This document shows, piece after piece, positions 1 to 64,000 of a stretch of 64,000 nucleotides of DNA. The position numbers and the translations under genes are program-made. The DNA is from Patescibacteria group bacterium (GTDB lineage: Bacteria > Patescibacteriota > Patescibacteriia > UBA2591 > UBA6264): the NCBI GenBank assembly GCA_021735685.1, contig JAIPGN010000001.1, forward strand, positions 15,994 to 79,993, in the 5' to 3' direction. Below the pieces are notes generated by a model, which saw nothing but the letters and a program-made list of their open reading frames with translations, was not told where the DNA came from and ran no database searches. Numbering within the stretch: position 1 is the first letter of the stretch; every line of letters begins with the position of its first letter.

Positions 1-5
1 AATCA

Positions 6-590
6 TTATATTTTTAAAAATTCTTTAACTTTTTCAATTATTTGCTTTTTTAATTCTTCTAAACTTATCTGATTATTTTCAATAATCAAATCGTAAATAC
101 TTTTGTCGTTTAAATCAATTTGATACAACTTTTCATACCTTTGAGCATCTCTCTCGTCCCTATTTTTAACTTTCTGAGCAGCCTCTGATGAAGTTAATTC
201 ATCTCTAGAAGCGACTCTCTCTTCACGAATTTTTTGCTCAGCTTCTACAAAAATTTTGCAATCTGCCCACTGACCAGCTACCCAGGCAGAAAGTCTTCCC
301 ACTACTACACATTCTCCTTTCTGGACATAATCTAAAGTCATCTTGTCAATTTGATAATCAATTTCTGCTGGCAAAGAATTTGAGACTTGATCTAAAGGCA
401 AATTCTTTTCCTGAGCATATTCTCGAAAAAGATCGCCAGCGTTAATTAAACGTAAATTAAAAAATCTAGCTATTTCTTTAGCTACAGTACTTTTTCCACT
501 TCCAGCCAAACCAGAAACCGTAATAGTTAATCCCTTTTTTTTCGATGACAAATTTTCGTCTTCAGCCAAAAGCTTAAGATAAGTCTTCAT
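6..590 (-). CDS. cmk: cytidylate kinase, archaeal-type (Cytidylate_kin2 family)
   Basis: ORF track 194 aa. P-loop GLAGSGKST near the N-terminus, and the overall motif pattern (…GDLFR…, VVVGRL…, …RDERD…YDLII) matches short archaeal-type CMP kinases. Confidence 0.55.
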   Translation of the reverse strand: MKTYLKLLAEDENLSSKKKGLTITVSGLAGSGKSTVAKEIARFFNLRLINAGDLFREYAQEKNLPLDQVSNSLPAEIDYQIDKMTLDYVQKGECVVVGRLSAWVAGQWADCKIFVEAEQKIREERVASRDELTSSEAAQKVKNRDERDAQRYEKLYQIDLNDKSIYDLIIENNQISLEELKKQIIEKVKEFLKI

Positions 591-594
591 CTTT

Positions 595-1344
595 TCAATT
601 TTTAATTAAACTCAAAAAATTTTTTAATTCTAGGGGCCAATCACTCTCAAAATTCAAAGACCTTCTCTCTTGATCTAAAAAACTTAAATAAAAAGCGTGT
701 AAAAAAATTCTCTTAATTTCCTCTTGAAGTTCTGCATCTAAAAAGCTTTTTTGGAAATATTTCTTATCTCCCACAATAGGGAAGCCCCAAGTTTTCAAGT
801 GCAATCTAATTTGGTTTGTGCGTCCAGTTAAAATTTGTAATTCCAAAAGAGTAAAATTATTAATCTTTTGAACAATTCGATACTTAGTAATCGCTGTTTT
901 AATATTTTTATAACCAGAAATAACAGAATTTTTTTCTTCTGAGGAAAAAGCAACCAGCTTTCCCTTACGATTTCGACCAATTGAAAAATTAATAGTACCT
1001 GAAGAAAAAGGAACATTTCCCAGAACCAAGGCTAAATATTTTTTCTGGACTTGACGAGCCTGAAATTGCTCAACCAAATAATGATAATAACTAATATTCT
1101 TAGCCACTACCATTAAACCAGAAACATCTCGATCTAAGCGGTGAACCAACCCTGGACGAAAAGATTCGCCCACTCCTCTAATCTCTGGATATTTTTCTAA
1201 AAGCCAATCCACCAGAGTTGCCTCCTTTTGGTGAACATGGGGGTGAACAGTCAGGCCCGCTGGTTTTTCTAAAACCAAAAAACCTTTCTCTTCATAAATT
1301 ATATTTATTTTTCGGCAAATGTCAATCTTTGCGCCAAGAGGCAT
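595..1344 (-). CDS. RluA-family RNA pseudouridine synthase
   Basis: 249 aa with the catalytic motif HRLDRDVSGLMVVAKN (HRLDxxTSG-type) and conserved RluA-family blocks. Confidence 0.7.
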   Translation of the reverse strand: MPLGAKIDICRKINIIYEEKGFLVLEKPAGLTVHPHVHQKEATLVDWLLEKYPEIRGVGESFRPGLVHRLDRDVSGLMVVAKNISYYHYLVEQFQARQVQKKYLALVLGNVPFSSGTINFSIGRNRKGKLVAFSSEEKNSVISGYKNIKTAITKYRIVQKINNFTLLELQILTGRTNQIRLHLKTWGFPIVGDKKYFQKSFLDAELQEEIKRIFLHAFYLSFLDQERRSLNFESDWPLELKNFLSLIKN

Positions 1345-2890
1345 AAACTTTTTTTAAAAATTCAAAAACATCTTTTTTACTCTTCAGCTTACCATTTAAT
1401 TGTTCTTCTCTTACTAAACTTAATAACTTCCCTATTTGCGGGCCGGGAGAAAGATTGAATTCTTTTATTAATTCGTGACCATTGACTAAAGGGGCGGGTA
1501 ATTTTTGTTCATTTTTTTTCTGATATTTTTTGGCTCGCAAGGAATTAATCCGATCCAACATTTTATAAAAATCAGTAAAATTTGGTTGACCAGAAGGAGG
1601 AACTGTGGCTGAAATATCTAGAAAGGATAATTTTAACAAATCTAAACCTGGTTTCTGTGGATTAAAAAAGTACTTTTCTATAGTAGAAGCCTTCATGTCT
1701 TCAATGCGTCCTTGAGAAAAAAGCATATGGTGATCAATAAGCCAAACCACGTTATCTATATTAATTCCTAATTTCGGCGGACTAGATAATTTCAAGCGCT
1801 GACAAATTTTTTCGGCCATTTCTCCACCGCGCACATCATGTTCGTTAAAACGAAGACGGTCAACATGGTCTTGAGCTGGGGTCTGAATAGTATAGGGTTT
1901 TCCTATATCATGAAAAATAACAGATAAAATTAATTGTAAAGAAAATTTTCGTGTTTTAAATTCTCGAAAAAAAGAAGGGGAATATAAATTTTTTAAAGCT
2001 AAACGAGTGTGAACCCAAACGTCTCCTTCAGAATGCCAATTCTGAGGTTGAGGACAGCCCTTCATTTTTAATATCTCAGGCATTAATTTTTGAAAAGCTC
2101 CACTTTGATCATAAAGATCAAAAGCTCTTAAGGGATGAGCCAAAAAAGCGGATAAAAATTCTTTAGCAATTACTTCATAAGGAACAGTTTGCCTTTTTGA
2201 AGTAAAAAGACAAGGAATATTCTTTTTAATCGCTTGCCAAGTTTCTCTTTCTATTTTCCACTTTGGATTAACCTTGTTACAACTTAACTGACAAACAAAT
2301 CTAATTCCTCGCAAAAGACGAGAATAATCTTCGGCAAATCTTTTCTCAGGTTGACCCACGCTTTTAATAACTTTGGCTTTTAGATCTTTCTGTCCCTGAT
2401 AAGGATCAATTAGAATAAATTTTTTTAAAATTCCAAAATTTAATTCTACGGCCATGCTATTTACCGTAAAATCACGACGACTTAAATCTTCTTCAATTGG
2501 CAATTGAGAGTCGTATTGAGCTTCCACATCTCGATAACCTCCAGTTTCAAAACTAAAATCTTGACGAGGAAGAGCGAAATCGATCTCTGAAAAAAAAGCT
2601 TGCTTAAAAGGAGTAAATTTAAGAACACCAAAGTTTTGTCCCACTAAATTAACTTTTCCGTGCAAAGATAAAAAATTTTCTAACTGCTTTAAAGAAAGAT
2701 TACGTACCACAAAATCATAATCTTGTGTGGGAACAGATAAAAAAAGATCTCGCACTGCTCCTCCTACTAAATAAATTTGAGCAGAAGGATATTCTTTTTT
2801 TAATTTTCTTAAAAAAAAGAAACTTTTTTTTCTAAACAAAAGTTTCAATTTAAAAAAAAGAAAAAATTTATTTTTAAAAAACGGAAACAT
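1322..2890 (-). CDS. cca: CCA-adding tRNA nucleotidyltransferase (Pol-beta head + HD domain)
   Basis: 522 aa. Nucleotidyltransferase motif LVGGAVRDLFL, and a C-terminal HD motif (FHDIGKP). Confidence 0.7.
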   Translation of the reverse strand: MFPFFKNKFFLFFKLKLLFRKKSFFFLRKLKKEYPSAQIYLVGGAVRDLFLSVPTQDYDFVVRNLSLKQLENFLSLHGKVNLVGQNFGVLKFTPFKQAFFSEIDFALPRQDFSFETGGYRDVEAQYDSQLPIEEDLSRRDFTVNSMAVELNFGILKKFILIDPYQGQKDLKAKVIKSVGQPEKRFAEDYSRLLRGIRFVCQLSCNKVNPKWKIERETWQAIKKNIPCLFTSKRQTVPYEVIAKEFLSAFLAHPLRAFDLYDQSGAFQKLMPEILKMKGCPQPQNWHSEGDVWVHTRLALKNLYSPSFFREFKTRKFSLQLILSVIFHDIGKPYTIQTPAQDHVDRLRFNEHDVRGGEMAEKICQRLKLSSPPKLGINIDNVVWLIDHHMLFSQGRIEDMKASTIEKYFFNPQKPGLDLLKLSFLDISATVPPSGQPNFTDFYKMLDRINSLRAKKYQKKNEQKLPAPLVNGHELIKEFNLSPGPQIGKLLSLVREEQLNGKLKSKKDVFEFLKKVYASWRKD

Positions 2891-2952
2891 CTAAAAATTT
2901 TAATTATTTAATTGGGGTCAGACCTTAAACTTACCCTTTCTTTTACTAAGAG

Positions 2953-3024
2953 TGGGCCCGGAAGGAATTGAACCTTCGACCTCTTCGATGTCAACGAAGC
3001 GTTCTACCACTGAACCACGAGCCC
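2953..3024 (-). tRNA. tRNA-Val (anticodon GAC)
   Basis: Reverse complement folds as a cloverleaf: acceptor GGGCTCG/CGGGCCC, D-arm TGGTTCAGTGGTAGAACG, anticodon stem CTTCG/CGAAG with loop TTGACAT, T-arm GGTTCAATTCC. CCA is not encoded. Confidence 0.8.
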
Positions 3025-3066
3025 TCAAGAAATAAAATTTTTTCTTAGTTAAACCAAAACCCAAAA

Positions 3067-3103
3067 ATGTCAACGAAGCGTTCTACCACTGAACCACGAG
3101 CCC
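3067..3103 (-). pseudogene. truncated copy of the tRNA-Val 5' half (nt 1-37/38), located 42 nt upstream of the intact gene
   Basis: 37 nt (atgtcaac...cacgagccc) identical to the 5' half of the adjacent tRNA-Val. Identity stops at the 3' side of the anticodon loop. Confidence 0.7.
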
Positions 3104-3232
3104 ACATCATTAAAATCTAAAGCCTAAATTCTAAACCTAAATAAGCCAAGATATCAATTAACCGCATTCTGGAATGGTTTAATGACGTACTTAAATAAAT
3201 GATTCTACTTGAACTTATTTTATCAAAAAATT

Positions 3233-3751
3233 TTAAATTTTGCCAGTGTTCACTGGTGTTTGATGCTCAAAAACAGCTAATTGATTAAATCCCATCTGAA
3301 ATTTTTTAAATTTTTTAACAACAAAACCTGTTTTTTCCGCCAAATCATAGATTTCTTTTTTGCTCCAATAATGTTTGTGTTCGGCAATATTTTTCTTATC
3401 CACAATGCCAAGAAATGCCCAAAATTCTAAAACAGGTTTTGCTATTTTGGTAGGCGTTGTCAAAAAGATTCTTCCATTTTTATTCAATATTTTCTTAAAT
3501 TTGCGAAATATTTTAAACACTTCTTTAGTTTCTATATGCTCTATTGTCGCCAAACTTACGATTGTATCAAAAAAGGCATTCTCCGTAATAAAACGACTAT
3601 GATTGACAAAAAAATATTTGCCGATGACTAATTTTTCTAATTCTCCTTTGTTTCCACCAAAATCTAAAACCTTGCCAACAAGATATGGCCTGGCCATCCT
3701 AAAACGATAATTTTGTAAAAATTTTTCTAAAAACATTGAGCTGTCAATCAT
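3233..3751 (-). CDS. class I SAM-dependent methyltransferase
   Basis: 172 aa. Glycine-rich SAM motif VLDFGGNKG and Methyltransf_11/23-like downstream blocks (…RIFLTTP…). Confidence 0.55.
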   Translation of the reverse strand: MIDSSMFLEKFLQNYRFRMARPYLVGKVLDFGGNKGELEKLVIGKYFFVNHSRFITENAFFDTIVSLATIEHIETKEVFKIFRKFKKILNKNGRIFLTTPTKIAKPVLEFWAFLGIVDKKNIAEHKHYWSKKEIYDLAEKTGFVVKKFKKFQMGFNQLAVFEHQTPVNTGKI

Positions 3752-3817
3752 GTAATCATTTTAAAAATTGACAATTTGCATAATTTATAATTTTTTCGAT
3801 AAAGTTTTAACCTCACC

Positions 3818-4390
3818 CTATTTAATAAAATTTTTCCACATTTGACTTGCCCGTGGCTTTGTGTCGCCAACATATTTACTTCCTATTTCTCTTGAATACG
3901 GCTTTTGGCACTCTGATGACAACTCTTCAAAGGCCATTTGCGCGATTGGCATTTTATAATAAAGCAAAATAGGCATATTTGCTGTGTTATGAAGCTCAAG
4001 CGTCATTTTTAGAGAATTGCCTGGATCAAGAAAGCCAGCAGTAACATGAATGAGCATGCCCATTCGGCCCACCGAACTTTTCCCCTCTAATCTACCAACA
4101 TATCTTGAAGAAACGCCAGTTATTTCATAAATTAACCCAAGAGCAAATTCTCCAGGGTGAAGCACAAATGGTTGCTTATTATCAATCATAAATTCCTTCA
4201 TCATGCCGTCCATGGGCTTTTTGGGATCAATGACATAGTTTGATTTAGTGTCAAAAATCAAAAAATGTTTATCCAAGTGTAAATCTACTGACGCTGGCTG
4301 TAAATATCTTTCGTCAAAAGGTTCTATGGTTATGTCACCGCGATTAATCGCTTCTTTAATATTTTTATCAGATAAAATCATAAAAATCAA
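3818..4390 (-). CDS. dcd: dCTP deaminase
   Basis: 190 aa. dUTPase/dCTP deaminase fold motifs (SVDLHL…, …GRLEGKSSVGRMG…, …AGFLDPG…). Confidence 0.8.
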   Translation of the reverse strand: MIFMILSDKNIKEAINRGDITIEPFDERYLQPASVDLHLDKHFLIFDTKSNYVIDPKKPMDGMMKEFMIDNKQPFVLHPGEFALGLIYEITGVSSRYVGRLEGKSSVGRMGMLIHVTAGFLDPGNSLKMTLELHNTANMPILLYYKMPIAQMAFEELSSECQKPYSREIGSKYVGDTKPRASQMWKNFIK

Positions 4391-4647
4391 AAATTTAAGA
4401 ATTGTTTCTGAGGGCTCGCTCCAACCCCTTATATTTTACCATTAATTTCGTTTTCTAATCTTTTAAAAAAATTTAAGAAAAAATTGAAATATAGTGAAAC
4501 TTCCATTAAGCTCCGATGTCATACAAAATTAAGATATAAGCTATCAATAAAACTAAAAATATCAATCTACTGATTTAAGTTTACCATGTTTTCTTAAAAA
4601 TATACAAAAATAAAGTTAAGAAATTACAGCATTAAAACTAAAAAACA

Positions 4648-4692
4648 TATTAAAAAGACCTGTTCGTGCGGAATAGGCCTTTAATAAATATA
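4648..4692 (-). terminator. putative Rho-independent terminator downstream of tRNA-Ile
   Basis: On the minus strand, directly after the tRNA 3' end: an imperfect hairpin (GGCCUAUUC…GAACAGGUC) followed by a UUUUUAAU run. Confidence 0.3.
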
Positions 4693-4694
4693 AA

Positions 4695-4769
4695 TGGTGG
4701 GCGTGGAAGGAGTCGAACCTTCGACCTCTTCTTTATCAGAGAAGCGTTCTACCGCTGAACCACACGCCC
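4695..4769 (-). tRNA. tRNA-Ile (anticodon GAT), CCA encoded
   Basis: Reverse complement: acceptor GGGCGTG/CACGCCC, anticodon stem CTTCT/AGAAG with loop CTGATAA, T-arm GGTTCGACTCC, then an encoded CCA. It sits directly downstream of the 16S rRNA, as in rRNA operons. Confidence 0.85.
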
Positions 4770-4809
4770 AAAAATTCGTTTAAAATTTGAAAGATAAAAA
4801 AATATTAAA

Positions 4810-4883
4810 ATCAGAGAAGCGTTCCCTGTCTATCGGTTTATCTGCCGAAGGCAGACAGGCAGGTACCGCTGAACCACACGCCC
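4810..4883 (-). pseudogene. truncated copy of the tRNA-Ile 5' half with a 39-nt hairpin insertion in the D-loop, 40 nt upstream of the intact gene
   Basis: Matches tRNA-Ile nt 1 to about 36 (GGGCGTGTGGTTCAGCGGTA…GAACGCTTCTCTGAT). It is interrupted by cctgcctgtctgccttcggcagataaaccgatagacagg, which contains the inverted repeat cctgtctgcc/ggcagacagg. Confidence 0.7.
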
Positions 4884-5084
4884 ATATCATTAAATTCTAA
4901 ATTCTAAAATCTAAAAGCACTAATCAAAATTATAACAAAAAAGAAAATAATTTCAATGCTTCTAACAAAAATAACCGGTTAAAACCGGTTATTTGCTCTA
5001 TAAATGAAAGACTTAGCAAAGACAGAGAAGTCGGCCATAGTTCTTATTCCTTGAGAATAAGAACTTATAATTTTTCCTCTAAAT

Positions 5085-6603
<1,519 letters not shown>

Positions 6604-6921
6604 AAAATAGAAAAATTTCTTTCAGTCAAAAAAGTTAAATAAATAACACCTTTGACCATTCAGTTAGATCACTGAATGCCCGGTCAAATGACCAAGTAAA
6701 GTTAAATTTTCTAAAAGATATTTGACCATAACTCTCTTTTAAAATAAAAGAATTTTATGGTTTTTTGATCATTAATAGATCAATTCTCTGTCTTCGCTGA
6801 ACCTTTCATTTATTTTTATTTAATTGTAAAGAACAAAAAAGCATTTTAACATGCTAACAAAACAATAATCTAACAAAAATTTATTTTTTATTCAAGTGTT
6901 CAAAAATCAAATTTTTAATTA

Positions 6922-7632
6922 TTATCTTGTTAGCTTGTTAAACCGTTCTTGCTTCCATTTGGCTATCTCTTGATGATTGCCGGATAACAAAACTTTAGGA
7001 ACTTTCAACTTTTTTAGTTTAGCAGATTTACTTTTATATGTAAAGACCTCCGGACGAGTATACTGGGGATATTCTAAACAGTTCTTAGAAAGACTAAAAC
7101 TTTCTTCTTTTAAAGAATCCTCATTAATCACTTTCGGCACTAATCTCGTAATAGAGTCAACCATTACCATGGCTGGTAGTTCTCCTCCAGTCAAAACATA
7201 ATCCCCAATAGAAATTTTTTCATCAACTAATTTATCTACCCGAGCATCAACTCCCTCGTAACGACCACAAACCAAAACAATTCTCTCGTAATTACTTAAA
7301 TCTTTAGCCATTTTTTGATCAAACTTTTTTCCTTGAGGGGAAAGAAGAAGAACTTTCTCCTTTTTTATGCTTTTTGAGTCTAGAAATTTTAAAGCACGAT
7401 AAATTGGCCCCACCTTGAGAATCATCCCCGGGCCACCACCATAAGGAGTATCATCAACTGTTTTATGTTTATCTGTAGCCCAATCTCTTAAGTCGTGAAT
7501 ATTGATGGAGATAAGTTTTTTTTCTTGAGCCTTCTTTAAAATAGAGGTTTGGAAATAATGACCAAAAATATGAGGAAAAATTGTAATAATGTCAAATTGC
7601 ATTATTTTACTTTTAAGCCGATTAAAACACAA
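6922..7632 (-). CDS. trmD: tRNA (guanine37-N1)-methyltransferase
   Basis: 236 aa with the typical TrmD N-terminus MQFDIITIFP and the …DDTPYGGGPGM… block. The true start is probably the internal Met (MQFDII). Confidence 0.85.
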   Translation of the reverse strand: MCFNRLKSKIMQFDIITIFPHIFGHYFQTSILKKAQEKKLISINIHDLRDWATDKHKTVDDTPYGGGPGMILKVGPIYRALKFLDSKSIKKEKVLLLSPQGKKFDQKMAKDLSNYERIVLVCGRYEGVDARVDKLVDEKISIGDYVLTGGELPAMVMVDSITRLVPKVINEDSLKEESFSLSKNCLEYPQYTRPEVFTYKSKSAKLKKLKVPKVLLSGNHQEIAKWKQERFNKLTR

Positions 7633-7685
7633 AAGTTATCACTCGAAAATGATAACTTTCCGTGTTCCTTTTATTGGAAAAATCT

Positions 7686-8024
7686 TTATAGCTTCAAATC
7701 ATCGTCAGCGCCGTCATCCGTTACTTTCTTCTCTTCGGCCGAAGCTTCTTTACGAGGAGCTCGAGTAGATCCCTCAGGCTCTTCAATCTTGAGATTGACA
7801 CGGGCATTATTACGTAAACCCACAATTCTCAAAAGACTTCTGATGGCCCGAGCAGTTGAACCTTGACGACCAATAACCTGTCCCATGTCCTCAGCATTAA
7901 GTTTTAAAGAGAGCAATACTCCCATTTCATCAACATTTCTATCGATCTTAACGTCTTCAGGATGGGAAACAAGTGCCTTAACAATGTTCTCTAAAAATTC
8001 TTGGTCTTGATATTTTTCTGCCAT
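7686..8024 (-). CDS. KH-domain RNA-binding protein (YlqC/UPF0109 family)
   Basis: 112 aa. KH GxxG motif (VIGRQGSTARAIR). It has the conserved position between rpsP and trmD. Confidence 0.7.
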   Translation of the reverse strand: MAEKYQDQEFLENIVKALVSHPEDVKIDRNVDEMGVLLSLKLNAEDMGQVIGRQGSTARAIRSLLRIVGLRNNARVNLKIEEPEGSTRAPRKEASAEEKKVTDDGADDDLKL

Positions 8025-8162
8025 ATTAGTTTTAGATTACTTGCTTCTAATTCTAAATATACGAACTAATAAATACTCAAACCTGCGACCTTTTAATGAA
8101 AAACTTTCTTTTTGCTAGGCTGGTATTTTGTGTTATTAATCCTAACAAGAATCAAAATTATG

Positions 8163-8588
8163 TCAAGCTTTTTTTTCTTCAACCTTTTCTTCGGTTTTTT
8201 CTTCCGAAGATTCAACTTTCTCTTCTTTCTCTTCTTGCCCTTCTTCTTTCTTTAAGCTCTCCTTTTTTTCTTCTTGATCCTTAGAAGCCTTAGCCTCTTC
8301 TTGTTTCTTTTGAAATTTTTTCTGATTTACCTTGGTCACTTTTACCTTTTCCCCTTCCATAATTCCTTCTGAAATCAAAAGATTGCGCACTGAGCCAGTA
8401 GGCTGAGCGCCTTGAGATAACCAATATTTAATCCTTTCCTTTTTCAAAACAGTTTCTTTGCTCAAGGGATTACGAAAACCCAAATCCTCTAAAAAATTTC
8501 CTCGAGGATCTTTGGCTTTTTCTAAAACAATAATTCGATAAAATGGCTGTTTTTTTCTTCCTTTGCGGCTAAATTTAATAGTCAACAT
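8163..8588 (-). CDS. rpsP: 30S ribosomal protein bS16 with a long K/E-rich C-terminal extension
   Basis: The N-terminal 80 aa are typical S16 (MLTIKFSRKGRKKQPFYRIIV…). The C-terminal about 60 aa is a low-complexity K/E tail. Confidence 0.85.
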   Translation of the reverse strand: MLTIKFSRKGRKKQPFYRIIVLEKAKDPRGNFLEDLGFRNPLSKETVLKKERIKYWLSQGAQPTGSVRNLLISEGIMEGEKVKVTKVNQKKFQKKQEEAKASKDQEEKKESLKKEEGQEEKEEKVESSEEKTEEKVEEKKA

Positions 8589-8630
8589 AGATAATTTAAG
8601 TTATTAATAATTTTTTATTTAATAAATTTT

Positions 8631-9701
8631 TTATAATTCCATAATCGAGTTTTCTCCAATAATCATTTTATGACCGTGGGGCAAAGTCTTATGAACTGGT
8701 GTAATTTGAGCATTACGCCCTAGAATGCTATCAACAATTCTCACTTCTGCCCTAATGTCAACATAATCAAAAATAATAGAATTTTCAATTTCAGCATGAT
8801 AAATTTCAGCATTGTCGCCAATAGAAGTGTAGGGACCAACATAAGAATTGCCAATAACGCAATTCTCGCCAATAATTACCGGCCCCCTAATTAAAGTATT
8901 TTCTAAAATTTTAGTATTTTTGCCAATAATGACGTTACCCTGTATTCCCGCTGAAGATGGAATAATAGACTCATCAAAAGAACGAGAAATACGAGAAAGC
9001 ATTAATTGACTAGCCTCCAATAAGTCTTCTGGCTTGCCCGTGTCTTTCCACCAACCGGTTATTTCGTTATAACCGACCTGATAACCTTGACTGATTAAGT
9101 AAGTATGAGCATCAGAAATCTCTAATTCGCCTCGACTACTAGGTTTTATTTTCTTCACCGCTTCAAAAATATGATGATCGTAGAAATAAATCCCCGTAAC
9201 CGCAAAATTGCTTTTGGGATGAGAAGGCTTTTCTTCAACTTTTACAATTTTCCCATCTTTAATTACTGGCACTCCAAAACGTTGAGGGTCACGCACTTGA
9301 GAAAGGGCTAATAAACAATTATCATTTCCTTTTTTAAATTGGCGAACAAAATCTTTAAGCTCTCCTAAAATAATATTGTCTCCTAAATAAAATAAAAAAG
9401 GTTCTTTGTTAATAAAAGATTCGCTGATTTTAATCACGTGCCCTAAACCAAGGGCCCCGCCGATTTGTTCAATGTAAGTAATTTTTGCCTTCCATTTTTT
9501 TCCATCCCCCAATACTCGAGATAATTCTTTGTCTCCTGGATTAATCACAATTCCAATTTCTTTAATACCGGCATTAACAATCTTTTCTATAGCATAAACA
9601 AGCATCGGTTTATTGGCAATGGGAATAAGATGCTTGTTAAGTGCATTTGTAATTGGCCTTAAACGTGTGCCATGCCCTCCCGCTGTAAGCAAAGCTTTCA
9701 T
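8631..9701 (-). CDS. rmlA: glucose-1-phosphate thymidylyltransferase-like sugar nucleotidyltransferase (long form with left-handed beta-helix)
   Basis: 356 aa. N-terminal GGxGTRLxPxT motif (AGGHGTRLRPIT). The C-terminal hexapeptide-repeat region is typical of long-form RmlA. Confidence 0.6.
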   Translation of the reverse strand: MKALLTAGGHGTRLRPITNALNKHLIPIANKPMLVYAIEKIVNAGIKEIGIVINPGDKELSRVLGDGKKWKAKITYIEQIGGALGLGHVIKISESFINKEPFLFYLGDNIILGELKDFVRQFKKGNDNCLLALSQVRDPQRFGVPVIKDGKIVKVEEKPSHPKSNFAVTGIYFYDHHIFEAVKKIKPSSRGELEISDAHTYLISQGYQVGYNEITGWWKDTGKPEDLLEASQLMLSRISRSFDESIIPSSAGIQGNVIIGKNTKILENTLIRGPVIIGENCVIGNSYVGPYTSIGDNAEIYHAEIENSIIFDYVDIRAEVRIVDSILGRNAQITPVHKTLPHGHKMIIGENSIMEL

Positions 9702-9721
9702 TTCATTTTAAAGTTATTATT

Positions 9722-10624
9722 TTAAAAAGCACTGTGAAAATAATCTTTTAGTGCTTCTTGCCAAGTACGAGGCAAGGGAAGTTTAGTATTTTTCAAAATA
9801 GAAAAAGCAGGGCGAGGGGCAGGGCGAGGAAATTCTCGAGAAGAGCAGGGACGCACTTTAATGTTCTTTTTTTCTAAAATGCCATTTTTCTGAGCTTGAC
9901 AAATAATTTCTTGAGCAAAACTATACCAAGTTACCTCTTCTTGATTAGTGAAATGATAAATTCCTGCTTCAAATTTTTTTTCTAAAATTTCTTTAGTAAT
10001 CCCAGCTAAGTCCAAGCTATAAGTCGGTGAACCATGCTGATCGTCAACCACCTTTAGAGATGTCCTTTCTTGAGCTAATCGCAGAATAGTATTAACAAAA
10101 TTTTTCTTAAGAATTTTCACAGAAGGTCCAAAAAGCCAAGCGGTTCTGATAATATAATATTTTTCTAAATTAGAATTGATAATATTTTTCTCTCCTAAAG
10201 CCTTGCTTTGACCATAAACGCTTAAAGGATCTGGCTCTTCTTCTTCTAAATAACCTTCTTCTTTCTTTCCCGAAAAAACATAATCCGTGCTGTAATGAAC
10301 CAAAACAGAGTCTAAATTATAACATATTTCTGCCAGATAATTAAGGGCTTCTCCATTAATCATTTTCGCTTTTTCGGTCTCTTTTTCGGCTCGATCAACA
10401 TCAGTGTAAGCAGCGGCATTAATAACAATATCTGGAGAAATAAGCTCCAACTTATTTTGCAAATCTTCTTTAACCGTGATATCCGCTTCCTCCTTCCCCC
10501 AGGTTATTATATTCTCTTGAGCAAAAACTTTTTGCAGGTCAGAGCCAAGCATACCCTTGGCTCCCAAGATTAAAATTTTAGGAGGCCCTGAATGATTATT
10601 TTTTTGACTTCCTTTGAATTTCAT
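9722..10624 (-). CDS. rmlD: dTDP-4-dehydrorhamnose reductase
   Basis: 300 aa Rossmann-fold protein with ILILGAKGMLGSDL, RmlD-like Y…K catalytic residues and the typical length. Confidence 0.7.
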   Translation of the reverse strand: MKFKGSQKNNHSGPPKILILGAKGMLGSDLQKVFAQENIITWGKEEADITVKEDLQNKLELISPDIVINAAAYTDVDRAEKETEKAKMINGEALNYLAEICYNLDSVLVHYSTDYVFSGKKEEGYLEEEEPDPLSVYGQSKALGEKNIINSNLEKYYIIRTAWLFGPSVKILKKNFVNTILRLAQERTSLKVVDDQHGSPTYSLDLAGITKEILEKKFEAGIYHFTNQEEVTWYSFAQEIICQAQKNGILEKKNIKVRPCSSREFPRPAPRPAFSILKNTKLPLPRTWQEALKDYFHSAF

Positions 10625-12617
10625 TTTTAGGCAAACATTTAACTTCTTGACAAATTTCTAATAAATCTCCTTTTTCTACCTTAGTTTTGCCAGTGACCTT
10701 CAAGCCACATTCTTTCCCTGCTGGAACCATACTCACGTCACTTTTATTAGACTGAACCTGAGTTATTTTTAACTCTCCTTGAATTTCTTTTTTTTGGTTT
10801 GCGTTTAGGCGCCAAACGCGAGCAATGCTCTTTGAAGAAACTTTCCCTTCAGTGACCCGACCCCCTAAAATAGTTTCCGCTCCAGCTTGATGAAAAACTT
10901 CTAAGACCTCCAATTGCCCAATTTTTTCTTCTTTAAGCTCAGGTTTAACCAAAGATTTCATAAAATCTTCCACATCTTCAATTAATTTATAAATAACATT
11001 ATAACTACTAGCCTTAATCCCCGAGTTTTTGATCAATTCTTGAACCGAATGACTAACACTAACGTTAAAACTAATTAACCAAGAGCCCGTGGTTTTGGCG
11101 GTCTCAATATCAGCTTCAGTGGGACTACCTAAGCCTGATTTAATTATCTTTACTTCTACGTCCGAACAAACTAAATCTCTCAAACTATTATTAATCGCTT
11201 CTAAAGAACCCAGAACATCGGCACGAATAATTAATTTCACATATTTTGCCTGGGCAGAATCAGAGGATGGGGCGTCTCCTCTTGTCGAAAATTTCTTTAG
11301 AGAACCCCCTTCGTACTTATTAGTTGTTATCTTGCTTTCAGCATCTTGTAACAAATCTCCCACTTGGGGAACCGCCTTTAAACCAAAAATTTGAACTGGG
11401 AGACCAGGTTCAACTCTTTCTACTGTTTTCCCATACTGATCTTTAGCAAACTTAAAACGACCCTGAGACTGACCAGCAATAATATTGTCTCCCTTTTTCA
11501 AAGAACCATTATAAAGGATAATTGTAGCCACTGGACCTAATCCTAAATCTAAATGACTTTCTAAAACTATCCCCAATAAAGAGCCTTGAGAATTAGATAA
11601 TAATGTATCTTTGTTTAAATCCGCTAATAAAATAATAGTTTCTAATAAATCATCTATGCCTGTTTTTTCTTTTGCGGAAATAGGCAAACAAGTGACTTCT
11701 CCCCCCCACTCCTCAGGCAAAAGATTAATTTCAGCCAATTCCTTTTTTATTCTCTCAGGATCAGCGTCAGTTTTATCTATTTTATTTAAGGCAACTATAA
11801 AAGGCAACTCCTCCTGTTGAATAACCTTAATAGACTCAAGGGTCTGAGGCTGAATTTTATCATCAGCAGAAATAACCAAAACAGCAAGATCAGCAAAAGA
11901 ACCACCATGAGCACGCATAGACTCAAAAGCTTCGTGACCAGGAGTGTCAATAAAAGTAATTAAACTATTTTTGTATTCAATCTGATAAGAACCAATATGT
12001 TGAGTAATTCCACCTTTTTCCTGAGCAACAATTTGACTTTCTCGAATTGCGTCCAAAATAGAACTTTTCCCGTGATCAACATGCCCCATGATTACTACCA
12101 CCGGAGGACGAGAAATTAATTCTTCAGCATTTTCATTGCTCAAAGTTTCTTCCACCTTTTTCTTAAAAGAAAGAGCATTTACTTTTTCTCCCTTTTCTCC
12201 TTTTTGGACTTGAAAGCCTAAATTTTCAGCAATAATTGCCGCTATCTCATAATCTAAATTTTCATTAATACTAGAAAGAACGCCATTTTTAATCAACTCG
12301 TTCATAACTTTCATCACTGGCAAATCCATTTTAGCAGCCAAATCATAAACTCCAATTGAGGCAGGAATTTTAATCAAAGAATTCTTTTCTTCTTTTTCTT
12401 CGCTGCTTTCTTCTTTAGCTTTATTAATTTTTTCTTTTATTTTTTTAATTTCTTTGGCCTTATTTTGCTTTTGCTTCCACTTTTCTATTACTTGTTGAGC
12501 CTGTTCTTCTGGAATCTGAATGGCCTTTGCTCCAATATGAAAACCAAGCTGAGGTAATTCAGCTTTGAGTTCTTGAGGTGTAATTTTTAATTGTCGAGCT
12601 AATTCTGTTATATTCAT
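10596..12617 (-). CDS. infB: translation initiation factor IF-2
   Basis: 673 aa. G-domain motifs GHVDHGKSS, DTPGH and NKID, and IF-2 C-terminal domains. Confidence 0.9.
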   Translation of the reverse strand: MNITELARQLKITPQELKAELPQLGFHIGAKAIQIPEEQAQQVIEKWKQKQNKAKEIKKIKEKINKAKEESSEEKEEKNSLIKIPASIGVYDLAAKMDLPVMKVMNELIKNGVLSSINENLDYEIAAIIAENLGFQVQKGEKGEKVNALSFKKKVEETLSNENAEELISRPPVVVIMGHVDHGKSSILDAIRESQIVAQEKGGITQHIGSYQIEYKNSLITFIDTPGHEAFESMRAHGGSFADLAVLVISADDKIQPQTLESIKVIQQEELPFIVALNKIDKTDADPERIKKELAEINLLPEEWGGEVTCLPISAKEKTGIDDLLETIILLADLNKDTLLSNSQGSLLGIVLESHLDLGLGPVATIILYNGSLKKGDNIIAGQSQGRFKFAKDQYGKTVERVEPGLPVQIFGLKAVPQVGDLLQDAESKITTNKYEGGSLKKFSTRGDAPSSDSAQAKYVKLIIRADVLGSLEAINNSLRDLVCSDVEVKIIKSGLGSPTEADIETAKTTGSWLISFNVSVSHSVQELIKNSGIKASSYNVIYKLIEDVEDFMKSLVKPELKEEKIGQLEVLEVFHQAGAETILGGRVTEGKVSSKSIARVWRLNANQKKEIQGELKITQVQSNKSDVSMVPAGKECGLKVTGKTKVEKGDLLEICQEVKCLPKNEIQRKSKK

Positions 12618-12690
12618 AAATTATTTCATTAAAACATAAGAATAAATTTGGGTCGGGAGCAAAAATATTATTAAATTAAACAAGACTTTA

Positions 12691-12791
12691 AAAACCGTCA
12701 AAAAACTAACGTTTTTAAAAAATCGACTTTAAAAACCTTTCTCTGAGCCGGTTTTAAGTAAAGCATTTTTGGGGTCTGGCCCCAACTAAAG
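12691..12791 (+). repeat. about 100-nt dispersed repeat element, copy A
   Basis: aaaaccgtcaaaaaactaacgttttt…ctttctctgagccggttttaag…gcatttttggggtctggccccaactaaag. Shares about 80-90% identity with copies at 36437, 51056 (inverted) and 56003. Confidence 0.8.
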
Positions 12792-14657
12792 TTAACCTTC
12801 TTGTGATTCTGAATCTAAATTTAGATCTAAGTTTGGGTCTAGACTTGACTCTGGGTCTTTCTCTGGTTCTCGTCCCACCAACCAAACTTCTGGCCAAGGC
12901 TGATAACGACTAACCCAAACGTCCCTGCGGGTTATTTTATTGGGAAAAGTTATGGTGTTAATGTACTTAGCTTCTGCGCCCGCATGAGCTGATTCTATTC
13001 TCCTTTTCTTTCCTGGTTCTAATTCATCGGTTTCAATAAATTGAGGCGGGCCAGGTTGAACTATATTATAAATTTCCGGGCCCTCTCCTTGAACTTTTCG
13101 ACCATCATCAGTACCGTAAAATTCAAAGATCAAATCATCGCCTTCTATCTTTGTCTGCAACAAAAGATGACGCCCGGTATCATTAACAAAACGAAAGTCT
13201 GGTCGAGGATTATAAATAGTAGCATCTAAACCAGCTGGCTCGTAATAAGACACTCGATAAGAATGAGAAGCTCTTTCCGTAACAGGCAAACCTGTGTTCA
13301 GGACTAAACGAAACATCGTGGTCCCAATTTGACACAAACCTCCTCCGTATTCAGGCACCGTGCGATCTCCCTTAATAACCAATTCTGGTAAAAATCCAGA
13401 ATCTTTATTTATTTCTCCCAAAGCCTGAACTAAAGAAAACTCTTGATCGGGAGAAATAAGCAAACCGTGCAAAATCTCCGCGCCCACCCTAATATTATGA
13501 CGACGATTCTGCGGGCTGCCCGCAAAATTAGAAGAACCAACAGCCAATAAATCATTAATGCCCAAAACATTTAAATTATTAGGCAAGGGAGTAGGGTCAA
13601 CCTTTTCAACTTGTAAAAGAATATTATTTTTTTCTCCTTTTAGAATGGTTTGGGTAATTAATTCTTGAGTAGCTTCTATATTCAATTGCAATCCCTTTTT
13701 CCCGGCCTGAAACTCACTTACTCTTCTTTGGTCATCACTCTCTATAATCTCTAAACGGGTTTCTCTGGGAGCTACGTTTATTTCCTTTCCTATTTCCTCC
13801 AGATATTCTCTCACTTTCTCTTGGTCAAGAAAAAGTTCTCCTGGCCTTCCTTTTTCTTTTTGACTAAAAATTAACCAATTTCCAATCTTCTCCGGAGAGC
13901 AAATCCATTCTTGATCTTGGTATTCTAATAGATAAGGAGAGGAATTAAAAATCTCTTGAGCGCGAGCAAAAGCCACCTGCACTTCTTCGGCTCTAATTGC
14001 CGGTCGATCAACAATCGCCTCAATGACAATTTCTTGATTATTCAATCGTTCCAAGTTTAAAATAAGATCGTCTAAAGCCTTTTCGTAATCAAAGACAAAA
14101 CCACTGGTCTCCTCTTGTAATTCAATTTGCCCCTCTTTGACAATGATATCCGCATTCTGAGATGGTTTTTCTAAAAATGAAAGCTTGCTTCGAATAATTT
14201 CTTTCAATTCCTGACGATTGATATCAACTGGAAATTTCAAAACTTTAGGTTTAAACAAGATTTTAATTTTATTAGCCACCATCTTGATTAAATTTCGATC
14301 TCTTCCGACCAATAAAGCATCGGTCAAAGCTTGATGAATATCAAAATTAACAATTTGACGACTTAAATCTGGATCGCTAACAGCAATTAAAGACAAAGGA
14401 ACACTAACCCTTTCTTCTCCCTGTTCTGTTTTCACTAAAAAGGACAGTTCCTCTTTCTCTATTTTTTTGACTGCCAAGTTTAAAAAAATCCGAGCTTCAT
14501 CTTTTTTTAAACCACCCACGTTTAAATTATCAAAATAAACCTGAGGATAAATTCTTTCTTGATAGATTCCTTGAAAAAATAAAAGGTAAGCAACTAGCAA
14601 AACGCTGACAAAAAGAAAATAATAAAAAAAACTAAAAGATTTATTCTTAAAAATCAT
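12792..14657 (-). CDS. VanW-family protein with N-terminal membrane anchor
   Basis: 621 aa. C-terminal VanW-like block (…EYGGGLCQIGTTMFRLV…) and an N-terminal TM segment. Confidence 0.65.
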   Translation of the reverse strand: MIFKNKSFSFFYYFLFVSVLLVAYLLFFQGIYQERIYPQVYFDNLNVGGLKKDEARIFLNLAVKKIEKEELSFLVKTEQGEERVSVPLSLIAVSDPDLSRQIVNFDIHQALTDALLVGRDRNLIKMVANKIKILFKPKVLKFPVDINRQELKEIIRSKLSFLEKPSQNADIIVKEGQIELQEETSGFVFDYEKALDDLILNLERLNNQEIVIEAIVDRPAIRAEEVQVAFARAQEIFNSSPYLLEYQDQEWICSPEKIGNWLIFSQKEKGRPGELFLDQEKVREYLEEIGKEINVAPRETRLEIIESDDQRRVSEFQAGKKGLQLNIEATQELITQTILKGEKNNILLQVEKVDPTPLPNNLNVLGINDLLAVGSSNFAGSPQNRRHNIRVGAEILHGLLISPDQEFSLVQALGEINKDSGFLPELVIKGDRTVPEYGGGLCQIGTTMFRLVLNTGLPVTERASHSYRVSYYEPAGLDATIYNPRPDFRFVNDTGRHLLLQTKIEGDDLIFEFYGTDDGRKVQGEGPEIYNIVQPGPPQFIETDELEPGKKRRIESAHAGAEAKYINTITFPNKITRRDVWVSRYQPWPEVWLVGREPEKDPESSLDPNLDLNLDSESQEG

Positions 14658-15145
14658 TCTGAAACTTTTACACTTTTTTGAAGTCCTCTGTCTTCGGCCT
14701 TAGGCAAAATAATCTTTAAAATTCCATTTTTAAAATTAGCCCTAACCTCATTAGCTTTAATCGGACAAGGAAGAATTAAGGTACGTGAAAAATTCCCCCA
14801 AAAGCATTCTTGAAAATAATAATTAACCGCCTCCTGTTCCGGACGAGAACGATTACCTCTAATAACAATTAAATCTGGCTCTGTAATAATGTCTATATCC
14901 TTGGCTTCCACACCAGCAACCATAGATTCAATTATTAAATCTTCTCCTTGTTCATAAATATCAACCGACAATTGCCCTTGAGCTTCCTCTGGTAGCCAGT
15001 CCGCTTTTTCAGATTTCTTTTTCTTAATAAATTTTTTCTCAGCTTTTTTCTTTTTTTCTTCCTTTCCGGTCAAAACATTAACTTCCTCTCCTTCTTGATT
15101 TAAAAAGTCTTGTTCTAGTCCTAAAATTTTACTCCAAAAAGACAT
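14654..15145 (-). CDS. Hsp20/alpha-crystallin family small heat-shock protein
   Basis: 163 aa. Alpha-crystallin domain pattern (…VDIYEQGEDLIIESMVAGV…IRGNR…GILKIILPK). Confidence 0.7.
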   Translation of the reverse strand: MSFWSKILGLEQDFLNQEGEEVNVLTGKEEKKKKAEKKFIKKKKSEKADWLPEEAQGQLSVDIYEQGEDLIIESMVAGVEAKDIDIITEPDLIVIRGNRSRPEQEAVNYYFQECFWGNFSRTLILPCPIKANEVRANFKNGILKIILPKAEDRGLQKSVKVSE

Positions 15146-15158
15146 AATAATTTATTAT

Positions 15159-17381
15159 TTATTGATCATAAGCTCGCATAGTGGTTACATTCACTCCACC
15201 CAAAAAATTACGAGAATAAGCGTAAAATCGAGAAACTGGATCACCACTAGAATCAAAAATATTTATTTCTGGTTCCTTAAATTTATTGGGGGCAATAATA
15301 ATTTCGCTTCTCTTGTCTTGATCAAAATCAGCAGTTGCTAAATTTGCCCCCTGATAATAGTCTTTAGAATAAGACAAAAACTGCAATCTTAAAAGAAGAA
15401 GGCGAGAATCAAAAACCCTTACATAAGAAGAAGCTCTGGAGTCAACGCTACATATAATTTCACCAATTCCATCACCATCAACATCACCAACTGCTACTTG
15501 TACTCCGCCTAAAAAATTGCGATTAAAGGCAAAGAAATGAGAAAGAACGCCTCCTTGACTGTTAAAAATTCTTACATGCGGGCCTCCGCCAGCTCCTGCT
15601 CCAGTAATAATTTCTTTCCTTCCATTACCATTAATATCGCCTATCCCTAGATTAACCCTTCCTTGAAAATTTTTATTATAAGCCGGAAATTCTGCTTTTA
15701 CTTCTCCTTGCCAATTAAAAATTTTAATCAGAGAGTCTTGGTTAGGCCCAGGAGCGGTAATAATTTCATCTTGTCCATCGCCATCAACATCACCAACTGC
15801 TACTTGTACTCCGCCACGAAAATTCTCATCATAAGCGAAAAAACCACCCTGAGGTTCTCCGTTTAAATCAAAAATTCTTACATGCGGTCCTCCGCCAGCT
15901 CCTGCTCCCGTGACAATATAGTCTTTTCCTTCTCCCTTAATATCCCCAGCAGACACCTGAACTCCGCCACGAAAATTCTCGTCATAAGCAAAAAAACCAC
16001 CCAAAGAAAGACCGGCAGAATCAAAAATCCTTACATGAGGACCTCCGCCAGCTCCTGCTCCCGTGACAATATAATAAGACTGATCTAGTGTTCCCAATTG
16101 ACTATAAGCGTAATCAACGCTTCGATAAGCATTAATCCTCCCTTGTCCCAACTCTCCTTCCAAGCCTGGATTTAAATTATCAATGCCGTCAGCTTGACTA
16201 AAGATAAAGTCTTGAACCTGTTTTTGACTAAAAAGGGGATTAATGGACCAAATTAAAGCAGCTAATCCAGAAACCATAGGAGCAGCCAAGGAAGTTCCTG
16301 ACCAATAACCTCCATAATATTCTCGATAATCCTTGTCGCTGGAATTATAGGCAAGAGTTCCGTAAATTTTTGTCCCCGGAGCAGCAATATCAACACATTT
16401 TCGTCCGAAATCAGAAAAAAGAGCCTTGCGATCAGTATCATCAACAGCAGTTACGCCCACAATAAAATTATCGTCATCTTCTTGATCTAAACAAATAGGA
16501 TAATTAGGGGTTTTATTTAAATTTAAAGGTTGATTAACTGTTTCATTGCCGGCTGCAGCTACCACAATCACCCCTTGCCGCCAAGCTTCTTTAAGAGCCT
16601 CTGCCAGAAAAAAACTTTCATTGGTGCCCACAAAACTCAAATTAATAATTTTAGCTCCATTTTGCACTGCATAACGAACCGCTCTAATGACATTTTCCAC
16701 ACTGCCTGTACCTTGACTGTTCAAAACGCGTAAAGGCATAATTTTGCTTTTCCAAGCCACTCCAGCTATTCCTTGCTGATTATCACCTACAGCAGAAGCA
16801 ATTCCGGCCACTAAAGTTCCATGATGAATTCCTCCCTCGCCATAAGGTTCATCAAATCGGGGGCGAGGATTAGAGTTATAACGAATAAAGTCCCAGCCGT
16901 AAACGTCATCAATAAAACCATTATCATCATTATCTATTCCATCTCCAGGAATCTCTCCGGAATTATGCCAAATATTTTCTTGAAGATCGGGATGATCAAC
17001 ATCAACTCCCGTATCTAAAATAGCAATAACAATATCTTCACTACCACCTTTAGTAAAGTCCCAAGCTTGAGGGGCCTTAATCTGACTTAAATACCATTGA
17101 TTCCTGTAAAGTAAATCATCAGGGACAAAAGAGGCCTCAAAAGAATAATTTGGCTCAGCATATTCCACAAAAGGAAGAAAGGAAGCAATCTTACTTAAAG
17201 ATGAGCTTAAAAAAGCAGGACTAGATAAACGATAAATTTGTTCTCGCTCTTTTAGTCTAATCAAAACACCACTTTGCGCAGAGTCGGATCGCAAAAGAGG
17301 GAAAAACGAAAAAGAAAAAAGCAAAACTAGGCCAAAAAGAAAGCTCAGTAAAAATATTTTTTTTCTAAAAAACAAATTCAT
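15159..17381 (-). CDS. secreted S8 (subtilisin-family) peptidase with C-terminal FG-GAP-like repeat propeller
   Basis: 740 aa. Signal peptide, then catalytic triad motifs DTGVDVDHPDL, HGTLVAGIAS and GTSLAAPMVSGLAAL. Followed by about six repeats of GAGAGGGPHVRIFD…GGFFAY…NFRGGV. Confidence 0.8.
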   Translation of the reverse strand: MNLFFRKKIFLLSFLFGLVLLFSFSFFPLLRSDSAQSGVLIRLKEREQIYRLSSPAFLSSSLSKIASFLPFVEYAEPNYSFEASFVPDDLLYRNQWYLSQIKAPQAWDFTKGGSEDIVIAILDTGVDVDHPDLQENIWHNSGEIPGDGIDNDDNGFIDDVYGWDFIRYNSNPRPRFDEPYGEGGIHHGTLVAGIASAVGDNQQGIAGVAWKSKIMPLRVLNSQGTGSVENVIRAVRYAVQNGAKIINLSFVGTNESFFLAEALKEAWRQGVIVVAAAGNETVNQPLNLNKTPNYPICLDQEDDDNFIVGVTAVDDTDRKALFSDFGRKCVDIAAPGTKIYGTLAYNSSDKDYREYYGGYWSGTSLAAPMVSGLAALIWSINPLFSQKQVQDFIFSQADGIDNLNPGLEGELGQGRINAYRSVDYAYSQLGTLDQSYYIVTGAGAGGGPHVRIFDSAGLSLGGFFAYDENFRGGVQVSAGDIKGEGKDYIVTGAGAGGGPHVRIFDLNGEPQGGFFAYDENFRGGVQVAVGDVDGDGQDEIITAPGPNQDSLIKIFNWQGEVKAEFPAYNKNFQGRVNLGIGDINGNGRKEIITGAGAGGGPHVRIFNSQGGVLSHFFAFNRNFLGGVQVAVGDVDGDGIGEIICSVDSRASSYVRVFDSRLLLLRLQFLSYSKDYYQGANLATADFDQDKRSEIIIAPNKFKEPEINIFDSSGDPVSRFYAYSRNFLGGVNVTTMRAYDQ
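15560..16090. repeat. intragenic tandem DNA repeats encoding the FG-GAP-like repeats of the S8 peptidase
   Basis: Near-identical segments of about 150 nt, e.g. ggacctccgccagctcctgctcc…, recur at least three times (about 15578, 15884 and 16040). Confidence 0.6.
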
Positions 17382-17395
17382 CTTATTTCCTCTTC

Positions 17396-19879
17396 TTAAA
17401 TCAAAACAAAAGAGCTAACCGCATCTTCTTTTTTCTTTAACTTCATTAATCGCACTCCTTGAGTAGATCGCCCTAAAGAAGGAATACTGTCCAAAGAGAG
17501 ACGAATGGTTTGTCCCAAATGAGACATTAATAAAATATCATTAAACTTAATATTAGGAGCGATAAAACGAGAACCAATAATATCACCAATCTTGTCGTTT
17601 AAGCTGGCTGTTTTAACTCCAGAACCACCTCTTTTCTGGCAATTGTATTCTTCTAAGAAAGTTGCTTTTCCGTATCCTTTGTCGGTAACAATTAATAAAC
17701 GAGCTTTCTCTTTTTGGGAGGAAGGAATTACATCAGCGCCTACCACTAAATCATTCTTTTTTAACCGAATAGCCTTGACTCCAGAAGCAGCTCTTCCCAT
17801 AGACCTCACATTCCCTTCTTTAAATCTAATTGCTTGGCCCTTTTGAGAAACTAGAATTATTTCGTCCTTTCCTGAAGTGGGTTTGATCCAGCTCAGTAAA
17901 TCATCCTCTTTGAGTTTAATTGCAATTAAACCAGAACGACGGACGTTTTTAAAAGCTTTAATCTCAACTTTTTTAGCCAGACCTTTGCGAGTGACTAAAA
18001 ATAAATACTTATAATCTTTAATATCAGAAAAAGGTAAAATAGTAGAAATTTTTTCATTTTCCCGAATTTCTAAAAAATTGGCCACTGATTTTCCTTTAGA
18101 GGTTCGAGAAACTTGCGGAACATCATAAGCCTTTAACTGAAAAACCCTTCCTTTGGTGGTAAAGAAAAGAACATCAGCGTGATTGGTGGTACTAATCAAT
18201 TGCTCTACTGAATCTTCCTCTTTCACAGAAAAACCAACCACTCCTTTTCCACCACGACCCTGAAGACGAAAATCATCCGGACTAACTCTCTTAATATATC
18301 CGCCTTGAGTAATCATTAAAATTGTGGGTTCATTGGGAATTAAATCCTCTTCTCTAAATTTTTCTACACTACGAGGAATAATTTTAGTTCGCCTTTCATC
18401 GCCGTGTTTTTCTTTCATCTCTTTAATTTCTTCCTTTATGATATCTAAAATCATCTGAGAACTAGAAAGAATTTTTTCTAGCTTTTGAGCTAATTTTTTC
18501 TTTTCTTCTAGATCTTCTTTATTTTTTTGGCGCTCCAACTGAGCTAATTGATGAAGTCGCATCTCTAAAATAGCTTGAGCTTGAGCCTCGCTTAACTTAA
18601 ATTTTTTAATCAATCCTTTCTGGGCTTCATTCTTGTTCTCTGCTTTCTTAATTAAAGCAATAACTTCATTAATATTATCAATAGCTATTTGCAAGCCTTC
18701 TAAAATATGAATTTTTTCTTGAGTTTTAGTGAGATTATATTGCGTTCTTCTCCTAACAACTATTTGTCGATGTTTAATGTGTTCCTCTAAAATTCTTTTT
18801 AAACCTAAAAGTTTGGGCTGAACTTCATCTACCAAGCAAACCATATTTACATGAAAAGTTTGTTGACAATCAGTTAATTTAAAAATACGATTTAATATCT
18901 TTTTAGGAAAAGCCATTTTCTTAAGATCAATAACAATACGGACTCCTTGCTTGTCAGATTCATCACGAATATCTTTTACGTCCGTAATTTTTTTATCCTT
19001 GACCAATCCTGCTAATTTTTGTAAAAGAGAAGCTTTATTGACCTGATAAGGAAGCTCTTTAATAATGATTTGAAAAAAACCTACTTTCTTTTCCACAATT
19101 TCCGTCTTTGCTCTCATTACAATCGGACCTTTTCCTGAAGCATAAACTTGTTTAATTTGATCATCATCAAAAATAAATCCTCCGGTGGGAAAATCTGGTC
19201 CCTTAATATATTGAATAAGATCTTCCGTCTCACATTCTGGATGATCTATTTTGTAAATAGTAGCATCGCAAACTTCTTTTAAATTGTGAGGAGGAATATT
19301 AGTGGCCATTCCCACCGCAATTCCCATAGAACCATTAATCAATAAATTTGGTATTTTGGCCGGCAAAACCGAAGGCTCTTCTGTGGTGGAGTCATAATTA
19401 GGAACAAAATCTACTGTATCTTGATCAATATCAGCTAGCATTTCTGCTGAAATTTTAGCCATCCTGCTTTCAGTATAACGATGGGCCGCCGCCTTATCTC
19501 CGTCAATACTGCCAAAATTTCCCTGACCATCAACCAAAGGATAACGTAAAGAAAAATCTTGCGCTAAACGAACCATTGAATCATAAATAGCCTGATCCCC
19601 GTGCGGATGAAAACTTCCCAAAACTTTACCCACTACTGTGGCTGACTTCCGATATTTACTATTGTGCTTTAGACCCATTTCATGCATGCCATAAAGAATA
19701 CGACGATGTACTGGTTTTAAACCGTCCCGTACATCTGGAAGAGCTCGAGAAACAATAACGCTCATAGCGTAATCTATATAAGAAGATTTAACCTCTCCTT
19801 CCAAAGAAACAACCTTAACATTACCATCTCGGTTAATTTCTTTTTTATTTTCCTTGTTTTCTTTCTTTTCTTTTTTCAT
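17396..19879 (-). CDS. gyrA: DNA gyrase subunit A
   Basis: 827 aa. N-terminal signature [26 protein letters not shown] with the active-site Tyr region, and a C-terminal beta-pinwheel. Confidence 0.9.
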
Positions 19880-19904
19880 TACTTATTTTTTATATTATTT
19901 TTAT

Positions 19905-20519
19905 TTATATTTCTAAAAAAACGACATGAGATTCTTTTGATTTGGACAAATCCTTGTTTTTAAGAGAAAATTTCAATGTCTTTTCCTGGCTCTTTATTCC
20001 AGTTTCCTTTAAAAATCTTTCCTGTAAAGCAGAATTAGAAGGATCATAACAGCAAGGAATAATAATCTTCGGTTCAATAGAATTAATCAACTCAGCAGCT
20101 TGATCAATATTGATAACTTCTTGACCGCCAATAGGAATTAGCAAAACATCAACGCCGTCTAATTTTTCCAATTCCTGGCCAGAAAGCAAATAATTCAGAG
20201 AACCCAGAACTCCGTATTTAATATTGTCCATATTCACCTGACAAACAATCATTTTATCTTTTTGAGCTTTATTAACTCCTGTGGCGTAAACAAAGACTCC
20301 GTTGACTTCATATTCACCGGGCATATTAATTAAAAAACCCTTATTCTTTTCTATCTTCTTTTCGTCAATTTTTTCTTGTGGATTAGTAAAAATAAAAATA
20401 TCGGCTTTTAAGGCCGGATTTTTAAAGCCTGCCTCTTGAGGAGCCAAAGGATTAATCAATAAACTTTGCTGACTGTTCTGTAACTTAAAGCACGAATGCC
20501 CATACCAATTAATATGCAT
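19905..20519 (-). CDS. MBL-fold metallo-hydrolase (UPF0173-like)
   Basis: 204 aa. The N-terminal MHINWYGHSCFKL is typical of small beta-lactamase-fold hydrolases. Confidence 0.5.
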   Translation of the reverse strand: MHINWYGHSCFKLQNSQQSLLINPLAPQEAGFKNPALKADIFIFTNPQEKIDEKKIEKNKGFLINMPGEYEVNGVFVYATGVNKAQKDKMIVCQVNMDNIKYGVLGSLNYLLSGQELEKLDGVDVLLIPIGGQEVINIDQAAELINSIEPKIIIPCCYDPSNSALQERFLKETGIKSQEKTLKFSLKNKDLSKSKESHVVFLEI

Positions 20520-20553
20520 AATTTTTATATTTATATAAATTATTTATCCAAAA

Positions 20554-21345
20554 CTAAATCAATCTATCTTTGCCCACAATAATTCTTAACTTTTCTTTAG
20601 CTATTTCTACTAAGGCTGGAGCTTTAACTACATCTCTTTGGTCCACTCTAATTAATAATTCTCGTTTTTCTTCGCGAGGATCAATATTCATTTTTTTAAT
20701 AAAGAACAAACTATCTTTCTTTTCTTTTTGTTTCCAAAAAAGAACCTTTTGCTGAGAGGTGCCCATCAAAAGCTCTAAATAATTATCTTGGGGCTTACTC
20801 ACTAGCCTAGTTTCTTCAGCTCGGCCCCGATAAACTCCCTTTTGAAAGCTTAAAAATCCAAGATTGATAATTTTTGCCTTTTTTACTCCCCGAGGAATAA
20901 TCTGATATTTTTTGTCAACCATGATTAAAGACTGACGCGGATCAAATTCAAGAGATGAAAAAAAATATTGACTATTGATTTTACCAAGATTAATATTTTC
21001 TATACGACGAGCTGAAACTACGTCACAAGCATACTCATTAACCGGTAAACCCAAAATTTCAGCTAACAAAGAATCTTTCTCCGTGGGAATAAAACCTAAA
21101 GTAGCCTCTGTTCCTACTAGAGATGGGGCAGATTGACAAAGAGTTTCATCTCCGCCCACTACCACAATTGTTGGAGAAGAATCCCTTTCTAAGATCTTAC
21201 GAATAATTTCATCAACACTTTTAAGGATAGAAAGACTGTGTTTATGTCCACTAATATCTAAACTAGCCAACCTGGTTTCTATTTTAGAAAGCGTTTTGGC
21301 ATATTTTTTCTTTACCAAAAAAGAATCATAGATATAAAAATACAT
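20554..21345 (-). CDS. putative lipid kinase (diacylglycerol kinase catalytic domain, YegS/BmrU-like)
   Basis: 263 aa. The VVVGGDETL…GFIPTE…LG pattern resembles the DAGK_cat GGDGT…IPxGT motif. The assignment is weak. Confidence 0.4.
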   Translation of the reverse strand: MYFYIYDSFLVKKKYAKTLSKIETRLASLDISGHKHSLSILKSVDEIIRKILERDSSPTIVVVGGDETLCQSAPSLVGTEATLGFIPTEKDSLLAEILGLPVNEYACDVVSARRIENINLGKINSQYFFSSLEFDPRQSLIMVDKKYQIIPRGVKKAKIINLGFLSFQKGVYRGRAEETRLVSKPQDNYLELLMGTSQQKVLFWKQKEKKDSLFFIKKMNIDPREEKRELLIRVDQRDVVKAPALVEIAKEKLRIIVGKDRLI

Positions 21346-21440
21346 AAAATAAAATCAGAAAAATAAAGAGCTGGTGAATGAAGAAAAATCTAAATTCTCG
21401 TCTTGCTTCTTAAATTAAATAAAACAATCACAAAATTGTT

Positions 21441-21842
21441 TTATTCTTCTTCTGCTTCTACCTCCTCTCTTTTTTCTTTATTAGCTGCCTTTAGATCTCC
21501 GCCCACTTTACATTTTCCCGAAAGAGTAGCTCCTTCTTCAATAGATAAAGATTGACAATTAATATCTCCGTTCAACTGAGCAGTAGAACCTAATTCTATC
21601 TTTTCTTCTACTTTTAAATTTCCTTTGACTCGACCAGAGATAATTGCGTTCTGAGATTTAATGTTCGCTTCAATTACCCCACTTTCCATTAAATGGAGAT
21701 TACTTCTGGTTTCTAAAGAACCAGTTAGTTCACCTTTAACAATCACATCTCCAACGGCATTAAATGTGCCTTCAACTTTTACTCCCGCGCCAATTACAGT
21801 TTCGGCGTCCTCGGGTTTAATTTTTAAATCTTTTCCAAACAT
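21441..21842 (-). CDS. bactofilin-family cytoskeletal protein
   Basis: 133 aa with repetitive beta-helical bactofilin pattern (…VKGELTGSLETRSNLHL…ISGRVKGNLKVEE…) and a charged tail. Confidence 0.6.
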   Translation of the reverse strand: MFGKDLKIKPEDAETVIGAGVKVEGTFNAVGDVIVKGELTGSLETRSNLHLMESGVIEANIKSQNAIISGRVKGNLKVEEKIELGSTAQLNGDINCQSLSIEEGATLSGKCKVGGDLKAANKEKREEVEAEEE

Positions 21843-21971
21843 AAATAATTAAATTATTTACAAATTAATTAAGCTCTTCTTTCAAATTTTACACGATTTA
21901 ATCAAATCAGTCAAATTTTATTTCAGACGATTAATGAATTACTTTTGACTTTAAAATAAATATTTCAAGCA

Positions 21972-22000
21972 TTGACTAAAGTAATCGTAAAGGCTAAAAT
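21972..22000 (+). promoter_or_regulatory. sigma70-like promoter (-35 TTGACT, 17-nt spacer, -10 TAAAAT) driving a leaderless small ORF
   Basis: TTGACT at 21972-21977 and TAAAAT at 21995-22000. The ATG at 22008 follows 7 nt after the -10 element. Confidence 0.4.
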
Positions 22001-22007
22001 AAGTGAC

Positions 22008-22147
22008 ATGGAAAATTTACGTAACATTAATCAAGACTTAAAAAAGATAGCGATTCTCGCTACCATTATTTTATTTATCTTAATAATCGGTGGCATTTTG
22101 GAAGCTCGCACCAATTTTTTAAGTAAAATCAGCCAACTCTTGCTTTA
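22008..22147 (+). CDS. small hydrophobic protein (46 aa, one TM segment), hypothetical
   Basis: Translates as MENLRNINQDLKKIAILATIILFILIIGGILEARTNFLSKISQLLL. Below the ORF-track size cutoff. Has a consensus promoter immediately upstream. Confidence 0.3.
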
Positions 22148-22153
22148 AAAAAA

Positions 22154-22225
22154 GCCCCCGTAGTTCAACGGATAGAACAAGGGACTCCTAAGCCCTAGAT
22201 ACGGGTTCGATTCCTGTCGGGGGCA
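22154..22225 (+). tRNA. tRNA-Arg (anticodon CCT)
   Basis: Acceptor GCCCCCG/CGGGGGC, D-arm TAGTTCAACGGATAGAACA, anticodon loop CTCCTAA, T-arm GGGTTCGATTCCTGT. Confidence 0.75.
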
Positions 22226-22278
22226 CTTTATCATTTTGGGGACAGTCCCCTCAAACTCCCTTTCTAGAATCCGCTCCC

Positions 22279-23289
22279 TCAAAAGCTTTCTGGTCCATTT
22301 TTTCGATTTGGTGAAAAAATGGCTTTTTTTATCTCTATTCTTTTTAGGCCTTGTTTCTTGTTTCCGTACTCTACAAAAACTTTCTTGTCTGCAGGAGCAT
22401 CAGAGTAACGAGCCGTTAAAGATGCGGCTCGTCTAATATAATCCTTCTTCTTAGGGCCAACCAAAATAGTAGTTGGACTTGGCCAATCAGGACAATTAAA
22501 AAAATAATCAACCGAAGATTTTAATTTCATTAAATTTTTATTCTCTTCTTGGTTTCGCCCCACCATTATAATTCCATCCAGCGTTTCAAAAAAACGACCA
22601 AACTTAATTAAAGAAATTTCTCGAGGAGTTATCGTTGGCCATTTTTGCCAAAGAATTTTTAATTTTTGAGCAAACTCTTTTTCGGTTAAAAGACAACCTC
22701 CGGCCGGAGAAGAATAAACTTGCAAACCATGCTCTTGAGCTAAAGACAATTGTTTTTTACGAGAACGCCCTTCAATACCTAAAAGCTTTTCACGATCAAC
22801 CCAACCTTTTTTTTCTGGACGAGTCAACGGTAAAAGTAGGGCAGATAAGGGTCGTAAAATCAAATCACGCAAACCAGTTTCTTGAGCAATTAAAATTAAA
22901 TCTGATCGCTTTTGCGACATTGGCCTTTGCCCCAAAACCTCTCCGGTAAAAACAAAATCCGCCCTTAGCTTATTCATTAATTCCTTAGCTTTTCTCAGCA
23001 TAAAAATATGACAATCTAAACAAGGATTAAGGGCTGAGCCATAACCAAAACGAGGTTTTTGAATCATCTTTAAATGCTCTGTCCCTAAGTTTACAAATTT
23101 TATTTTAAGTCCTAATTCTTTAGCACCTAAACTTGCAATTGATTCAGTTTTGTCTGAAAAAAAAGGAGATAAAAAAGTAAGAAGGGTGACGGAAACGCCT
23201 TGATCGGCAATCAATTTAGCAGCCACTACTGAATCCAAGCCTCCAGAAAAAAGTCCAATTGCCTTTTTTTTCTTTTGAAACAAAAACAT
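22279..23289 (-). CDS. PP-loop ATPase, ThiI-like tRNA sulfurtransferase (no THUMP domain)
   Basis: 336 aa. PP-loop SGGLDS at the N-terminus. A …FTGEVLGQRPMSQ… block resembles ThiI GESLGQVASQ, and there are conserved Cys residues. The exact specificity is uncertain. Confidence 0.45.
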   Translation of the reverse strand: MFLFQKKKKAIGLFSGGLDSVVAAKLIADQGVSVTLLTFLSPFFSDKTESIASLGAKELGLKIKFVNLGTEHLKMIQKPRFGYGSALNPCLDCHIFMLRKAKELMNKLRADFVFTGEVLGQRPMSQKRSDLILIAQETGLRDLILRPLSALLLPLTRPEKKGWVDREKLLGIEGRSRKKQLSLAQEHGLQVYSSPAGGCLLTEKEFAQKLKILWQKWPTITPREISLIKFGRFFETLDGIIMVGRNQEENKNLMKLKSSVDYFFNCPDWPSPTTILVGPKKKDYIRRAASLTARYSDAPADKKVFVEYGNKKQGLKRIEIKKAIFSPNRKNGPESF

Positions 23290-23454
23290 AGTCTGGAAGA
23301 ATTATCAATTAATTAAATCAAATAAATTATAACAAAATTAACAACTATTTACTAAACTTTGAAAAAAATGTTATAATAAAAGATAGAATAAGGTCTTTTT
23401 TGTAAAAAGATTTAATTCTATTTTTCAAATTAAAATTATAATCTTAAAAAAACA

Positions 23455-24714
23455 ATGGACTTAAAATTTATTTCCGAACACAAAAAAGAACTTGAAAAAA
23501 GTTGCCATCAACGCAATCTTTGTGTTGATATTAAGCTTATAGAAGAATTAATCAAGAAAAGATCTATTTTCCTGCAAGAGATAGAAGAAATGAGATCGAA
23601 AATCAATCAAATTAGCCAAAAAATAAAAAAAGAAGGGCAAAAAAATAATCAAAAAATTATTTCTCAAGCCCAGGAGTTAAAGAAAAAATTGAAAGAAAAA
23701 GAAAACCTTCAAAAGGAAAACAATCAAAGTTTAGAAGAAGAGGTAAAAAAACTCCCCAATTTGATTTCTCCACAAACTCCTAAAGGAAAAAATGAGGAAG
23801 ATAATAGAGAGTTAGAAAAAATAGGCGAAATACCAAATTTTGAATTTAAAGTTCAAGATCATTTAGAAATAGGGGAAAAATTAGATATTATTGATTTTAA
23901 AGGAGGGGCTAAAACTACAGGAAGTAAATTTTATTTCCTGAAAAACGACGGCTTATTACTGGACCTTGCCCTAACTCAGCTAGCCTTAGATGTTATCAAA
24001 AAAGAAAACTTTGATCTTTTTCTGACTCCAGACTTAGCTAAAATTGATATTATTGAAAAACTAGGATACAATCCTCGTGGCCCAGAAACACAAATTTACA
24101 AAATAAAAGATAGCGACTTAGGATTAATTGGTACTTCAGAAATAACTTTAGGAGGACTATTTGCTGACCGCATTATTGAAGCTAAAGAGTTGCCAATTAA
24201 AATAGGAGGTTTTTCTCATTGTTTTCGAACCGAGGCTGGAGCCTATGGAAAGGTGTCAAAAGGTCTCTATAGGGTTCATCAATTTAATAAAGTAGAAATG
24301 TTTATTATTTCTCAGCCCGATCAATCAGAGAAAATGCTTGATCTTCTTGTTAATATCGAGAAAAAAATATTTAAAGCGCTTGAAATCCCTTTTCGAGTAA
24401 TTGATTGCTGTTCTCAAGACTTAGGAGCCCCTGCTTACCGCAAACTTGACATTGAAGCTTGGTTGCCTGGCGAGAAAAAATGGGGAGAATTAACTAGTGC
24501 TTCTAATTGCACAGACTTTCAATCACAACGTTTAAATATAAAATTTAAAAACAAAAAACAAACTAGATTTGTTCATACCTTAAACGCCACAGCTATTGCC
24601 ACTCCGCGAGTAATTATTGCCATTTTGGAAAATTTTCAACAAAAAGATGGCTCGGTTTTGATTCCTCAAGTTTTACAAAAATGGATGAATAAAAAGAAAA
24701 TAACTTTATCTTAG
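23455..24714 (+). CDS. serS: seryl-tRNA synthetase
   Basis: 419 aa. N-terminal coiled-coil arm and class II motifs (…FRTEAGAYGKVSKGLYRVHQFNKVE…). Confidence 0.9.
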   Translation: MDLKFISEHKKELEKSCHQRNLCVDIKLIEELIKKRSIFLQEIEEMRSKINQISQKIKKEGQKNNQKIISQAQELKKKLKEKENLQKENNQSLEEEVKKLPNLISPQTPKGKNEEDNRELEKIGEIPNFEFKVQDHLEIGEKLDIIDFKGGAKTTGSKFYFLKNDGLLLDLALTQLALDVIKKENFDLFLTPDLAKIDIIEKLGYNPRGPETQIYKIKDSDLGLIGTSEITLGGLFADRIIEAKELPIKIGGFSHCFRTEAGAYGKVSKGLYRVHQFNKVEMFIISQPDQSEKMLDLLVNIEKKIFKALEIPFRVIDCCSQDLGAPAYRKLDIEAWLPGEKKWGELTSASNCTDFQSQRLNIKFKNKKQTRFVHTLNATAIATPRVIIAILENFQQKDGSVLIPQVLQKWMNKKKITLS

Positions 24715-24728
24715 AAAAGAGATATAAT

Positions 24729-24754
24729 AAAATTGTTCCACGTGGAACAATTTT
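24729..24754. terminator. perfect 26-bp palindrome (aaaattgttccac|gtggaacaatttt, CACGTG core), probable bidirectional terminator or operator
   Basis: Located 15 nt after the serS stop. On the minus strand the hairpin is followed by a U-rich run, so it may terminate the convergent glycosyltransferase transcript. Confidence 0.4.
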
Positions 24755-25110
24755 GCAAAAAAATTAAAAAATAAACAAAGAATCAAATTAGGAAAACTCT
24801 TTAACTTTATTCTAATAAGAATAAAGTTAATTATCTTTCTGGCCCTAGAAGCAAGAATGAAAGGGCTCAAAGCAAAAAAAACCAAAAACAAGAACCAAAA
24901 GAGTTTACCCAAATATTAAAAACATTTTAACCTCGAACGTCCTTTAAATACAAGAAGGTCTTTTTTTATCTTATTCATTGTCTCAATAGCTGATCAAATA
25001 ATAATTGATTCATAAATAAGATATTGCGACTCTTACTTATTTACTAAAAGAAAAAAATAAATAAAACAAATAAAATGGACTTAAAAAGCGTATAATATGG
25101 CGTCGTAAAA

Positions 25111-26182
25111 TTATTTTTGTAAAACTTCTTGATAAAGTTTTAGAGTTTCTTGAGCGCATTTTTGCCAAGAAAAATTTTTTATTCGCTGACTTCCTTTCTT
25201 GATCATCTCTTCTCTTAATTTTTTGTTCTGATCTAATTCTAAAATAGCTTTAATCATTTCTTCAGAATTACAAGGATTGAAATACAAAGCCGCATTCCCA
25301 TATATTTCTGGTAAACAAGAAGCATCCGAAGAAACTACAGGTAAATTATTTTGCATTGCCTCTAACCCTGGTAAACCAAAACCTTCGCAAAGAGAAGGAA
25401 AAACATACATTAATGCATTTTGATACAATTCTTTCAAATCTCGGTCAGAAACTCTTCCTGAAAAAATAATTTTATTTTCTAAGCCCAATTCTTGAGCTGT
25501 TTTCTGAAGGGAACGATAAAAACTGTCTATCTTGCCAACTAAAACTAATCGCCACTTTGGCTTTAATTTTGAAATTTTTGAAAAAGATTTAATTAAAAAT
25601 TGAATATTCTTGTGAGGAAAAGCATTCCCCACATAGAGTAAATATTCTTCCTTAGTTGGCTTCATAAATAACCATAATTTTATTTGGATCAATATTATAC
25701 CTCTTAATTATTTCTTTTTGGCTAAAACAAGAGACAGTAATGATTTTTCTAGATCTTTGAATTGCATTTTTAATTACTAAAAAATAAACTCTTTTCTTTA
25801 AAAAAAAGAAAAAAGAGGGTAAATTAGAGCTTTGAGAGGAACTTTGTTCATGGATCAAATCATGAATAGTAACCACAAATGGTTTAAGGTAAAAAAGAGG
25901 AACATTAAAATGCAAAAAATGAACTAAATCTAATTTAAATTTGTAAAGCTGCCAAGGAAAAAAGATTTGTTCAGCCAAAGAATACCATTGGTAATCAGCT
26001 AAAACTTTATGAAAATTTTCATTTTGAGGATGATAATTATCAAAATTTTCCTTACGTAAAAAAATAAAATATTGATTCTTCTGATCAATTTTTTCTAAAT
26101 TTTTAATTAATTTTTGAGTATAACGTCCAATTCCCTTGCCATATTCTGGTCCATAAAATCGAGCATCAATTCCAATACGCAT
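25111..26182 (-). pseudogene. GT4-family glycosyltransferase split by a frameshift (two overlapping ORFs)
   Basis: ORF 25652..26182 is the N-terminal GT-B half (MRIGIDARFYGPEYGKGIGRY…). ORF 25111..25692 is the C-terminal half (…EGFGLPGLEAMQNNLPVVSSD…). The +1 frame change is near 25650-25690, in an A-rich stretch. Confidence 0.6.
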
Positions 26183-26277
26183 AAAGAATAATTAGAATTT
26201 TATAAATCTTTAACAAAAAACTTATTTTTAACCTCAAAAAAGAATTTTAAGTGTAAAAACAAGAAGGATATCTTTTT

Positions 26278-27507
26278 TTATTTAGAAAAAATAAAAATTT
26301 CTCTTTGAACGGTTTGACGGGGACGCGAATAAATTAGAGAGCCTCTTTGATTATTTTCTTTATTTGAAAATTCACCTCGGTTAAAATTATCTAAAGAAAT
26401 TATCTTATAACCTAAATCCTTAATTTGTTTAAGAATAGGCAAGAAATGAGATTCTTGATTTTTCTTAAAAACTGGAAAAATAATGCAAATTCTGCCTTGA
26501 GGCTTTAAAATACCATAAAACTCTTGAAAAGCAGCTAAATATAATTTTGATATTTCTTTAACTTCTTTTGCCCAATTATTTATTTTTAGAGGACCAAGAT
26601 AAGGTTCAGAGACAATTAAATCGATAATTCCTGGTTTCATTTTTTGGGATAAATCACGAACATCTGCCTGAAAAACAGTGCTCTCAAACTTAAAACCCTG
26701 AGAACGCATCCATTTTAAATTATCTTTAGTTCCTTGAACAGCCTTAGAGTCTTGATCACTTCCCATTAAAGAAGAATAGCCAAGAAAAGCAGCTTCTTGT
26801 AAGATAGTACCAAAACCACAAAAAGGATCAAAAATAATTTGCGAAAAATCTTTTTTAATGTCAGCTAAATTAATCATTATTTTAGCTAAACGTAAAGGAA
26901 TCATTCCTTTTTTAATATCTCGGGCCGGTCTTTTAAAATCAAAGATTTCATAAGCACGAAAATTTTGACAACTAATAGTTTGTCCAGCCCAAGCTTGACC
27001 CTGAGAATTAAACAAAAAAACTATTTCAAAACCTTTTTCTAAAATTTTATTTTTCTTTAAAATAACAGAAGAAAGAAATCTTTCTTGAGAACTAACCCAA
27101 CGTGCCGAAAAACCTTGACCCTGAAACTCTTTTTTTAATTTTAAAGACCAAGATCTTATTTGTTTTTCAAAAAAATTTAATTTTGAGGATTTTGGCTGTA
27201 AACCATAAAAACTAAAACCAAAATTGATCCTAGAGCTCTTATCTAAAAAAGAAGCACGAGGAATTAAGGAAAAAAATAATTTTTTAGAAATTTGATCTTC
27301 CTTAAAGCTGGAGATAATTCTACCAGCTTTAATAGTTCCGCCTAAAATACTTTGAATTGAGCTTAAATCTAATTTTTTCTCTGTTTGAATTAAACAAAAT
27401 TCCCTAGAAATAAATTCAATCTGAAAATCAGTCAAAGGGCGTAAAACGCTTTTGATTTCTGTTAAAGACAAATCTGGCTGATGGCCTAAAATAAAAAAAT
27501 ATTTCAT
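26278..27507 (-). CDS. putative RNA (N2-guanine/N6-adenine) methyltransferase, Trm14/RlmL-like
   Basis: 409 aa. SAM motif DPFCGFGTIL…GSDQD and a catalytic-motif variant SEPYLG in place of NPPY. The N-terminal region is possibly a THUMP-like domain. Confidence 0.5.
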   Translation of the reverse strand: MKYFFILGHQPDLSLTEIKSVLRPLTDFQIEFISREFCLIQTEKKLDLSSIQSILGGTIKAGRIISSFKEDQISKKLFFSLIPRASFLDKSSRINFGFSFYGLQPKSSKLNFFEKQIRSWSLKLKKEFQGQGFSARWVSSQERFLSSVILKKNKILEKGFEIVFLFNSQGQAWAGQTISCQNFRAYEIFDFKRPARDIKKGMIPLRLAKIMINLADIKKDFSQIIFDPFCGFGTILQEAAFLGYSSLMGSDQDSKAVQGTKDNLKWMRSQGFKFESTVFQADVRDLSQKMKPGIIDLIVSEPYLGPLKINNWAKEVKEISKLYLAAFQEFYGILKPQGRICIIFPVFKKNQESHFLPILKQIKDLGYKIISLDNFNRGEFSNKENNQRGSLIYSRPRQTVQREIFIFSK

Positions 27508-27674
27508 TAACTATTATCATAACATTATTTTCTTAAAAAAACACCTTTCTTTGAACCCTAGTTTTAAATAAAAACAAACTATTAAAAGACTTGCCTGTTT
27601 TTGTTATAATTGTTATTATTAATTACTGATAAGATTTAATCGACTCTTAAAAATAAGAATAATTTTATAAAGAT

Positions 27675-28037
27675 ATGTACGAATTGCTATACATCATCCC
27701 TAGTCCTTTTACGGAAAAAGACTTACCAGGAATAAATAAAAAAGTAAAAGAAATAATAACTGAATTAGAAGGCAAGATTCAAGAAGAGAAAGATCTAGGA
27801 AATAAAAAACTGGCTTATCCAATTAACCAAGTTCACAAAGGATTTTATTTTTTAATAAAATTTGAAATAAATCCTCAGAATATTCCTAAATTAGACCAAA
27901 AATTAAAAATGTCTCCAGAAATATTACGCCATTTAACAACTAAAGCGATAAAAATCAAACCCAAGAAAGAAAAAAGAAGTGAAAAAAAGATTCCTAAGGT
28001 TGAAAGTTTTGAAGATATTAAAAATGTTAAAATCTAA
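27675..28037 (+). CDS. rpsF: 30S ribosomal protein bS6
   Basis: 120 aa beginning MYELLYIIP. The rpsF-ssb-rpsR arrangement is conserved. Confidence 0.8.
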   Translation: MYELLYIIPSPFTEKDLPGINKKVKEIITELEGKIQEEKDLGNKKLAYPINQVHKGFYFLIKFEINPQNIPKLDQKLKMSPEILRHLTTKAIKIKPKKEKRSEKKIPKVESFEDIKNVKI

Positions 28038-28078
28038 AAAACTCTTCAATAAACTTATAACTTCTTAAATTAAATATT

Positions 28079-28519
28079 ATGAATGTTAACAAAGTAACCA
28101 TTTTGGGAAACTTAACTCGTGACCCAGAGACCAAAAGCATTTCCTCTGGTCAAACTGTATCTTCTTTTAGTGTAGCTACTAATAGGTTCTGGAATGATAA
28201 AAGTAGTGGGGAGAAAAAGAAAAAGACCGAATATCATAATATCATCGCTTGGGGAAGATTGGCCGAGATCGTTCAACAATATCTGAGTAAGGGAGGATTA
28301 GTTTACGTTGAAGGAAGGCTACAAACTAGGAACTGGGAAGACGACCAGGGTAACAAAAAGTATCGAACTGAAATTGTGGCTGAAAGAATACAATTGGGCC
28401 CGCGTAATGACAATAATGAAAATACAACTAAAGAGAATCCAAAAAGTAAAAAGAAGAACGCCCCTAAAGAAGATGATTCTCTACCAGAAGATATAAACGT
28501 CGAAGAAATACCTTTTTAA
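28079..28519 (+). CDS. ssb: single-stranded DNA-binding protein
   Basis: 146 aa. OB-fold, with an acidic C-terminal tip …[10 protein letters not shown], similar to the DDDIPF tip typical of SSB. Confidence 0.85.
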
Positions 28520-28532
28520 ATATTTAGACTAT

Positions 28533-28748
28533 ATGATTGTCAACAACCAAAAACATTGTTATTTTTGCGTTAATAATATTGACGAAATAGATTATAAAGA
28601 TACAGAATTATTAAGACGCTTTATTTCTAATTACGAAAAAATATTACCCCGCAAGAAAAAAGGAGTTTGCTTAAAACATCAAAAAAAACTATCTCGAGCC
28701 ATTAAAAGAGCTCGAATTATGGCTCTCTTGCCTTTTGTTCGCAAATAA
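28533..28748 (+). CDS. rpsR: 30S ribosomal protein bS18
   Basis: 71 aa. The C-terminal …[15 protein letters not shown] is typical of S18. Confidence 0.85.
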
Positions 28749-28754
28749 TAAAAT

Positions 28755-29315
28755 ATGAACATTAATGATTTAAAAAAAACTGGGCTCGTTATTAAGTACA
28801 ATAACGAGCCTTATCAAATAATATTTTCTCAACATTCTCGCACTGCTCGTGGCGGAGCTTTTGTGAGGACAAAATTAAAAAACTTAATCACCGGACAAAC
28901 CTTAGAAAAAACATTTAATTCTTCTGACAAAATAGAAAAAGCTGATATTGAAAAAGTTAAAGCTAGCTTTCTTTACGCTGATGAAGAAAAATCTTTTTTT
29001 ATGAATAAAGATAATTATGAACAATTCTTTTTAAAGAATGATTCCTTAGGTAATAAAAATAATTTTCTAAAAGAAGGAGAAACTGTAGAGACTCTTCTTT
29101 TCAATAACGAACCCGTAAATATTGATTTACCTCAAAAAGTAAATCTAAAAGTGATTGAATCTCCTCCTAATATTAAAGGAGATTCTGCTACATCACCAAG
29201 TAAAAATGTTATTCTGGAGACTGGAGCTTCTTTAAATGTTCCTATTTTTATCAAAAAAGATGATCTAATTAGAGTGAATACTGAAACTGAAGAATATGTT
29301 AGTCGCGTTTCTTGA
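28755..29315 (+). CDS. efp: elongation factor P (Arg at the loop-tip position equivalent to E. coli Lys34)
   Basis: 186 aa. Aligns to EF-P along its whole length. Loop HSRTARGGAF corresponds to FVKPGKGQAF. Confidence 0.85.
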   Translation: MNINDLKKTGLVIKYNNEPYQIIFSQHSRTARGGAFVRTKLKNLITGQTLEKTFNSSDKIEKADIEKVKASFLYADEEKSFFMNKDNYEQFFLKNDSLGNKNNFLKEGETVETLLFNNEPVNIDLPQKVNLKVIESPPNIKGDSATSPSKNVILETGASLNVPIFIKKDDLIRVNTETEEYVSRVS

Positions 29316-29355
29316 TTAAATATATACTTTTAAAATCAATAATTTAACTTATAAA

Positions 29356-30399
29356 ATGTCTATTAATGATTTTTTCTCAGAAGCTGACAATTTAAAAGCT
29401 TCTGATATTCATCTTTCGGTCGATGCTCCCGTATTTTTCAGAGTTAATGGTTCTTTAAAAAAATCTCAAAAATGGCCAGTTCTTGATCAAGAAAAAATAA
29501 TTAATTTAATTTCTGAGATTATTTCTACAAAACAGAAAGAAAATCTTTTAAAAAACAAGTATTTAGAATTTTCTTATCAGAATAAAGAAAAAAATCGTTT
29601 TCGGGTTAGCGTTTTTTATGAAAAAAATAATTTAGCTCTAGCTGCGCGTTTAATTCTTTCAAAAATACCAACTCCTCAAGAAATTGGTCTCCCTAAAGGG
29701 GGAATAAAATTAGCAGAAGCAAAAACTGGTTTAGTTTTAGTTACGGGACCAACTGGTTGTGGTAAATCTACTACCTTAGCCACCATGATTGACTACATTA
29801 ATCAAGAAAGAGAATCTCATATTATTACCTTAGAAGATCCTATAGAATTTATTTTTAAAAACAAAAAAAGTTTAATTGCTCAAAGAGAGTTAGGAAAAGA
29901 TATACCTTCTTTTAATCTAGCCTTAAAGCATATTGTCCGCCAAGATCCTGATGTTATCTTAGTTAGTGAAATGAGAGACTTAGAGACAATTAGTTTAGCT
30001 ATTACCTTAGCTGAAACCGGACACTTGGTTTTATCAACTGTTCATACTCCAAGCGCTCCTCAGACCATAGATCGAATTATTGACGTCTTCCCTTATAATC
30101 AGCAAGAGCAAATTAGACTGCAAGTAGCCTTAGCTTTAAAAGGGGTAATATCTCAATACCTTCTTCCAAAAATAGGAGGAGGTAGAGTAGCAGCCCGAGA
30201 AATACTAATCAATACACCCGCGGTTTCTAATTTAATTAGAGAAAATAAAATAGCTCAAATAAAATCTGTTATACAAAATAGTAGTCGACAAGGAATGCAA
30301 GCTTTAGAAAAGGAACTAAAACATCTCTATCAAAGTAAAATAATAAAAATAGAGGATGCTTTAGCTTATGCTAACTATCCTCAAGAAATAATAAATTAA
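29356..30399 (+). CDS. pilT: type IV pilus retraction ATPase PilT-like (PilT/PilU family)
   Basis: 347 aa. Walker A GPTGCGKST and the PilT-family length and motif set. No pilB, pilC or pilM lie nearby. Confidence 0.75.
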   Translation: MSINDFFSEADNLKASDIHLSVDAPVFFRVNGSLKKSQKWPVLDQEKIINLISEIISTKQKENLLKNKYLEFSYQNKEKNRFRVSVFYEKNNLALAARLILSKIPTPQEIGLPKGGIKLAEAKTGLVLVTGPTGCGKSTTLATMIDYINQERESHIITLEDPIEFIFKNKKSLIAQRELGKDIPSFNLALKHIVRQDPDVILVSEMRDLETISLAITLAETGHLVLSTVHTPSAPQTIDRIIDVFPYNQQEQIRLQVALALKGVISQYLLPKIGGGRVAAREILINTPAVSNLIRENKIAQIKSVIQNSSRQGMQALEKELKHLYQSKIIKIEDALAYANYPQEIIN

Positions 30400-30415
30400 A
30401 TCTGTTTTAACTTAA

Positions 30416-30488
30416 GCCCCTGTGGTATAATTGGACAACACAACAGGCTTCGGACCTGTAGTTGGGGGTTCGAGTCCTCCCGGGGGCG
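30416..30488 (+). tRNA. tRNA-Arg (anticodon TCG)
   Basis: Acceptor GCCCCTG/CGGGGGC, anticodon stem ACAGG/CCTGT with loop CTTCGGA, T-arm GGGGTTCGAGTCCTCC. Confidence 0.75.
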
Positions 30489-30506
30489 TTAAGTTAGAAC
30501 AGATAA

Positions 30507-30577
30507 GCCCCCATAGCTTAATGGTAAAGCAGTTGCCTCTTAAGCAATTGACGTAGGTTCGATTCCTACTGGGGGTA
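30507..30577 (+). tRNA. tRNA-Lys (anticodon CTT)
   Basis: Acceptor GCCCCCA/TGGGGGT, anticodon stem GTTGC/GCAAT with loop CTCTTAA, T-arm GTAGGTTCGATTCCTAC. Confidence 0.8.
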
Positions 30578-30657
30578 TTTTTTATACTTATTTTTTTCTT
30601 AATAAAAAAAGAAGGTTGTTTTTTGTAACAACCTTCTTTCTTATTAAGAAACGAAAC

Positions 30658-30933
30658 TTATTTCACAACTTTCTTAAAGTTACTTCCAGCTTTAAATTTA
30701 GGAACTTTCATGGCTGGAATCTGAAGCTTAGCACCAGTTTGAGGATTAACTCCTGTTCTGGCTTTCCTTTTACTGATAGAAAATGTTCCAAAGCCGGCAA
30801 TAGTTACTTTGTCGCCTTTCTTAAGAGTGTCTTTAACAACGCTAATAAAAGCATCTAAACATCGGCCCGCTTCAGCATCAGAAGAAGCTCCAGCCTTAGT
30901 AGAAATTGCTTTAATTAATTCACCTTTATTCAT
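30658..30933 (-). CDS. hup: HU-family DNA-binding protein
   Basis: 91 aa. MNKGELIKAIS…GFGTF…R…NP.TG is the classic HU signature. Confidence 0.85.
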   Translation of the reverse strand: MNKGELIKAISTKAGASSDAEAGRCLDAFISVVKDTLKKGDKVTIAGFGTFSISKRKARTGVNPQTGAKLQIPAMKVPKFKAGSNFKKVVK

Positions 30934-31004
30934 AAAACATTCTTTTAATAAACCATAGAAATAAATTCTCTATGGAAATTGATTAAATTATTACGACCTT
31001 CAAA

Positions 31005-32129
31005 TTAACTTTTAATTGGCATAATTAGGTAAAAATAGGATGGGTCTTCTTCGGATTTAATTAAACCAGGAGAATTATCATTAACTATTTCTAGAATCAC
31101 TTCTGATCCAGACATATTATTTAAACCATCAATCAAATAACGATAATTAAATATTATTTCATTTGGATCACCAGTAATATCACTGTCAATAATTGCTTCA
31201 TTCTCACCAACCTGATTATTTAAAGAAGACACAATCAACTGATTCTTTTTAGGTATAAATTTAAGATTAATATCATTTACTCCAGATTTAACAAAAAAAC
31301 TAGCTGACTTAACAATTCTAACAAATTCTTCTCGATTAAGCAAAGCTTTAGTCTTGATATTAGTAGGAATAGTCTGTTTGTAATCAGGATAAGTTCCATT
31401 AATTATTCGAGAAATAATTTCAATATCTTGATAGGTGAATAAAATTTGATTCTCTGATAAATACAATTCTACTTCCTCTTCTTGGTCAGTTTTAATAATT
31501 TTAACTATTTCTTGTAAGGCTCTTAAAGGGACAATAACATTTCTTTCTGTTTTTAATTCATTCTTTTTTAAAGGAATAGTTATTTCTGATAAACGATAAC
31601 TATCAGTTCCGGCAATCACTAATTTCTTTTGATTATCTTTACCTTGAAAAGAGAACAAAGCACCACTTAATTCCATTCTAATATCTGAACTAGAAATTGA
31701 AAATATTATCTTTTCTAAAGCTTTTTTAAATTCTTGAGAATTTAAAACATATTTCTTTTTAGTATCTATTTGAGGAATAATCGGAAATTCTTCTGCTGAC
31801 ATTCCATTTATTTTTGCTTTTTGATTTTTGGTAGAAACAACTAATATATTTTTATTGGTTTCAAATTTTAATGGTTGCTTAGGAAGAAGATTAATATAAT
31901 TATTTAAAACTTGAGCTGGTACGGTAATTTTTCCTTCTTTTTCTATTTTAGACCTAATTTTTATCTCAGCAGCTATCTCTAAATTAGTGCTACTAATTTT
32001 CAATTCTCCGTCTTTAGCGCTTAAAAGAATATTATTCAAAATCGGTAGACTAGTCTTATTTAGACCAGCGATATGACTACTGATATTTAAAGCTTCGATT
32101 AAATTTTCTTGCAAACAAGTGAATTTCAT
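31005..32129 (-). CDS. dnaN: DNA polymerase III beta sliding clamp
   Basis: 374 aa, with a three-domain clamp pattern starting MKFTCLQENLIEAL. Confidence 0.8.
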   Translation of the reverse strand: MKFTCLQENLIEALNISSHIAGLNKTSLPILNNILLSAKDGELKISSTNLEIAAEIKIRSKIEKEGKITVPAQVLNNYINLLPKQPLKFETNKNILVVSTKNQKAKINGMSAEEFPIIPQIDTKKKYVLNSQEFKKALEKIIFSISSSDIRMELSGALFSFQGKDNQKKLVIAGTDSYRLSEITIPLKKNELKTERNVIVPLRALQEIVKIIKTDQEEEVELYLSENQILFTYQDIEIISRIINGTYPDYKQTIPTNIKTKALLNREEFVRIVKSASFFVKSGVNDINLKFIPKKNQLIVSSLNNQVGENEAIIDSDITGDPNEIIFNYRYLIDGLNNMSGSEVILEIVNDNSPGLIKSEEDPSYFYLIMPIKS

Positions 32130-32351
32130 ATTTTATATATATTATTATAAATATAATAATATTTAAATTTATTTAGTAATAAGGTTGTAGATAAAAGTTA
32201 ATATTTATTTCTTTAATCTTATTTTAGCTTTTTTCTGAAAAAAAGGAAGTGGAAAAAAGGAAAAAAAATGGGTAAAAACTGTGTAAAAAAATATTCAAGA
32301 ATTATTTAAAATATTTAATCTTCAGTTTATTAACAGTAAAAAAATATTCTT

Positions 32352-33320
32352 CTACATTTTTTCAACAGTTTTGGAAAAATATAGAACCCAAGTTAAGTAT
32401 TGAAAAAGAGCCCAAAAAGATAATAAGATCAAAGAAATTAAAGTGATAATAATAGATAAAATAGCAATTAGGATCAAGAAGGCGGAAGGAGATAGAATAT
32501 TTAAAAGAAGTTTTAGGATTAAAGATAAAGGAACTAGAGTTCCAACAAAGATTAAGGAAATAAGAAGAGCGAAAATAATGCTAATGATTAATAAAAATAA
32601 AGAAATTTTAATTATTGATAGCCAGTTTTTGAAAAAGAATTTAATTGATTTTTTGATTGCCGAGAAAGCTTTTTCTTTCTTAATTATAATGAAGAAAATA
32701 CTAAATTTTACAATAAGAGTAAGGAATAGTCCTAAAAGTAAGGAAAAAAGAATATATATTGAACCCCAAAGATTAAAGAATTGATGATAAACATCGATTT
32801 GAGTCTTAAAAAGAATTGGTATATTAAGAAATAAAGCAATGATTATTCCAGAAAGAAAATAAATCAGAACAGAAGGTAAAAGGAATTTTTGGCTAGAAGA
32901 AAATAATTTTTGAAAGGACGTTTTCTTTTCTTTTTTTGACTTTAAAAACCATAAGATTAAATATATTTGAGAAACAAGAGTCAGGTAAGCAAAAAGAAGA
33001 ATTGCAAATAAAAATAACAGATTAAATCCGTTAAGATTTTTGAAGGTTCCTAAAATTAAAGTAATAATATCTGAAAATTCAGAAGATTGAGAGATTAGGA
33101 ACTTTGGAACGTTATTAATTACTGAACTAAAAAAAACATTGATTTCGCCGAGAATACTAAAAATTATTCTAAATTCTTGATTAATAAAGATTATTAAAAA
33201 AAATCCTAAAAATAAAAGTTGAGGATTTTTTAAACAAAGATTAAAAGATTTTTTAATGAATTTTAAAGGACTCCAGAAATTTTCCGAAAAATTGTTTTTG
33301 GTCTTAAAAAGAGAAATCAT
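32352..33320 (-). CDS. polytopic integral membrane protein, hypothetical
   Basis: 322 aa, extremely hydrophobic (I/L/F-rich) with multiple predicted TM helices. No recognisable motif. Confidence 0.4.
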   Translation of the reverse strand: MISLFKTKNNFSENFWSPLKFIKKSFNLCLKNPQLLFLGFFLIIFINQEFRIIFSILGEINVFFSSVINNVPKFLISQSSEFSDIITLILGTFKNLNGFNLLFLFAILLFAYLTLVSQIYLILWFLKSKKEKKTSFQKLFSSSQKFLLPSVLIYFLSGIIIALFLNIPILFKTQIDVYHQFFNLWGSIYILFSLLLGLFLTLIVKFSIFFIIIKKEKAFSAIKKSIKFFFKNWLSIIKISLFLLIISIIFALLISLIFVGTLVPLSLILKLLLNILSPSAFLILIAILSIIITLISLILLSFWALFQYLTWVLYFSKTVEKM

Positions 33321-33332
33321 ATATTTTTTAAG

Positions 33333-35150
33333 TTAATTTTTCATTGCTTTTTCAAACTCTTCTTTTTCTAAAGTTTCTTTCTCAAGAAGTAATTTAGCTA
33401 TTTTTTCTAGCTTTTTTTTGCGTTTGATTAGAATTTTTTCTGCAGCTTGGAAGCTTTTTTCAATAAAACTTGAAACTTCTTGGTCAATTAAAAGAGCAGT
33501 CTTTTCTGAAAAGTTTCTTTTTTCAGAAATTTCTTTCCCTAAAAAGACCATTTCATTTTTTTCTCCAAAGGTGCGAGGGCCTAAAGAATCACTCATTCCG
33601 TATTGAGTGACTAGCTTTTCTGCTAGAAAAGTAGCTCTTTTTAAATCATTAGCAGCACCAGTAGTTATTTCTTTGAATTTTAATTTTTCACTAATAAAAC
33701 CAGCTAAGAGAACGGAAATATTGTTTAGAAATTCCGTTTTAGATTTTAGGTATTTTTCTTCTTTAGGCATTCTTAAAGTATAACCAGCTGCTTGTCCTCG
33801 AGAAATTATTGATATTTTCTGAACTTGGTCGCAACCAGATAGGTAATGACTGACCAAAGCGTGTCCAGCTTCATGATAAGCCACAATTTCTCTTTCTTTT
33901 TTGGTTAAAATATGACTTCTTCTCTCCGGACCTAGCATTACTTTTTCAATACTGTTAAGAATATCTAAATTTTCGATTTTCTTTTTATTTTTCTTAGCTG
34001 CCAAAATAGCGGCCTCGTTTAACAAGCTTTCTAAATCAGCTCCACTAAATCCAGGTGTTCTTTCGGCAATATTTTTAATATTCACGTCTTTTTTTAAAGG
34101 TTTATTCCGAGCGTGAATTTTTAGAATAGATTCTCTTTGTTTGATGTCTGGTAAGTCCAAAACAACTTTACGATCAAAACGACCTGGTCGGAGAAGGGCG
34201 GGATCTAAAATGTCGGGCCGGTTAGTGGCGGCGATTACAATTAAACCAATATTGGGATTAAAACCATCTAATTCTACTAATATTTGATTCAAGGTTTGCT
34301 CTCTTTCGTCATGAGAACCGCCTAAACCAGCTCCTCTTTGACGACCAACTGCATCTAGCTCGTCAATAAAAAGAATAGCTGGCAAGTTCTTTTTAGCCTT
34401 ACTGAACAAATCTCGAACTCGACTAGCTCCCACGCCGACAAACATTTCAATAAATTCTGAGCCAGAGATATGAAAAAAGGGAACACCAGCTTCACCAGCT
34501 ACAGCTCGGCCCATCAAAGTTTTACCACAACCCGGCGGTCCGATCAAAAGCACTCCTTTAGGTATTTTTGCTCCTAAAGATATGTATTTTTTTGGTTTTT
34601 TCAAGAAATCTACAATTTCGTATAATTCATCTTTAGCTTCTTCTACTCCAGCGATATCTTTGAAAGTGGTTCTTTTTTTGTTTTTTTCAAGATTGATATT
34701 TTTAGCTCTACTTTCTCTGAATTTTAAAGCTTGCATTCCGGCGCCTTTCATTTTTCGAGTAAAAAAGAAAATCAGAACAAAAAGTAATAGAAGGGGAATT
34801 AAAAAGGGCAAGACAATAGTTAAAAAGAAGTTCTTACTGCTAAGATCCTTAACTTTAATGTCAATTATTTTAGTTTTTTCTAAAGGGAGGTTGTAATTTT
34901 CAAAAAGATCTCCCAAGGATTGACCTTCTTCTTTGATAACAAATTCTTCTTCTTTGTTATGAAGAAGAATATTTAATTTATTTCCCTCAATAGTGATTTC
35001 TTTTACTTTTTCTCCGAGGATTTGCTCGGATAATCGATTAAAGGTTATTTCTTGGGGTTTATTGCTATGATCACTGAGTAAGCTAAAAATTCCAGAAATG
35101 AATAAAAGAACAACAAAAAAAATGAGAAGATTTTTTAATAAAGACTTCAT
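33333..35150 (-). CDS. ftsH: ATP-dependent zinc metalloprotease FtsH
   Basis: 605 aa. Walker [13 protein letters not shown], the zinc motif HEAGHAL and an N-terminal TM anchor. Confidence 0.9.
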
Positions 35151-35186
35151 GAAAAACTGATTTTAATTAATTGAATTAGATGTGAT

Positions 35187-36257
35187 TTATTTCTTGAGAG
35201 ATAATCCTAAGCGATGATTTTTGGGCTCTATGGAAACAATAGAAAATTCTAAAACATCTCCTTCTTGAGCAAATTCAGAAATATTTTTAATAGGCTGATC
35301 AGAAAGTTCTGAAATATGAGCTAAGCCATGAATTAAAGGATCTAATTCTACAAAAAGACCAAAAGGATTAACTTTTAGAACCTTACCTTTTACTTTTTGT
35401 CCCAATTTATATTTTTCATTTATGTTTAGCCAAGGATCTTTAGTTATTTTCTTAACTGAGAGTGATATTTTGCCCTGATCAGTGATATCAATAATTTCTG
35501 CTTTTACCTTTTCTCCAACTTTAACAACATCTTTAGGATGATCAATGCGTCGCCAAGCTAATTCTGAAATATGAATTAATCCTTCTCGTCCTTGGTCAAA
35601 AGTGATAAAGGCTCCGAAGTCAACTAAACCGCTAATAGTTCCAGTGACTACGTTTCCCACTTTGTATTTATCGGTAATTTCTTTTACTGATCTTTGGTCG
35701 GCTTTTTTTTCAGAAACAATAAGAGTATTATTCTTTTCGTCAGCATTAATGATTTTAACATCAATTTCCTGACCAATGAATTTTTTTAACTTTTCTAATA
35801 TTTTGTTTTTATCTCCTCCTTCTACTCGAGGATAGTTTTCGTTACTTAATTGAGAAACTGGGAGAAAACCTTTTGTTTTTCCGTATTTAATCATTAACCC
35901 CCCTTTATTGGCGGCTGTTACTTTAACTTTAATTTTTTCTCCTTCTTGAGCTATTTTTTCTAGTTTATTCCATATTTTTTTATGACTAGCAGAGCGAAAT
36001 GATAATTCGATTAATCCTTTTTCGTTTTCTAGTTCCATGACAGTGGCTGAAATTTTGTCTCCCTTTTTTAAATTGGAAAAATCTCCAGATTCATCTAAAA
36101 GCTCTATACCGCGAACAATTCCCGTAGTAATGCCTTTGATGTCTAAATAAATTTCATTGCGTCCTATTTCAATAACAATCCCTTCCACCAATTCATTAAC
36201 TTTAGGAAGGAGTTTGGTTATTTGAGAATAGTCTTTTTTCTTTTCTGCTTCTTGCAT
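35187..36257 (-). CDS. rpsA: 30S ribosomal protein S1 (four S1 domains)
   Basis: 356 aa with repeated S1 OB-fold patterns (…GxVxxIxxFGxFVxL…). Confidence 0.7.
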   Translation of the reverse strand: MQEAEKKKDYSQITKLLPKVNELVEGIVIEIGRNEIYLDIKGITTGIVRGIELLDESGDFSNLKKGDKISATVMELENEKGLIELSFRSASHKKIWNKLEKIAQEGEKIKVKVTAANKGGLMIKYGKTKGFLPVSQLSNENYPRVEGGDKNKILEKLKKFIGQEIDVKIINADEKNNTLIVSEKKADQRSVKEITDKYKVGNVVTGTISGLVDFGAFITFDQGREGLIHISELAWRRIDHPKDVVKVGEKVKAEIIDITDQGKISLSVKKITKDPWLNINEKYKLGQKVKGKVLKVNPFGLFVELDPLIHGLAHISELSDQPIKNISEFAQEGDVLEFSIVSIEPKNHRLGLSLKK

Positions 36258-36436
36258 AATTTAACTTGGTTAAATTTTGTCGATTAAGACAAAAATTATT
36301 TAATTAATTAGATATAATAGCTTTTATTTTAACAAGAAGGACTGGATTGTCAATAAAAAAGAAATTGAAATTGATGATAGTTAACCCAAACTTTATTTTT
36401 TAATCTTTTTGCTGATTTTTTTAAAAGAACAAATTT

Positions 36437-36536
36437 AAAAACCGTTAAAAAATTGACGTTTTTAAAAAAATGAAGTTAAAATTCTTTCTCTGAGCTGCTT
36501 TTAGACAAGGCGTTTTTGGGGTCTGGCCCCAAATAT
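36437..36536 (+). repeat. about 100-nt dispersed repeat element, copy B
   Basis: aaaaccgttaaaaaattgacgttttt…ctttctctgagctgcttttagacaaggcgtttttggggtctggccccaaa, lying in the rpsA/ORF36549 divergent spacer. Confidence 0.8.
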
Positions 36537-36548
36537 AATTGACATTTA

Positions 36549-37739
36549 TTGAAGTTTATTTATAATGTTTTTATGGTTTTAGGAGCGAATAAAAAACAAC
36601 CTTTGGTTCTTTTTTTGGCAGCTTTGATGCTGGTTTTTTTTATTCTAATTACTTATTTTTATTGGGTTCCTGATAGTCTAATTTCTTTGGTTCCTGGCAA
36701 TGCTTTGTCTTACACTCATTTAAACTTAAGTAAATTTCATTATTCTGGATATTTAAGCCAAAAATGGATTAGAAATCATCAGTCTTTGGTAAAAGATTTT
36801 TTTCAAGAACGATCAATGCCTTCTGATTTTTTAGATTTTATTGAAGAAATAGCTTTTTTTACTTTACCTCCAGAAAAAGACAATAATCTTCCTTCGATGA
36901 ATTTACTTTTTCAAAGCAAGGATTTAAAAAAAGAAGATTTTCAAGAATTTTTTAAAGAGGATTGGGTTGAGGAAATGGCTCCCCATATCTTTTTAGTTTC
37001 TAAAGAAAAAAAAGATTTTACTAAAAAGGAGGGATTTTTGTCACAAGATAGCAGTTTTCGTTTTATTAACCCTTTTCAACAGGAAGTGGTTTTGGCGCCG
37101 GGATATTTTGATTTAAATTTAGTTTCCCTTTATTTACCGGTTAGAGAGAGAGGACTTGCTAAAAATTCTGAATTAAAGGAATTCGAGATTATTTATTCTT
37201 TAAAAGAAAAAGATTTGTTTTTTCAAATAGAAAGTAGCTCTGATTTTATTGTTTTGGTTAATAATTTTAATTCTGAGGATCTTTGGAATTTAAAAAATGA
37301 ATTTAAATTTGTTTTCAGCTTTCCTGATCAGACCTCTTTGGAGAATTTAAGGCAAAAAATTAGTACTTATCTTGCCTGGGGAAGCCCTCGAGAGAGACAG
37401 ATTGTTTTACCAGACAATACTTCTTTTACAGAAATTGTAATTAACCCAGAAAAATTTGCCTTTGAGGAGAAAGATTCAATTTATTATTGGCAGAGCCCTT
37501 CTTTGGAAGGAGATCAAGAATTTTCTCAATTTCCTTTAGTAGAATTTGCTTTTTTCCAAGAAAAGGGGTATGTTTATTTTTCTAATGATTTTTCTTTTCT
37601 AAAAGAAATTAAGAATCGTCAACAACAAGGTGAAGAAAAGCAGGAGTTTTTACTGATAGAATTAAATAATCCTTGGTTTCAGAGTTTAGTTCTCTCTTTT
37701 CAGGATAATAAGATTGTTGGGCATTTGGAAGAAAATTAA
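36549..37739 (+). CDS. hypothetical membrane-anchored protein
   Basis: 396 aa. N-terminal TM, acidic/aromatic-rich, no recognisable domain. Confidence 0.35.
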   Translation: MKFIYNVFMVLGANKKQPLVLFLAALMLVFFILITYFYWVPDSLISLVPGNALSYTHLNLSKFHYSGYLSQKWIRNHQSLVKDFFQERSMPSDFLDFIEEIAFFTLPPEKDNNLPSMNLLFQSKDLKKEDFQEFFKEDWVEEMAPHIFLVSKEKKDFTKKEGFLSQDSSFRFINPFQQEVVLAPGYFDLNLVSLYLPVRERGLAKNSELKEFEIIYSLKEKDLFFQIESSSDFIVLVNNFNSEDLWNLKNEFKFVFSFPDQTSLENLRQKISTYLAWGSPRERQIVLPDNTSFTEIVINPEKFAFEEKDSIYYWQSPSLEGDQEFSQFPLVEFAFFQEKGYVYFSNDFSFLKEIKNRQQQGEEKQEFLLIELNNPWFQSLVLSFQDNKIVGHLEEN

Positions 37740-37876
37740 TCTTCTTGTGGATAAGTTGACTTGCTATTTAACTTTTTGTTTATATACTTATACTCATTGT
37801 TTGAAACAGGAAAAGAGTTAAGTATTGCTGGTCAGAAAATTGCAAATAGTTAATTATTTAATAAATTATTTACTTT

Positions 37877-38287
37877 TTGATGCTTTTGGGGTGTCAAAAT
37901 ATTTTTTATCATTATAAATTTATGACTAAAGATTTTTTATCTCTTGCTCAAGAAAAATTAAAACAACAAAAAGAAAAAATTGAAAAACAATTGTCGGAAA
38001 TGTCTAATCGCAACCGAAGGAACGGAAGTTACTCTTATGAGGTTAAATTTCCAGAATATGGTCGTTCTGATGACGAAAACGCTAATGAAGTTGCTGATTT
38101 TGTGGACAGTGTTTCTTTGAGCAAAAATTTGGAAAATTCTTTGAAAGAAATTGAAAGCGCTTTAGGGAAAATAAATAAAGGGAAATACGGCCTTTGCGAA
38201 AGTTGCGGCAAGAAGATTGAGCAAAAAAGATTAACAATTCTTCCAACCGCTCGTTACTGTTTAGTTTGCAAAAAAAATAAAAAATGA
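37877..38287 (+). CDS. DksA/TraR-family C4 zinc-finger protein
   Basis: C-terminal CESCGKKIEQKRLTILPTARYCLVC four-Cys motif and an N-terminal coiled-coil. The start is possibly the internal Met at about 37922. Confidence 0.6.
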   Translation: MMLLGCQNIFYHYKFMTKDFLSLAQEKLKQQKEKIEKQLSEMSNRNRRNGSYSYEVKFPEYGRSDDENANEVADFVDSVSLSKNLENSLKEIESALGKINKGKYGLCESCGKKIEQKRLTILPTARYCLVCKKNKK

Positions 38288-38709
38288 AGTTTCTTAAAAC
38301 CAAGCAAGAAAAAATAACCTTTTGGCTCTCTTTTTTGGCTTTGGTTTTTTTTCTCTTAGATCGCCTTTTAAAGAAAATAGCTCTTCAGGGCGTAATAAGT
38401 TTTTCTCCTAATCCAAATTTAGCTCTGGGCATTCCTTGTCCAGATTTCATTTTTTATCCTTTGTTTTTATTTGTTTTTTATTTTTTGTCTCAAGGCTTAG
38501 TTAATTTTTGGCAGAAAAAAAAGTCAAGAGAATTTTTTGCCCTTTTTTTAATTTTAAGCGGTGCTTTTAGTAATTTTTTAGATCGGATTTATTACGCTTA
38601 TGTGATTGATTATTTTGATTTTTTTTCTTTTACTTTAATTAACTTGGCCGATTTAATGATTGTTTTTGGGGTTTTTATTTTAACTTTTTGTTTTTTTAGG
38701 AAAGCTTGA
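38284..38709 (+). CDS. lspA: lipoprotein signal peptidase (signal peptidase II)
   Basis: 141 aa, four TM segments. Conserved …SGAFSNFLDR…, …VIDYFDF… and …NLADLMIVFG… blocks. Confidence 0.75.
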   Translation: MKFLKTKQEKITFWLSFLALVFFLLDRLLKKIALQGVISFSPNPNLALGIPCPDFIFYPLFLFVFYFLSQGLVNFWQKKKSREFFALFLILSGAFSNFLDRIYYAYVIDYFDFFSFTLINLADLMIVFGVFILTFCFFRKA

Positions 38710-38741
38710 TCTAAGTGTTATAATTTGTTATGTTAGTAGAT

Positions 38742-38900
38742 ATGAAAAAGAAGAAATCAACAAAAGTTAAACGCTTGGCTCCGGGAATTCGTAAATTTAT
38801 TCGTCAAGAGAAAGCTCGTTTACGCCAAGAAGTTTCTAATAAAAAAGAAAGAAAAGATAGAATTAAAAAAATTTATCAGAGTTTTCTTAGGCAATTTTAA
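38742..38900 (+). CDS. small basic protein (52 aa), hypothetical
   Basis: MKKKKSTKVKRLAPGIRKFIRQEKARLRQEVSNKKERKDRIKKIYQSFLRQF. Extended -10 TGTTATAAT at 38716-38724 upstream. Below the ORF-track cutoff. Confidence 0.3.
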   Translation: MKKKKSTKVKRLAPGIRKFIRQEKARLRQEVSNKKERKDRIKKIYQSFLRQF

Positions 38901-38903
38901 TAA

Positions 38904-39986
38904 TTGTTTTTTATGAAAAAAGGAAGTGCATTTTTCTTTTATTTGTTATTTGTAGGAGTGGCACTTTTTTTATTCTTTCGTTTTTCAGCTCCAGGGAGTC
39001 AGTCTCCTGTTGAGAGTTTTGGTCCAACAGAAGAAGTAACTAATATTTCTAGAGAAGAAAAAGAACATTTGGTGATTAGTAAAGGTGAGGGCTTGAAAGA
39101 AATTGCTGAAAAATTAAAAGAAAAAGGGGTTATTGTTAATGAGCTTTTTTTTAAAGTTTATGCCTTTTTAACTAATACTAAGAATCGTCTTTTGCCCGGC
39201 CAATATGAAATTCCTAAAGACATTTCTTTAAAAGATTTATTAGCAATTTTATCTAGTTCTCCACTGGCTCCAGAAGAAACAGTAACCGTCATTGAGGGTT
39301 GGGATAACAAGAGAATCGCTTCTTTTTTAGAGCAAGAAGGACTGACAACTAAAGATGATTTCTTCTTGGCTCTTGATTATTTAAGTCAAGATCAAGAATT
39401 TTTAACTCAGTACAAAGATTTTTTTCCATTAAATCCTCGTCGTCAAAATAAAGCGGAAATATTTCAGGGTTATTTGTTTCCCGATACATATCGTTTTTAT
39501 CAAGAGTCTACAGCTGAGGCTATTATTCGAAAAATGATTGCTAATTTTGCTCAAAAATTTGACGCTGGTTTATTGGCCCAAGTTAAGGAAAGTGGACGTA
39601 CTGTGCCCGAAATATTAACCATGGCCTCTTTATTGGAAAAAGAGGCTTTTTTGGATCAAGATCGCCGTTTGATTGCTGATGTTTTTTGGACTCGTTTAGA
39701 AATTAATTGGGCTTTGGAATCTTGCGCTACTATAAATTATATTTTAGGAGATCCTAAAGAAAGGTTAAGTTTTGACGATACTAGAATTCCTTCTGAGTAT
39801 AATACTTATTTGCATCCTGGCTTACCTCCCGGACCAATCAACAATCCCGGTCTTTCTTCCTTGCAAGCTGCAGTTGATCCTTTAGAAAATAATTATTGTT
39901 GCTTTTTGTCTACACCAGAGGGTCAAATTATTTTTAGTCAAACTGTAGAAGAGCATAACAGAAATAAACAAGTTTATCTCAAATGA
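38904..39986 (+). CDS. mltG: endolytic murein transglycosylase MltG (YceG-like)
   Basis: 360 aa. N-terminal TM and YceG blocks (…QGYLFPDTYRF…, …LTMASLLEKEA…). Confidence 0.8.
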   Translation: MFFMKKGSAFFFYLLFVGVALFLFFRFSAPGSQSPVESFGPTEEVTNISREEKEHLVISKGEGLKEIAEKLKEKGVIVNELFFKVYAFLTNTKNRLLPGQYEIPKDISLKDLLAILSSSPLAPEETVTVIEGWDNKRIASFLEQEGLTTKDDFFLALDYLSQDQEFLTQYKDFFPLNPRRQNKAEIFQGYLFPDTYRFYQESTAEAIIRKMIANFAQKFDAGLLAQVKESGRTVPEILTMASLLEKEAFLDQDRRLIADVFWTRLEINWALESCATINYILGDPKERLSFDDTRIPSEYNTYLHPGLPPGPINNPGLSSLQAAVDPLENNYCCFLSTPEGQIIFSQTVEEHNRNKQVYLK

Positions 39987-40516
39987 AAAAATTTTCTTTT
40001 TTGCGGAGAAAGAGTTCTTTCCGAAAAAAATTAGAAAAAAGAATAAAAGTTTTTTGCCGAAATATAGCGAAAAGGGGCAAAAATTCTTGGCCAGCAAGGA
40101 TAGTTCTCGGCCTGCCTTTGGTTAGAAAAAATCTTTATGTTAAGCAATTTATCAAATTTATTTTAGTGGGTGGAATTTCCACTGTGATTGATTTTTCTCT
40201 CTATATTCTTCTGACTCGATTCTTTCTTTTTTGGCAGAGTCATTATCTTTGGGCAAATTTTGCTAGTATGTTTGTGGCTTCTTTGTTTAGTTTCTTTTTA
40301 AACAAAGAATGGACTTTTTCAGCTAATAATAAAAAAGTTTGGCGCCAATATCTTGATTTCTACATCACTATGATTTTTTGCCTTTTGCTTTATCAGGCTC
40401 TCTTTGGTTTTATTTCTTTAACTTTAGGTTGGTATGATATTGTAGCTAAGGCTTTATCCGCTTTTTTAATTATGTTATTTCGTTTTCATTTGCACAAATT
40501 TTGGGTATTTAAGTAA
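39983..40516 (+). CDS. GtrA-family membrane protein with basic N-terminal extension
   Basis: The FIKFILVGGISTVIDFSLYILL pattern is diagnostic of GtrA. Four TM segments. A 40-aa K/R-rich N-terminal tail. Confidence 0.65.
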   Translation: MKKFSFLRRKSSFRKKLEKRIKVFCRNIAKRGKNSWPARIVLGLPLVRKNLYVKQFIKFILVGGISTVIDFSLYILLTRFFLFWQSHYLWANFASMFVASLFSFFLNKEWTFSANNKKVWRQYLDFYITMIFCLLLYQALFGFISLTLGWYDIVAKALSAFLIMLFRFHLHKFWVFK

Positions 40517-40537
40517 TTTTATTAATTAAAATAATTT

Positions 40538-40996
40538 ATGATTTTAGAAGAGGTTAAAGTAAAAAAAATTAAACGTTTTGCTGATGATCGTGGTTTTTTT
40601 TCTGAGATCATTAAAGAGGGAGAAGAAACTTTTCGTTCCATTAAACAAACCAGTTATACGGAAACTTATCCGGGAGTGATCAAAGCCTTTCATTGGCACC
40701 GCAAGCAGTATGATGTTTGGTTTCCGATTAAAGGAAGCATTCAGATAGTGCTTTACGATCTAAGAAAAGATTCCTCTACTTTCAAGCAGACGCAAGTGAT
40801 TTATGCCGGAGAAGATAATCCTTCTTTAATTCTTATTCCTCCAGGAGTAGCTCATGGTTATCGGGTTTTGGGCTCTCAAAGAGCTGGACTTTTTTATCAT
40901 ACCAGTGAGGCTTATGATCCTAATAATCCGGATGAAGAGAGAATTCCCTTTGATGACCCTAAAGTTAATTTTGATTGGCAGACTAAAAATAAATAA
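40538..40996 (+). CDS. rmlC: dTDP-4-dehydrorhamnose 3,5-epimerase-like cupin
   Basis: 152 aa. The …FADDRGFFSEI… motif and …HGY…catalytic region are typical of RmlC. Located immediately upstream of rmlB. Confidence 0.6.
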   Translation: MILEEVKVKKIKRFADDRGFFSEIIKEGEETFRSIKQTSYTETYPGVIKAFHWHRKQYDVWFPIKGSIQIVLYDLRKDSSTFKQTQVIYAGEDNPSLILIPPGVAHGYRVLGSQRAGLFYHTSEAYDPNNPDEERIPFDDPKVNFDWQTKNK

Positions 40997-41003
40997 TTTT
41001 TTT

Positions 41004-42008
41004 ATGAAAATTTTAGTTACTGGTGGAGCTGGTTTTATTGGCTCTAATTTCATTCATTATCTTTTCAAGAAGCACTCAGATTATGAAATAATTAATCTGG
41101 ACTCACTTACTTATTGTGGTAATTTAGAAAATTTGAAAACAATAGAAGATAATCCTAATTATGAATTCATTAAAGGAGATATTTGTGACTCAGGGTTAGT
41201 TGATCAAGTCGTAAAAGATGTTGATGCTATTGTTCATTTTGCTGCGGAAAGCCATGTAGATCGTTCTATTTTAAATGCAACCCCTTTTGTGAGGACCAAT
41301 GTTCTGGGCACAACCAACCTTTTGGATGCAGCCCAAAAGCACAAAAAAAGATTTCATTATATTTCTACGGATGAGGTTTTTGGTAGTTTAGGTTCACAGG
41401 GTTACTTTAAGGAAAATTCTCATTATGACCCGCATAGTCCTTATTCTGCTTCTAAGGCAGCTGGTGATCATTTGGTGCGTGCTTATTTCCACACTCATCG
41501 ATTACCGATTACCATCACTAATTGTTCCAATAATTATGGACCTTATCAATTTCCAGAGAAATTAATCCCTCTTTTTGTTACGAATCTTTTAGAAAAAAAG
41601 AAAGTTCCTCTTTATGGAGAAGGCCTAAATGTTCGTGATTGGCTTTACGTGGAAGATCATTGTCAGGCCATTGATTTAGTTCTGCATCAAGGTAAGATTG
41701 GAGAAACTTATTGTGTGGGAGGCAATGAGGAAAAAACTAATTTAGAAATTACTCATAAAATATTAGAGATTTTAGGACTAGGAACAGAAATGATTGAGCG
41801 AGTTCCTGATCGTAAAGGTCATGATCAACGTTATGCTATTGACGCCTCTAAGATTAAGAAAGAATTAGGTTGGGAGCCAGAGCATAAGTTCGAAGAAGCT
41901 CTTTTAAAAACAGTAAAGTGGTATCAAAATAATGAAGAATGGTGGCAACGGATTAAAAACAAAGAATATTTAAATTATTATCAAAAGCAATATCAAGAAA
42001 AAAAATGA
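41004..42008 (+). CDS. rmlB: dTDP-glucose 4,6-dehydratase
   Basis: Start MKILVTGGAGFIGSNF. SDR catalytic YSASKAAGDHLVRAY. The ORF-track ORF begins earlier at 40854, but the conserved N-terminus starts at 41004. Confidence 0.85.
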   Translation: MKILVTGGAGFIGSNFIHYLFKKHSDYEIINLDSLTYCGNLENLKTIEDNPNYEFIKGDICDSGLVDQVVKDVDAIVHFAAESHVDRSILNATPFVRTNVLGTTNLLDAAQKHKKRFHYISTDEVFGSLGSQGYFKENSHYDPHSPYSASKAAGDHLVRAYFHTHRLPITITNCSNNYGPYQFPEKLIPLFVTNLLEKKKVPLYGEGLNVRDWLYVEDHCQAIDLVLHQGKIGETYCVGGNEEKTNLEITHKILEILGLGTEMIERVPDRKGHDQRYAIDASKIKKELGWEPEHKFEEALLKTVKWYQNNEEWWQRIKNKEYLNYYQKQYQEKK

Positions 42009-42847
42009 TGAGCACAAAAAAAATCTTTGCTATTATTGGAATTATTGGCCTTTTGGGAATGACTCTTTTAGGAACAATTAACCTCTTGTTGTCTCGTTCT
42101 CATCCGATTGATTTTAAGGATACAGAAAATGATCAAGAAAAAATTGAACCAGAAGGTATTTCCGAAGAAAATAATAATCAATCAATATCTCTAGAGACCG
42201 AAGCCTTAGAGAAACAAAAGGAAGTTTTAACTTTACCAGAGAAAGTTCAATATAGTGTTCCCTTTTATGGGCAGTCTCCTTTTGCCCTTTGGGATGATCT
42301 TCATAATGAAGCTTGCGAGGAGGCCTCATTGTTGATGGCGAAGTCATGGTTAGACAATAATCAGTTAAATCTAGAAGAATTGGATCAAAAAATTATAGAT
42401 GCGGTGACTTGGCAAGAAAAAGTATGGGGAGGGCATTTTGATCTTAGTGTTCAGAGGTCAGTAGAGTTGGCTCATAAATATTTTGATTTGGAAAAAATAT
42501 ATTACACGTCTTTAGAGTCAATACAAGGAGTTAAAAAAGAATTGGCTGAAGGTAATTTAGTGATTCTTCCCACTGCCGGAAGATTATTAAATAACCCTTA
42601 TTACACTTCTCCTGGTCCAGCTTATCATATGTTGATAGTTACGGGTTATAATTCTAAAGGAATAGTTACTAATGATCCGGGGACACGAAGAGGAGAGTCT
42701 TTTCTTTATTCTGAAGATATACTTTGGTCATCTATTCACGATTGGCCTTTAGCGTTAGGAGAGGGGCATGTTGATTTATCTAAAGACGAAAAAGCAAAGG
42801 TGGTGGAAGAACAAGGTGCAAAAATAATGATAGTAGTGAAGAAATAG
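42005..42847 (+). CDS. secreted/membrane-anchored papain-like C39-type peptidase-domain protein (Peptidase_C39_2/BtrH-like)
   Basis: 280 aa. N-terminal TM. …VPFYGQSPFALWDDLHNEACEEASLLMAKSW… has the Q…C signature of C39-like domains. Weak. Confidence 0.4.
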   Translation: MMSTKKIFAIIGIIGLLGMTLLGTINLLLSRSHPIDFKDTENDQEKIEPEGISEENNNQSISLETEALEKQKEVLTLPEKVQYSVPFYGQSPFALWDDLHNEACEEASLLMAKSWLDNNQLNLEELDQKIIDAVTWQEKVWGGHFDLSVQRSVELAHKYFDLEKIYYTSLESIQGVKKELAEGNLVILPTAGRLLNNPYYTSPGPAYHMLIVTGYNSKGIVTNDPGTRRGESFLYSEDILWSSIHDWPLALGEGHVDLSKDEKAKVVEEQGAKIMIVVKK

Positions 42848-42921
42848 ATTAATTTTTTGGGAAATTAAAAAAGTTTGGAGATCTGGTTTCCAAACTTTTG
42901 TTTTGTTTAAGATTAAAAAAT

Positions 42922-45837
42922 TTAGGGAAGAATTTCAAAAGACGTTACTTCGCTACTTAGAAATTGACCATTTTGGTCGATTATTTCTGCCCAAATTTGA
43001 TAAGAGCCTGGATCAGTTTTGGTCCAAGTGAAATTTGTAACCCCGGCGCTTTCTGGAGAAAAAATAGTACTTAAGAGTAAAGCGTTTTCGCTTTCTTTTT
43101 GCGCGAAAAATCTTATTTTTTCTAAAGAAAGAGCAGGAATCAAGAGAGACAGGTCGAAAGGAATATTTTGTTGGTTGATTTCTTGGCCATTGGCCAAGCC
43201 TAACCAGGTTATTCTTTGCTCAAAAGAGGAAGCAGTGGAAATCCAAATGCTTTCACTTTTTTGATTTTCAATGTCATCTGAAGCAATGACAGTTATTTTG
43301 TGTTGGCCCGCCTCAACTCCAGATAAATTCATTTGACAGGTTGTATTTATTTCTTGGTTTGGTTGGGGAGAAGAGATGGTAATTAGATCAAGAGCAATAT
43401 TATCCAAGGAACATTTTATTTTTTTAATTCCTCGGGCTGAAGAAGATTTAATGTTCACTTTCACGGTTTGATTATCAATAGTTTGGCCATTATAGGGAGA
43501 GAGAATGGTTAGAGAAGGTTGATTAAAGGGAATATGAAGATCGTCGTATTCAGCAGGAGGAGCGCTTAGTCTTTTTGAGTCTTGGGCTAGCCATTCAGAT
43601 ATCCCTTCTTGCCAGCGATTGTATTGGGGGTCAAGAGAAGGATTAAGAGGAGCTGGACCTCGGGGGTCGTCTTTGTCTATATATTTTAAAAGAGGATAGT
43701 AGTTTTGAAATACTTTTTCTTCAACAAAAGAAGGAGGAGTTAATTCGGTTGCTATCTTTTGTGAGGCTTTGTCAATTTTTAAAGTGATGGTGTCTTCGGG
43801 GATTTGACCGTTGAGAATTGGTTTTTCGGTTAATATTTTTTCTGGTTTAGTGAATTTTTGAGGTGGTGTATTCTGAAGAACAGCTTGCATATATTGTTTC
43901 CAAATTGGACCAGCTAAAGTAGAGCCATCAGCTTTTTCTGCCATAGCTTCGTTGTTATTATTGCCGACCCAAACTCCAGTAATTCGATTCGGAGTGTAGC
44001 CAATGGTCCAAGCATCAAGAGCATTATTAGTGGTTCCAGTTTTAGCGGCTACCGGTCGATCGGGTAAAGTCAAGTTATTGTTTTCTCCAAACACAAAACT
44101 GCGGGCTTGGTTATCAGAAAGGATATCATTAATTTGACGAGCTACTTGAGGAGATAAGACTTGTTGAGTTTCTGGATATTGAGTATCATTTTCTTCTAAT
44201 ATTTTACCAGCGCTGTCTTTAACTTGCAAAAGATAAGTGGTGGGTATTTTCTTTCCTTCTCGGGCAAAAATACCAAAAGCAGAAGCATGTTCTAATAGTT
44301 TCACTTCTGCACTTCCTAGAGCTAAAGAAAGCCCATAGCGGCTCGGTTCAATTAGAGTGGTGTAATCCATTTTTTGAGCCAAATTAATTACTTCTTGAAC
44401 GCCAGTTAAGTATAAAGTTTTTACGGCTGGAACGTTTAAAGAGCCGGCTAAAGATTGACGAATGCTTACTGGTCCGTAATATTTTTGATTATAATTTTGA
44501 GGAATGTAATCTTTATTTCCAAAGCGACCAAAATTAGTTTGAGTGTCAAAGAGAATAGTTTCGGGAGTTAATCCCTTTTCTAGGGCAGCGGCGTAAACAA
44601 TTGGCTTAAAGGATGATCCTGGTTGACGATTGGCGGTAATGATATCCACCTGTCCATCTATTTCCTGATCAAAGAAATCTTTTGATCCCACCCAAGATAA
44701 GATTTCCCCCGTTTGAGCATCTATGCTAATTAAAGCTGCATTAGAGGCATTAAATCTTTCTTGATTTCTTTGGGCATATTGTTCAATGGTTTCTTCAGCT
44801 AAGCGTTGCTGAGTGACATCAAGAGTGGTGATAACTTTTAACCCCCCTTGCTCCACTTGCCTTTGGCCATATTTTTCAATTAATTGTCGGCGGACGTACA
44901 TCACAAAATGAGGAGCAATAATATTTTCTTGCCGAAGAGCTATTTTGCTTAGGGTATCTATTTTTTGAGCTTGTTCAGAGATTTCTTTAGTAATGTATCC
45001 TTCAGTGGCCATAATTTCTAAAATATGATTACGTCTTTGAATAAGTTCTTCTTTTTGATTTCCGTAAGGAGAATAATAGGTAGTGGCTTTAGTTAAAGCA
45101 GCTAAAAGTGCTGATTCATCCAAAGTAAGGTGGCGAGCTGATTTATTGAAATAGATTTGACTGGCTGCCTCAATGCCATAAGCGTTGGAACCGTAAGGAA
45201 TTTCATTAAAATACATTTGGAGAATTTCTTGTTTGGAAAACTTTTTTTCAATCTGATAGGCTAAAAGTAATTCTTTGATTTTTCTAACATAAGTTTTTTC
45301 TGAAGTTAAAAAAGCATTTTTAACAAATTGTTGAGTAAGGGTTGAGCCGCCTTGAGCTTTATTGCCTTGGATTAAATCTACAATGATAGATCTGAGGATA
45401 GCTTTTAAGTCAAAACCAGGATGTTGAAAAAAATCTCGATCTTCTACAACAATGGTCGCCCAAATCGTGTGCTGGGGTATATCTTCTAACTTGATTAAAG
45501 TTCTCTTTTGATCGGCAAATATTTCGTAAAGAATTGTTTTGCCGTTGCGGTCGTAAATTTTAGTGCTCTGAGCAACCTCTCTTTGAAAAAGTTTATCTGG
45601 TTGAGGTAAATTATGATTAATCCAAGCAAAAATAGCGGTAACTGAGCTGGCCCCAAAAAGAAAAAGAAAAGCCACTAGCAAGAAAATTCTTTTGCTAGTT
45701 GGTTTGAATCTTTTTTTATTTTTCTTTTTTCCTCCCAAGGATTTTTTTCGCCAGGTTTTTTGAAGGGAGCGAGACTTGGTTCTAGGAGAAGACGGAGAGG
45801 AAATAGATTTTTTTCGCCAGGTTTTATTTTTTTTCAT
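42922..45837 (-). CDS. class A penicillin-binding protein (PBP1A-type glycosyltransferase + transpeptidase) with basic N-terminal tail and C-terminal extension
   Basis: 971 aa. GT51 motifs (…RDFFQHPGFD…), TP motifs PGSSFKP, SLN and KTGTT. An N-terminal about 60-aa K/R/S tail with a repeated KTWRKKS. Confidence 0.85.
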   Translation of the reverse strand: MKKNKTWRKKSISSPSSPRTKSRSLQKTWRKKSLGGKKKNKKRFKPTSKRIFLLVAFLFLFGASSVTAIFAWINHNLPQPDKLFQREVAQSTKIYDRNGKTILYEIFADQKRTLIKLEDIPQHTIWATIVVEDRDFFQHPGFDLKAILRSIIVDLIQGNKAQGGSTLTQQFVKNAFLTSEKTYVRKIKELLLAYQIEKKFSKQEILQMYFNEIPYGSNAYGIEAASQIYFNKSARHLTLDESALLAALTKATTYYSPYGNQKEELIQRRNHILEIMATEGYITKEISEQAQKIDTLSKIALRQENIIAPHFVMYVRRQLIEKYGQRQVEQGGLKVITTLDVTQQRLAEETIEQYAQRNQERFNASNAALISIDAQTGEILSWVGSKDFFDQEIDGQVDIITANRQPGSSFKPIVYAAALEKGLTPETILFDTQTNFGRFGNKDYIPQNYNQKYYGPVSIRQSLAGSLNVPAVKTLYLTGVQEVINLAQKMDYTTLIEPSRYGLSLALGSAEVKLLEHASAFGIFAREGKKIPTTYLLQVKDSAGKILEENDTQYPETQQVLSPQVARQINDILSDNQARSFVFGENNNLTLPDRPVAAKTGTTNNALDAWTIGYTPNRITGVWVGNNNNEAMAEKADGSTLAGPIWKQYMQAVLQNTPPQKFTKPEKILTEKPILNGQIPEDTITLKIDKASQKIATELTPPSFVEEKVFQNYYPLLKYIDKDDPRGPAPLNPSLDPQYNRWQEGISEWLAQDSKRLSAPPAEYDDLHIPFNQPSLTILSPYNGQTIDNQTVKVNIKSSSARGIKKIKCSLDNIALDLITISSPQPNQEINTTCQMNLSGVEAGQHKITVIASDDIENQKSESIWISTASSFEQRITWLGLANGQEINQQNIPFDLSLLIPALSLEKIRFFAQKESENALLLSTIFSPESAGVTNFTWTKTDPGSYQIWAEIIDQNGQFLSSEVTSFEILP

Positions 45838-45979
45838 CTTTTTTATTTTATCACAATAAAGAGAAATAACAATTGAAGAAAAATTTTTTTCTTGCTATGA
45901 TAAATTTATCAAATATTAAATTTAAAATTATTAATTCTTTAGCTCTTGGCACTTTTTTGAGAAGTGATATCATAAAAAT

Positions 45980-47356
45980 ATGATTAAATTTAAATCTACT
46001 CGATTTATTGTTATTTTTTTCGTGATGACAGTTTTGATTAGCTCAGGATTTAGTTGTCGTTGCGTTTCTAATGAAATGGAGGAAAAGATAGCTCCTATTA
46101 ATTTGGTTTATTGGCGGGCCACAGATAGTCAAGATGCTTTTTTAGAAATAATTAAAAGTTTTCGAAAAAAATATCCTCACATTTCTGTTACCTATCGTTC
46201 TCTTCGACCTGAAGAATATGAACAAGCTTTATTAGAGGCTTGGGCTGAGGATCGAGGGCCAGATATTTTTTCTATTCCCCAAAATTGGTTAGGAAAGTAT
46301 CAAACTAAAATTTTACCTTTAGGGCTTTCTCAAGAAATATTAATGGCTCGGGAAGTGGTTTCAGAGGGAATTCAAAAAGAAGTTAAGGTCATAGAAGAAA
46401 AAAAGAAAGCTCCTAATCTAAGGCAGTTAAAAGAAACTTTTGTCGAAACAGTTCCTCAAGATATTTTAAAAGAAGGGAAGATATATGGACTTCCTTTGTC
46501 TTTGGATGTGTTAGCTCTTTATTATAATCGCGATATTTTAAACGAAGCTGGAATTATTCGCCCTCCTCAGAATTGGCAAGAGTTTGTAGACCAAGCAAGG
46601 ATATTGAATCTTTGGGATCAAGAGGGTAATTTTTTGCGCTCGGCCGTTCCTTTAGGGACTGCTAAGAATATTGAAAATTATCCCGACATTCTTTCTCTTT
46701 TAATGCTTCAGAATGGGACTTCAGTGGTTAATGAAACAGGACAAGCAATTTTTGACCAACCTCTCCCTCAAGACCCAGATTACTTCCCTGGAGAAGAAGC
46801 TCTTCGTTTTTATCTTTCTTTTGCCAATCCTTCTCAAGATATTTATAGCTGGAATCAGGATATGCCAGAATCCTTAAATGCCTTTACTCAAGGTTTGACT
46901 GGTTTTTTGTTTGGCTATTCTAACTATTTAAATTTAATTAAAGAACAGGCCCCCAAATTAAATTTTGACCTTACTAAAGTTCCTCAAATTAAAGAGTCTT
47001 TAAAAGAAGTGAATTATGCTAATTATTGGATGGAAACTGTCTCTAAGAAAAGTCAACATCCGGAAGCAGCTTGGGCTTTTTTGTTACATGCTATCGAACC
47101 AATTAATGCTAAAACTTTTGTAGAGAGGGCCAAAAAACCGACTGCTCATCGATCCCTAATCCAATTTCAATTAGAGGATTTTGATCTAATGCCTTTTGCT
47201 TCTAGTGTTCTTACAGCACAAACTTGGTACCAGGGCAAAAGTTATTCTTTAGTTAAAGAATCTTTTCAAGAAATGATTGAAAGCGTCTTAAATGGACAGA
47301 AAACAATTAAAGAGGCAATTAAATACGCTGCCCAAAGAATTAATTTGACTAATTAG
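45980..47356 (+). CDS. extracellular solute-binding lipoprotein (ABC-transporter SBP family 1-like), orphan
   Basis: 458 aa. Signal peptide with a Cys-containing lipobox-like segment. SBP_bac_1-like pattern throughout. No permease or ATPase genes adjacent. Confidence 0.6.
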   Translation: MIKFKSTRFIVIFFVMTVLISSGFSCRCVSNEMEEKIAPINLVYWRATDSQDAFLEIIKSFRKKYPHISVTYRSLRPEEYEQALLEAWAEDRGPDIFSIPQNWLGKYQTKILPLGLSQEILMAREVVSEGIQKEVKVIEEKKKAPNLRQLKETFVETVPQDILKEGKIYGLPLSLDVLALYYNRDILNEAGIIRPPQNWQEFVDQARILNLWDQEGNFLRSAVPLGTAKNIENYPDILSLLMLQNGTSVVNETGQAIFDQPLPQDPDYFPGEEALRFYLSFANPSQDIYSWNQDMPESLNAFTQGLTGFLFGYSNYLNLIKEQAPKLNFDLTKVPQIKESLKEVNYANYWMETVSKKSQHPEAAWAFLLHAIEPINAKTFVERAKKPTAHRSLIQFQLEDFDLMPFASSVLTAQTWYQGKSYSLVKESFQEMIESVLNGQKTIKEAIKYAAQRINLTN

Positions 47357-47439
47357 AGGTTCGGTTGATTAGGTATTTGGGGATTGGAGTTATAAAAAAT
47401 GATTAGAAATTCTTTTAATTAATTTGCTAATTTTTTTAA

Positions 47440-48048
47440 ATGTTATTAAAGAAAAAAAATATTTTTATTTTTCTGTTAATTGTTCTTTTTGTTTTTTTTC
47501 TAAATTTTAATTTAGCTGAAGCAGCTAATAATTGTAATGAATTTTGTAAAAGCAATTGTGGATTAGAGAACAATCCTAACCTTTGCCGAATAGTAGGGGC
47601 GGCAGAAGAAAATATGATTTGTAGTTGTTGTCCGGCAGTAATTGGTCAGGGCAATAAGTATGAGTGTTATTGCCAAAATAGCAATAAAGTAATTTGTGAG
47701 GTTGGAGGATTGTTTGGAGGAGAGAAAATGGCAATATGTTCTTGTTGCGGAGATTGTGATTTAAGTGATTTTTTGTATCTCGGAGTGAATGTTGCTGAAA
47801 ATATTTTAAAGTATATGGGGGCTTTAGCTCTTTTACTTTTTGTTTTAGGAGGGATTATGTGGATAACTTCGGGTGGCTCAAAGACCAGAATTCAAAAGGG
47901 AATGGCTATTATTAAAGGATCTTTGATTGGTTTAGCGATTATTATATTTGCTTTTTTGATGATAAGGGTTATAATGGAGAAAGTTTTAAAAGTGGAAGAT
48001 CAGTATCTTCCTCAATCTACTAGCGCGCAAGAACAAAAAATTTCTTAA
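47440..48048 (+). CDS. paralog 1 of small two-helix membrane protein family, with an N-terminal Cys-rich (14 Cys) ectodomain
   Basis: 202 aa. Sec signal peptide, a Cys-rich about 90-aa domain, then the helix1-WITSGG-helix2 module shared with the four downstream paralogs. Confidence 0.6.
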   Translation: MLLKKKNIFIFLLIVLFVFFLNFNLAEAANNCNEFCKSNCGLENNPNLCRIVGAAEENMICSCCPAVIGQGNKYECYCQNSNKVICEVGGLFGGEKMAICSCCGDCDLSDFLYLGVNVAENILKYMGALALLLFVLGGIMWITSGGSKTRIQKGMAIIKGSLIGLAIIIFAFLMIRVIMEKVLKVEDQYLPQSTSAQEQKIS

Positions 48049-48051
48049 TTT

Positions 48052-48402
48052 ATGAAGAAAAAAAATATTTTATTATTTTTAGTATTGAGTTGCCTTCTAG
48101 TTTTTGGTTGGAATGGTATAACCCAAGCGCAATCAGTAGTAAGTTTGCCTGATCCCTTAAAAGGACAAGGAGATGATCCTTCGGTTTTAGTTGGAAATAT
48201 TTTGAATTATGTTTTAGGGATGTTAGGCGTTTTGGCTTTAGTAATGTTTGTTTATGGTGGATTGATGTGGATGACTTCAGGTGGAGCCAGTGAAAAAATT
48301 AAAAAAGGAAAGGATACTATTGTTTGGTCAATCTTGGGATTGGCTTTAATTTTTTTCAGCTATGCCCTTTTGGATTTTATTTTAGCCGCTTTACAGCAAT
48401 AA
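48052..48402 (+). CDS. paralog 2 of small two-helix membrane protein family (VirB2/TrbC/TraA-like pilin topology)
   Basis: 116 aa. Signal peptide …TQAQS, then …VLGMLGVLALVMFVYGGLMWMTSGGASEKIKKGKDTIVWSILGLALIFFSYALLDF…. Confidence 0.6.
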   Translation: MKKKNILLFLVLSCLLVFGWNGITQAQSVVSLPDPLKGQGDDPSVLVGNILNYVLGMLGVLALVMFVYGGLMWMTSGGASEKIKKGKDTIVWSILGLALIFFSYALLDFILAALQQ

Positions 48403-48481
48403 GTATTGACTTGACAATTCATTAAGTAGTTTTATATTATTAAGTTAATAGGTCGAATTATTAATTATTTTAAGAAGAAAT

Positions 48482-48880
48482 ATGTTGAAAAAAATGAGAT
48501 CAAAGGCAAATCTTTGGTTTTTGGTAGTAATGATGATGGTTAGTTTGTTTTTCTCTTTACCTGTTTTAGCTCAGGAAGAAGAAAACCTTAATCTTCGAGA
48601 CGGTCTTGATGATTTTCTAACTGGTTCAGAGATGGGAGGCAAGCCAATTGGATTTGTGATTGGACGAATAGTGCAGGGAGTTTTAGGTATTCTTGGCTTG
48701 GTCTGTTTAGTTATCTTTGTTATTGCTGGTTTCCAGTGGATGACCTCTGCTGGCAGCAAAGAAAAAATTCAAAGTGCGCAAAAATCAATGAGCGCAGCAG
48801 TAATTGGTTTAATTATTGTGATTATTTCTTGGGCGGCGATTGATTTTATTGTTGGCGCTTTAGAATCTGTAACTGGATAA
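48482..48880 (+). CDS. paralog 3 of small two-helix membrane protein family
   Basis: 132 aa. Signal peptide …VLAQEE, then …VLGILGLVCLVIFVIAGFQWMTSAGSKEKIQSAQKSMSAAVIGLIIVIISWAAIDF…. Confidence 0.6.
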   Translation: MLKKMRSKANLWFLVVMMMVSLFFSLPVLAQEEENLNLRDGLDDFLTGSEMGGKPIGFVIGRIVQGVLGILGLVCLVIFVIAGFQWMTSAGSKEKIQSAQKSMSAAVIGLIIVIISWAAIDFIVGALESVTG

Positions 48881-48915
48881 AATTTTTCTTCTTAAAGTTA
48901 AAAAAGAGGTTTACA

Positions 48916-49290
48916 ATGAAAAAAAAGTTATTATCTTTTTTTAGCTTGTTTTTGTTATTTTCCTTGGTAATTGCTCCGGCTGTTTTTGCTCAGGATTTAG
49001 GACAAGCTCTTATGGATGATTTTCAAGACGAGGCTGGCATTGGCGATAAAAGCCTTGCTGAGGTCACAGGTAGTGTTGTTAAGGCAATTTTGAGTGTTTT
49101 AGGATTAGTTGCTTTAATTATTTTTATTATCGCTGGCTTCCAGTGGATGACCTCAGGTGGCAATAAAGAAAAGATTCAAGGCGCGCAAAAATTGATGGGA
49201 GCAGCAGTAATTGGTTTAATTATTGTGATTATTGCCTGGGCTGCCACTTACTTTGTGGTTCAATCCTTGACTGGTGTCACTGGAGCTTAA
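48916..49290 (+). CDS. paralog 4 of small two-helix membrane protein family
   Basis: 124 aa. Signal peptide …VFAQD, then …ILSVLGLVALIIFIIAGFQWMTSGGNKEKIQGAQKLMGAAVIGLIIVIIAWAATYF…. GAGG lies 9 nt upstream, the only SD-like start among the paralogs. Confidence 0.6.
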   Translation: MKKKLLSFFSLFLLFSLVIAPAVFAQDLGQALMDDFQDEAGIGDKSLAEVTGSVVKAILSVLGLVALIIFIIAGFQWMTSGGNKEKIQGAQKLMGAAVIGLIIVIIAWAATYFVVQSLTGVTGA

Positions 49291-49325
49291 CAAAAGATTA
49301 TTATCTTTGTAATTTAAGCTAATTT

Positions 49326-49718
49326 ATGTTTTTTTGTCGTTTCCGAGAAAAGGTCTCAAGACTTTGGGGAGCAATGATGTTTTTTTTCTTTTGTTTAATG
49401 ACTCCAGCGCAAGCTATTAACATTCGAGAAGGATTAACATCAGCTGCTTCTAGCGCTGGCCTAAATACCAATCAATCTTTGGCCCTAACCGTTGGCTTAG
49501 TATTTCAGAAAGTGTTAGGTGTTTTAGGACTAATTTTATTAGTTTTATTTGTGGCGGGTGGTTTAATGTGGATGACTTCGGGAGGAAGTACTGATAAAAT
49601 AAAAAAAGCTCGAGGCCTGCTTATTAATGCTGTAATTGGCATGGTTCTTGTGATTTTAGCTTACGCCTTAACTGATTTAGTGATTGGGGGTATAGAGAAA
49701 GCGATAATTACGAATTAG
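49326..49718 (+). CDS. paralog 5 of small two-helix membrane protein family
   Basis: 130 aa. The true start is probably the internal MMFFFFCLMTPAQA. …VLGVLGLILLVLFVAGGLMWMTSGGSTDKIKKARGLLINAVIGMVLVILAYALTDL…. Confidence 0.55.
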   Translation: MFFCRFREKVSRLWGAMMFFFFCLMTPAQAINIREGLTSAASSAGLNTNQSLALTVGLVFQKVLGVLGLILLVLFVAGGLMWMTSGGSTDKIKKARGLLINAVIGMVLVILAYALTDLVIGGIEKAIITN

Positions 49719-49826
49719 CTTAACATAGTTTTTCAAGAAACTATAAAAATGCACTCAGATATTTTCTGGGTGCATTTTGTTTTTAAAATTTTACTTTGTC
49801 TTTTAGAAGTGTTAAAATAAATTAAT

Positions 49827-50549
49827 ATGAGTGGACATTCTAAGTGGGCAAAAATAAAACATTCTAAAGGCTCTGTTGATGCCAAAAAAAGTGCTCTTTT
49901 TACTAAATTAGGGCAAGCTATTGTTATTGCTAGTCGGGAGGGAGGAGGCGATTTGGACACTAATTTTAAATTACGATTGGCGGTGGAAAGGGCAAAAAAG
50001 GCTAATCTTCCGAAAGATAATATTGAAAGGGCGATTAAAAAAGGAACTGGTGAGGTTAAAGGACAACAAATTGAAGAGGTTACTTACGAAGCCTTTGGCC
50101 CAGAAGGAAGCACTTTTGTAATTGAAGTGGTGACAGATAATAAAAATCGTTCAGTAACTAATATGCGAAAAATTTTTTCCAAACACGGAGGAAATTTAGG
50201 TAGCCAGAATTCTGTTCTTTGGATGTTTGATCAATTAGGGGTTATTCGTTTAAAGAAAGAGTTAATCGTTGCCCAAAAAGAAGAATGGCAGTTGAAGTTT
50301 ATTGAATTTGGTGCTATTGACTTCAAGGAAGAAGAGGAAGAATTTATTATTTACTCTGATTTTAATCATTTGCAAGACTTAAAAGAAAAAATAGAAAAAA
50401 GGGGTTTAGAAATTGAGAGCGCGGAAACAGAATGGGTTCCCAAGGATCCTATAGAAATGAAAGAAAGTCAAGAAAAAAAGATTTTTAGCATTTTTGAAGA
50501 GCTAGAAGAAAATCCAGATGTTCAAAATTATTACACTAATTTTAATTAA
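49827..50549 (+). CDS. YebC/PmpR-family transcriptional regulator
   Basis: 240 aa. MSGHSKWAKIKHSKG…RLAVERAKKANLPKDNIERAIKKG is diagnostic. Confidence 0.85.
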   Translation: MSGHSKWAKIKHSKGSVDAKKSALFTKLGQAIVIASREGGGDLDTNFKLRLAVERAKKANLPKDNIERAIKKGTGEVKGQQIEEVTYEAFGPEGSTFVIEVVTDNKNRSVTNMRKIFSKHGGNLGSQNSVLWMFDQLGVIRLKKELIVAQKEEWQLKFIEFGAIDFKEEEEEFIIYSDFNHLQDLKEKIEKRGLEIESAETEWVPKDPIEMKESQEKKIFSIFEELEENPDVQNYYTNFN

Positions 50550-50560
50550 ATTTTTTCCAG

Positions 50561-51112
50561 ATGACTATTTTAGGAATTGATCCGGGATTTGCTTTGACTG
50601 GTTATGCCTTATTAAAAAAAGATGACAGAAGTAAAAATCTCTCTTTAATTGATTATGGTTGTGTTTCTACTTCCGCTCAAGAGGTTTTTCCTCAAAGATT
50701 GGTTATTCTTTATTCAGAAATTAAAAAAATTATTAAAGAGTATTGTCCTGATCAATTAGCGATTGAAGATATTTATTTTGCTAAGAATGTGAAGACAGCG
50801 GTTAAGGTTAGTCAAGCGCGTGGAATTGTTATCTTGGCGGCAGCTCAAGTTCCAGAAATGAAAATTTCTAATTTTACTCCCCTTCAGGTGAAACAAGCTT
50901 TAACCGGTTATGGCCGTGCCTCTAAAAAACAGATTCAACAAATGGTAAAGAGTGTTTTAAAGTTAAAAGAAATTCCCCGTCCTGATGATGCTGCTGATGC
51001 TATTGCTATTGCCTTGACTTGTGCCCAAACAAATCCCTTGATTGGTGGGGCCTTGGTGGGGCCAGACCCCAAAAATGCCTTGCCTAAAACCAGCTCAGAG
51101 AAAGAGTTTTAG
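50561..51112 (+). CDS. ruvC: crossover junction endodeoxyribonuclease RuvC, with C-terminal about 20 aa contributed by a repeat element
   Basis: N-terminus MTILGIDPGFALTGYAL. The …DDAADAIAIALTCA block. The tail …IGGALVGPDPKNALPKTSSEKEF is encoded by inverted repeat copy C. Confidence 0.8.
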   Translation: MTILGIDPGFALTGYALLKKDDRSKNLSLIDYGCVSTSAQEVFPQRLVILYSEIKKIIKEYCPDQLAIEDIYFAKNVKTAVKVSQARGIVILAAAQVPEMKISNFTPLQVKQALTGYGRASKKQIQQMVKSVLKLKEIPRPDDAADAIAIALTCAQTNPLIGGALVGPDPKNALPKTSSEKEF

Positions 51113-51150
51113 GGTCAATTTTTCAAAAGCGTTAATTTTTTAACGTTTTT
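51056..51150 (-). repeat. about 100-nt dispersed repeat element, copy C (inverted), overlapping the ruvC 3' end
   Basis: Reverse complement reads aaaaacgttaaaaaattaacgctttt…ctctttctctgagctggttttaggcaaggcatttttggggtctggcccc. Confidence 0.8.
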
Positions 51151-51243
51151 ATTTTTTTTATTAGATTAATTAATCAATGATTTTGAGAATAAAAAAAGAG
51201 GCTAAGAAGCCCTTTTCTTTTTAAATTTTTTGGGTAATTAATT

Positions 51244-52482
51244 TTATTTTCTAGGGTATATATATCCTAGAATTTGCCAACCACCCTGAGAAGTGTTTTG
51301 CCAGGCAGTAGTGCGGCGTAAAGTACGAGGGGCTGGTTTTTGAGTCCAGCTAGGATTGGATGGTCCATTCATTTCTGTGACGTAGATATAATTATCATCA
51401 AAACTTTCAATATAAGCGACGTGCCCATACCAATTATTGCATTTTAAAACTACGATACTTCCTTCATCTCCAGGATGTAAGGTTAAGCCGGTTTGGAAAC
51501 CACTGTTGCGGGCATTAGTGAGCCAAGTACGAGCATTACCCCAAGTAGGAGGCACGCATTGTCCTAATTCAGTGGCCCATTTATAAGCTACCCAATCTGT
51601 ACATTGACCTGGTTGCCAGTAGTAACGATGGCAATTAGGGGCACAGGACTTATTTCTCCAATCACTATAATTACAATCACTTCTTTCAGTAGTGAGAATA
51701 GGGGCAGGAGCGCTAACTTTTTTAGGAGAAGTTGGTTGAGGGGTGGGTTTAGGAGCAGGAGCAACAGGTAAAGGTGAACCATTGGGAATAATTAATTCCT
51801 CGCCAACAGTTAAGCTGTCTGGGTTCTCAATTTCATTAATTTCAATTATTTCTTCGATTTCAGCTTTGTATTTATTTGCTATTTGAGAAAGTTTTTCATT
51901 ATTTTTTATTTGATGTAAAATCCCGTCTACCGGTAAAATAATTAATTCATCTCCTGGTTTAATGTTAGAGCGCCAGTAAGTTAAATCATTGGCCCAAAGA
52001 ACAGTGTAAACATTAAGTCCGTATTTTTCGGCAATATCCCAAGGGTTGTCGTTGGGTCGAACGATATATTTTTCAACTTCAGTACGAGTGGGGATTATGT
52101 TTTTTTCAATTACACTGTTTCCAGCCACAAAAGCGGTATCATTAAGAGCAAGGGCTATCTTGAAGTCATTCTCTCTTTCGCGAGTAAGGCTAGCGATTTG
52201 AAAGTCAGCTTTTTCTTCTTTTTGAATGGCTTGAAAGTGGATCTCTTGATTATTATTTTCAGATGAAGTTGGCAAAGAAACAATTTGTTTACAATCTTTT
52301 ATTTGTTGAAAAGAGAAAAACACAAAGAATGCAATAACTAAAAAAACGGGCAATTGTTTCCCCGGTTCTATTTTTTGACAGATTCGCTTTAGGCAGTGCC
52401 AGAAGTAAAGGGCACGAAGAATGCCTTTTTTTATAAATCCGATCATAAATTTAGCGAATTTTCTTAAAACACTATCTTGCAT
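51244..52482 (-). CDS. membrane-anchored peptidoglycan hydrolase with two LysM domains and a C-terminal CHAP domain
   Basis: 412 aa. LysM-like blocks (YIVRPNDNPWDIAEKYG… and HQIKNNEKLSQIANKYK…). CHAP Cys/His pattern (…GQCTDWVAYKW…YGHVAYIE…). A P/T-rich linker. Confidence 0.65.
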   Translation of the reverse strand: MQDSVLRKFAKFMIGFIKKGILRALYFWHCLKRICQKIEPGKQLPVFLVIAFFVFFSFQQIKDCKQIVSLPTSSENNNQEIHFQAIQKEEKADFQIASLTRERENDFKIALALNDTAFVAGNSVIEKNIIPTRTEVEKYIVRPNDNPWDIAEKYGLNVYTVLWANDLTYWRSNIKPGDELIILPVDGILHQIKNNEKLSQIANKYKAEIEEIIEINEIENPDSLTVGEELIIPNGSPLPVAPAPKPTPQPTSPKKVSAPAPILTTERSDCNYSDWRNKSCAPNCHRYYWQPGQCTDWVAYKWATELGQCVPPTWGNARTWLTNARNSGFQTGLTLHPGDEGSIVVLKCNNWYGHVAYIESFDDNYIYVTEMNGPSNPSWTQKPAPRTLRRTTAWQNTSQGGWQILGYIYPRK

Positions 52483-52541
52483 AAATGCATTTTTTCTGTA
52501 TGATATTAATTATTGTAGCTAAAAAATAGAAAAAATCAAGT

Positions 52542-55016
52542 ATGAGTTATCAACATCAAGATTTATTTGAAAAATGGTTTAAAATTTGGGAAGATTTAAA
52601 GATTTATCAGGTTTCAGATTTACTTCCAAAAGAAAAAAAAGAATACATCTTAGTGGAATTTCCTTATCCTTCAGGCTCGGGATTACATATTGGGCACGCT
52701 TTTAGTTTTGTGGGAGCAGATGTTTACGCTCGTTTTCAGAGAATGAAAGGGAAGAACGTCCTTTTTCCAATGGGTTGGGATGCCTTTGGTTTACCTACTG
52801 AAAATTATGCTATTAAGACTAAATCTAAACCTCAGGAAATTACGGCTCAAAACACCGCTACTTTTAAAAGGCAGATGAAAAAATTGCAACTTTCTTTTGA
52901 CTGGTCGCGAGAAATTAATACTACTGATCCCCAATATTATCAATGGACCCAATGGATTTTTATCCAATTGTTTAAAAAAGGATTAGCTTTTAAAAAAGAG
53001 ATGCCAATTAATTGGTGTCCCCAGTGCAAGATTGGATTAGCTAACGAAGAGGTAGTTGATGGTAAATGTGAAAGGTGTGGAGCTGAGGTGACCAGGCGTA
53101 ATATCTCTCAATGGATAGTTAAAATAACTGATTATGCTGATCGTTTATTACAGGGTTTAGAAAAGACAAATTTTATTGAAAAAGTAAAAAGGTCTCAAAT
53201 TAATTGGATCGGAGCAAGTGAGGGAGCGCAAATTATTTTTCCAATTGAATTGTCTTCCTCTCAGAAAGAAAAAATAGAGATCTTTACTACTCGTCCGGAC
53301 ACATTATGGGGAGCGACTTTTATGGTTTTAGCTCCTGAACATCCTCTTTTGGATAAAATTTTAAAAGTTTGTTCGGAGAAGAAAAATAAAGAGATTAAGG
53401 AATATATTAAGAAGTCAAAAAAGAAAAGTGATTTAGAAAGGGTGGATCTTGATAAAGAAAAAACAGGTGTTTTCACTGGTCTTTATGCTTTGAATCCGGT
53501 CAATAAAAAAGAAATTCCGGTTTGGATTTCTGATTTTGTTTTAAGTTCTTATGGCACTGGTGCAATTATGGCAGTGCCAGCTCATGATCAAAGAGATTGG
53601 GAATTTGCCCAAAAATTTGGATTAGAGATAATTCCAGTAATTAAGCCTGACCAAGAGTGGAATTTCCAAGAAAAAGCTTACGTTGATGTGGAAAAAGGTA
53701 CTCTTATTAATTCGGGGCCTATCAATAATTTGAGTCCTGATCAGGCTTTTTCTAAAATGATTAATTGGTTGCAAGAAAAAGGTATTGGTCGGTCAGCAAA
53801 AAATTATCATTTACGAGATTGGATTTTTTCTCGTCAACATTATTGGGGAGAACCTATTCCTATGATTTTTTGTCCTCAGTGTGGTTGGCAACCAGCAAAA
53901 GAAGAAGATCTGCCGATAGAGTTGCCTAAAGTAGAGCGTTATCATCCTACTGATACTGGAGAAAGCCCCTTATCTCAAATTAAAGAATGGGTGGAGACAA
54001 CTTGCCCTTTGTGTGGTGGGCCAGCTAAAAGAGAAACAGATACTATGCCTAATTGGGCGGGGTCAGATTGGTATTTTTTAAGGTATATTGATCCTCAAAA
54101 TCAAGAAAAATTAGTTGATCTTGAAAAAGCCAGAAAATGGTTGCCGGTAGATATTTATATTGGAGGCGACGAGCATAACACCTTACATCTTCTCTATTCT
54201 CGTTTTATTTATCAATTCTTATGGGATTTGGGAGTTGTGCCCTCGGAACATCCGGAACCTTATCAAAAAAGAATTTCTCATGGTGTGATTTTGGGCCCAG
54301 ATTCTCAAAGAATGAGCAAGTCTAAAGGAAATGTGGTGGACCCTGAAGAAGTTATGGGAAGGTTTGATAAATATGGTTCAGATATTTTAAGAATTTATTT
54401 AATGTTCATTGGTCCTTTTGAAGGGACTATGGCTTGGAATGATCAATCTTTAACTGGCATTAAAAGATTTTTAGATAAGATTGAAAAGGCTATTCAGTCC
54501 TCTTTGGATTTTAGTTCAACTAAAGATAATTGCTCAATTAATCCTAGAATGGAAACTATTTTGCACCAAACCATTCAAAAGGTTTCTCAAGATATTAAAG
54601 AAACGAAATTCAATACGGCCGTTGCTGGCTTAATGGAGTTTTTGAATGAAATTAGAGCACAAAGTCAAGAAAAAAAGATTTCAGTTAAGATTTTAGAGAA
54701 TTTTCTGTTACTATTATCCCCTTTTGCTCCAATTTTTTGTGAGGAACAATGGCAAAAGATAAAAAGTAAAAGTAAAAGCATTTTTTTAGAAAACTGGCCC
54801 GAGTTTGATTCTCGTTTAACTCAAGACAAAAAAATAGAATTTGTAGTTCAAGTCAATGGGAAGGTTCGCGAAAAAATTGATCTTTCTACGGGACTAAAAC
54901 AAAAAGAAGTAGAAGAAATTATTTTCGCTTTACCTCAGATTAAAAAATATCTTTTGGGTAAAAAACCTAAAAAAATTATTTTTTTACCAGACAAGTTGAT
55001 TAATATTGTAATTTAG
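52542..55016 (+). CDS. leuS: leucyl-tRNA synthetase
   Basis: 824 aa. HIGH motif (HIGHAF), KMSKS (RMSKSKGN) and editing/zinc-binding insertions. Confidence 0.9.
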   Translation: MSYQHQDLFEKWFKIWEDLKIYQVSDLLPKEKKEYILVEFPYPSGSGLHIGHAFSFVGADVYARFQRMKGKNVLFPMGWDAFGLPTENYAIKTKSKPQEITAQNTATFKRQMKKLQLSFDWSREINTTDPQYYQWTQWIFIQLFKKGLAFKKEMPINWCPQCKIGLANEEVVDGKCERCGAEVTRRNISQWIVKITDYADRLLQGLEKTNFIEKVKRSQINWIGASEGAQIIFPIELSSSQKEKIEIFTTRPDTLWGATFMVLAPEHPLLDKILKVCSEKKNKEIKEYIKKSKKKSDLERVDLDKEKTGVFTGLYALNPVNKKEIPVWISDFVLSSYGTGAIMAVPAHDQRDWEFAQKFGLEIIPVIKPDQEWNFQEKAYVDVEKGTLINSGPINNLSPDQAFSKMINWLQEKGIGRSAKNYHLRDWIFSRQHYWGEPIPMIFCPQCGWQPAKEEDLPIELPKVERYHPTDTGESPLSQIKEWVETTCPLCGGPAKRETDTMPNWAGSDWYFLRYIDPQNQEKLVDLEKARKWLPVDIYIGGDEHNTLHLLYSRFIYQFLWDLGVVPSEHPEPYQKRISHGVILGPDSQRMSKSKGNVVDPEEVMGRFDKYGSDILRIYLMFIGPFEGTMAWNDQSLTGIKRFLDKIEKAIQSSLDFSSTKDNCSINPRMETILHQTIQKVSQDIKETKFNTAVAGLMEFLNEIRAQSQEKKISVKILENFLLLLSPFAPIFCEEQWQKIKSKSKSIFLENWPEFDSRLTQDKKIEFVVQVNGKVREKIDLSTGLKQKEVEEIIFALPQIKKYLLGKKPKKIIFLPDKLINIVI

Positions 55017-55038
55017 TCGGGAATTAATTTTTTGATTT

Positions 55039-55893
55039 TTGGTTTTATTTTTTAGTTATTCTTTTGTGAAAATAAAGGAAATTAAGAAAATTTGTCGAGA
55101 ATATAATTTTACTCCCTTGCGTCGGCGAGGGCAAAATTTTTTAATCAATCCTTCAGTTGTGCGAAGAGTTATCAAAGAAGCCAAATTAACTAAAGAAGAT
55201 TTAATTCTGGAAGTGGGCCCAGGATTAGGGGCTTTGACCGAAGAGCTTGTTCAGCAAGCAGGAAAAGTGATAGCTATAGAGATTGATTCCTGTTTAGTGA
55301 AAATTTTAAAAGATAAAATAAAAGAAAAAGGTAATTTAGAAATAATCAAAGCTAGTATTTTTGATGATTTGCCTAAGCAAATTAAACTAGCTGATAATTA
55401 TAAAGTTATCGCCAACCTACCTTTTAATATTACGGGCAAAGCATTAAGGATTTTTTTAGAAGAGAGGGAAAAGATAAAATTGATGATTTTGATTGTTCAA
55501 AGAGAAGTGGCAGAAAGAATAGTTGCCCAACCTCCTCAAATGTCTCTTCTAAGTTTAGCTGTGCAGTTTTATGCCCACCCCGAAATTATTTTTGACATTC
55601 ATCAAAGTAATTTCTGGCCTCAACCTCAAGTGCAGTCAACAGTTATTAAAATAATTCCTAATCAACAAAAAATTAGCCCTGAGCAAGAGGCTATTTTTTT
55701 TCAAATTATTAAAAAAGGATTTTCTTCTAAGAGAAAGTATTTGCTTAACAATCTAAGCAAAAGTGTTATAATTAAAAAGAAGAAAGATGAACTTCTGGAC
55801 ATTTTTAAAGAAATCGATTTAAGTCCTCAAGTGCGAGCCCAAGAGTTGAGTATAGGAAAGTGGTTAGAGTTGACGAGAGCCTTAGAGCGTTGA
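55039..55893 (+). CDS. rsmA: 16S rRNA (adenine1518/1519-N6)-dimethyltransferase
   Basis: …RRRGQNFLINPSVVRRV…EVGPGLGALTEEL…NLPFNIT… is diagnostic KsgA/RsmA. The true start is probably internal. Confidence 0.8.
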   Translation: MVLFFSYSFVKIKEIKKICREYNFTPLRRRGQNFLINPSVVRRVIKEAKLTKEDLILEVGPGLGALTEELVQQAGKVIAIEIDSCLVKILKDKIKEKGNLEIIKASIFDDLPKQIKLADNYKVIANLPFNITGKALRIFLEEREKIKLMILIVQREVAERIVAQPPQMSLLSLAVQFYAHPEIIFDIHQSNFWPQPQVQSTVIKIIPNQQKISPEQEAIFFQIIKKGFSSKRKYLLNNLSKSVIIKKKKDELLDIFKEIDLSPQVRAQELSIGKWLELTRALER

Positions 55894-56002
55894 GGAGTTA
55901 ATTATTTGAGTGTTTAGAATTATTGTTGAATTCCGTGAGCGCGCGGTCATTTAAATAGGGTAAATAATAGTTTTTAACTGATTTGAAAAGGGGAGAAATC
56001 GT

Positions 56003-56103
56003 AAAACCGTTAAAAAACTTACGTTTTTCGAAAATTGACCTTAAAACCATTTCTCGGAGCGGGTTTTAGAGAGGCAGTTTTTGGGGTCTGGCCCCAACTA
56101 AAG
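56003..56103 (+). repeat. about 100-nt dispersed repeat element, copy D
   Basis: aaaaccgttaaaaaacttacgtttttcg…ctcggagcgggttttagagaggcagtttttggggtctggccccaactaaag. Provides a spurious upstream start for ORF 56035. Confidence 0.8.
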
Positions 56104-56112
56104 GGATTTTTT

Positions 56113-56823
56113 ATGGAAGAAAAGAAGGAGCATAATAAAAAGAAGAGGAAAATTTTTCAATTATTTTTGTTTATTGTCTTGGGTGGATTTATCTTATTTC
56201 TGGGTTTTGTTCAGCTGAAAACAGCGATCTATGGCCCTTATTTTTTGCAAAAAGAAAATAATTCTAATTTTTCTGAAGAAGAAATTTTGAATATTCTGAC
56301 TCAACAGGCTCAGGAAATGGACACAGATCAAGACGGTCTTTCTGATTATGAAGAATTCTACACCCATCAAACTTCTCCTTATCTTGGGGATTCAGATGGA
56401 GATAATTTTAACGATTTAGAAGAGATAGAGGCAGAGAGCGACCCTTTGGATCCTTTTTCGACCCCTTATCGTCAATCTCCTTCTGAAACAGAATCGACAA
56501 CAGGAGAAAAGGGGTTAATTTGGGAGGCAAGTTTGCCGGAAAATCTTTCAGCTGAAGAGATTCGTTCTTTATTGTTGCGCCTGGGAATTGAATCTGAGAT
56601 TGTGGAAAATATTAGTGACAAAGAACTGGAAAACCTATATAATGAAACCAAGGAAGAGACAGGGATTAATCCTCAAGTTTTGCTTAATCCCTCTTTATTA
56701 GATATAGATACTGAATCTTTAAGACAATCTTTAATAGAGGAAGGAATAGATCCTTTGCTTCTGGAAGATATGGATGACAAAACTTTGAAATCAATGTTTT
56801 TGGAATATTTAAATTTAAAATAA
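56113..56823 (+). CDS. single-pass membrane protein with thrombospondin-type-3/dockerin-like Ca-binding acidic repeats
   Basis: Probable true start MEEKKEHNKK… at 56113. The upstream part of ORF 56035 is repeat-encoded. TM FQLFLFIVLGGFILFLGFV. DTDQDGLSDYEE and DSDGDNFNDLEE are DxDxDG motifs. Confidence 0.5.
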   Translation: MEEKKEHNKKKRKIFQLFLFIVLGGFILFLGFVQLKTAIYGPYFLQKENNSNFSEEEILNILTQQAQEMDTDQDGLSDYEEFYTHQTSPYLGDSDGDNFNDLEEIEAESDPLDPFSTPYRQSPSETESTTGEKGLIWEASLPENLSAEEIRSLLLRLGIESEIVENISDKELENLYNETKEETGINPQVLLNPSLLDIDTESLRQSLIEEGIDPLLLEDMDDKTLKSMFLEYLNLK

Positions 56824-56842
56824 TTTGTTTTTTTTATTGAAT

Positions 56843-59800
56843 ATGATTTTTAAGGAATCAGGCAATGCTTTTAAAAAAGGAGCGACCTTGTTGATGGTAT
56901 TTTTTTTGGTCGTTTCTTTTTCTTTTGTTCCTCAAAAGGTTCAAGCTCAGTTTATAGTTACTGATATTTTTAAAATGGGTTGGGATGTAGCCAAAAAGGC
57001 TTGGGAACATGGCGGAGCAATTGCTTACCATAACGCCCTTAGTTATGTTCTTCAGCAAATGGCTAAACAAACCGGAGAATGGTTGGCAGAAGGAGGCAAG
57101 GGAAAAAAGCCTCTTTTTTGGACTGATCCAAAAGAATTTTTTGAAAAAGCAGGAGATCAAGTACTGGGAGAGTTTATTGACGGCATGGCCAGCAGTTTTT
57201 TGGGTCAAAGTTTATGTGATAATTTAGATTACACGGTTAAGTTTAACATTTTAGCCAATCTGGACCCTAATTATGCGCAAACCAAATGGGCGGAAGAGCC
57301 AGAATGTTCATTTTCTCAAATGAAGAAAAATCTAGAAAAAATGAAAATATCTAATATGGCTGAATTTTCTACTGAATTAAAAGAAGGAAAAGTAGATAAG
57401 CAGGAAAGCATGATTACTACTTTAATTCAAGGAGACTCTGTTTTAACCAGCGAACAAAAAATATGGTTGGATGGCGAATTAGATACTTGTCCAGAGCCTG
57501 GCTCTTGTCCAGAGGGAGAAGACTATATTGTTATTTGGGACTCTCATTATTATGAGATAGCAAATGCTGGAGCTGCTGCCTATTTACATTCTTATACTCA
57601 AAAATTTAAAGATATTTTAGAAGAATTAAAGGCAATTAGTGAAGGAGAGACTGAAGGTCAAAAACAACATGATGTTTTAGAAGGCACAGCGGTTAGAAAA
57701 TTTAAAGATTTGCAAGATAAATTAGCTCCAGATACAGGCCCAGAGCTTTGGGGGGATGGGGAGGTTTATTCTCCAGGAAGCAATTCAAGAACTGGTCTAA
57801 AGGCCTTAAATGAAGTTAGCGCAGAATGCGTTAGAAATAGTCAACAAATTTGTGATAATCCTGATTGTGTGGCTCTTTGTCATATTGGTGGCACAAACAA
57901 TTGCCAGAGCGATGAATCAACTTGTTTGGACCGTTTAAAAAGAATTAAGTCTTACAGTAATCAATTAGTAGAATGGGCGAGCACTATCCAGGATATGACT
58001 GATCGGTCTATTGCTAATTGGGAAGCTAGAGAGGCAATTCCCGACTTGGATCCGCTTACTGATGCCGAGTTTATGTTTAATCCAGAAAGTAATCCCATTG
58101 GGATTCAAATGAGCTTGGAAAGCAAGCTTTTTGCTCAACAAACAGAAGCAATTGAGAAAAGTAAATTTTTCCGTCAGTTACAAGGCTCTATGAATGCGGT
58201 TACTTCCAAAGTTTCTGGTTTAGTTAAGTGGCCATCTACTTTAGTGGATGAAAAAACTAGAGATATGGTGGAAGCTTCGCAAGGCAGTATTGCTGAAACT
58301 ACGGGAGTGGCAGCAGCGGATGCCTTAAATGTTTTGGCTAGCACCTTTCTTCAACAATTTATGAAAAGGATAATGAAAGGTTCTCTTAATCCTGCTTTGG
58401 ATAGTGGAGGAGTTACTGTTCCTTCTGACCCTGACGCTCCTCCAGCTAACAAGGTTATTTCGGTTTTAAGCGGAATTGAAATTGTTCCTTTGAGTCAGAG
58501 TAGTCAAGAAATGACGATTTATGACGAGTTTACGGTTTGCCCTAGCGGAACAGACCAAAAACATATTTCTCAATTTAATTGTTTAATTGATAATAAATTA
58601 TCTCGGGCCATGGAAGAAAAATTGACTTTAGCTGAAGCCATGGAAAGGGATTTCTTGAGCCCATCTGAACGTTTAGGAGTAGAGGGCCAGTCAAATAGTT
58701 TGTTGGCTGAATCTAATTTAAAGAAGTTAAGATTATTAGGAATTATTCCCTTAGGACTAGAAATTGCTCATAAAAAAATTATTGAAGAGCAGTACAGCAA
58801 TGGTTTGCCTTTATCTGAAGTTATAGCTGGTTTTAATCAAAGAGGGGAAGATGGGATTTGTGGTACTTTAGATCAAGGAGAAAGTCCTTTTTGTAATCTA
58901 GTTGATCCTAATTGGGTTTTAAGGGCCGATAGTTATTTGTGCGAATTAACTGGCTATTCAGCTATTCCGGGCCGAGATAGCGTTTTTCGCCAAGAATCTT
59001 GTTTAGATTTTAAAACTTGTATTTCCGAATCAGAAGAAAGTTGTGATACTTGGTCTTACTGTACTCGTGCCAAAAACGTCTGGCGATTTGATGGAGATGA
59101 ATGTGATGCTCAATACAGTAGCTGTACCTCTTATGTTAATCAAAATAATGGAAAAACCTATTCTTATTTGGCCAATACTTTGAATTTTGAAAATTGTGAT
59201 TCCAATAATGTGGGGTGTCAATGGTATTGTTCAGATTGGGATCCAGTATATTCAGGGGTTGAAAATTGGTCTTGTGCTGCTCCAGGTTGGCGAAAATATA
59301 ATTGTAATTTAGGCTCTCCTTGTGAGACTGAAGCTGGATGTGATTGTAGTTGTGATGGCGATAACGGATGTCCGTCGGGAATTGGATCTTGTTTGGTCGC
59401 CGAAGGCGCTACTTATTGTACTTTAGAAAAACCTCATCCTCAAAATACTATATTCTTTAGTAGTCATGTGGATGATTGTAAAGAAACAGAAGAGGGTTGT
59501 TCTCAGTATATTAGGACGACCCCAGGCTTAGGCGTTAATTTTTTAGTAAATGGTAGTTTTGAATTAGGAGTTAATTCGGGAGGAGCTCCCCTAGGCTGGA
59601 GTTCCAATCAAGAGCAATTGATTAGTAAGTTTAACCCAGAAGAAGGATCCATTCCTAATGGGAATAATGTTTTAAGAATTCAAGGGGAAGGAGGACCGTA
59701 TGGGATATTTTTAAAGCAAGAGGTTAATAATATTTCTCCATCTTCAAGTAATTTAATTATCTCTGGTTATTACAAAGATGTTGATAGTTCGGTGAGTGGT

Positions 59801-62800
59801 GATAATAAATTAAGGGTTAAGGCTTGTTATGATTCTGGTTGTAGTGACTTTGACCTTAAAGAAAAACCAATTGACCTTGAAGAAAATCAATGGAAATATA
59901 ATGTTCTTACAATTTCTTTGAATAAAAATAAATCAATTGATCATTTAGTGGTGGAGGCCATAAGAAATGCTGTTAATAATTTTTCCGGAATTCTTTACTT
60001 AGATTCTTTTCAGGTTAGAAACGAAAGCGGTAATTCTTCTTATCGCGAGTATGGCTCGCACGGTAATGTTTATTTAAAAAGCGCTCCTCAATGGATGAAT
60101 TGTTATGATACTGATTCTTCTAACGATCATGCAGATTGTGTTAATTTTATTTCTCTTTGTTCAGCTGAAGAGGTTGGCTGTGAGCTCTATACTTCTGTCA
60201 GCAATCAGGGCGATATTCAGATTCCAGCCATAGTTCAAGAATCAGATCAATGTCCTTCTACTTGCGTTGGTTATGAGACTTTTGAAGAAATTGGCTCTTT
60301 TTTTGATCCTCGAGTCAATCGTTGGGTGGAAATGATTCCGCAAACTGCGCGAAAATGTTTAGCTCCAGGTTGTGAGGCGTTTACCAATTTAGATTTTTTG
60401 GCTCAAGGTGGTGAAGCTGAGGAATATTATACTTATCTTCGTCAGTGCGTTAAAGTTAATCAAGAAGGATTGGCGATTATTGATTCGGCGGGAGAAGAAA
60501 TTTCTCCAGCCTCTAATGATACTTGCCAGTATTACTATACTTGGATCGGAGAAGAAGAGTCTGGCTATCAATTAAGAAGTTATTATTTGGAAAAAGATTC
60601 TAATTTGGGTGGTCCACTTCAAGTTAGTTCAAGCCCTAATCCAAGTTGGGGAGAATGTGATGAAAATAATTTAGACAACCCTCATTGTCGTCAATTTTAT
60701 GACGATGAAGGTAATGTTTATTATCGTTTTTATAAAAATACGATTAGCTGTTCTCAGGATTGTAAACCTTATCGTCGAGAGATTGATGACGAAATTTATA
60801 TGGCTATTGGCACAGAAGGAGAGGTCTGCCGCCCCCAAGACTTAGGTTGCCGCGAGTACAAAGGGGCTGCCTACGGAAGTATGCGTAATTTATTTGAAGA
60901 TAAATTTTTAAATGAAAATAGTCTTGCAGGTTGGGAGAGAGTAGAACTAAGCACAGAGTCTTTAGATCGTTTTGGTTATTCTCTTCAGGCCAACGATACT
61001 TATGTGAAAAAGCCTGCATCTTCTTATCTTAAACAGGGAGGAGTTTATTCTTTGAAGCTTTGGGTTAAAGGAGGTGGGAATTATAGAGCTTCTTTGGGAA
61101 GCGTTGATTTCCTCCAAGGAGAGAGCCAGGCTGTTGTTTCTGAAGAGTGGCAAGAAATAAAGTTTGGAACAATTTATTTTAATCAAGAGTTAAGTGGTGA
61201 TGAAAATTTAATTATTTACGGCCCCAATGAATTTTATTTAGATAATATTTCTTTGAATAAAGTAGAGGATGATCTTTATTTAATTAAAGATTCTTGGGAT
61301 ACTCCTCAAATTTGTGATTTGGATGCTGACGGAAATATTTCTCCAGGATACATGGTTGGTTGTCGGGCTTATCAAGACCGAGTTAAGAATTATCATTATT
61401 TTAAATCTTTTAGCCGTCTTTGTTCATCCGAAGCTGCTGGTTGTGAGGCTTTGATCAATACTTATAATTCAAGCTCCCCTTTCTCGGAACAATTTAATTC
61501 TGGCTCACCGGACGGAGACGAGTTAACTGTCTTAGCCGACGCTACGGTCTACCGAATATATGATTCTGAATATTCTTGTGCGGCCGAGAAAAAGGGTTGT
61601 CAAAAATTTGGTCAACCTGAGTTCAGTGAAGAGGAAGAGGTGGTTGGCTATCAAGATGTCTTTTTAATCAATGACCCCGATGCTTATCAGTTGCAATCTA
61701 TACTTTGCGACTTCAGTGGATGGGGTTGCCAAGAATATAATGGCCCGGTTTATTTTAAAGACCCGGGAAGTAAAGTTTGCGAGTACCGAGAAAATGTTTC
61801 GCTTTATGGAGAAACCAAAAATGGTTGGTTTAAGCAGGGAACCAACAATCCTTGTTATCTTGAAAGTGGTCTTGCCTATCAACCCTATGGTTCGGTTTAT
61901 GGAATTCGTTTTAATGATGACCCCCTTTATGATGGTTGGGCGGGAATTTGCCCAGGCGGTCAAGATGGCTGTACCCAGTTTATTGATCCTTTGGCTCAAA
62001 ATTTAATTTTAAATAGTGGCTTGGAAGAAGATGTTAATGAGGACGGGGTTCCCGATCATTGGGATTCTTATGCTTTGCCTGATTCTTTTGATTTGCAAAA
62101 TAACGGTTGTTTGAGTGGTCAATGTTGGTTTGTGGATACTACGAGTGATACTGCGGCCGCTAGTCAGTATATCAAAATTAATCCCGGCTCTACTTACGAG
62201 CTTTCTGCTTGGGTGAAAGCAAGAGAGGGATCGACAGGATCTGTTAAAATTTATCTCGCTTATGTCGACCAGAAGCCTTCTGGCGACTGGATAGATGTTG
62301 TTTCTGTTGCTAATGATAATGATTTGCAAGGAAAATGGGAAAAATTAAGCGTGAGTTTAATCGCTCCTCTTGATGCTCAATATGCTCGAGTTTTGGTTCC
62401 TTATGTCAGTGATTTAATGGAGGTTCATGTTGATAATATCTCCTTAATTGAGAAAAATTCTTCAAAAGGAAGCTATTATTTTATTAATAACGACAATTTA
62501 GATCGTTCTTCTTGCGCTGGTATGGTTGGAGTCAAAGATGGTTGTATTCTTTTTAATGATACCTCTTTATCCGGTCGTTTGCCTTATGATTCGGCGTCTA
62601 CTTATGCTTTAAGCCAAGAGAATAATGATTTAGCAGTACCAGTTAGTAATATTCCTGTTGGTTCGGGGGCGGAAGGAGATAGTAATTTAATTTTAAAAGT
62701 AAAAAGAGATCGAGTCTGTGGGGAGTGGTTGCATTGTTCTGGGTCTTATCAGGTTTGGGACAGCTCTATTGATGATTATCGCCAAGTCTGTGATTCTTGG

Positions 62801-64000
62801 GTTCGTTGCGATCAATTAATTGGTGAGGCCAAGAACGCTCAATGTGGGCATGTTGTTTATGACCCTAATCCTCAAGTTTTAACGCCAGAACTTTATCAAG
62901 AAAGAAATGTTTCTTGGAAAGGGATGGATTATGTTGGTTATTCTCTTCTGGGCACTTATCCAGTAGAGAGGCTAACTCCCACAGAAAACGAGCTTAAATA
63001 TCAATTAACCTATTTTGATCAAGATGGTAATGATTTGGGGATTGATAATCAAGGAACAATATTAGATAAGTCTGTCCACGTTTATCCAGAAAAAGATTCT
63101 CCTTTTAAGAAAAATGCTGGTGAATATTATAATAAAGTTAATTTATGTAATAGTTCGGAAGAAGACGATGCCAGTTCTCTTTATCCAGATTGTCAGGGTG
63201 TTTACAAAAAAGTTGAATATGGGGATCAATATAGCGGGCAAACTAAATATTTTAATTTTGATGATAGTGGTGCAGCTGATCAAGGGGTTTGTAGAATGAG
63301 CGGTGAGGAATGCGGCGACGATGAGACTGATTGTATTACTGCAGGTGACGAATGTTTGCCTCCATTAAGAGTGACTGATGCAGTTGGTCTGCGTGGTTTT
63401 TGTTTAGAGCCAGATGAGTCTAAACCGGACGAGATTGATGCCTGCATTACTTGGTGGCCCGGAGCAGCTGTAGGAGACATGGACGTTTTTAATATGTATT
63501 ATTCAGCTGGTTATGTGCCTCCAGCAGCTACAAAATGGTATTGTGCTAGTGATGACAGTGGGGATGAATTGGGGATAGCTAGGCAAGCGTGTGATTATAA
63601 TTGTAAAAGAGGTTTTGGTGGTAGTTATTCTAAATATATTGGCTTGTCGGATAGTCAATCTGACTGGCGGGTTAATGGGAAAAGTGGTTGTGGGGGGGAT
63701 GATATTAATTCAGGAATTTTTAGATTAGGAGAGATTGAAAAAATAGAAGTTTATATTTTTGCAGACGATGGCACTAGCAGTGGTAGCTGCACAAGCCCTC
63801 ATTGTCAAGGTTATGTAACTCTTAACAAAGAAACTGGTTGGTGGAGGGGAATAAAGAATAATGATCAAGGTAGCTGTAACAAGGGGAATGGCGAAGGCTT
63901 GCCCACTTCTTTTCCTTCTAGTTTTCCCCTGAGTGCACCAGATGGAGGAGGGTCTACGTCGGTAAAGGCTTGCTTCAATGAGGCTTGTGATAGTTATGAT
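56843..64000 (+). CDS. giant secreted cysteine-rich surface protein (partial, over 2380 aa, continues beyond the window) with at least three CBM4/9-like beta-sandwich domains
   Basis: Open frame from ATG 56843 to the window end with no stop. An alternative start at 56894 is preceded by AAGGAG. Signal peptide MVFFLVVSFSFVPQKVQAQ. Dense Cys pairs (CxxC…C). Three segments with VNGSFE…/LNSGLEED…/FLNENSLAGWE… jelly-roll CBM-like signatures. Confidence 0.7.
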   Translation, partial: MIFKESGNAFKKGATLLMVFFLVVSFSFVPQKVQAQFIVTDIFKMGWDVAKKAWEHGGAIAYHNALSYVLQQMAKQTGEWLAEGGKGKKPLFWTDPKEFFEKAGDQVLGEFIDGMASSFLGQSLCDNLDYTVKFNILANLDPNYAQTKWAEEPECSFSQMKKNLEKMKISNMAEFSTELKEGKVDKQESMITTLIQGDSVLTSEQKIWLDGELDTCPEPGSCPEGEDYIVIWDSHYYEIANAGAAAYLHSYTQKFKDILEELKAISEGETEGQKQHDVLEGTAVRKFKDLQDKLAPDTGPELWGDGEVYSPGSNSRTGLKALNEVSAECVRNSQQICDNPDCVALCHIGGTNNCQSDESTCLDRLKRIKSYSNQLVEWASTIQDMTDRSIANWEAREAIPDLDPLTDAEFMFNPESNPIGIQMSLESKLFAQQTEAIEKSKFFRQLQGSMNAVTSKVSGLVKWPSTLVDEKTRDMVEASQGSIAETTGVAAADALNVLASTFLQQFMKRIMKGSLNPALDSGGVTVPSDPDAPPANKVISVLSGIEIVPLSQSSQEMTIYDEFTVCPSGTDQKHISQFNCLIDNKLSRAMEEKLTLAEAMERDFLSPSERLGVEGQSNSLLAESNLKKLRLLGIIPLGLEIAHKKIIEEQYSNGLPLSEVIAGFNQRGEDGICGTLDQGESPFCNLVDPNWVLRADSYLCELTGYSAIPGRDSVFRQESCLDFKTCISESEESCDTWSYCTRAKNVWRFDGDECDAQYSSCTSYVNQNNGKTYSYLANTLNFENCDSNNVGCQWYCSDWDPVYSGVENWSCAAPGWRKYNCNLGSPCETEAGCDCSCDGDNGCPSGIGSCLVAEGATYCTLEKPHPQNTIFFSSHVDDCKETEEGCSQYIRTTPGLGVNFLVNGSFELGVNSGGAPLGWSSNQEQLISKFNPEEGSIPNGNNVLRIQGEGGPYGIFLKQEVNNISPSSSNLIISGYYKDVDSSVSGDNKLRVKACYDSGCSDFDLKEKPIDLEENQWKYNVLTISLNKNKSIDHLVVEAIRNAVNNFSGILYLDSFQVRNESGNSSYREYGSHGNVYLKSAPQWMNCYDTDSSNDHADCVNFISLCSAEEVGCELYTSVSNQGDIQIPAIVQESDQCPSTCVGYETFEEIGSFFDPRVNRWVEMIPQTARKCLAPGCEAFTNLDFLAQGGEAEEYYTYLRQCVKVNQEGLAIIDSAGEEISPASNDTCQYYYTWIGEEESGYQLRSYYLEKDSNLGGPLQVSSSPNPSWGECDENNLDNPHCRQFYDDEGNVYYRFYKNTISCSQDCKPYRREIDDEIYMAIGTEGEVCRPQDLGCREYKGAAYGSMRNLFEDKFLNENSLAGWERVELSTESLDRFGYSLQANDTYVKKPASSYLKQGGVYSLKLWVKGGGNYRASLGSVDFLQGESQAVVSEEWQEIKFGTIYFNQELSGDENLIIYGPNEFYLDNISLNKVEDDLYLIKDSWDTPQICDLDADGNISPGYMVGCRAYQDRVKNYHYFKSFSRLCSSEAAGCEALINTYNSSSPFSEQFNSGSPDGDELTVLADATVYRIYDSEYSCAAEKKGCQKFGQPEFSEEEEVVGYQDVFLINDPDAYQLQSILCDFSGWGCQEYNGPVYFKDPGSKVCEYRENVSLYGETKNGWFKQGTNNPCYLESGLAYQPYGSVYGIRFNDDPLYDGWAGICPGGQDGCTQFIDPLAQNLILNSGLEEDVNEDGVPDHWDSYALPDSFDLQNNGCLSGQCWFVDTTSDTAAASQYIKINPGSTYELSAWVKAREGSTGSVKIYLAYVDQKPSGDWIDVVSVANDNDLQGKWEKLSVSLIAPLDAQYARVLVPYVSDLMEVHVDNISLIEKNSSKGSYYFINNDNLDRSSCAGMVGVKDGCILFNDTSLSGRLPYDSASTYALSQENNDLAVPVSNIPVGSGAEGDSNLILKVKRDRVCGEWLHCSGSYQVWDSSIDDYRQVCDSWVRCDQLIGEAKNAQCGHVVYDPNPQVLTPELYQERNVSWKGMDYVGYSLLGTYPVERLTPTENELKYQLTYFDQDGNDLGIDNQGTILDKSVHVYPEKDSPFKKNAGEYYNKVNLCNSSEEDDASSLYPDCQGVYKKVEYGDQYSGQTKYFNFDDSGAADQGVCRMSGEECGDDETDCITAGDECLPPLRVTDAVGLRGFCLEPDESKPDEIDACITWWPGAAVGDMDVFNMYYSAGYVPPAATKWYCASDDSGDELGIARQACDYNCKRGFGGSYSKYIGLSDSQSDWRVNGKSGCGGDDINSGIFRLGEIEKIEVYIFADDGTSSGSCTSPHCQGYVTLNKETGWWRGIKNNDQGSCNKGNGEGLPTSFPSSFPLSAPDGGGSTSVKACFNEACDSYD

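What the first reader, a model, noticed from the sequence alone, without database searches (positions are those of the whole stretch)
47440..48048. Cys-rich (14 Cys in about 90 aa) ectodomain on the first pilin-like paralog
The domain CNEFCKSNCGLENNPNLCRIVGAAEENMICSCCPAVIGQGNKYECYCQNSNKVICEVGGLFGGEKMAICSCCGDCD precedes the two-helix module. It is disulfide-rich or metal-binding, and is not present on the other four paralogs. This suggests a specialised tip, adhesin or minor-pilin-like subunit.
Basis: seen in the sequence. Interest (0 to 1): 0.5.

Follow-up and report, generated by a model that had tools for sequence, protein, structure and literature searches.

The report
Disulfide-rich head on a VirB2-like pilin
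The first of five tandem secretion-system (VirB2-like) pilin genes in this ultrasmall Patescibacteria bacterium carries a conserved, unclassified, cysteine-rich outer head, probably disulfide-bonded, which marks it as the one specialised subunit of a conserved pilin cassette, although where it sits and what it binds is not shown.

Summary
ORF 47440..48048 (+), 202 aa, has 14 Cys in residues 32-106. The window background is 1.2% Cys, so P is about 4e-13. The Cys run lies between a cleavable signal peptide and a two-helix module.

That module is homologous to the four downstream paralogs, which are PF18895 T4SS_pilin (VirB2/TrbC-like) proteins, not type IV pilins.

The head belongs to a small, unannotated family of about 46 distinct proteins, all on pilin modules. 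It has no Pfam, PDB-sequence or significant fold match.

Disulfides are favoured over metal binding:
- 45 of 46 ectodomains have an even Cys count.
- Cys pairs are gained and lost together.
- The predicted topology puts the domain outside the cell.

With 29 sequences, AF2 gives pLDDT 82: a helix plus two beta-hairpins on the helical hairpin.

In all 27 related loci there is exactly one headed pilin. It comes directly after a sugar-type solute-binding-protein gene and before 3-4 plain pilins. In the three loci compared gene by gene, each plain pilin best matches the gene of the same rank.

Relatives add peptidoglycan-binding or further Cys-rich domains after helix 2.

Best reading: a single-copy specialised (minor) subunit, placed at the tip or the base, that contacts cell-wall glycan. 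The structural part is well supported. The tip/adhesin role is only an inference. It is a new variant of a known kind, because Patescibacteria VirB2 arrays are already described.

The parts
47440..48048 (+). CDS of the 'headed' VirB2-like pilin, 202 aa plus stop. It equals NCBI MCF7906727.1, annotated as a hypothetical protein.
47440..47523 (+). Signal peptide, res 1-28: KKK n-region, hydrophobic core, AEA|A signal-peptidase-I-type site.
   Evidence: Sequence; hydropathy and charge; conserved in homologs.
47524..47628 (+). Distal, variable half of the head, res 29-63. It contains C32, C36, C40, C49, C61 and C63 and the RxIG motif. AF2 predicts helix 30-40 and beta-hairpin 49-55/58-63. Many family members lack this half.
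47629..47775 (+). Conserved juxtamembrane core of the head, res 64-112. It holds the family's 8-Cys core (C64, C76, C78, C86, C100, C102, C103, C106), of which C86 and C102 are jointly absent in P0032/P0033. The motif is C-x11-CxCQxSNxVxxCxVG...[VI]C[AS]CCGDCxLxDFL. AF2 predicts hairpin 73-78/82-87 and short helix 95-103.
47761..47865 (+). Helix alpha-1, the first membrane helix of the pilin module (AF2 res 108-142).
47866..47880 (+). Turn of the inter-helix loop, part of the conserved W-I-T-S-G-G-S-K motif region. The stretch res 142-160 has 4 K/R and no D/E, so the loop is predicted to be cytoplasmic.
47881..47985 (+). Helix alpha-2, the second membrane helix (AF2 res 148-182).
47986..48045 (+). 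Extracellular C-terminal tail with the conserved E-x-YLPxS motif. AF2 confidence here is low. In relatives, PG_binding_1 or further Cys-rich domains are appended at this point.
45980..47356 (+). SBP_bac_1 / SBP_bac_8 solute-binding protein, 458 aa. It resembles sugar-binding (MalE-like) proteins. It is the gene immediately upstream of the headed pilin in every locus that has upstream sequence.
48052..48402 (+). Plain PF18895 pilin 2. Its start lies 3 nt after the stop of the headed pilin, and it is the closest paralog (43% identity over the helices).
48482..48880 (+). Plain PF18895 pilin 3.
48916..49290 (+). Plain PF18895 pilin 4.
49326..49718 (+). Plain PF18895 pilin 5.
48411..48440 (+). Promoter-like site (11 of 12 matches) between pilin 2 and pilin 3. 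This is a consensus match only.
49746..49778 (+). Terminator-like 14-bp stem followed by a T run, after pilin 5. It probably marks the end of the array.

Best explanation
**Shown.** The gene encodes a VirB2/TrbC-type (PF18895-like) two-helix membrane pilin. Its mature N-terminus carries a roughly 80-residue cysteine-rich head, and a short conserved C-terminal tail follows helix 2. Predicted topology puts the head and the tail outside the cell and the basic inter-helix loop in the cytoplasm.

The head is most probably held together by seven disulfides. Four lie in a conserved juxtamembrane core and three in a variable distal cap.

The protein is the single specialised member of a conserved chromosomal cassette: a sugar-type solute-binding protein gene, then the headed pilin, then 3-4 plain pilins. 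In the three loci compared gene by gene, each plain pilin best matches the gene of the same rank, so the paralogs are old and not interchangeable.

**Inferred.** It co-assembles with the plain pilins through the shared helical hairpin as a low-copy (minor) subunit. It would sit most likely at the distal end of the filament or conduit, as a first-in priming or cap subunit that does the job VirB5 does in diderm systems. Its rigid head, together with the peptidoglycan-binding or extra Cys-rich modules added in relatives, would contact cell-wall glycan of the partner cell, or of its own wall. Tip versus base is not resolved.

For: **Topology.** Signal peptide; acidic head (5 K/R, 9 D/E); inter-helix loop with 4 K/R and no D/E.

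**Disulfides.**
- 45 of 46 distinct family members have an even Cys count (6-16) in the head.
- C40 and C63 are lost together in P0012 (compared with P0011) and in P0007.
- C86 and C102 are lost together in P0032 and P0033.
- C66 and C74 are gained together in P0005, P0008, P0009 and P0021.
- CPR bacteria are reported to be enriched in MdbA-like oxidoreductase and VKOR (bioRxiv 10.1101/335083).

**Fold.** AF2 with 29 sequences gives mean pLDDT 82.2, with 76-90 per 10-residue block across the head: a helix and two beta-hairpins.

**Specialised single-copy role.**
- There is exactly one headed pilin per array, always directly after the SBP gene and before the plain pilins, in 27 of 27 loci covering roughly 20 distinct lineages.
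- Paralogs match by rank in the array in the three loci compared (L001, L004, L008).
- The profile search of 1.84 billion representatives found the head only on pilin modules.
- Relatives append PG_binding_1 (up to a 935-aa protein) or extra Cys-rich modules after helix 2. That is too bulky for every subunit of a helical filament.

**Context from the literature.** VirB2-like arrays of 2-11 genes are widespread in Patescibacteria, and the array is essential in Southlakia. No PrgB-type adhesin was detected, and VirB5 appears only in one rare Gram-negative-type (MPF-T) cluster (PMC12102498, PMC10633639, PMC12857230).
Against: - No filament, tip location or binding activity has been observed for any member.
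- No VirB4, VirB6 or VirD4 was found in the 64-kb window or in the 20-kb flanks examined (the Pfam columns).
- The window protein itself scores below the PF18895 cut-off (17.9 against 26.6 bits).
- The conserved part of the head is the membrane-proximal core. That fits contact with a conserved partner or with the organism's own wall better than host-specific adhesion.
- A peptidoglycan-binding add-on fits a basal wall anchor at least as well as a tip.
- Gene order does not predict position in a filament.
- The disulfide pairing is inferred from presence/absence patterns in few independent events. One member (P0019 / L016) has 11 Cys.
- No Dsb or VKOR gene lies in the window.
Confidence: 0.45

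Rival explanations
1. Basal anchor or terminator subunit. The headed pilin would be the last subunit added, or a stationary one, and would stay in the membrane. Its head, and the PG_binding_1 domain in relatives, would tie the base of the pilin assembly to the bacterium's own peptidoglycan. This would be analogous in role to the basal pilins of sortase pili.
For: - PG_binding_1 follows helix 2 in P0011, P0021, P0024, P0027 and P0033.
- The most conserved part of the head is juxtamembrane.
- The cassette is flanked by wall genes in every locus examined: PBP1A upstream, LysM-CHAP downstream.
Against: - The window protein has no PG-binding domain.
- Nothing shows it is retained in the membrane.
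- The flanking synteny may simply reflect a conserved chromosome backbone.
Confidence: 0.25
2. Not part of a filament. The two-helix module would serve only as a membrane anchor that displays the Cys-rich head next to the co-encoded solute-binding lipoprotein, for example as a docking or receptor partner in sugar capture or sensing.
For: - The SBP gene is immediately upstream in every locus with upstream sequence, often with a gap of 1-14 nt.
- The SBP resembles sugar-binding proteins, and no ABC permease gene is adjacent.
- Pilus formation by PF18895 proteins in monoderm CPR bacteria is still only proposed.
Against: - The helical module keeps the pilin signature (WxTSGG loop).
- The gene is embedded in a pilin array and lies 3 nt before pilin 2.
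- The head never occurs without the pilin module.
Confidence: 0.12
3. Decorated major pilin. Every subunit of one type of filament would carry the head, giving a studded pilus.
For: In solved conjugative pili (general knowledge of the F and T pilus structures), the pilin N- and C-termini face outward. A small 8-kDa head could therefore in principle be tolerated on each subunit.
Against: - There is one headed gene against 3-4 plain genes, all kept as same-rank best matches in the loci compared.
- Relatives carry 100-750-aa C-terminal extensions, which are hard to fit on every subunit.
Confidence: 0.08
4. Metal-binding (metallothionein- or zinc-ribbon-like) domain rather than a disulfide-bonded one.
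For: CxC, CC and Cx3C spacings with 19% Cys resemble metal-thiolate proteins. The organisms are probably anaerobes. No Dsb or VKOR gene is in the window.
Against: - The predicted location is extracytoplasmic.
- The Cys count is even in 45 of 46 members, including counts not divisible by 4 (6, 10, 14).
- Specific Cys pairs are lost and gained together.
- There is no conserved His.
- AF2 predicts a confident beta-hairpin fold.
Confidence: 0.07
5. Annotation artefact. The Cys-rich part would be a separate small gene, or the start would be mis-called.
For: In locus L015 the head and the helices are in two ORFs.
Against: - The window gene is one uninterrupted frame.
- The signal peptide and the fusion are conserved in about 45 other family members down to about 35% identity.
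Confidence: 0.01

Closest known systems
VirB2-like pilin arrays of Patescibacteria (PF18895 T4SS_pilin; Southlakia epibionticum ML1 array; Quinonero-Coronel et al. 2025, PMC12102498; Wang et al. 2023, PMC10633639)
   Same: Tandem arrays of divergent two-helix pilins with Sec signal peptides in CPR chromosomes. The helical module of the headed protein is homologous to them.
   Different: - The papers read here do not mention a member with a Cys-rich globular N-terminal head (one search found no pilin-related use of 'cysteine').
- This array is not next to virB4 within 64 kb.
- It is always preceded by an SBP gene.
- Its paralogs match by rank in the three loci compared, rather than behaving as freely varying copies.
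VirB5 / TraC tip protein of diderm T4SS pili
   Same: The proposed role only: a low-copy subunit that primes the pilus and ends up at its tip, contacting the target (role as described in PMC12857230).
   Different: No sequence or fold relationship was found. To my knowledge VirB5 is a soluble helical protein without the pilin hairpin. Here the specialised subunit is built on the pilin scaffold itself.
TrbC / VirB2 / TraA conjugative pilins of plasmids, and archaeal conjugation pilins (e.g. PDB 8dfu)
Minor pilins of type IV pili (e.g. the FimU-PilVWXE priming complex)
   Same: The concept of specialised low-copy pilins that prime assembly and carry adhesive or bulky domains.
   Different: A different superfamily. 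The protein here has no class III signal peptide or prepilin-peptidase motif, and it has two membrane helices rather than one.
Knottins, defensins and other small disulfide-rich domains
   Same: High Cys density and a small beta-hairpin-rich fold probably stapled by disulfides.
   Different: No Pfam hit at E<=10, no PDB sequence hit at E<=10, and no Foldseek hit below E 0.9. It has 14 Cys in 75 residues, with an 8-Cys core pattern of its own.

Membership tests
PF18895 T4SS_pilin (VirB2/TrbC-like pilins of CPR bacteria) | Match to the Pfam model at or above the gathering score (26.6 bits). | tested here: not met
   The window protein scores 17.9 bits, E 0.0034, over res 126-178. Several family members do pass (P0011 32.2, P0022 32.7, P0024 32.4 bits), as do the four neighbouring paralogs (31-42.5 bits).
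PF18895 T4SS_pilin (VirB2/TrbC-like pilins of CPR bacteria) | Homology of the two-helix module to bona fide members. | tested here: met
   hhalign against a profile of 11 plain pilins: probability 98.9%, E 1.2e-17, 78 columns. BLASTP against pilin 2: 43% identity, E 2e-17.
PF18895 T4SS_pilin (VirB2/TrbC-like pilins of CPR bacteria) | Architecture: Sec signal peptide, two hydrophobic helices, a short basic loop with the W-x-T-S-G-G motif. | tested here: met
T4SS pilus subunit (functional membership) | Genetic linkage to a VirB4/VirB6-type machine. | tested here: not met
   No such Pfam domain was found in the 51 window ORFs scanned (of the 56 ORFs of at least 110 aa) or in the flanks of related loci. 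The rest of the genome was not available. According to PMC12102498, 1,135 of 1,948 VirB4-containing assemblies with pilins have the pilin gene near virB4, so about 40% do not.
T4SS pilus subunit (functional membership) | Polymerises into an extracellular filament. | not testable with these tools
   Needs microscopy or biochemistry.
Type IV (T4P) pilins | Class III signal peptide with a prepilin-peptidase site (G|F/M-x-x-x-E) and a single N-terminal hydrophobic helix. | tested here: not met
   The sequence shows a classical AxA signal peptide and two C-terminal helices. No T4P Pfam family was hit.
Known small disulfide-rich families (knottin, defensin, EGF-like and others) | A sequence-profile or fold match to a described family. 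| tested here: not met
Disulfide-bonded extracytoplasmic domain | Outside location, an even number of Cys, and correlated gain and loss of Cys pairs. | tested here: met
   45 of 46 members are even. The covarying pairs are C40/C63, C86/C102 and C66/C74.
Metallothionein- or zinc-binding domain | Cys/His ligand sets in fours, a cytoplasmic or metal-rich context, and tolerance of single-ligand changes. | tested here: inconclusive
   Counts of 6, 10 and 14 Cys, no conserved His, and an outside location argue against it. Metal content cannot be tested here.
Sortase substrates (LPxTG) | LPxTG followed by a hydrophobic stretch and a basic tail. | tested here: not met
   The tail has YLPQSTSAQEQKIS. 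It has no G at the fifth position, no hydrophobic stretch and no basic end.

The most novel reading that the evidence does not exclude
In one clade of Patescibacteria, a conserved cassette builds a heteromeric VirB2-type filament or conduit that is encoded apart from the T4SS core genes. The cassette is a sugar-binding SBP lipoprotein, one disulfide-knotted 'headed' pilin and 3-4 plain pilins that match by rank across the loci compared. The headed pilin would be a new kind of tip or nucleator subunit: a VirB5 analogue built on the pilin fold, with a previously unseen Cys-rich fold. Together with the SBP or with appended peptidoglycan-binding modules, it would recognise the cell-wall glycan of the host cell. 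That would be a concrete molecular handle on how non-Saccharibacteria CPR bacteria dock to their hosts.
Probability: 0.2. Interest if true: 0.75.

Novelty: new variant of a known kind. Interest (0 to 1): 0.5.

Why it matters
VirB2-like pilin arrays are essential for the epibiotic life of the one genetically tractable Patescibacteria species. Nobody yet knows what structure they build, why several divergent pilins are needed, or what contacts the host. No VirB5-type tip protein or PrgB-type adhesin has been found.

A single paralog in a fixed position, with a rigid outward-facing head to which evolution repeatedly attaches peptidoglycan-binding and other Cys-rich modules, is an obvious candidate for the contact or anchoring end of that structure. 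The head is small, about 80 residues, and could be expressed for disulfide mapping, structure determination, glycan-binding tests and antibody labelling.

The rank-by-rank matching of the plain pilins in the loci compared also argues against the published idea that these arrays mainly provide antigenic or host-range variation, at least in this clade.

Full report
**1. The observation**

The ORF at 47440..48048 (+) is a single 202-aa frame. It contains the quoted peptide exactly, as residues 32-107.

It has 14 Cys, at positions 32, 36, 40, 49, 61, 63, 64, 76, 78, 86, 100, 102, 103 and 106. That is 14 in 75 residues.

Long ORFs of the window average 1.2% Cys at a GC content of 34%. The chance of 14 or more Cys in 75 residues is therefore about 4e-13.

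The Cys run is preceded by a classical signal peptide (MLLKKK, a hydrophobic core, then AEA|A). It is followed by two hydrophobic helices joined by a basic loop with 4 K/R and no acidic residues. The head itself is acidic. Predicted topology therefore puts the head and the C-terminal tail outside the cell and the loop inside.

The four downstream paralogs have only a short, Cys-free segment at that position.

**2. What the paralogs are**

The four neighbours (48052-48402, 48482-48880, 48916-49290, 49326-49718) pass the Pfam threshold for PF18895 T4SS_pilin. They also touch PF04956 TrbC/VirB2 and the NCBIfam Mbov_0395 pilin-like conjugal transfer family. They are therefore VirB2-type pilins of type IV secretion systems, not type IV pilins.

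The Cys-rich protein itself scores below the Pfam cut-off (17.9 against 26.6 bits). Its C-terminal 98 residues nevertheless align to a profile of 11 plain pilins with hhalign probability 98.9%, E 1.2e-17. They align to paralog 2 with 43% identity, E 2e-17.

The organism is a Patescibacteria (CPR) bacterium. The protein is identical to MCF7906727.1, 'hypothetical protein K9K85_00365'.

**3. The family**

A full-length search found 12 homologs, all with the head.

An exhaustive profile search with the head alone, against 1.84 billion cluster representatives, found 22 proteins at E<=1e-3. Twenty of them are pilin-module proteins. The other two are spurious repeat proteins.

A motif scan of GTDB species representatives added 15 loci. 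In total there are about 46 distinct sequences.

The head never occurs apart from the pilin module.

The universally conserved part is the membrane-proximal half. It holds eight Cys (C64, C76, C78, C86, C100, C102, C103, C106) in the pattern C-x11-CxCQxSNxVxxCxVG...[VI]C[AS]CCGDCxLxDFL, which runs straight into helix 1. Only P0032 and P0033 lack two of these, C86 and C102 together.

The distal half (C32, C36, C40, C49, C61, C63) is present in the window protein and its closer relatives. It is reduced or absent in others.

No Pfam family matches at E<=10. No PDB sequence matches at E<=10.

**4. Disulfide or metal**

Forty-five of 46 heads have an even number of Cys (6, 8, 10, 12, 14 or 16). The exception, P0019 / L016, has 11.

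Cys residues appear and disappear in pairs:
- C40 and C63 are both absent in P0012, although its sister P0011 has both. They are also both absent in P0007.
- C86 and C102 are both absent in P0032 and P0033.
- An extra pair, at alignment positions 66 and 74, appears in P0005, P0008, P0009 and P0021.

Counts such as 6, 10 and 14, the lack of a conserved His, and the outside location all argue against tetrahedral metal sites.

CPR bacteria are reported to be enriched in an MdbA-like thiol-disulfide oxidoreductase with VKOR (bioRxiv 10.1101/335083). None is encoded in this window.

I conclude that the window protein most probably has seven disulfides. The number of independent evolutionary events behind this is small, and chemical proof is lacking.

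**5. Structure**

AF2 with 12 sequences was poor (pLDDT 60).

With a 29-sequence alignment of the mature protein it reached mean pLDDT 82.2 and pTM 0.60, with 76-90 per 10-residue block across the head. The predicted elements are:
- helix 30-40
- beta-hairpin 49-55/58-63
- beta-hairpin 73-78/82-87
- short helix 95-103
- two long helices, 108-142 and 148-182
- a disordered tail

The head thus has no recognisable solved relative. It could not, however, be searched as an isolated domain.

A suspected internal duplication of the head is only weakly supported (hhalign probability 21.6%).

**6. Genomic context**

In the window and in all 27 related loci the order is the same: an SBP_bac_1 gene, then exactly one headed pilin, then 3-4 plain pilins. 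These loci span identities from 87% down to about 35% in the head.

The gap between the SBP stop and the pilin start is 1-14 nt in at least ten distinct loci and 83 nt in the window.

PBP1A lies upstream on the other strand, but in some loci it is separated by 2-4 kb of other genes. The downstream genes also vary. The SBP-pilin unit is therefore the conserved core.

The SBP resembles sugar-binding (MalE-like) proteins. It has no adjacent permease gene.

The flanks are housekeeping genes: YceG, rhamnose-pathway genes, YebC, RuvC, LysM-CHAP and LeuRS. The GC content of the array equals the window mean. No VirB4, VirB6 or VirD4 is present among the 51 window ORFs scanned, out of the 56 ORFs of at least 110 aa.

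Each plain paralog of the window has its best match at the same rank of the array in the three loci compared, L001, L004 and L008. Pilins 3 and 4 are the closest to each other.

The paralogs are thus old and kept individually. This points to distinct structural roles rather than interchangeable variants.

In the window, the stop of the headed pilin is followed after 3 nt by the start of pilin 2. A promoter-like site lies between pilins 2 and 3, and a strong terminator-like hairpin follows pilin 5. These last two are consensus matches only.

**7. Add-on domains in relatives**

After helix 2, on the same outer side as the head, several family members carry PG_binding_1: P0011, P0021, P0024, P0027 and P0033, the last 935 aa long. 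Others carry unclassified Cys-rich modules (6-12 Cys after the head in P0020, P0022, P0034, P0035).

The window protein has only a 20-residue tail, with the family-wide E-x-YLPxS motif.

Such bulky additions are unlikely on every subunit of a helical polymer. They suggest that this protein is the part of the assembly that touches cell-wall material.

**8. Interpretation**

*Shown:*
- a VirB2-type pilin with a conserved, outward-facing, Cys-rich head that is probably disulfide-stapled
- one such gene per conserved cassette

*Inferred:*
- It is a low-copy specialised subunit that co-assembles with the plain pilins through the shared hairpin.
- It sits either at the distal end, as a first-in cap that would fill the role VirB5 has in diderm systems, or at the base as a wall anchor.
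- It contacts peptidoglycan or another wall glycan.

I prefer the cap reading for two reasons. The published Patescibacteria survey detected no PrgB-type adhesin, and it reports VirB5 only in one rare Gram-negative-type (MPF-T) cluster (PMC12102498). Repeated domain accretion is also typical of contact proteins.

Against the cap reading, the conserved core is membrane-proximal, and PG-binding modules suit the anchor reading equally well.

Other rivals are a pilus-independent partner of the SBP, a decorated major pilin and a metal-binding domain. They are listed with their tests. A mis-called start is excluded.

**9. Comparison with what is known**

VirB2-like pilin arrays of 2-11 genes are already described in Patescibacteria: 441 arrays in 383 assemblies. 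In Southlakia the array is essential. Whether they form pili in these monoderm bacteria is still open (PMC12102498, PMC10633639, PMC12857230).

I found no mention of a Cys-rich headed member, of the SBP linkage or of rank-by-rank orthology in those papers, nor in a full-text search.

The finding is therefore a new variant within a known kind of system. The head domain itself is unclassified.

**10. Verdict**

The tip/adhesin role is plausible but unproven. Interest is moderate, 0.5.

Noticed in passing
window 45980-47356 (+); also L001-L027: A sugar-type solute-binding protein gene (SBP_bac_1/SBP_bac_8) sits directly upstream of the headed pilin in every related locus with upstream sequence, often only 1-14 nt away. 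No ABC permease gene is nearby. It may be a functional partner of the pilin cassette rather than a transporter component.
   Followed up: partly
window 48052-49718 (+) compared with L001, L004, L008: The four plain pilins each best match the gene of the same rank in these three loci. Pilins 3 and 4 are the most alike, and arrays with three plain pilins presumably have a single pilin 3/4 gene. This argues for fixed, distinct roles rather than antigenic variation.
   Followed up: partly
L004/L005/L006 11098-11355; L013 (same species): A small 85-aa GIY-YIG nuclease-like ORF is inserted between pilin 2 and pilin 3 of the array in one lineage. It may be a mobile homing-endonuclease-type insertion.
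   Followed up: no
P0020, P0022, P0024, P0034, P0035; L017, L019, L027: Relatives carry a second, unclassified Cys-rich module after helix 2, ending ...C-x-G-x(3-5)-CC-[KE]-P. In P0024 the C-terminal extension holds 46 Cys and looks repetitive. Pfam reports nothing for these modules.
   Followed up: no
window ~56845-64000 (+): A giant ORF of at least 2,394 aa begins with a signal-peptide-like N-terminus and runs off the end of the window. The syntenic gene in L002 encodes 2,787 aa with a weak CBM_4_9 hit, so it is probably a giant surface protein.
   Followed up: partly
window 25111-25692 and 25652-26182 (-): Two overlapping ORFs carry the C-terminal (Glycos_transf_1) and N-terminal (Glyco_transf_4) halves of a GT4 glycosyltransferase. 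This looks like a frameshifted or split gene.
   Followed up: no
window 29356-30399 (+), 31005-32129 (-), 32352-33320 (-): A PilT-like T2SSE ATPase and dnaN lie about 15 kb from the array. The 322-aa ORF next to dnaN has no Pfam hit. Published work notes that T4SS genes lie near the origin in some Patescibacteria. Origin proximity was not tested here.
   Followed up: no
L013-L016, L018, L021, L023, L024, L026, L027 (record titles): Several TPA_asm MAG records that carry this CPR-type syntenic cassette are titled 'uncultured Gammaproteobacteria bacterium'. The label looks like a placeholder or a mis-assignment.
   Followed up: no
L015 9866-10264 and 10342-10557: In one MAG the headed pilin is split into a 132-aa head ORF and a 71-aa helical ORF. 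This is a likely frameshift, pseudogene or assembly error.
   Followed up: no
window 15159-17381 (-) and 12792-14657 (-): A subtilase with FG-GAP repeats and a VanW/PG_binding_4 protein lie side by side, separated only by a small HSP20 gene (14654-15145). They are further cell-surface or wall-associated proteins in the window and are unrelated to the finding.
   Followed up: no

Follow-up and report, generated by a model that had tools for sequence, protein, structure and literature searches.

A giant cysteine-rich protein and its putative TSP3-repeat partner encoded beside type IV secretion genes in Patescibacteria

The giant gene and its upstream neighbour

The window analysed here, a stretch of 64,000 nucleotides, belongs to a reduced-genome Patescibacterium, as a sequence-only reading of it had supposed. 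It ends inside a giant gene, which is preceded by a small gene encoding a TSP3-repeat membrane protein (Table 1). The frame of the giant gene had been described as uninterrupted, and its translation indeed gives 2,386 codons with zero stops. At 36-40% GC we consider a chance origin of such a run effectively impossible (our own estimate, made with no tool). The gene could be followed beyond the window end to its full length, since an identical full-length product is on record (P0001, 2,708 aa; gene at 3025-11151 of locus L001, the same sequence as the window copy), and the window therefore lacks just the last 322 aa. NCBI names this product 'carbohydrate binding domain-containing protein [Patescibacteria group bacterium]'. 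Moreover, 54 full-length orthologues of 2,436-3,573 aa align with it from end to end, which dismisses the concern of a frameshift. At 50% identity the family falls into about 1,100 clusters, almost all of which carry the annotation hypothetical.

The giant protein begins with MIFKESGNAFKKGATLLMVFFLVVSFSFVPQKVQA followed by QF, the cleavage site between the two being judged by eye. It has a single hydrophobic segment (aa 13-31), and in the alignment of orthologues an h-region is followed by AxA/AQA. These features support the signal peptide that had been proposed, and the protein is probably Sec-exported. Its C-terminus (...GLIKVRPQ) carries neither an LPXTG motif nor a TM segment. A scan for promoters and terminators around the operon start gave no signal above shuffled expectation.

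In the product of the upstream gene, the N-terminus is basic and aa 17-35 form the sole TM segment; it also has an IYGPY(F) motif and two TSP3-type Asp repeats, DTDQDGLSD and DSDGDNFND. C-terminal to these are helical repeats of the form E(I/L)RxxL...DDxxLxxLYxE. Residues D70, D72, D74, G75, D93, D95 and D97 are invariant in the alignment. The sequence-only reading of this product as a single-pass TSP3 protein held for the topology and the repeats, and 34 of 40 orthologues match TSP3_bac (PF18884; best E 2.5e-13), but the window copy itself, with 22.9 bits, stays below the cut-off of 25. In 66 of 67 related species the giant gene follows this gene directly, the two being separated by a median of 14 nt, so that the synteny suggested as a check was found. 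Such tight and conserved coupling would fit a role as partner or anchor of the giant protein.

Table 1. Features of the window discussed in the text, with the evidence for each
Feature	Position	Strand	Evidence
Fourth, weaker VirB2-like pilin gene	47440-48048	not given	Pfam T4SS_pilin search
Array of three VirB2-like T4SS pilin genes	48482..49718	+	Pfam T4SS_pilin, 31-36 bits
LysM + CHAP peptidoglycan hydrolase	51244..52482	-	Pfam LysM 61.8 bits, CHAP 50 bits
236-aa single-pass (type II) membrane protein	56113..56823	+	ORF/translation; TM scan; TSP3_bac profile; alignment
Giant gene, first 2,386 of 2,708 codons	56843..64000, continues past window end	+	Stop-free frame; identity to P0001
Sec-type signal peptide (aa 1-35), probably cleaved after VQA	56843..56947	+	Sole hydrophobic segment; cleavage judged by eye
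Mostly helical N-terminal region with relatively few Cys, aa 36-670	56948..58852	+	AF2 model m281a39572707; conservation/indel profile
First Cys-dense scaffold block, aa 671-892	58853..59518	+	Invariant columns; motif listing
Jelly roll 1, CBM4/9-like, aa 893-1066, clade-specific cassette at V2	59519..60040	+	hhalign vs jelly roll 3
Jelly roll 2, CBM4/9-like, aa 1345-1482, family-wide	60875..61288	+	hhalign vs jelly roll 3; found in all relatives
Jelly roll 3, aa 1712-1878, clade-specific cassette at V3	61976..62476	+	Pfam CBM_4_9 match; PDB CBM chains
Conserved Cys-rich beta core C4, aa 1885-2245	62495..63577	+	Invariant columns; AF2 model m66be37a48348

Conserved scaffold and variable cassettes of the giant protein

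Of the 102 Cys (3.8%) of the giant protein, 72 show a conservation of 90% or more in a set of 20 homologues. Spacings of 4-8 residues between Cys are the most frequent, in line with the many close Cys pairs noticed earlier, and some 50 disulfides probably brace the protein outside the cell. The Cys-poor N-terminal region of about 350 aa that had been delimited has to be redrawn: aa 1-300 do hold few Cys (four), but six are found at aa 329-361 and none at aa 401-565, and the dense part starts at about aa 670.

Within the N-terminal region, conserved blocks at aa 50-150 and 400-670 were observed together with a clade-specific insert, V1, at about aa 190-405. The AF2 model of aa 30-895 (m281a39572707) shows long helices with a mean pLDDT of 62. 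The first Cys-dense block is marked by an invariant YCTR(E/A)KN(I/V)W and two copies of C-x5-GC-x2-[YF]; the C4 core carries an invariant RDR(V/T)CGEWL, and its model (m66be37a48348) is mostly beta. Both models are modest (pLDDT 62-63, from an MSA of 29 rows) and consist of helical bundles and Ig/PKD-like sandwiches. The invariant residues of the family are mainly Cys, Gly and aromatics and not typical acid/base pairs.

The three CBM4/9-like jelly rolls that had been recognised by eye were recovered by different routes. The third one (aa 1729-1846) matches CBM_4_9 (PF02018) in Pfam with 42.4 bits against a cut-off of 25.9, and in a sequence profile search it matches CBM22 and related PDB chains (E 1e-6 to 6e-5), among them those of CBM22 from xylanase Y/Xyn10B. 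In the window protein the first two jelly rolls are below Pfam detection, and hhalign relates them to jelly roll 3 with probabilities of 98.7% and 94.8%, respectively. In distant orthologues Pfam does recognise the second as CBM_4_9 (29.6 bits in P0026), and the site of the first is a gap in about 60-72% of the 54 orthologues. The earlier picture must be corrected in this respect, as the alignment indicates that jelly rolls 1 and 3 are clade-specific inserts outside the core.

The core blocks are constant, while the variable sites range from 7 to 291 aa (V1), 74 to 361 aa (V2), 23 to 204 aa (V3) and 242 to 806 aa (V4). Some relatives have an NHL propeller among their cassettes, as P0103 does (153 bits). 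In this family a disulfide-rich scaffold is conserved, and cassettes differing in length and type are inserted into it at fixed sites. The scaffold is built of N-terminal helices, repeated C-x5-GC hairpins, one universal CBM-like jelly roll, beta-sandwiches and a putatively PKD-like C-terminal domain of about 100 aa. The cassettes may be lectin-like modules for host-envelope glycans.

When the whole protein was searched against Pfam and NCBIfam at E<=1, CBM_4_9 was the only proper match; two jelly-roll families that stay below threshold, NTTRR-F1 and GTA spike fibre, fall on the same segment. A profile built from 20 aligned sequences hit CBM chains alone in the PDB. Even at E<=1, neither these two domain databases nor the PDB profile search revealed a catalytic domain, and the possibility that the jelly-roll and Cys-rich segments are known enzyme domains, which would have spoken against the sequence-only reading, found no support there. 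Pfam and NCBIfam gave no toxin domain either, and no homology to T4SS subunits or conjugation adhesins appeared in these databases at E<=1, in the PDB profile search or in fold searches. With Foldseek, the model of aa 30-895 had no PDB match at E<0.1, generic helical bundles at most, and did not match the VirB5/TraC fold. Matches to AgI/II C-domains (BspA, SpaP; 5dz9, 3opu) had E values of 0.06-0.14 and are non-significant. The distant members of the family were reached through the genome contigs of relatives and a search seeded with a distant orthologue; a second alignment-based search returned no further distant members.

Gene order around the giant gene

Synteny was followed in a set of 78 species, whose giant proteins are 24-56% identical. 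The gene order in these relatives is rsmA, TSP3 protein, giant, VirB6-like, p530, PrgI/VirB3, TraC/TrsD-like and VirB4. A VirB6-like gene lies at most 10 kb downstream of the giant gene in 32 of 35 species, PrgI/VirB3 and TraC/TrsD-like genes follow in 26 of 35, and VirB4 comes next where the flank is long enough. In relatives the giant and TSP3 genes thus stand in one co-directional cluster with VirB6, VirB3/PrgI and VirB4. In 13 of 47 species no more than 150 nt separate the giant and VirB6-like genes. At L001, the contig reaches only as far as the VirB6-like and p530 genes. The former starts 35 nt after the giant gene; its product of 892 aa has 7-8 predicted TM segments (eight listed, two of them overlapping) and is a homologue of the VirB6-like proteins in the relatives. 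The name VirB6-like refers to a precomputed Pfam label (TrbL_3), a multi-TM N-terminal domain and the position of the gene; hmmscan did not reproduce this label on the downstream proteins of 882-955 aa.

Upstream of the giant gene, within the window and in the same conserved neighbourhood, is an array of VirB2-like pilin genes that recurs in L002, L003 and L006, all close relatives. The LysM + CHAP hydrolase is a candidate VirB1-like wall-opening enzyme; its gene is syntenic in closer relatives only. The position of dnaN (31005-32129 of the window, minus strand) and a cumulative GC-skew minimum near 31 kb place the locus near the replication origin. The earlier suggestion of a host-attachment factor was generic, and the specific T4SS context lies mostly past the window end.

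The order is not restricted to secretion genes. The housekeeping gene rsmA is syntenic with the giant locus in 57 of 60 species, almost as tightly as the TSP3 gene, and conserved order in such small genomes is therefore no proof of shared function. In closer relatives leuS, ruvC and yebC are syntenic as well, and the linkage of leuS falls with divergence (17/49). Three of the loci whose downstream flank extends for 9.5 kb or more, L048, L053 and L084, have no detectable VirB6-like gene. Downstream of the giant gene, L053 has ORFs that by eye resemble ribosomal protein S2 and EF-Ts, and L084 has transporter-like ORFs, apparently unrelated; these two loci keep the TSP3-giant pair, and the T4SS genes are not adjacent to it. 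The link between the giant protein and the T4SS is purely positional, drawn from synteny.

Possible role and comparison with known systems

T4SSs of Patescibacteria, according to three reports, are like monoderm conjugation systems, have VirB2-like pilins and are mostly relaxase-less (PMC12102498, PMC10633639, PMC11665869). In Southlakia, the sole Patescibacterium with genetics, epibiotic growth requires the T4SS, whose role is called 'completely unknown' (PMC11665869). The 2025 survey of these systems states that 'no adhesins, such as PrgB, were detected' (PMC12102498). In a non-exhaustive search of the literature we found no description of a giant Cys-rich T4SS-linked protein of Patescibacteria.

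We suggest, with a probability of roughly 0.55, that the giant and TSP3 genes form an extracellular module of the T4SS locus which serves host recognition and adhesion, the giant protein being tethered by the TSP3 protein. The giant protein would be exported by Sec and then stabilised by disulfides outside the cell. It could be retained at the surface by binding the TSP3 protein with its Ca2+ repeats, the VirB6-like membrane protein encoded next to it, or both. Its variable lectin-like cassettes would recognise glycans of the host envelope, and it would thereby supply the adhesin or host-recognition function with which a pilin-bearing, relaxase-less T4SS docks the epibiont. Judging from gene order, which in relatives nearly always places it beside T4SS genes, the pair would be the best candidate for the missing host-contact part of the T4SS, and host attachment is what we infer for the giant protein. 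More tentatively, and with odds that we place somewhat against it, the TSP3-tethered giant protein may be the missing distal part of the T4SS in lineages of the Uhrbacteria, Magasanikbacteria, Falkowbacteria and Komeilibacteria type: a disulfide-braced stalk or dock on VirB6 and the VirB2-like pilus, with swappable lectin or propeller cassettes that set the host range, holding the epibiont on its host while the T4SS moves material. If true, this stalk or dock would make up a T4SS accessory organelle of a new class, with no relation to PrgB, VirB5 or the diderm outer-membrane core.

A different explanation is that the giant protein is a general surface adhesin or envelope scaffold independent of the T4SS, its adjacency to VirB6 being frozen order in small genomes. 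The synteny of rsmA, and of leuS, ruvC and yebC in closer relatives, agrees with this, as do L053 and L084, and large Cys-rich extracellular proteins are general in CPR, for example in Peribacteria (PMC4736985). Nevertheless the leuS linkage decays with divergence, whereas the order TSP3-giant-VirB6 persists, and the genes are co-stranded and in part closely spaced. We regard this explanation as rather unlikely, although it is the strongest of those that compete with a T4SS-locus adhesion module.

The modules of the CBM_4_9/CBM22 type normally go with glycoside hydrolases, and about 2,000 aa of the protein have no assigned fold. It could then be a secreted polysaccharide- or cell-wall-degrading enzyme with a catalytic domain too divergent to be recognised, in which the CBMs target the substrate as in cellulosomal enzymes and the TSP3/dockerin-like partner acts as scaffold; giant genes of predatory bacteria have been tied to cell-wall degradation, according to one report (bioRxiv 10.1101/2023.11.21.568195). 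The negative domain searches, the modelled regions, which contain no TIM barrel or other enzyme fold, and the nature of the invariant residues make this improbable. A T4SS cargo or effector, such as a toxin or a protein perforating the host envelope that is released onto or into the host, seems to us marginally less probable still. The gene is encoded in a T4SS locus, the protein has no covalent anchor motif, and protein export has been proposed for relaxase-less T4SSs (PMC10633639); however, its own Sec signal peptide suffices to bring it outside a monoderm cell, 2.4-3.6 kaa with about 50 disulfides would hardly fit through the T4SS channel, and toxin domains were not detected in Pfam or NCBIfam.

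This analysis defines two unannotated families, one of the giant proteins and one of their TSP3 partners; at present both are listed as 'hypothetical' or under the generic carbohydrate-binding name. In many lineages from groundwater and sediment a gene of the giant family opens the T4SS operon, and its product accepts variable binding modules at fixed positions. The family is thus a concrete candidate for the recognition and holding of hosts by Patescibacteria epibionts, and the cassette type could serve as a marker to predict host range from metagenomes.

The T4SS of Southlakia epibionticum (SEML1_0006-0019) and those in the survey (PMC12102498) share with the giant locus the core order VirB6-like, x, PrgI, TrsD/TraC-like, VirB4, as well as VirB2-like pilin arrays and a location near the replication origin. 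The survey text consulted does not mention the giant and TSP3 pair. The Southlakia locus encodes no protein above 1,113 aa and no Cys-rich giant, and the giant protein is therefore not a universal part of the T4SS. The large Cys-rich extracellular proteins of Peribacteria (PMC4736985) resemble it in being from CPR and in their signal peptide, high Cys content and proposed role in attachment; they have a mean of 1,655 aa, form a 14-gene cluster with no T4SS link reported, and are likened to the giant protein by description only. The CBM4/9 and CBM22 modules of cellulosomal and S-layer-associated glycoside hydrolases are comparable to jelly roll 3, whereas in the giant protein the CBMs sit in a non-enzymatic scaffold and two of the three are lineage-specific cassettes.

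The pilus-tip adhesin VirB5 offers a positional analogy, the giant protein being Sec-exported, with a helical N-terminus, and its gene lying directly upstream of virB6-like in a pilin-bearing T4SS. VirB5 is about one-tenth of its size, and since no VirB5/TraC-like fold was matched, the idea of a protein in the VirB5 position is an analogy only. Unlike VirB6, including the extended VirB6 of Rickettsiales, the giant protein is not polytopic. T4SS-linked proteins of giant size do exist in Anaplasma, where VirB6-4 is reported to reach 4,322 aa (PMC7648143).

Compared with PrgB/aggregation substance of pCF10 and the Antigen I/II family, surface adhesins from conjugative T4SS loci of Gram-positive bacteria, the giant protein shows no sequence homology, has no LPXTG, and has about twice the size and an extremely high Cys content. 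Like them, it is large, multi-domain, rich in beta-sandwiches and probably a Sec-exported surface protein; all are encoded beside VirB6/VirB3/VirB4-type genes of a monoderm T4SS, and a role in cell-cell contact is assumed for both.

A giant secreted protein and its membrane-anchored neighbour

The giant gene is open to the window end, as the sequence-only reading had stated, and translation of its frame (56843-64000, + strand) gave 2,386 codons without a stop. A word-indexed search found the identical P0001 (2,708 aa), which NCBI names 'carbohydrate binding domain-containing protein [Patescibacteria group bacterium]'. Extension of the contig, suggested in that reading, recovered the entire gene and the genes 3' of it on a 15.9-kb contig of the same organism (L001); the window therefore lacks only the final 322 residues. 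The proposed signal peptide is borne out by a basic n-region and a hydrophobic core followed by VQA-QF. A whole-protein scan revealed no further hydrophobic segment, and the LPXTG motif is absent from the whole protein.

P0001 contains 102 Cys (3.8%), of which 72 are at least 90% conserved in the first 20 homologues, and Cys-Cys spacings of 4-8 residues prevail. The Cys-poor start of about 350 aa described earlier is only approximate: six Cys occur at 329-361, none is found in 401-565 and the dense stretch begins near residue 670. As for the three CBM-like jelly rolls, only the third passes Pfam CBM_4_9 here (aa 1729-1846, 42.4 bits), and it also aligns with CBM22-type PDB chains, but jelly rolls 1 and 2 match this segment in profile-profile comparison (98.7% and 94.8% probability). 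Moreover, jelly roll 2 is CBM_4_9 by Pfam in distant orthologues. A disulfide-hairpin motif, C-x5-GC-x2-[YFWL], without match to any library family, occurs eight times (mean of 6 per protein in 136 family members; 0.1 in shuffled sequences). Each jelly roll has a copy immediately N-terminal to it, and jelly roll 3 is also followed by a longer variant.

When aa 400-1599 were compared exhaustively with 1.84 billion representative proteins by phmmer, 1,092 clusters matched at E<=1e-30. Among the 150 matches listed sizes were mostly 2.0-3.6 kaa, the shorter members being probably fragments; full-length orthologues span 2,436-3,573 aa, all with a signal-peptide-like N-terminus. Alignments of 54 and then 136 full-length members divide the protein into conserved blocks and four variable sites. 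In the window's clade V2 holds jelly roll 1 and V3 holds jelly roll 3, the Pfam CBM match; both sites are short loops in most relatives. Members P0103 and P0109 carry an NHL beta-propeller (153 bits) within the third core block. The AF2 models, built from 29-row alignments, are of modest quality: residues 30-895 (pLDDT 62) form long helices and then beta structure, and nothing in the PDB matches their fold at E<0.1. A known enzyme domain would have spoken against the sequence-only reading, and neither the family searches nor the AF2 models, made for the parts on either side of residues 896-1879, showed a catalytic fold or family.

The small single-pass Asp-repeat protein encoded upstream was correctly recognized. 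Its own TSP3_bac score (22.9 bits) is below the cut-off of 25, but 34 of 40 orthologues match the family, and the Asp/Gly positions of the repeats are invariant across orthologues. The gene lies immediately 5' of the giant gene in 66 of 67 species (median gap 14 nt), so the pair is syntenic, a point on which that reading had wanted a check.

Gene order around the pair

One gene order recurs on the contigs of the nearest homologues, whose giant proteins are 37-77% identical: VirB2-like T4SS pilin array, yebC, ruvC, LysM-CHAP hydrolase on the opposite strand, leuS, rsmA, TSP3 protein, giant protein, a polytopic protein of 880-950 aa (precomputed label TrbL_3/VirB6), a charged protein (~430-590 aa), PrgI/VirB3, TraC/TrsD-like and VirB4 ATPase (P-loop_TraG/AAA_10), followed by two small proteins and another pilin. 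The window matches this order and the Pfam calls for all genes through the giant gene, and the genes 3' of it lie outside the window. In L001, the next gene begins 35 nt after the giant gene and encodes a protein of 892 aa, with 7-8 TM segments predicted within residues 1-340 (8 in the scan, two overlapping); a Cys-free, charged 530-aa protein follows. The precomputed TrbL_3 (PF19590) labels in relatives L002 and L004 were not reproduced by hmmscan against current Pfam-A at E<=0.1. The LysM-CHAP hydrolase may serve the T4SS as a VirB1-like enzyme that opens the wall. The pilin array lies ~7 kb 5' of the giant gene, with housekeeping genes in between.

A wider survey with one genome per GTDB species gave 78 loci, in records titled Uhr-, Magasanik-, Falkow-, Komeilibacteria or 'Patescibacteria group'. 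A good many MAG records bear the title 'uncultured Gammaproteobacteria bacterium' (e.g. L008, L011, L056, L083) and one homologue is labelled Nanoarchaeota, which are probably placeholder or erroneous labels in the deposits. By tblastn and then jackhmmer on the loci, which also gave the count for the TSP3 gene, rsmA is 5' of the pair in 57 of 60 species. Within 10 kb 3' of the giant gene, a VirB6-like gene is present in 32 of 35, and PrgI and TraC-like genes in 26 of 35. Many remaining loci have extra genes before the VirB6-like gene, some for further Cys-rich secreted proteins, which push the ATPase past the fetched flank. A conserved ~196-aa gene of the Magasanikbacteria-type clade accounts for a gap of ~1.1 kb between the giant and VirB6-like genes in 18 of 47 species. 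In two exceptions, L053 and L084, apparently unrelated genes follow the giant gene.

Elsewhere, the cumulative GC skew has its minimum near 31 kb, where gene orientation flips (region about 28-36 kb); together with dnaN this probably places the replication origin ~25 kb away from the T4SS locus, which agrees with the published location of Patescibacteria T4SS loci near the origin. The 64-kb window contains no 23S rRNA, which suggests that the rRNA genes are unlinked. Both L001 and relative L005 have a 23S_rRNA_IVP-family gene. The T2SSE-family ATPase is probably part of type IV pilus or competence machinery.

Features of the window, of P0001 and of related loci
Feature	Position	Strand	Remarks
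VirB2-like T4SS pilin genes	48482-49718; weaker copy 47440-48048	+	3-4 divergent, tandem; Pfam T4SS_pilin 31-36 bits; TrbC weak
LysM + CHAP peptidoglycan hydrolase	51244-52482	-	syntenic in closer relatives
TSP3-type protein gene	56113-56823	+	236 aa; Lys/Arg-rich N-terminus, one TM helix, two Asp-rich repeats
Giant gene	56843-64000	+	cut at window end
16S rRNA gene, then tRNA-Ile	5081-6606; 4695-4769	-	
T2SSE-family (PilB/GspE-type) ATPase gene	29356-30399	+	144.6 bits; adjoins two tRNA genes
dnaN	31005-32129	-	
Hairpin motif	P0001 aa 785, 879, 1106, 1329, 1527, 1579, 1622, 1703		window about 59195-61982
Conserved blocks	P0001 aa 36-190, 405-800, 1066-1705, 1885-2245, 2550-2708		third includes jelly roll 2; alignments
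Variable sites			V1 7-291 aa; V2 74-361 aa; V3 23-204 aa; V4 242-806 aa; alignments of full-length members
23S_rRNA_IVP-family gene	L001 15513-15884		63.6 bits; directly after 530-aa protein gene of T4SS locus
Precomputed TrbL_3 label	L002 18401-21049; L004 18471-21338		
Cys-rich secreted protein between giant and VirB6-like genes	L045 23932-26220		763 aa, 39 Cys
Cys-rich secreted protein between giant and VirB6-like genes	L048 19961-22627		889 aa, 45 Cys
~196-aa gene between giant and VirB6-like genes	L057 17963-18553	+	

Possible function and known systems

The giant protein is targeted to Sec and has no anchor; it is rich in disulfides, is built in modules from binding-type domains and has a conserved membrane-anchored TSP3 neighbour. 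Even between deeply diverged relatives, the two genes head a cluster of T4SS genes. Its family of giant extracellular proteins is large and unannotated, and it is paired with the TSP3 protein within the Patescibacteria T4SS locus. We suggest that it would be held at the surface by the TSP3 protein and/or VirB6, that the variable lectin-like cassettes would bind host envelope glycans, and that it would act as a T4SS adhesin or host-recognition element. The host-attachment factor of the sequence-only reading is partly supported and sharpened: the observation is confirmed and the T4SS-locus context is added.

The tie to the T4SS comes only from synteny, in which rsmA almost equals the pair; an adhesin or envelope protein independent of the T4SS is therefore a serious rival, although an unlikely one. 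The domain content, Sec signal, size and disulfide load make a cryptic enzyme quite improbable, and a T4SS effector marginally more so.

Patescibacteria T4SSs are kin to monoderm conjugation systems, yet have VirB2-like pilins and mostly lack a relaxase (PMC12102498; PMC10633639). The 2025 survey (PMC12102498) reports that it detected no adhesin of the PrgB kind, and its searched text does not mention the giant protein. The T4SS is essential in the epibiont Southlakia, where its role is described as unknown (PMC11665869). Unlike the loci described here, the Southlakia T4SS locus has no such giant protein, so this component is lineage-specific rather than universal.
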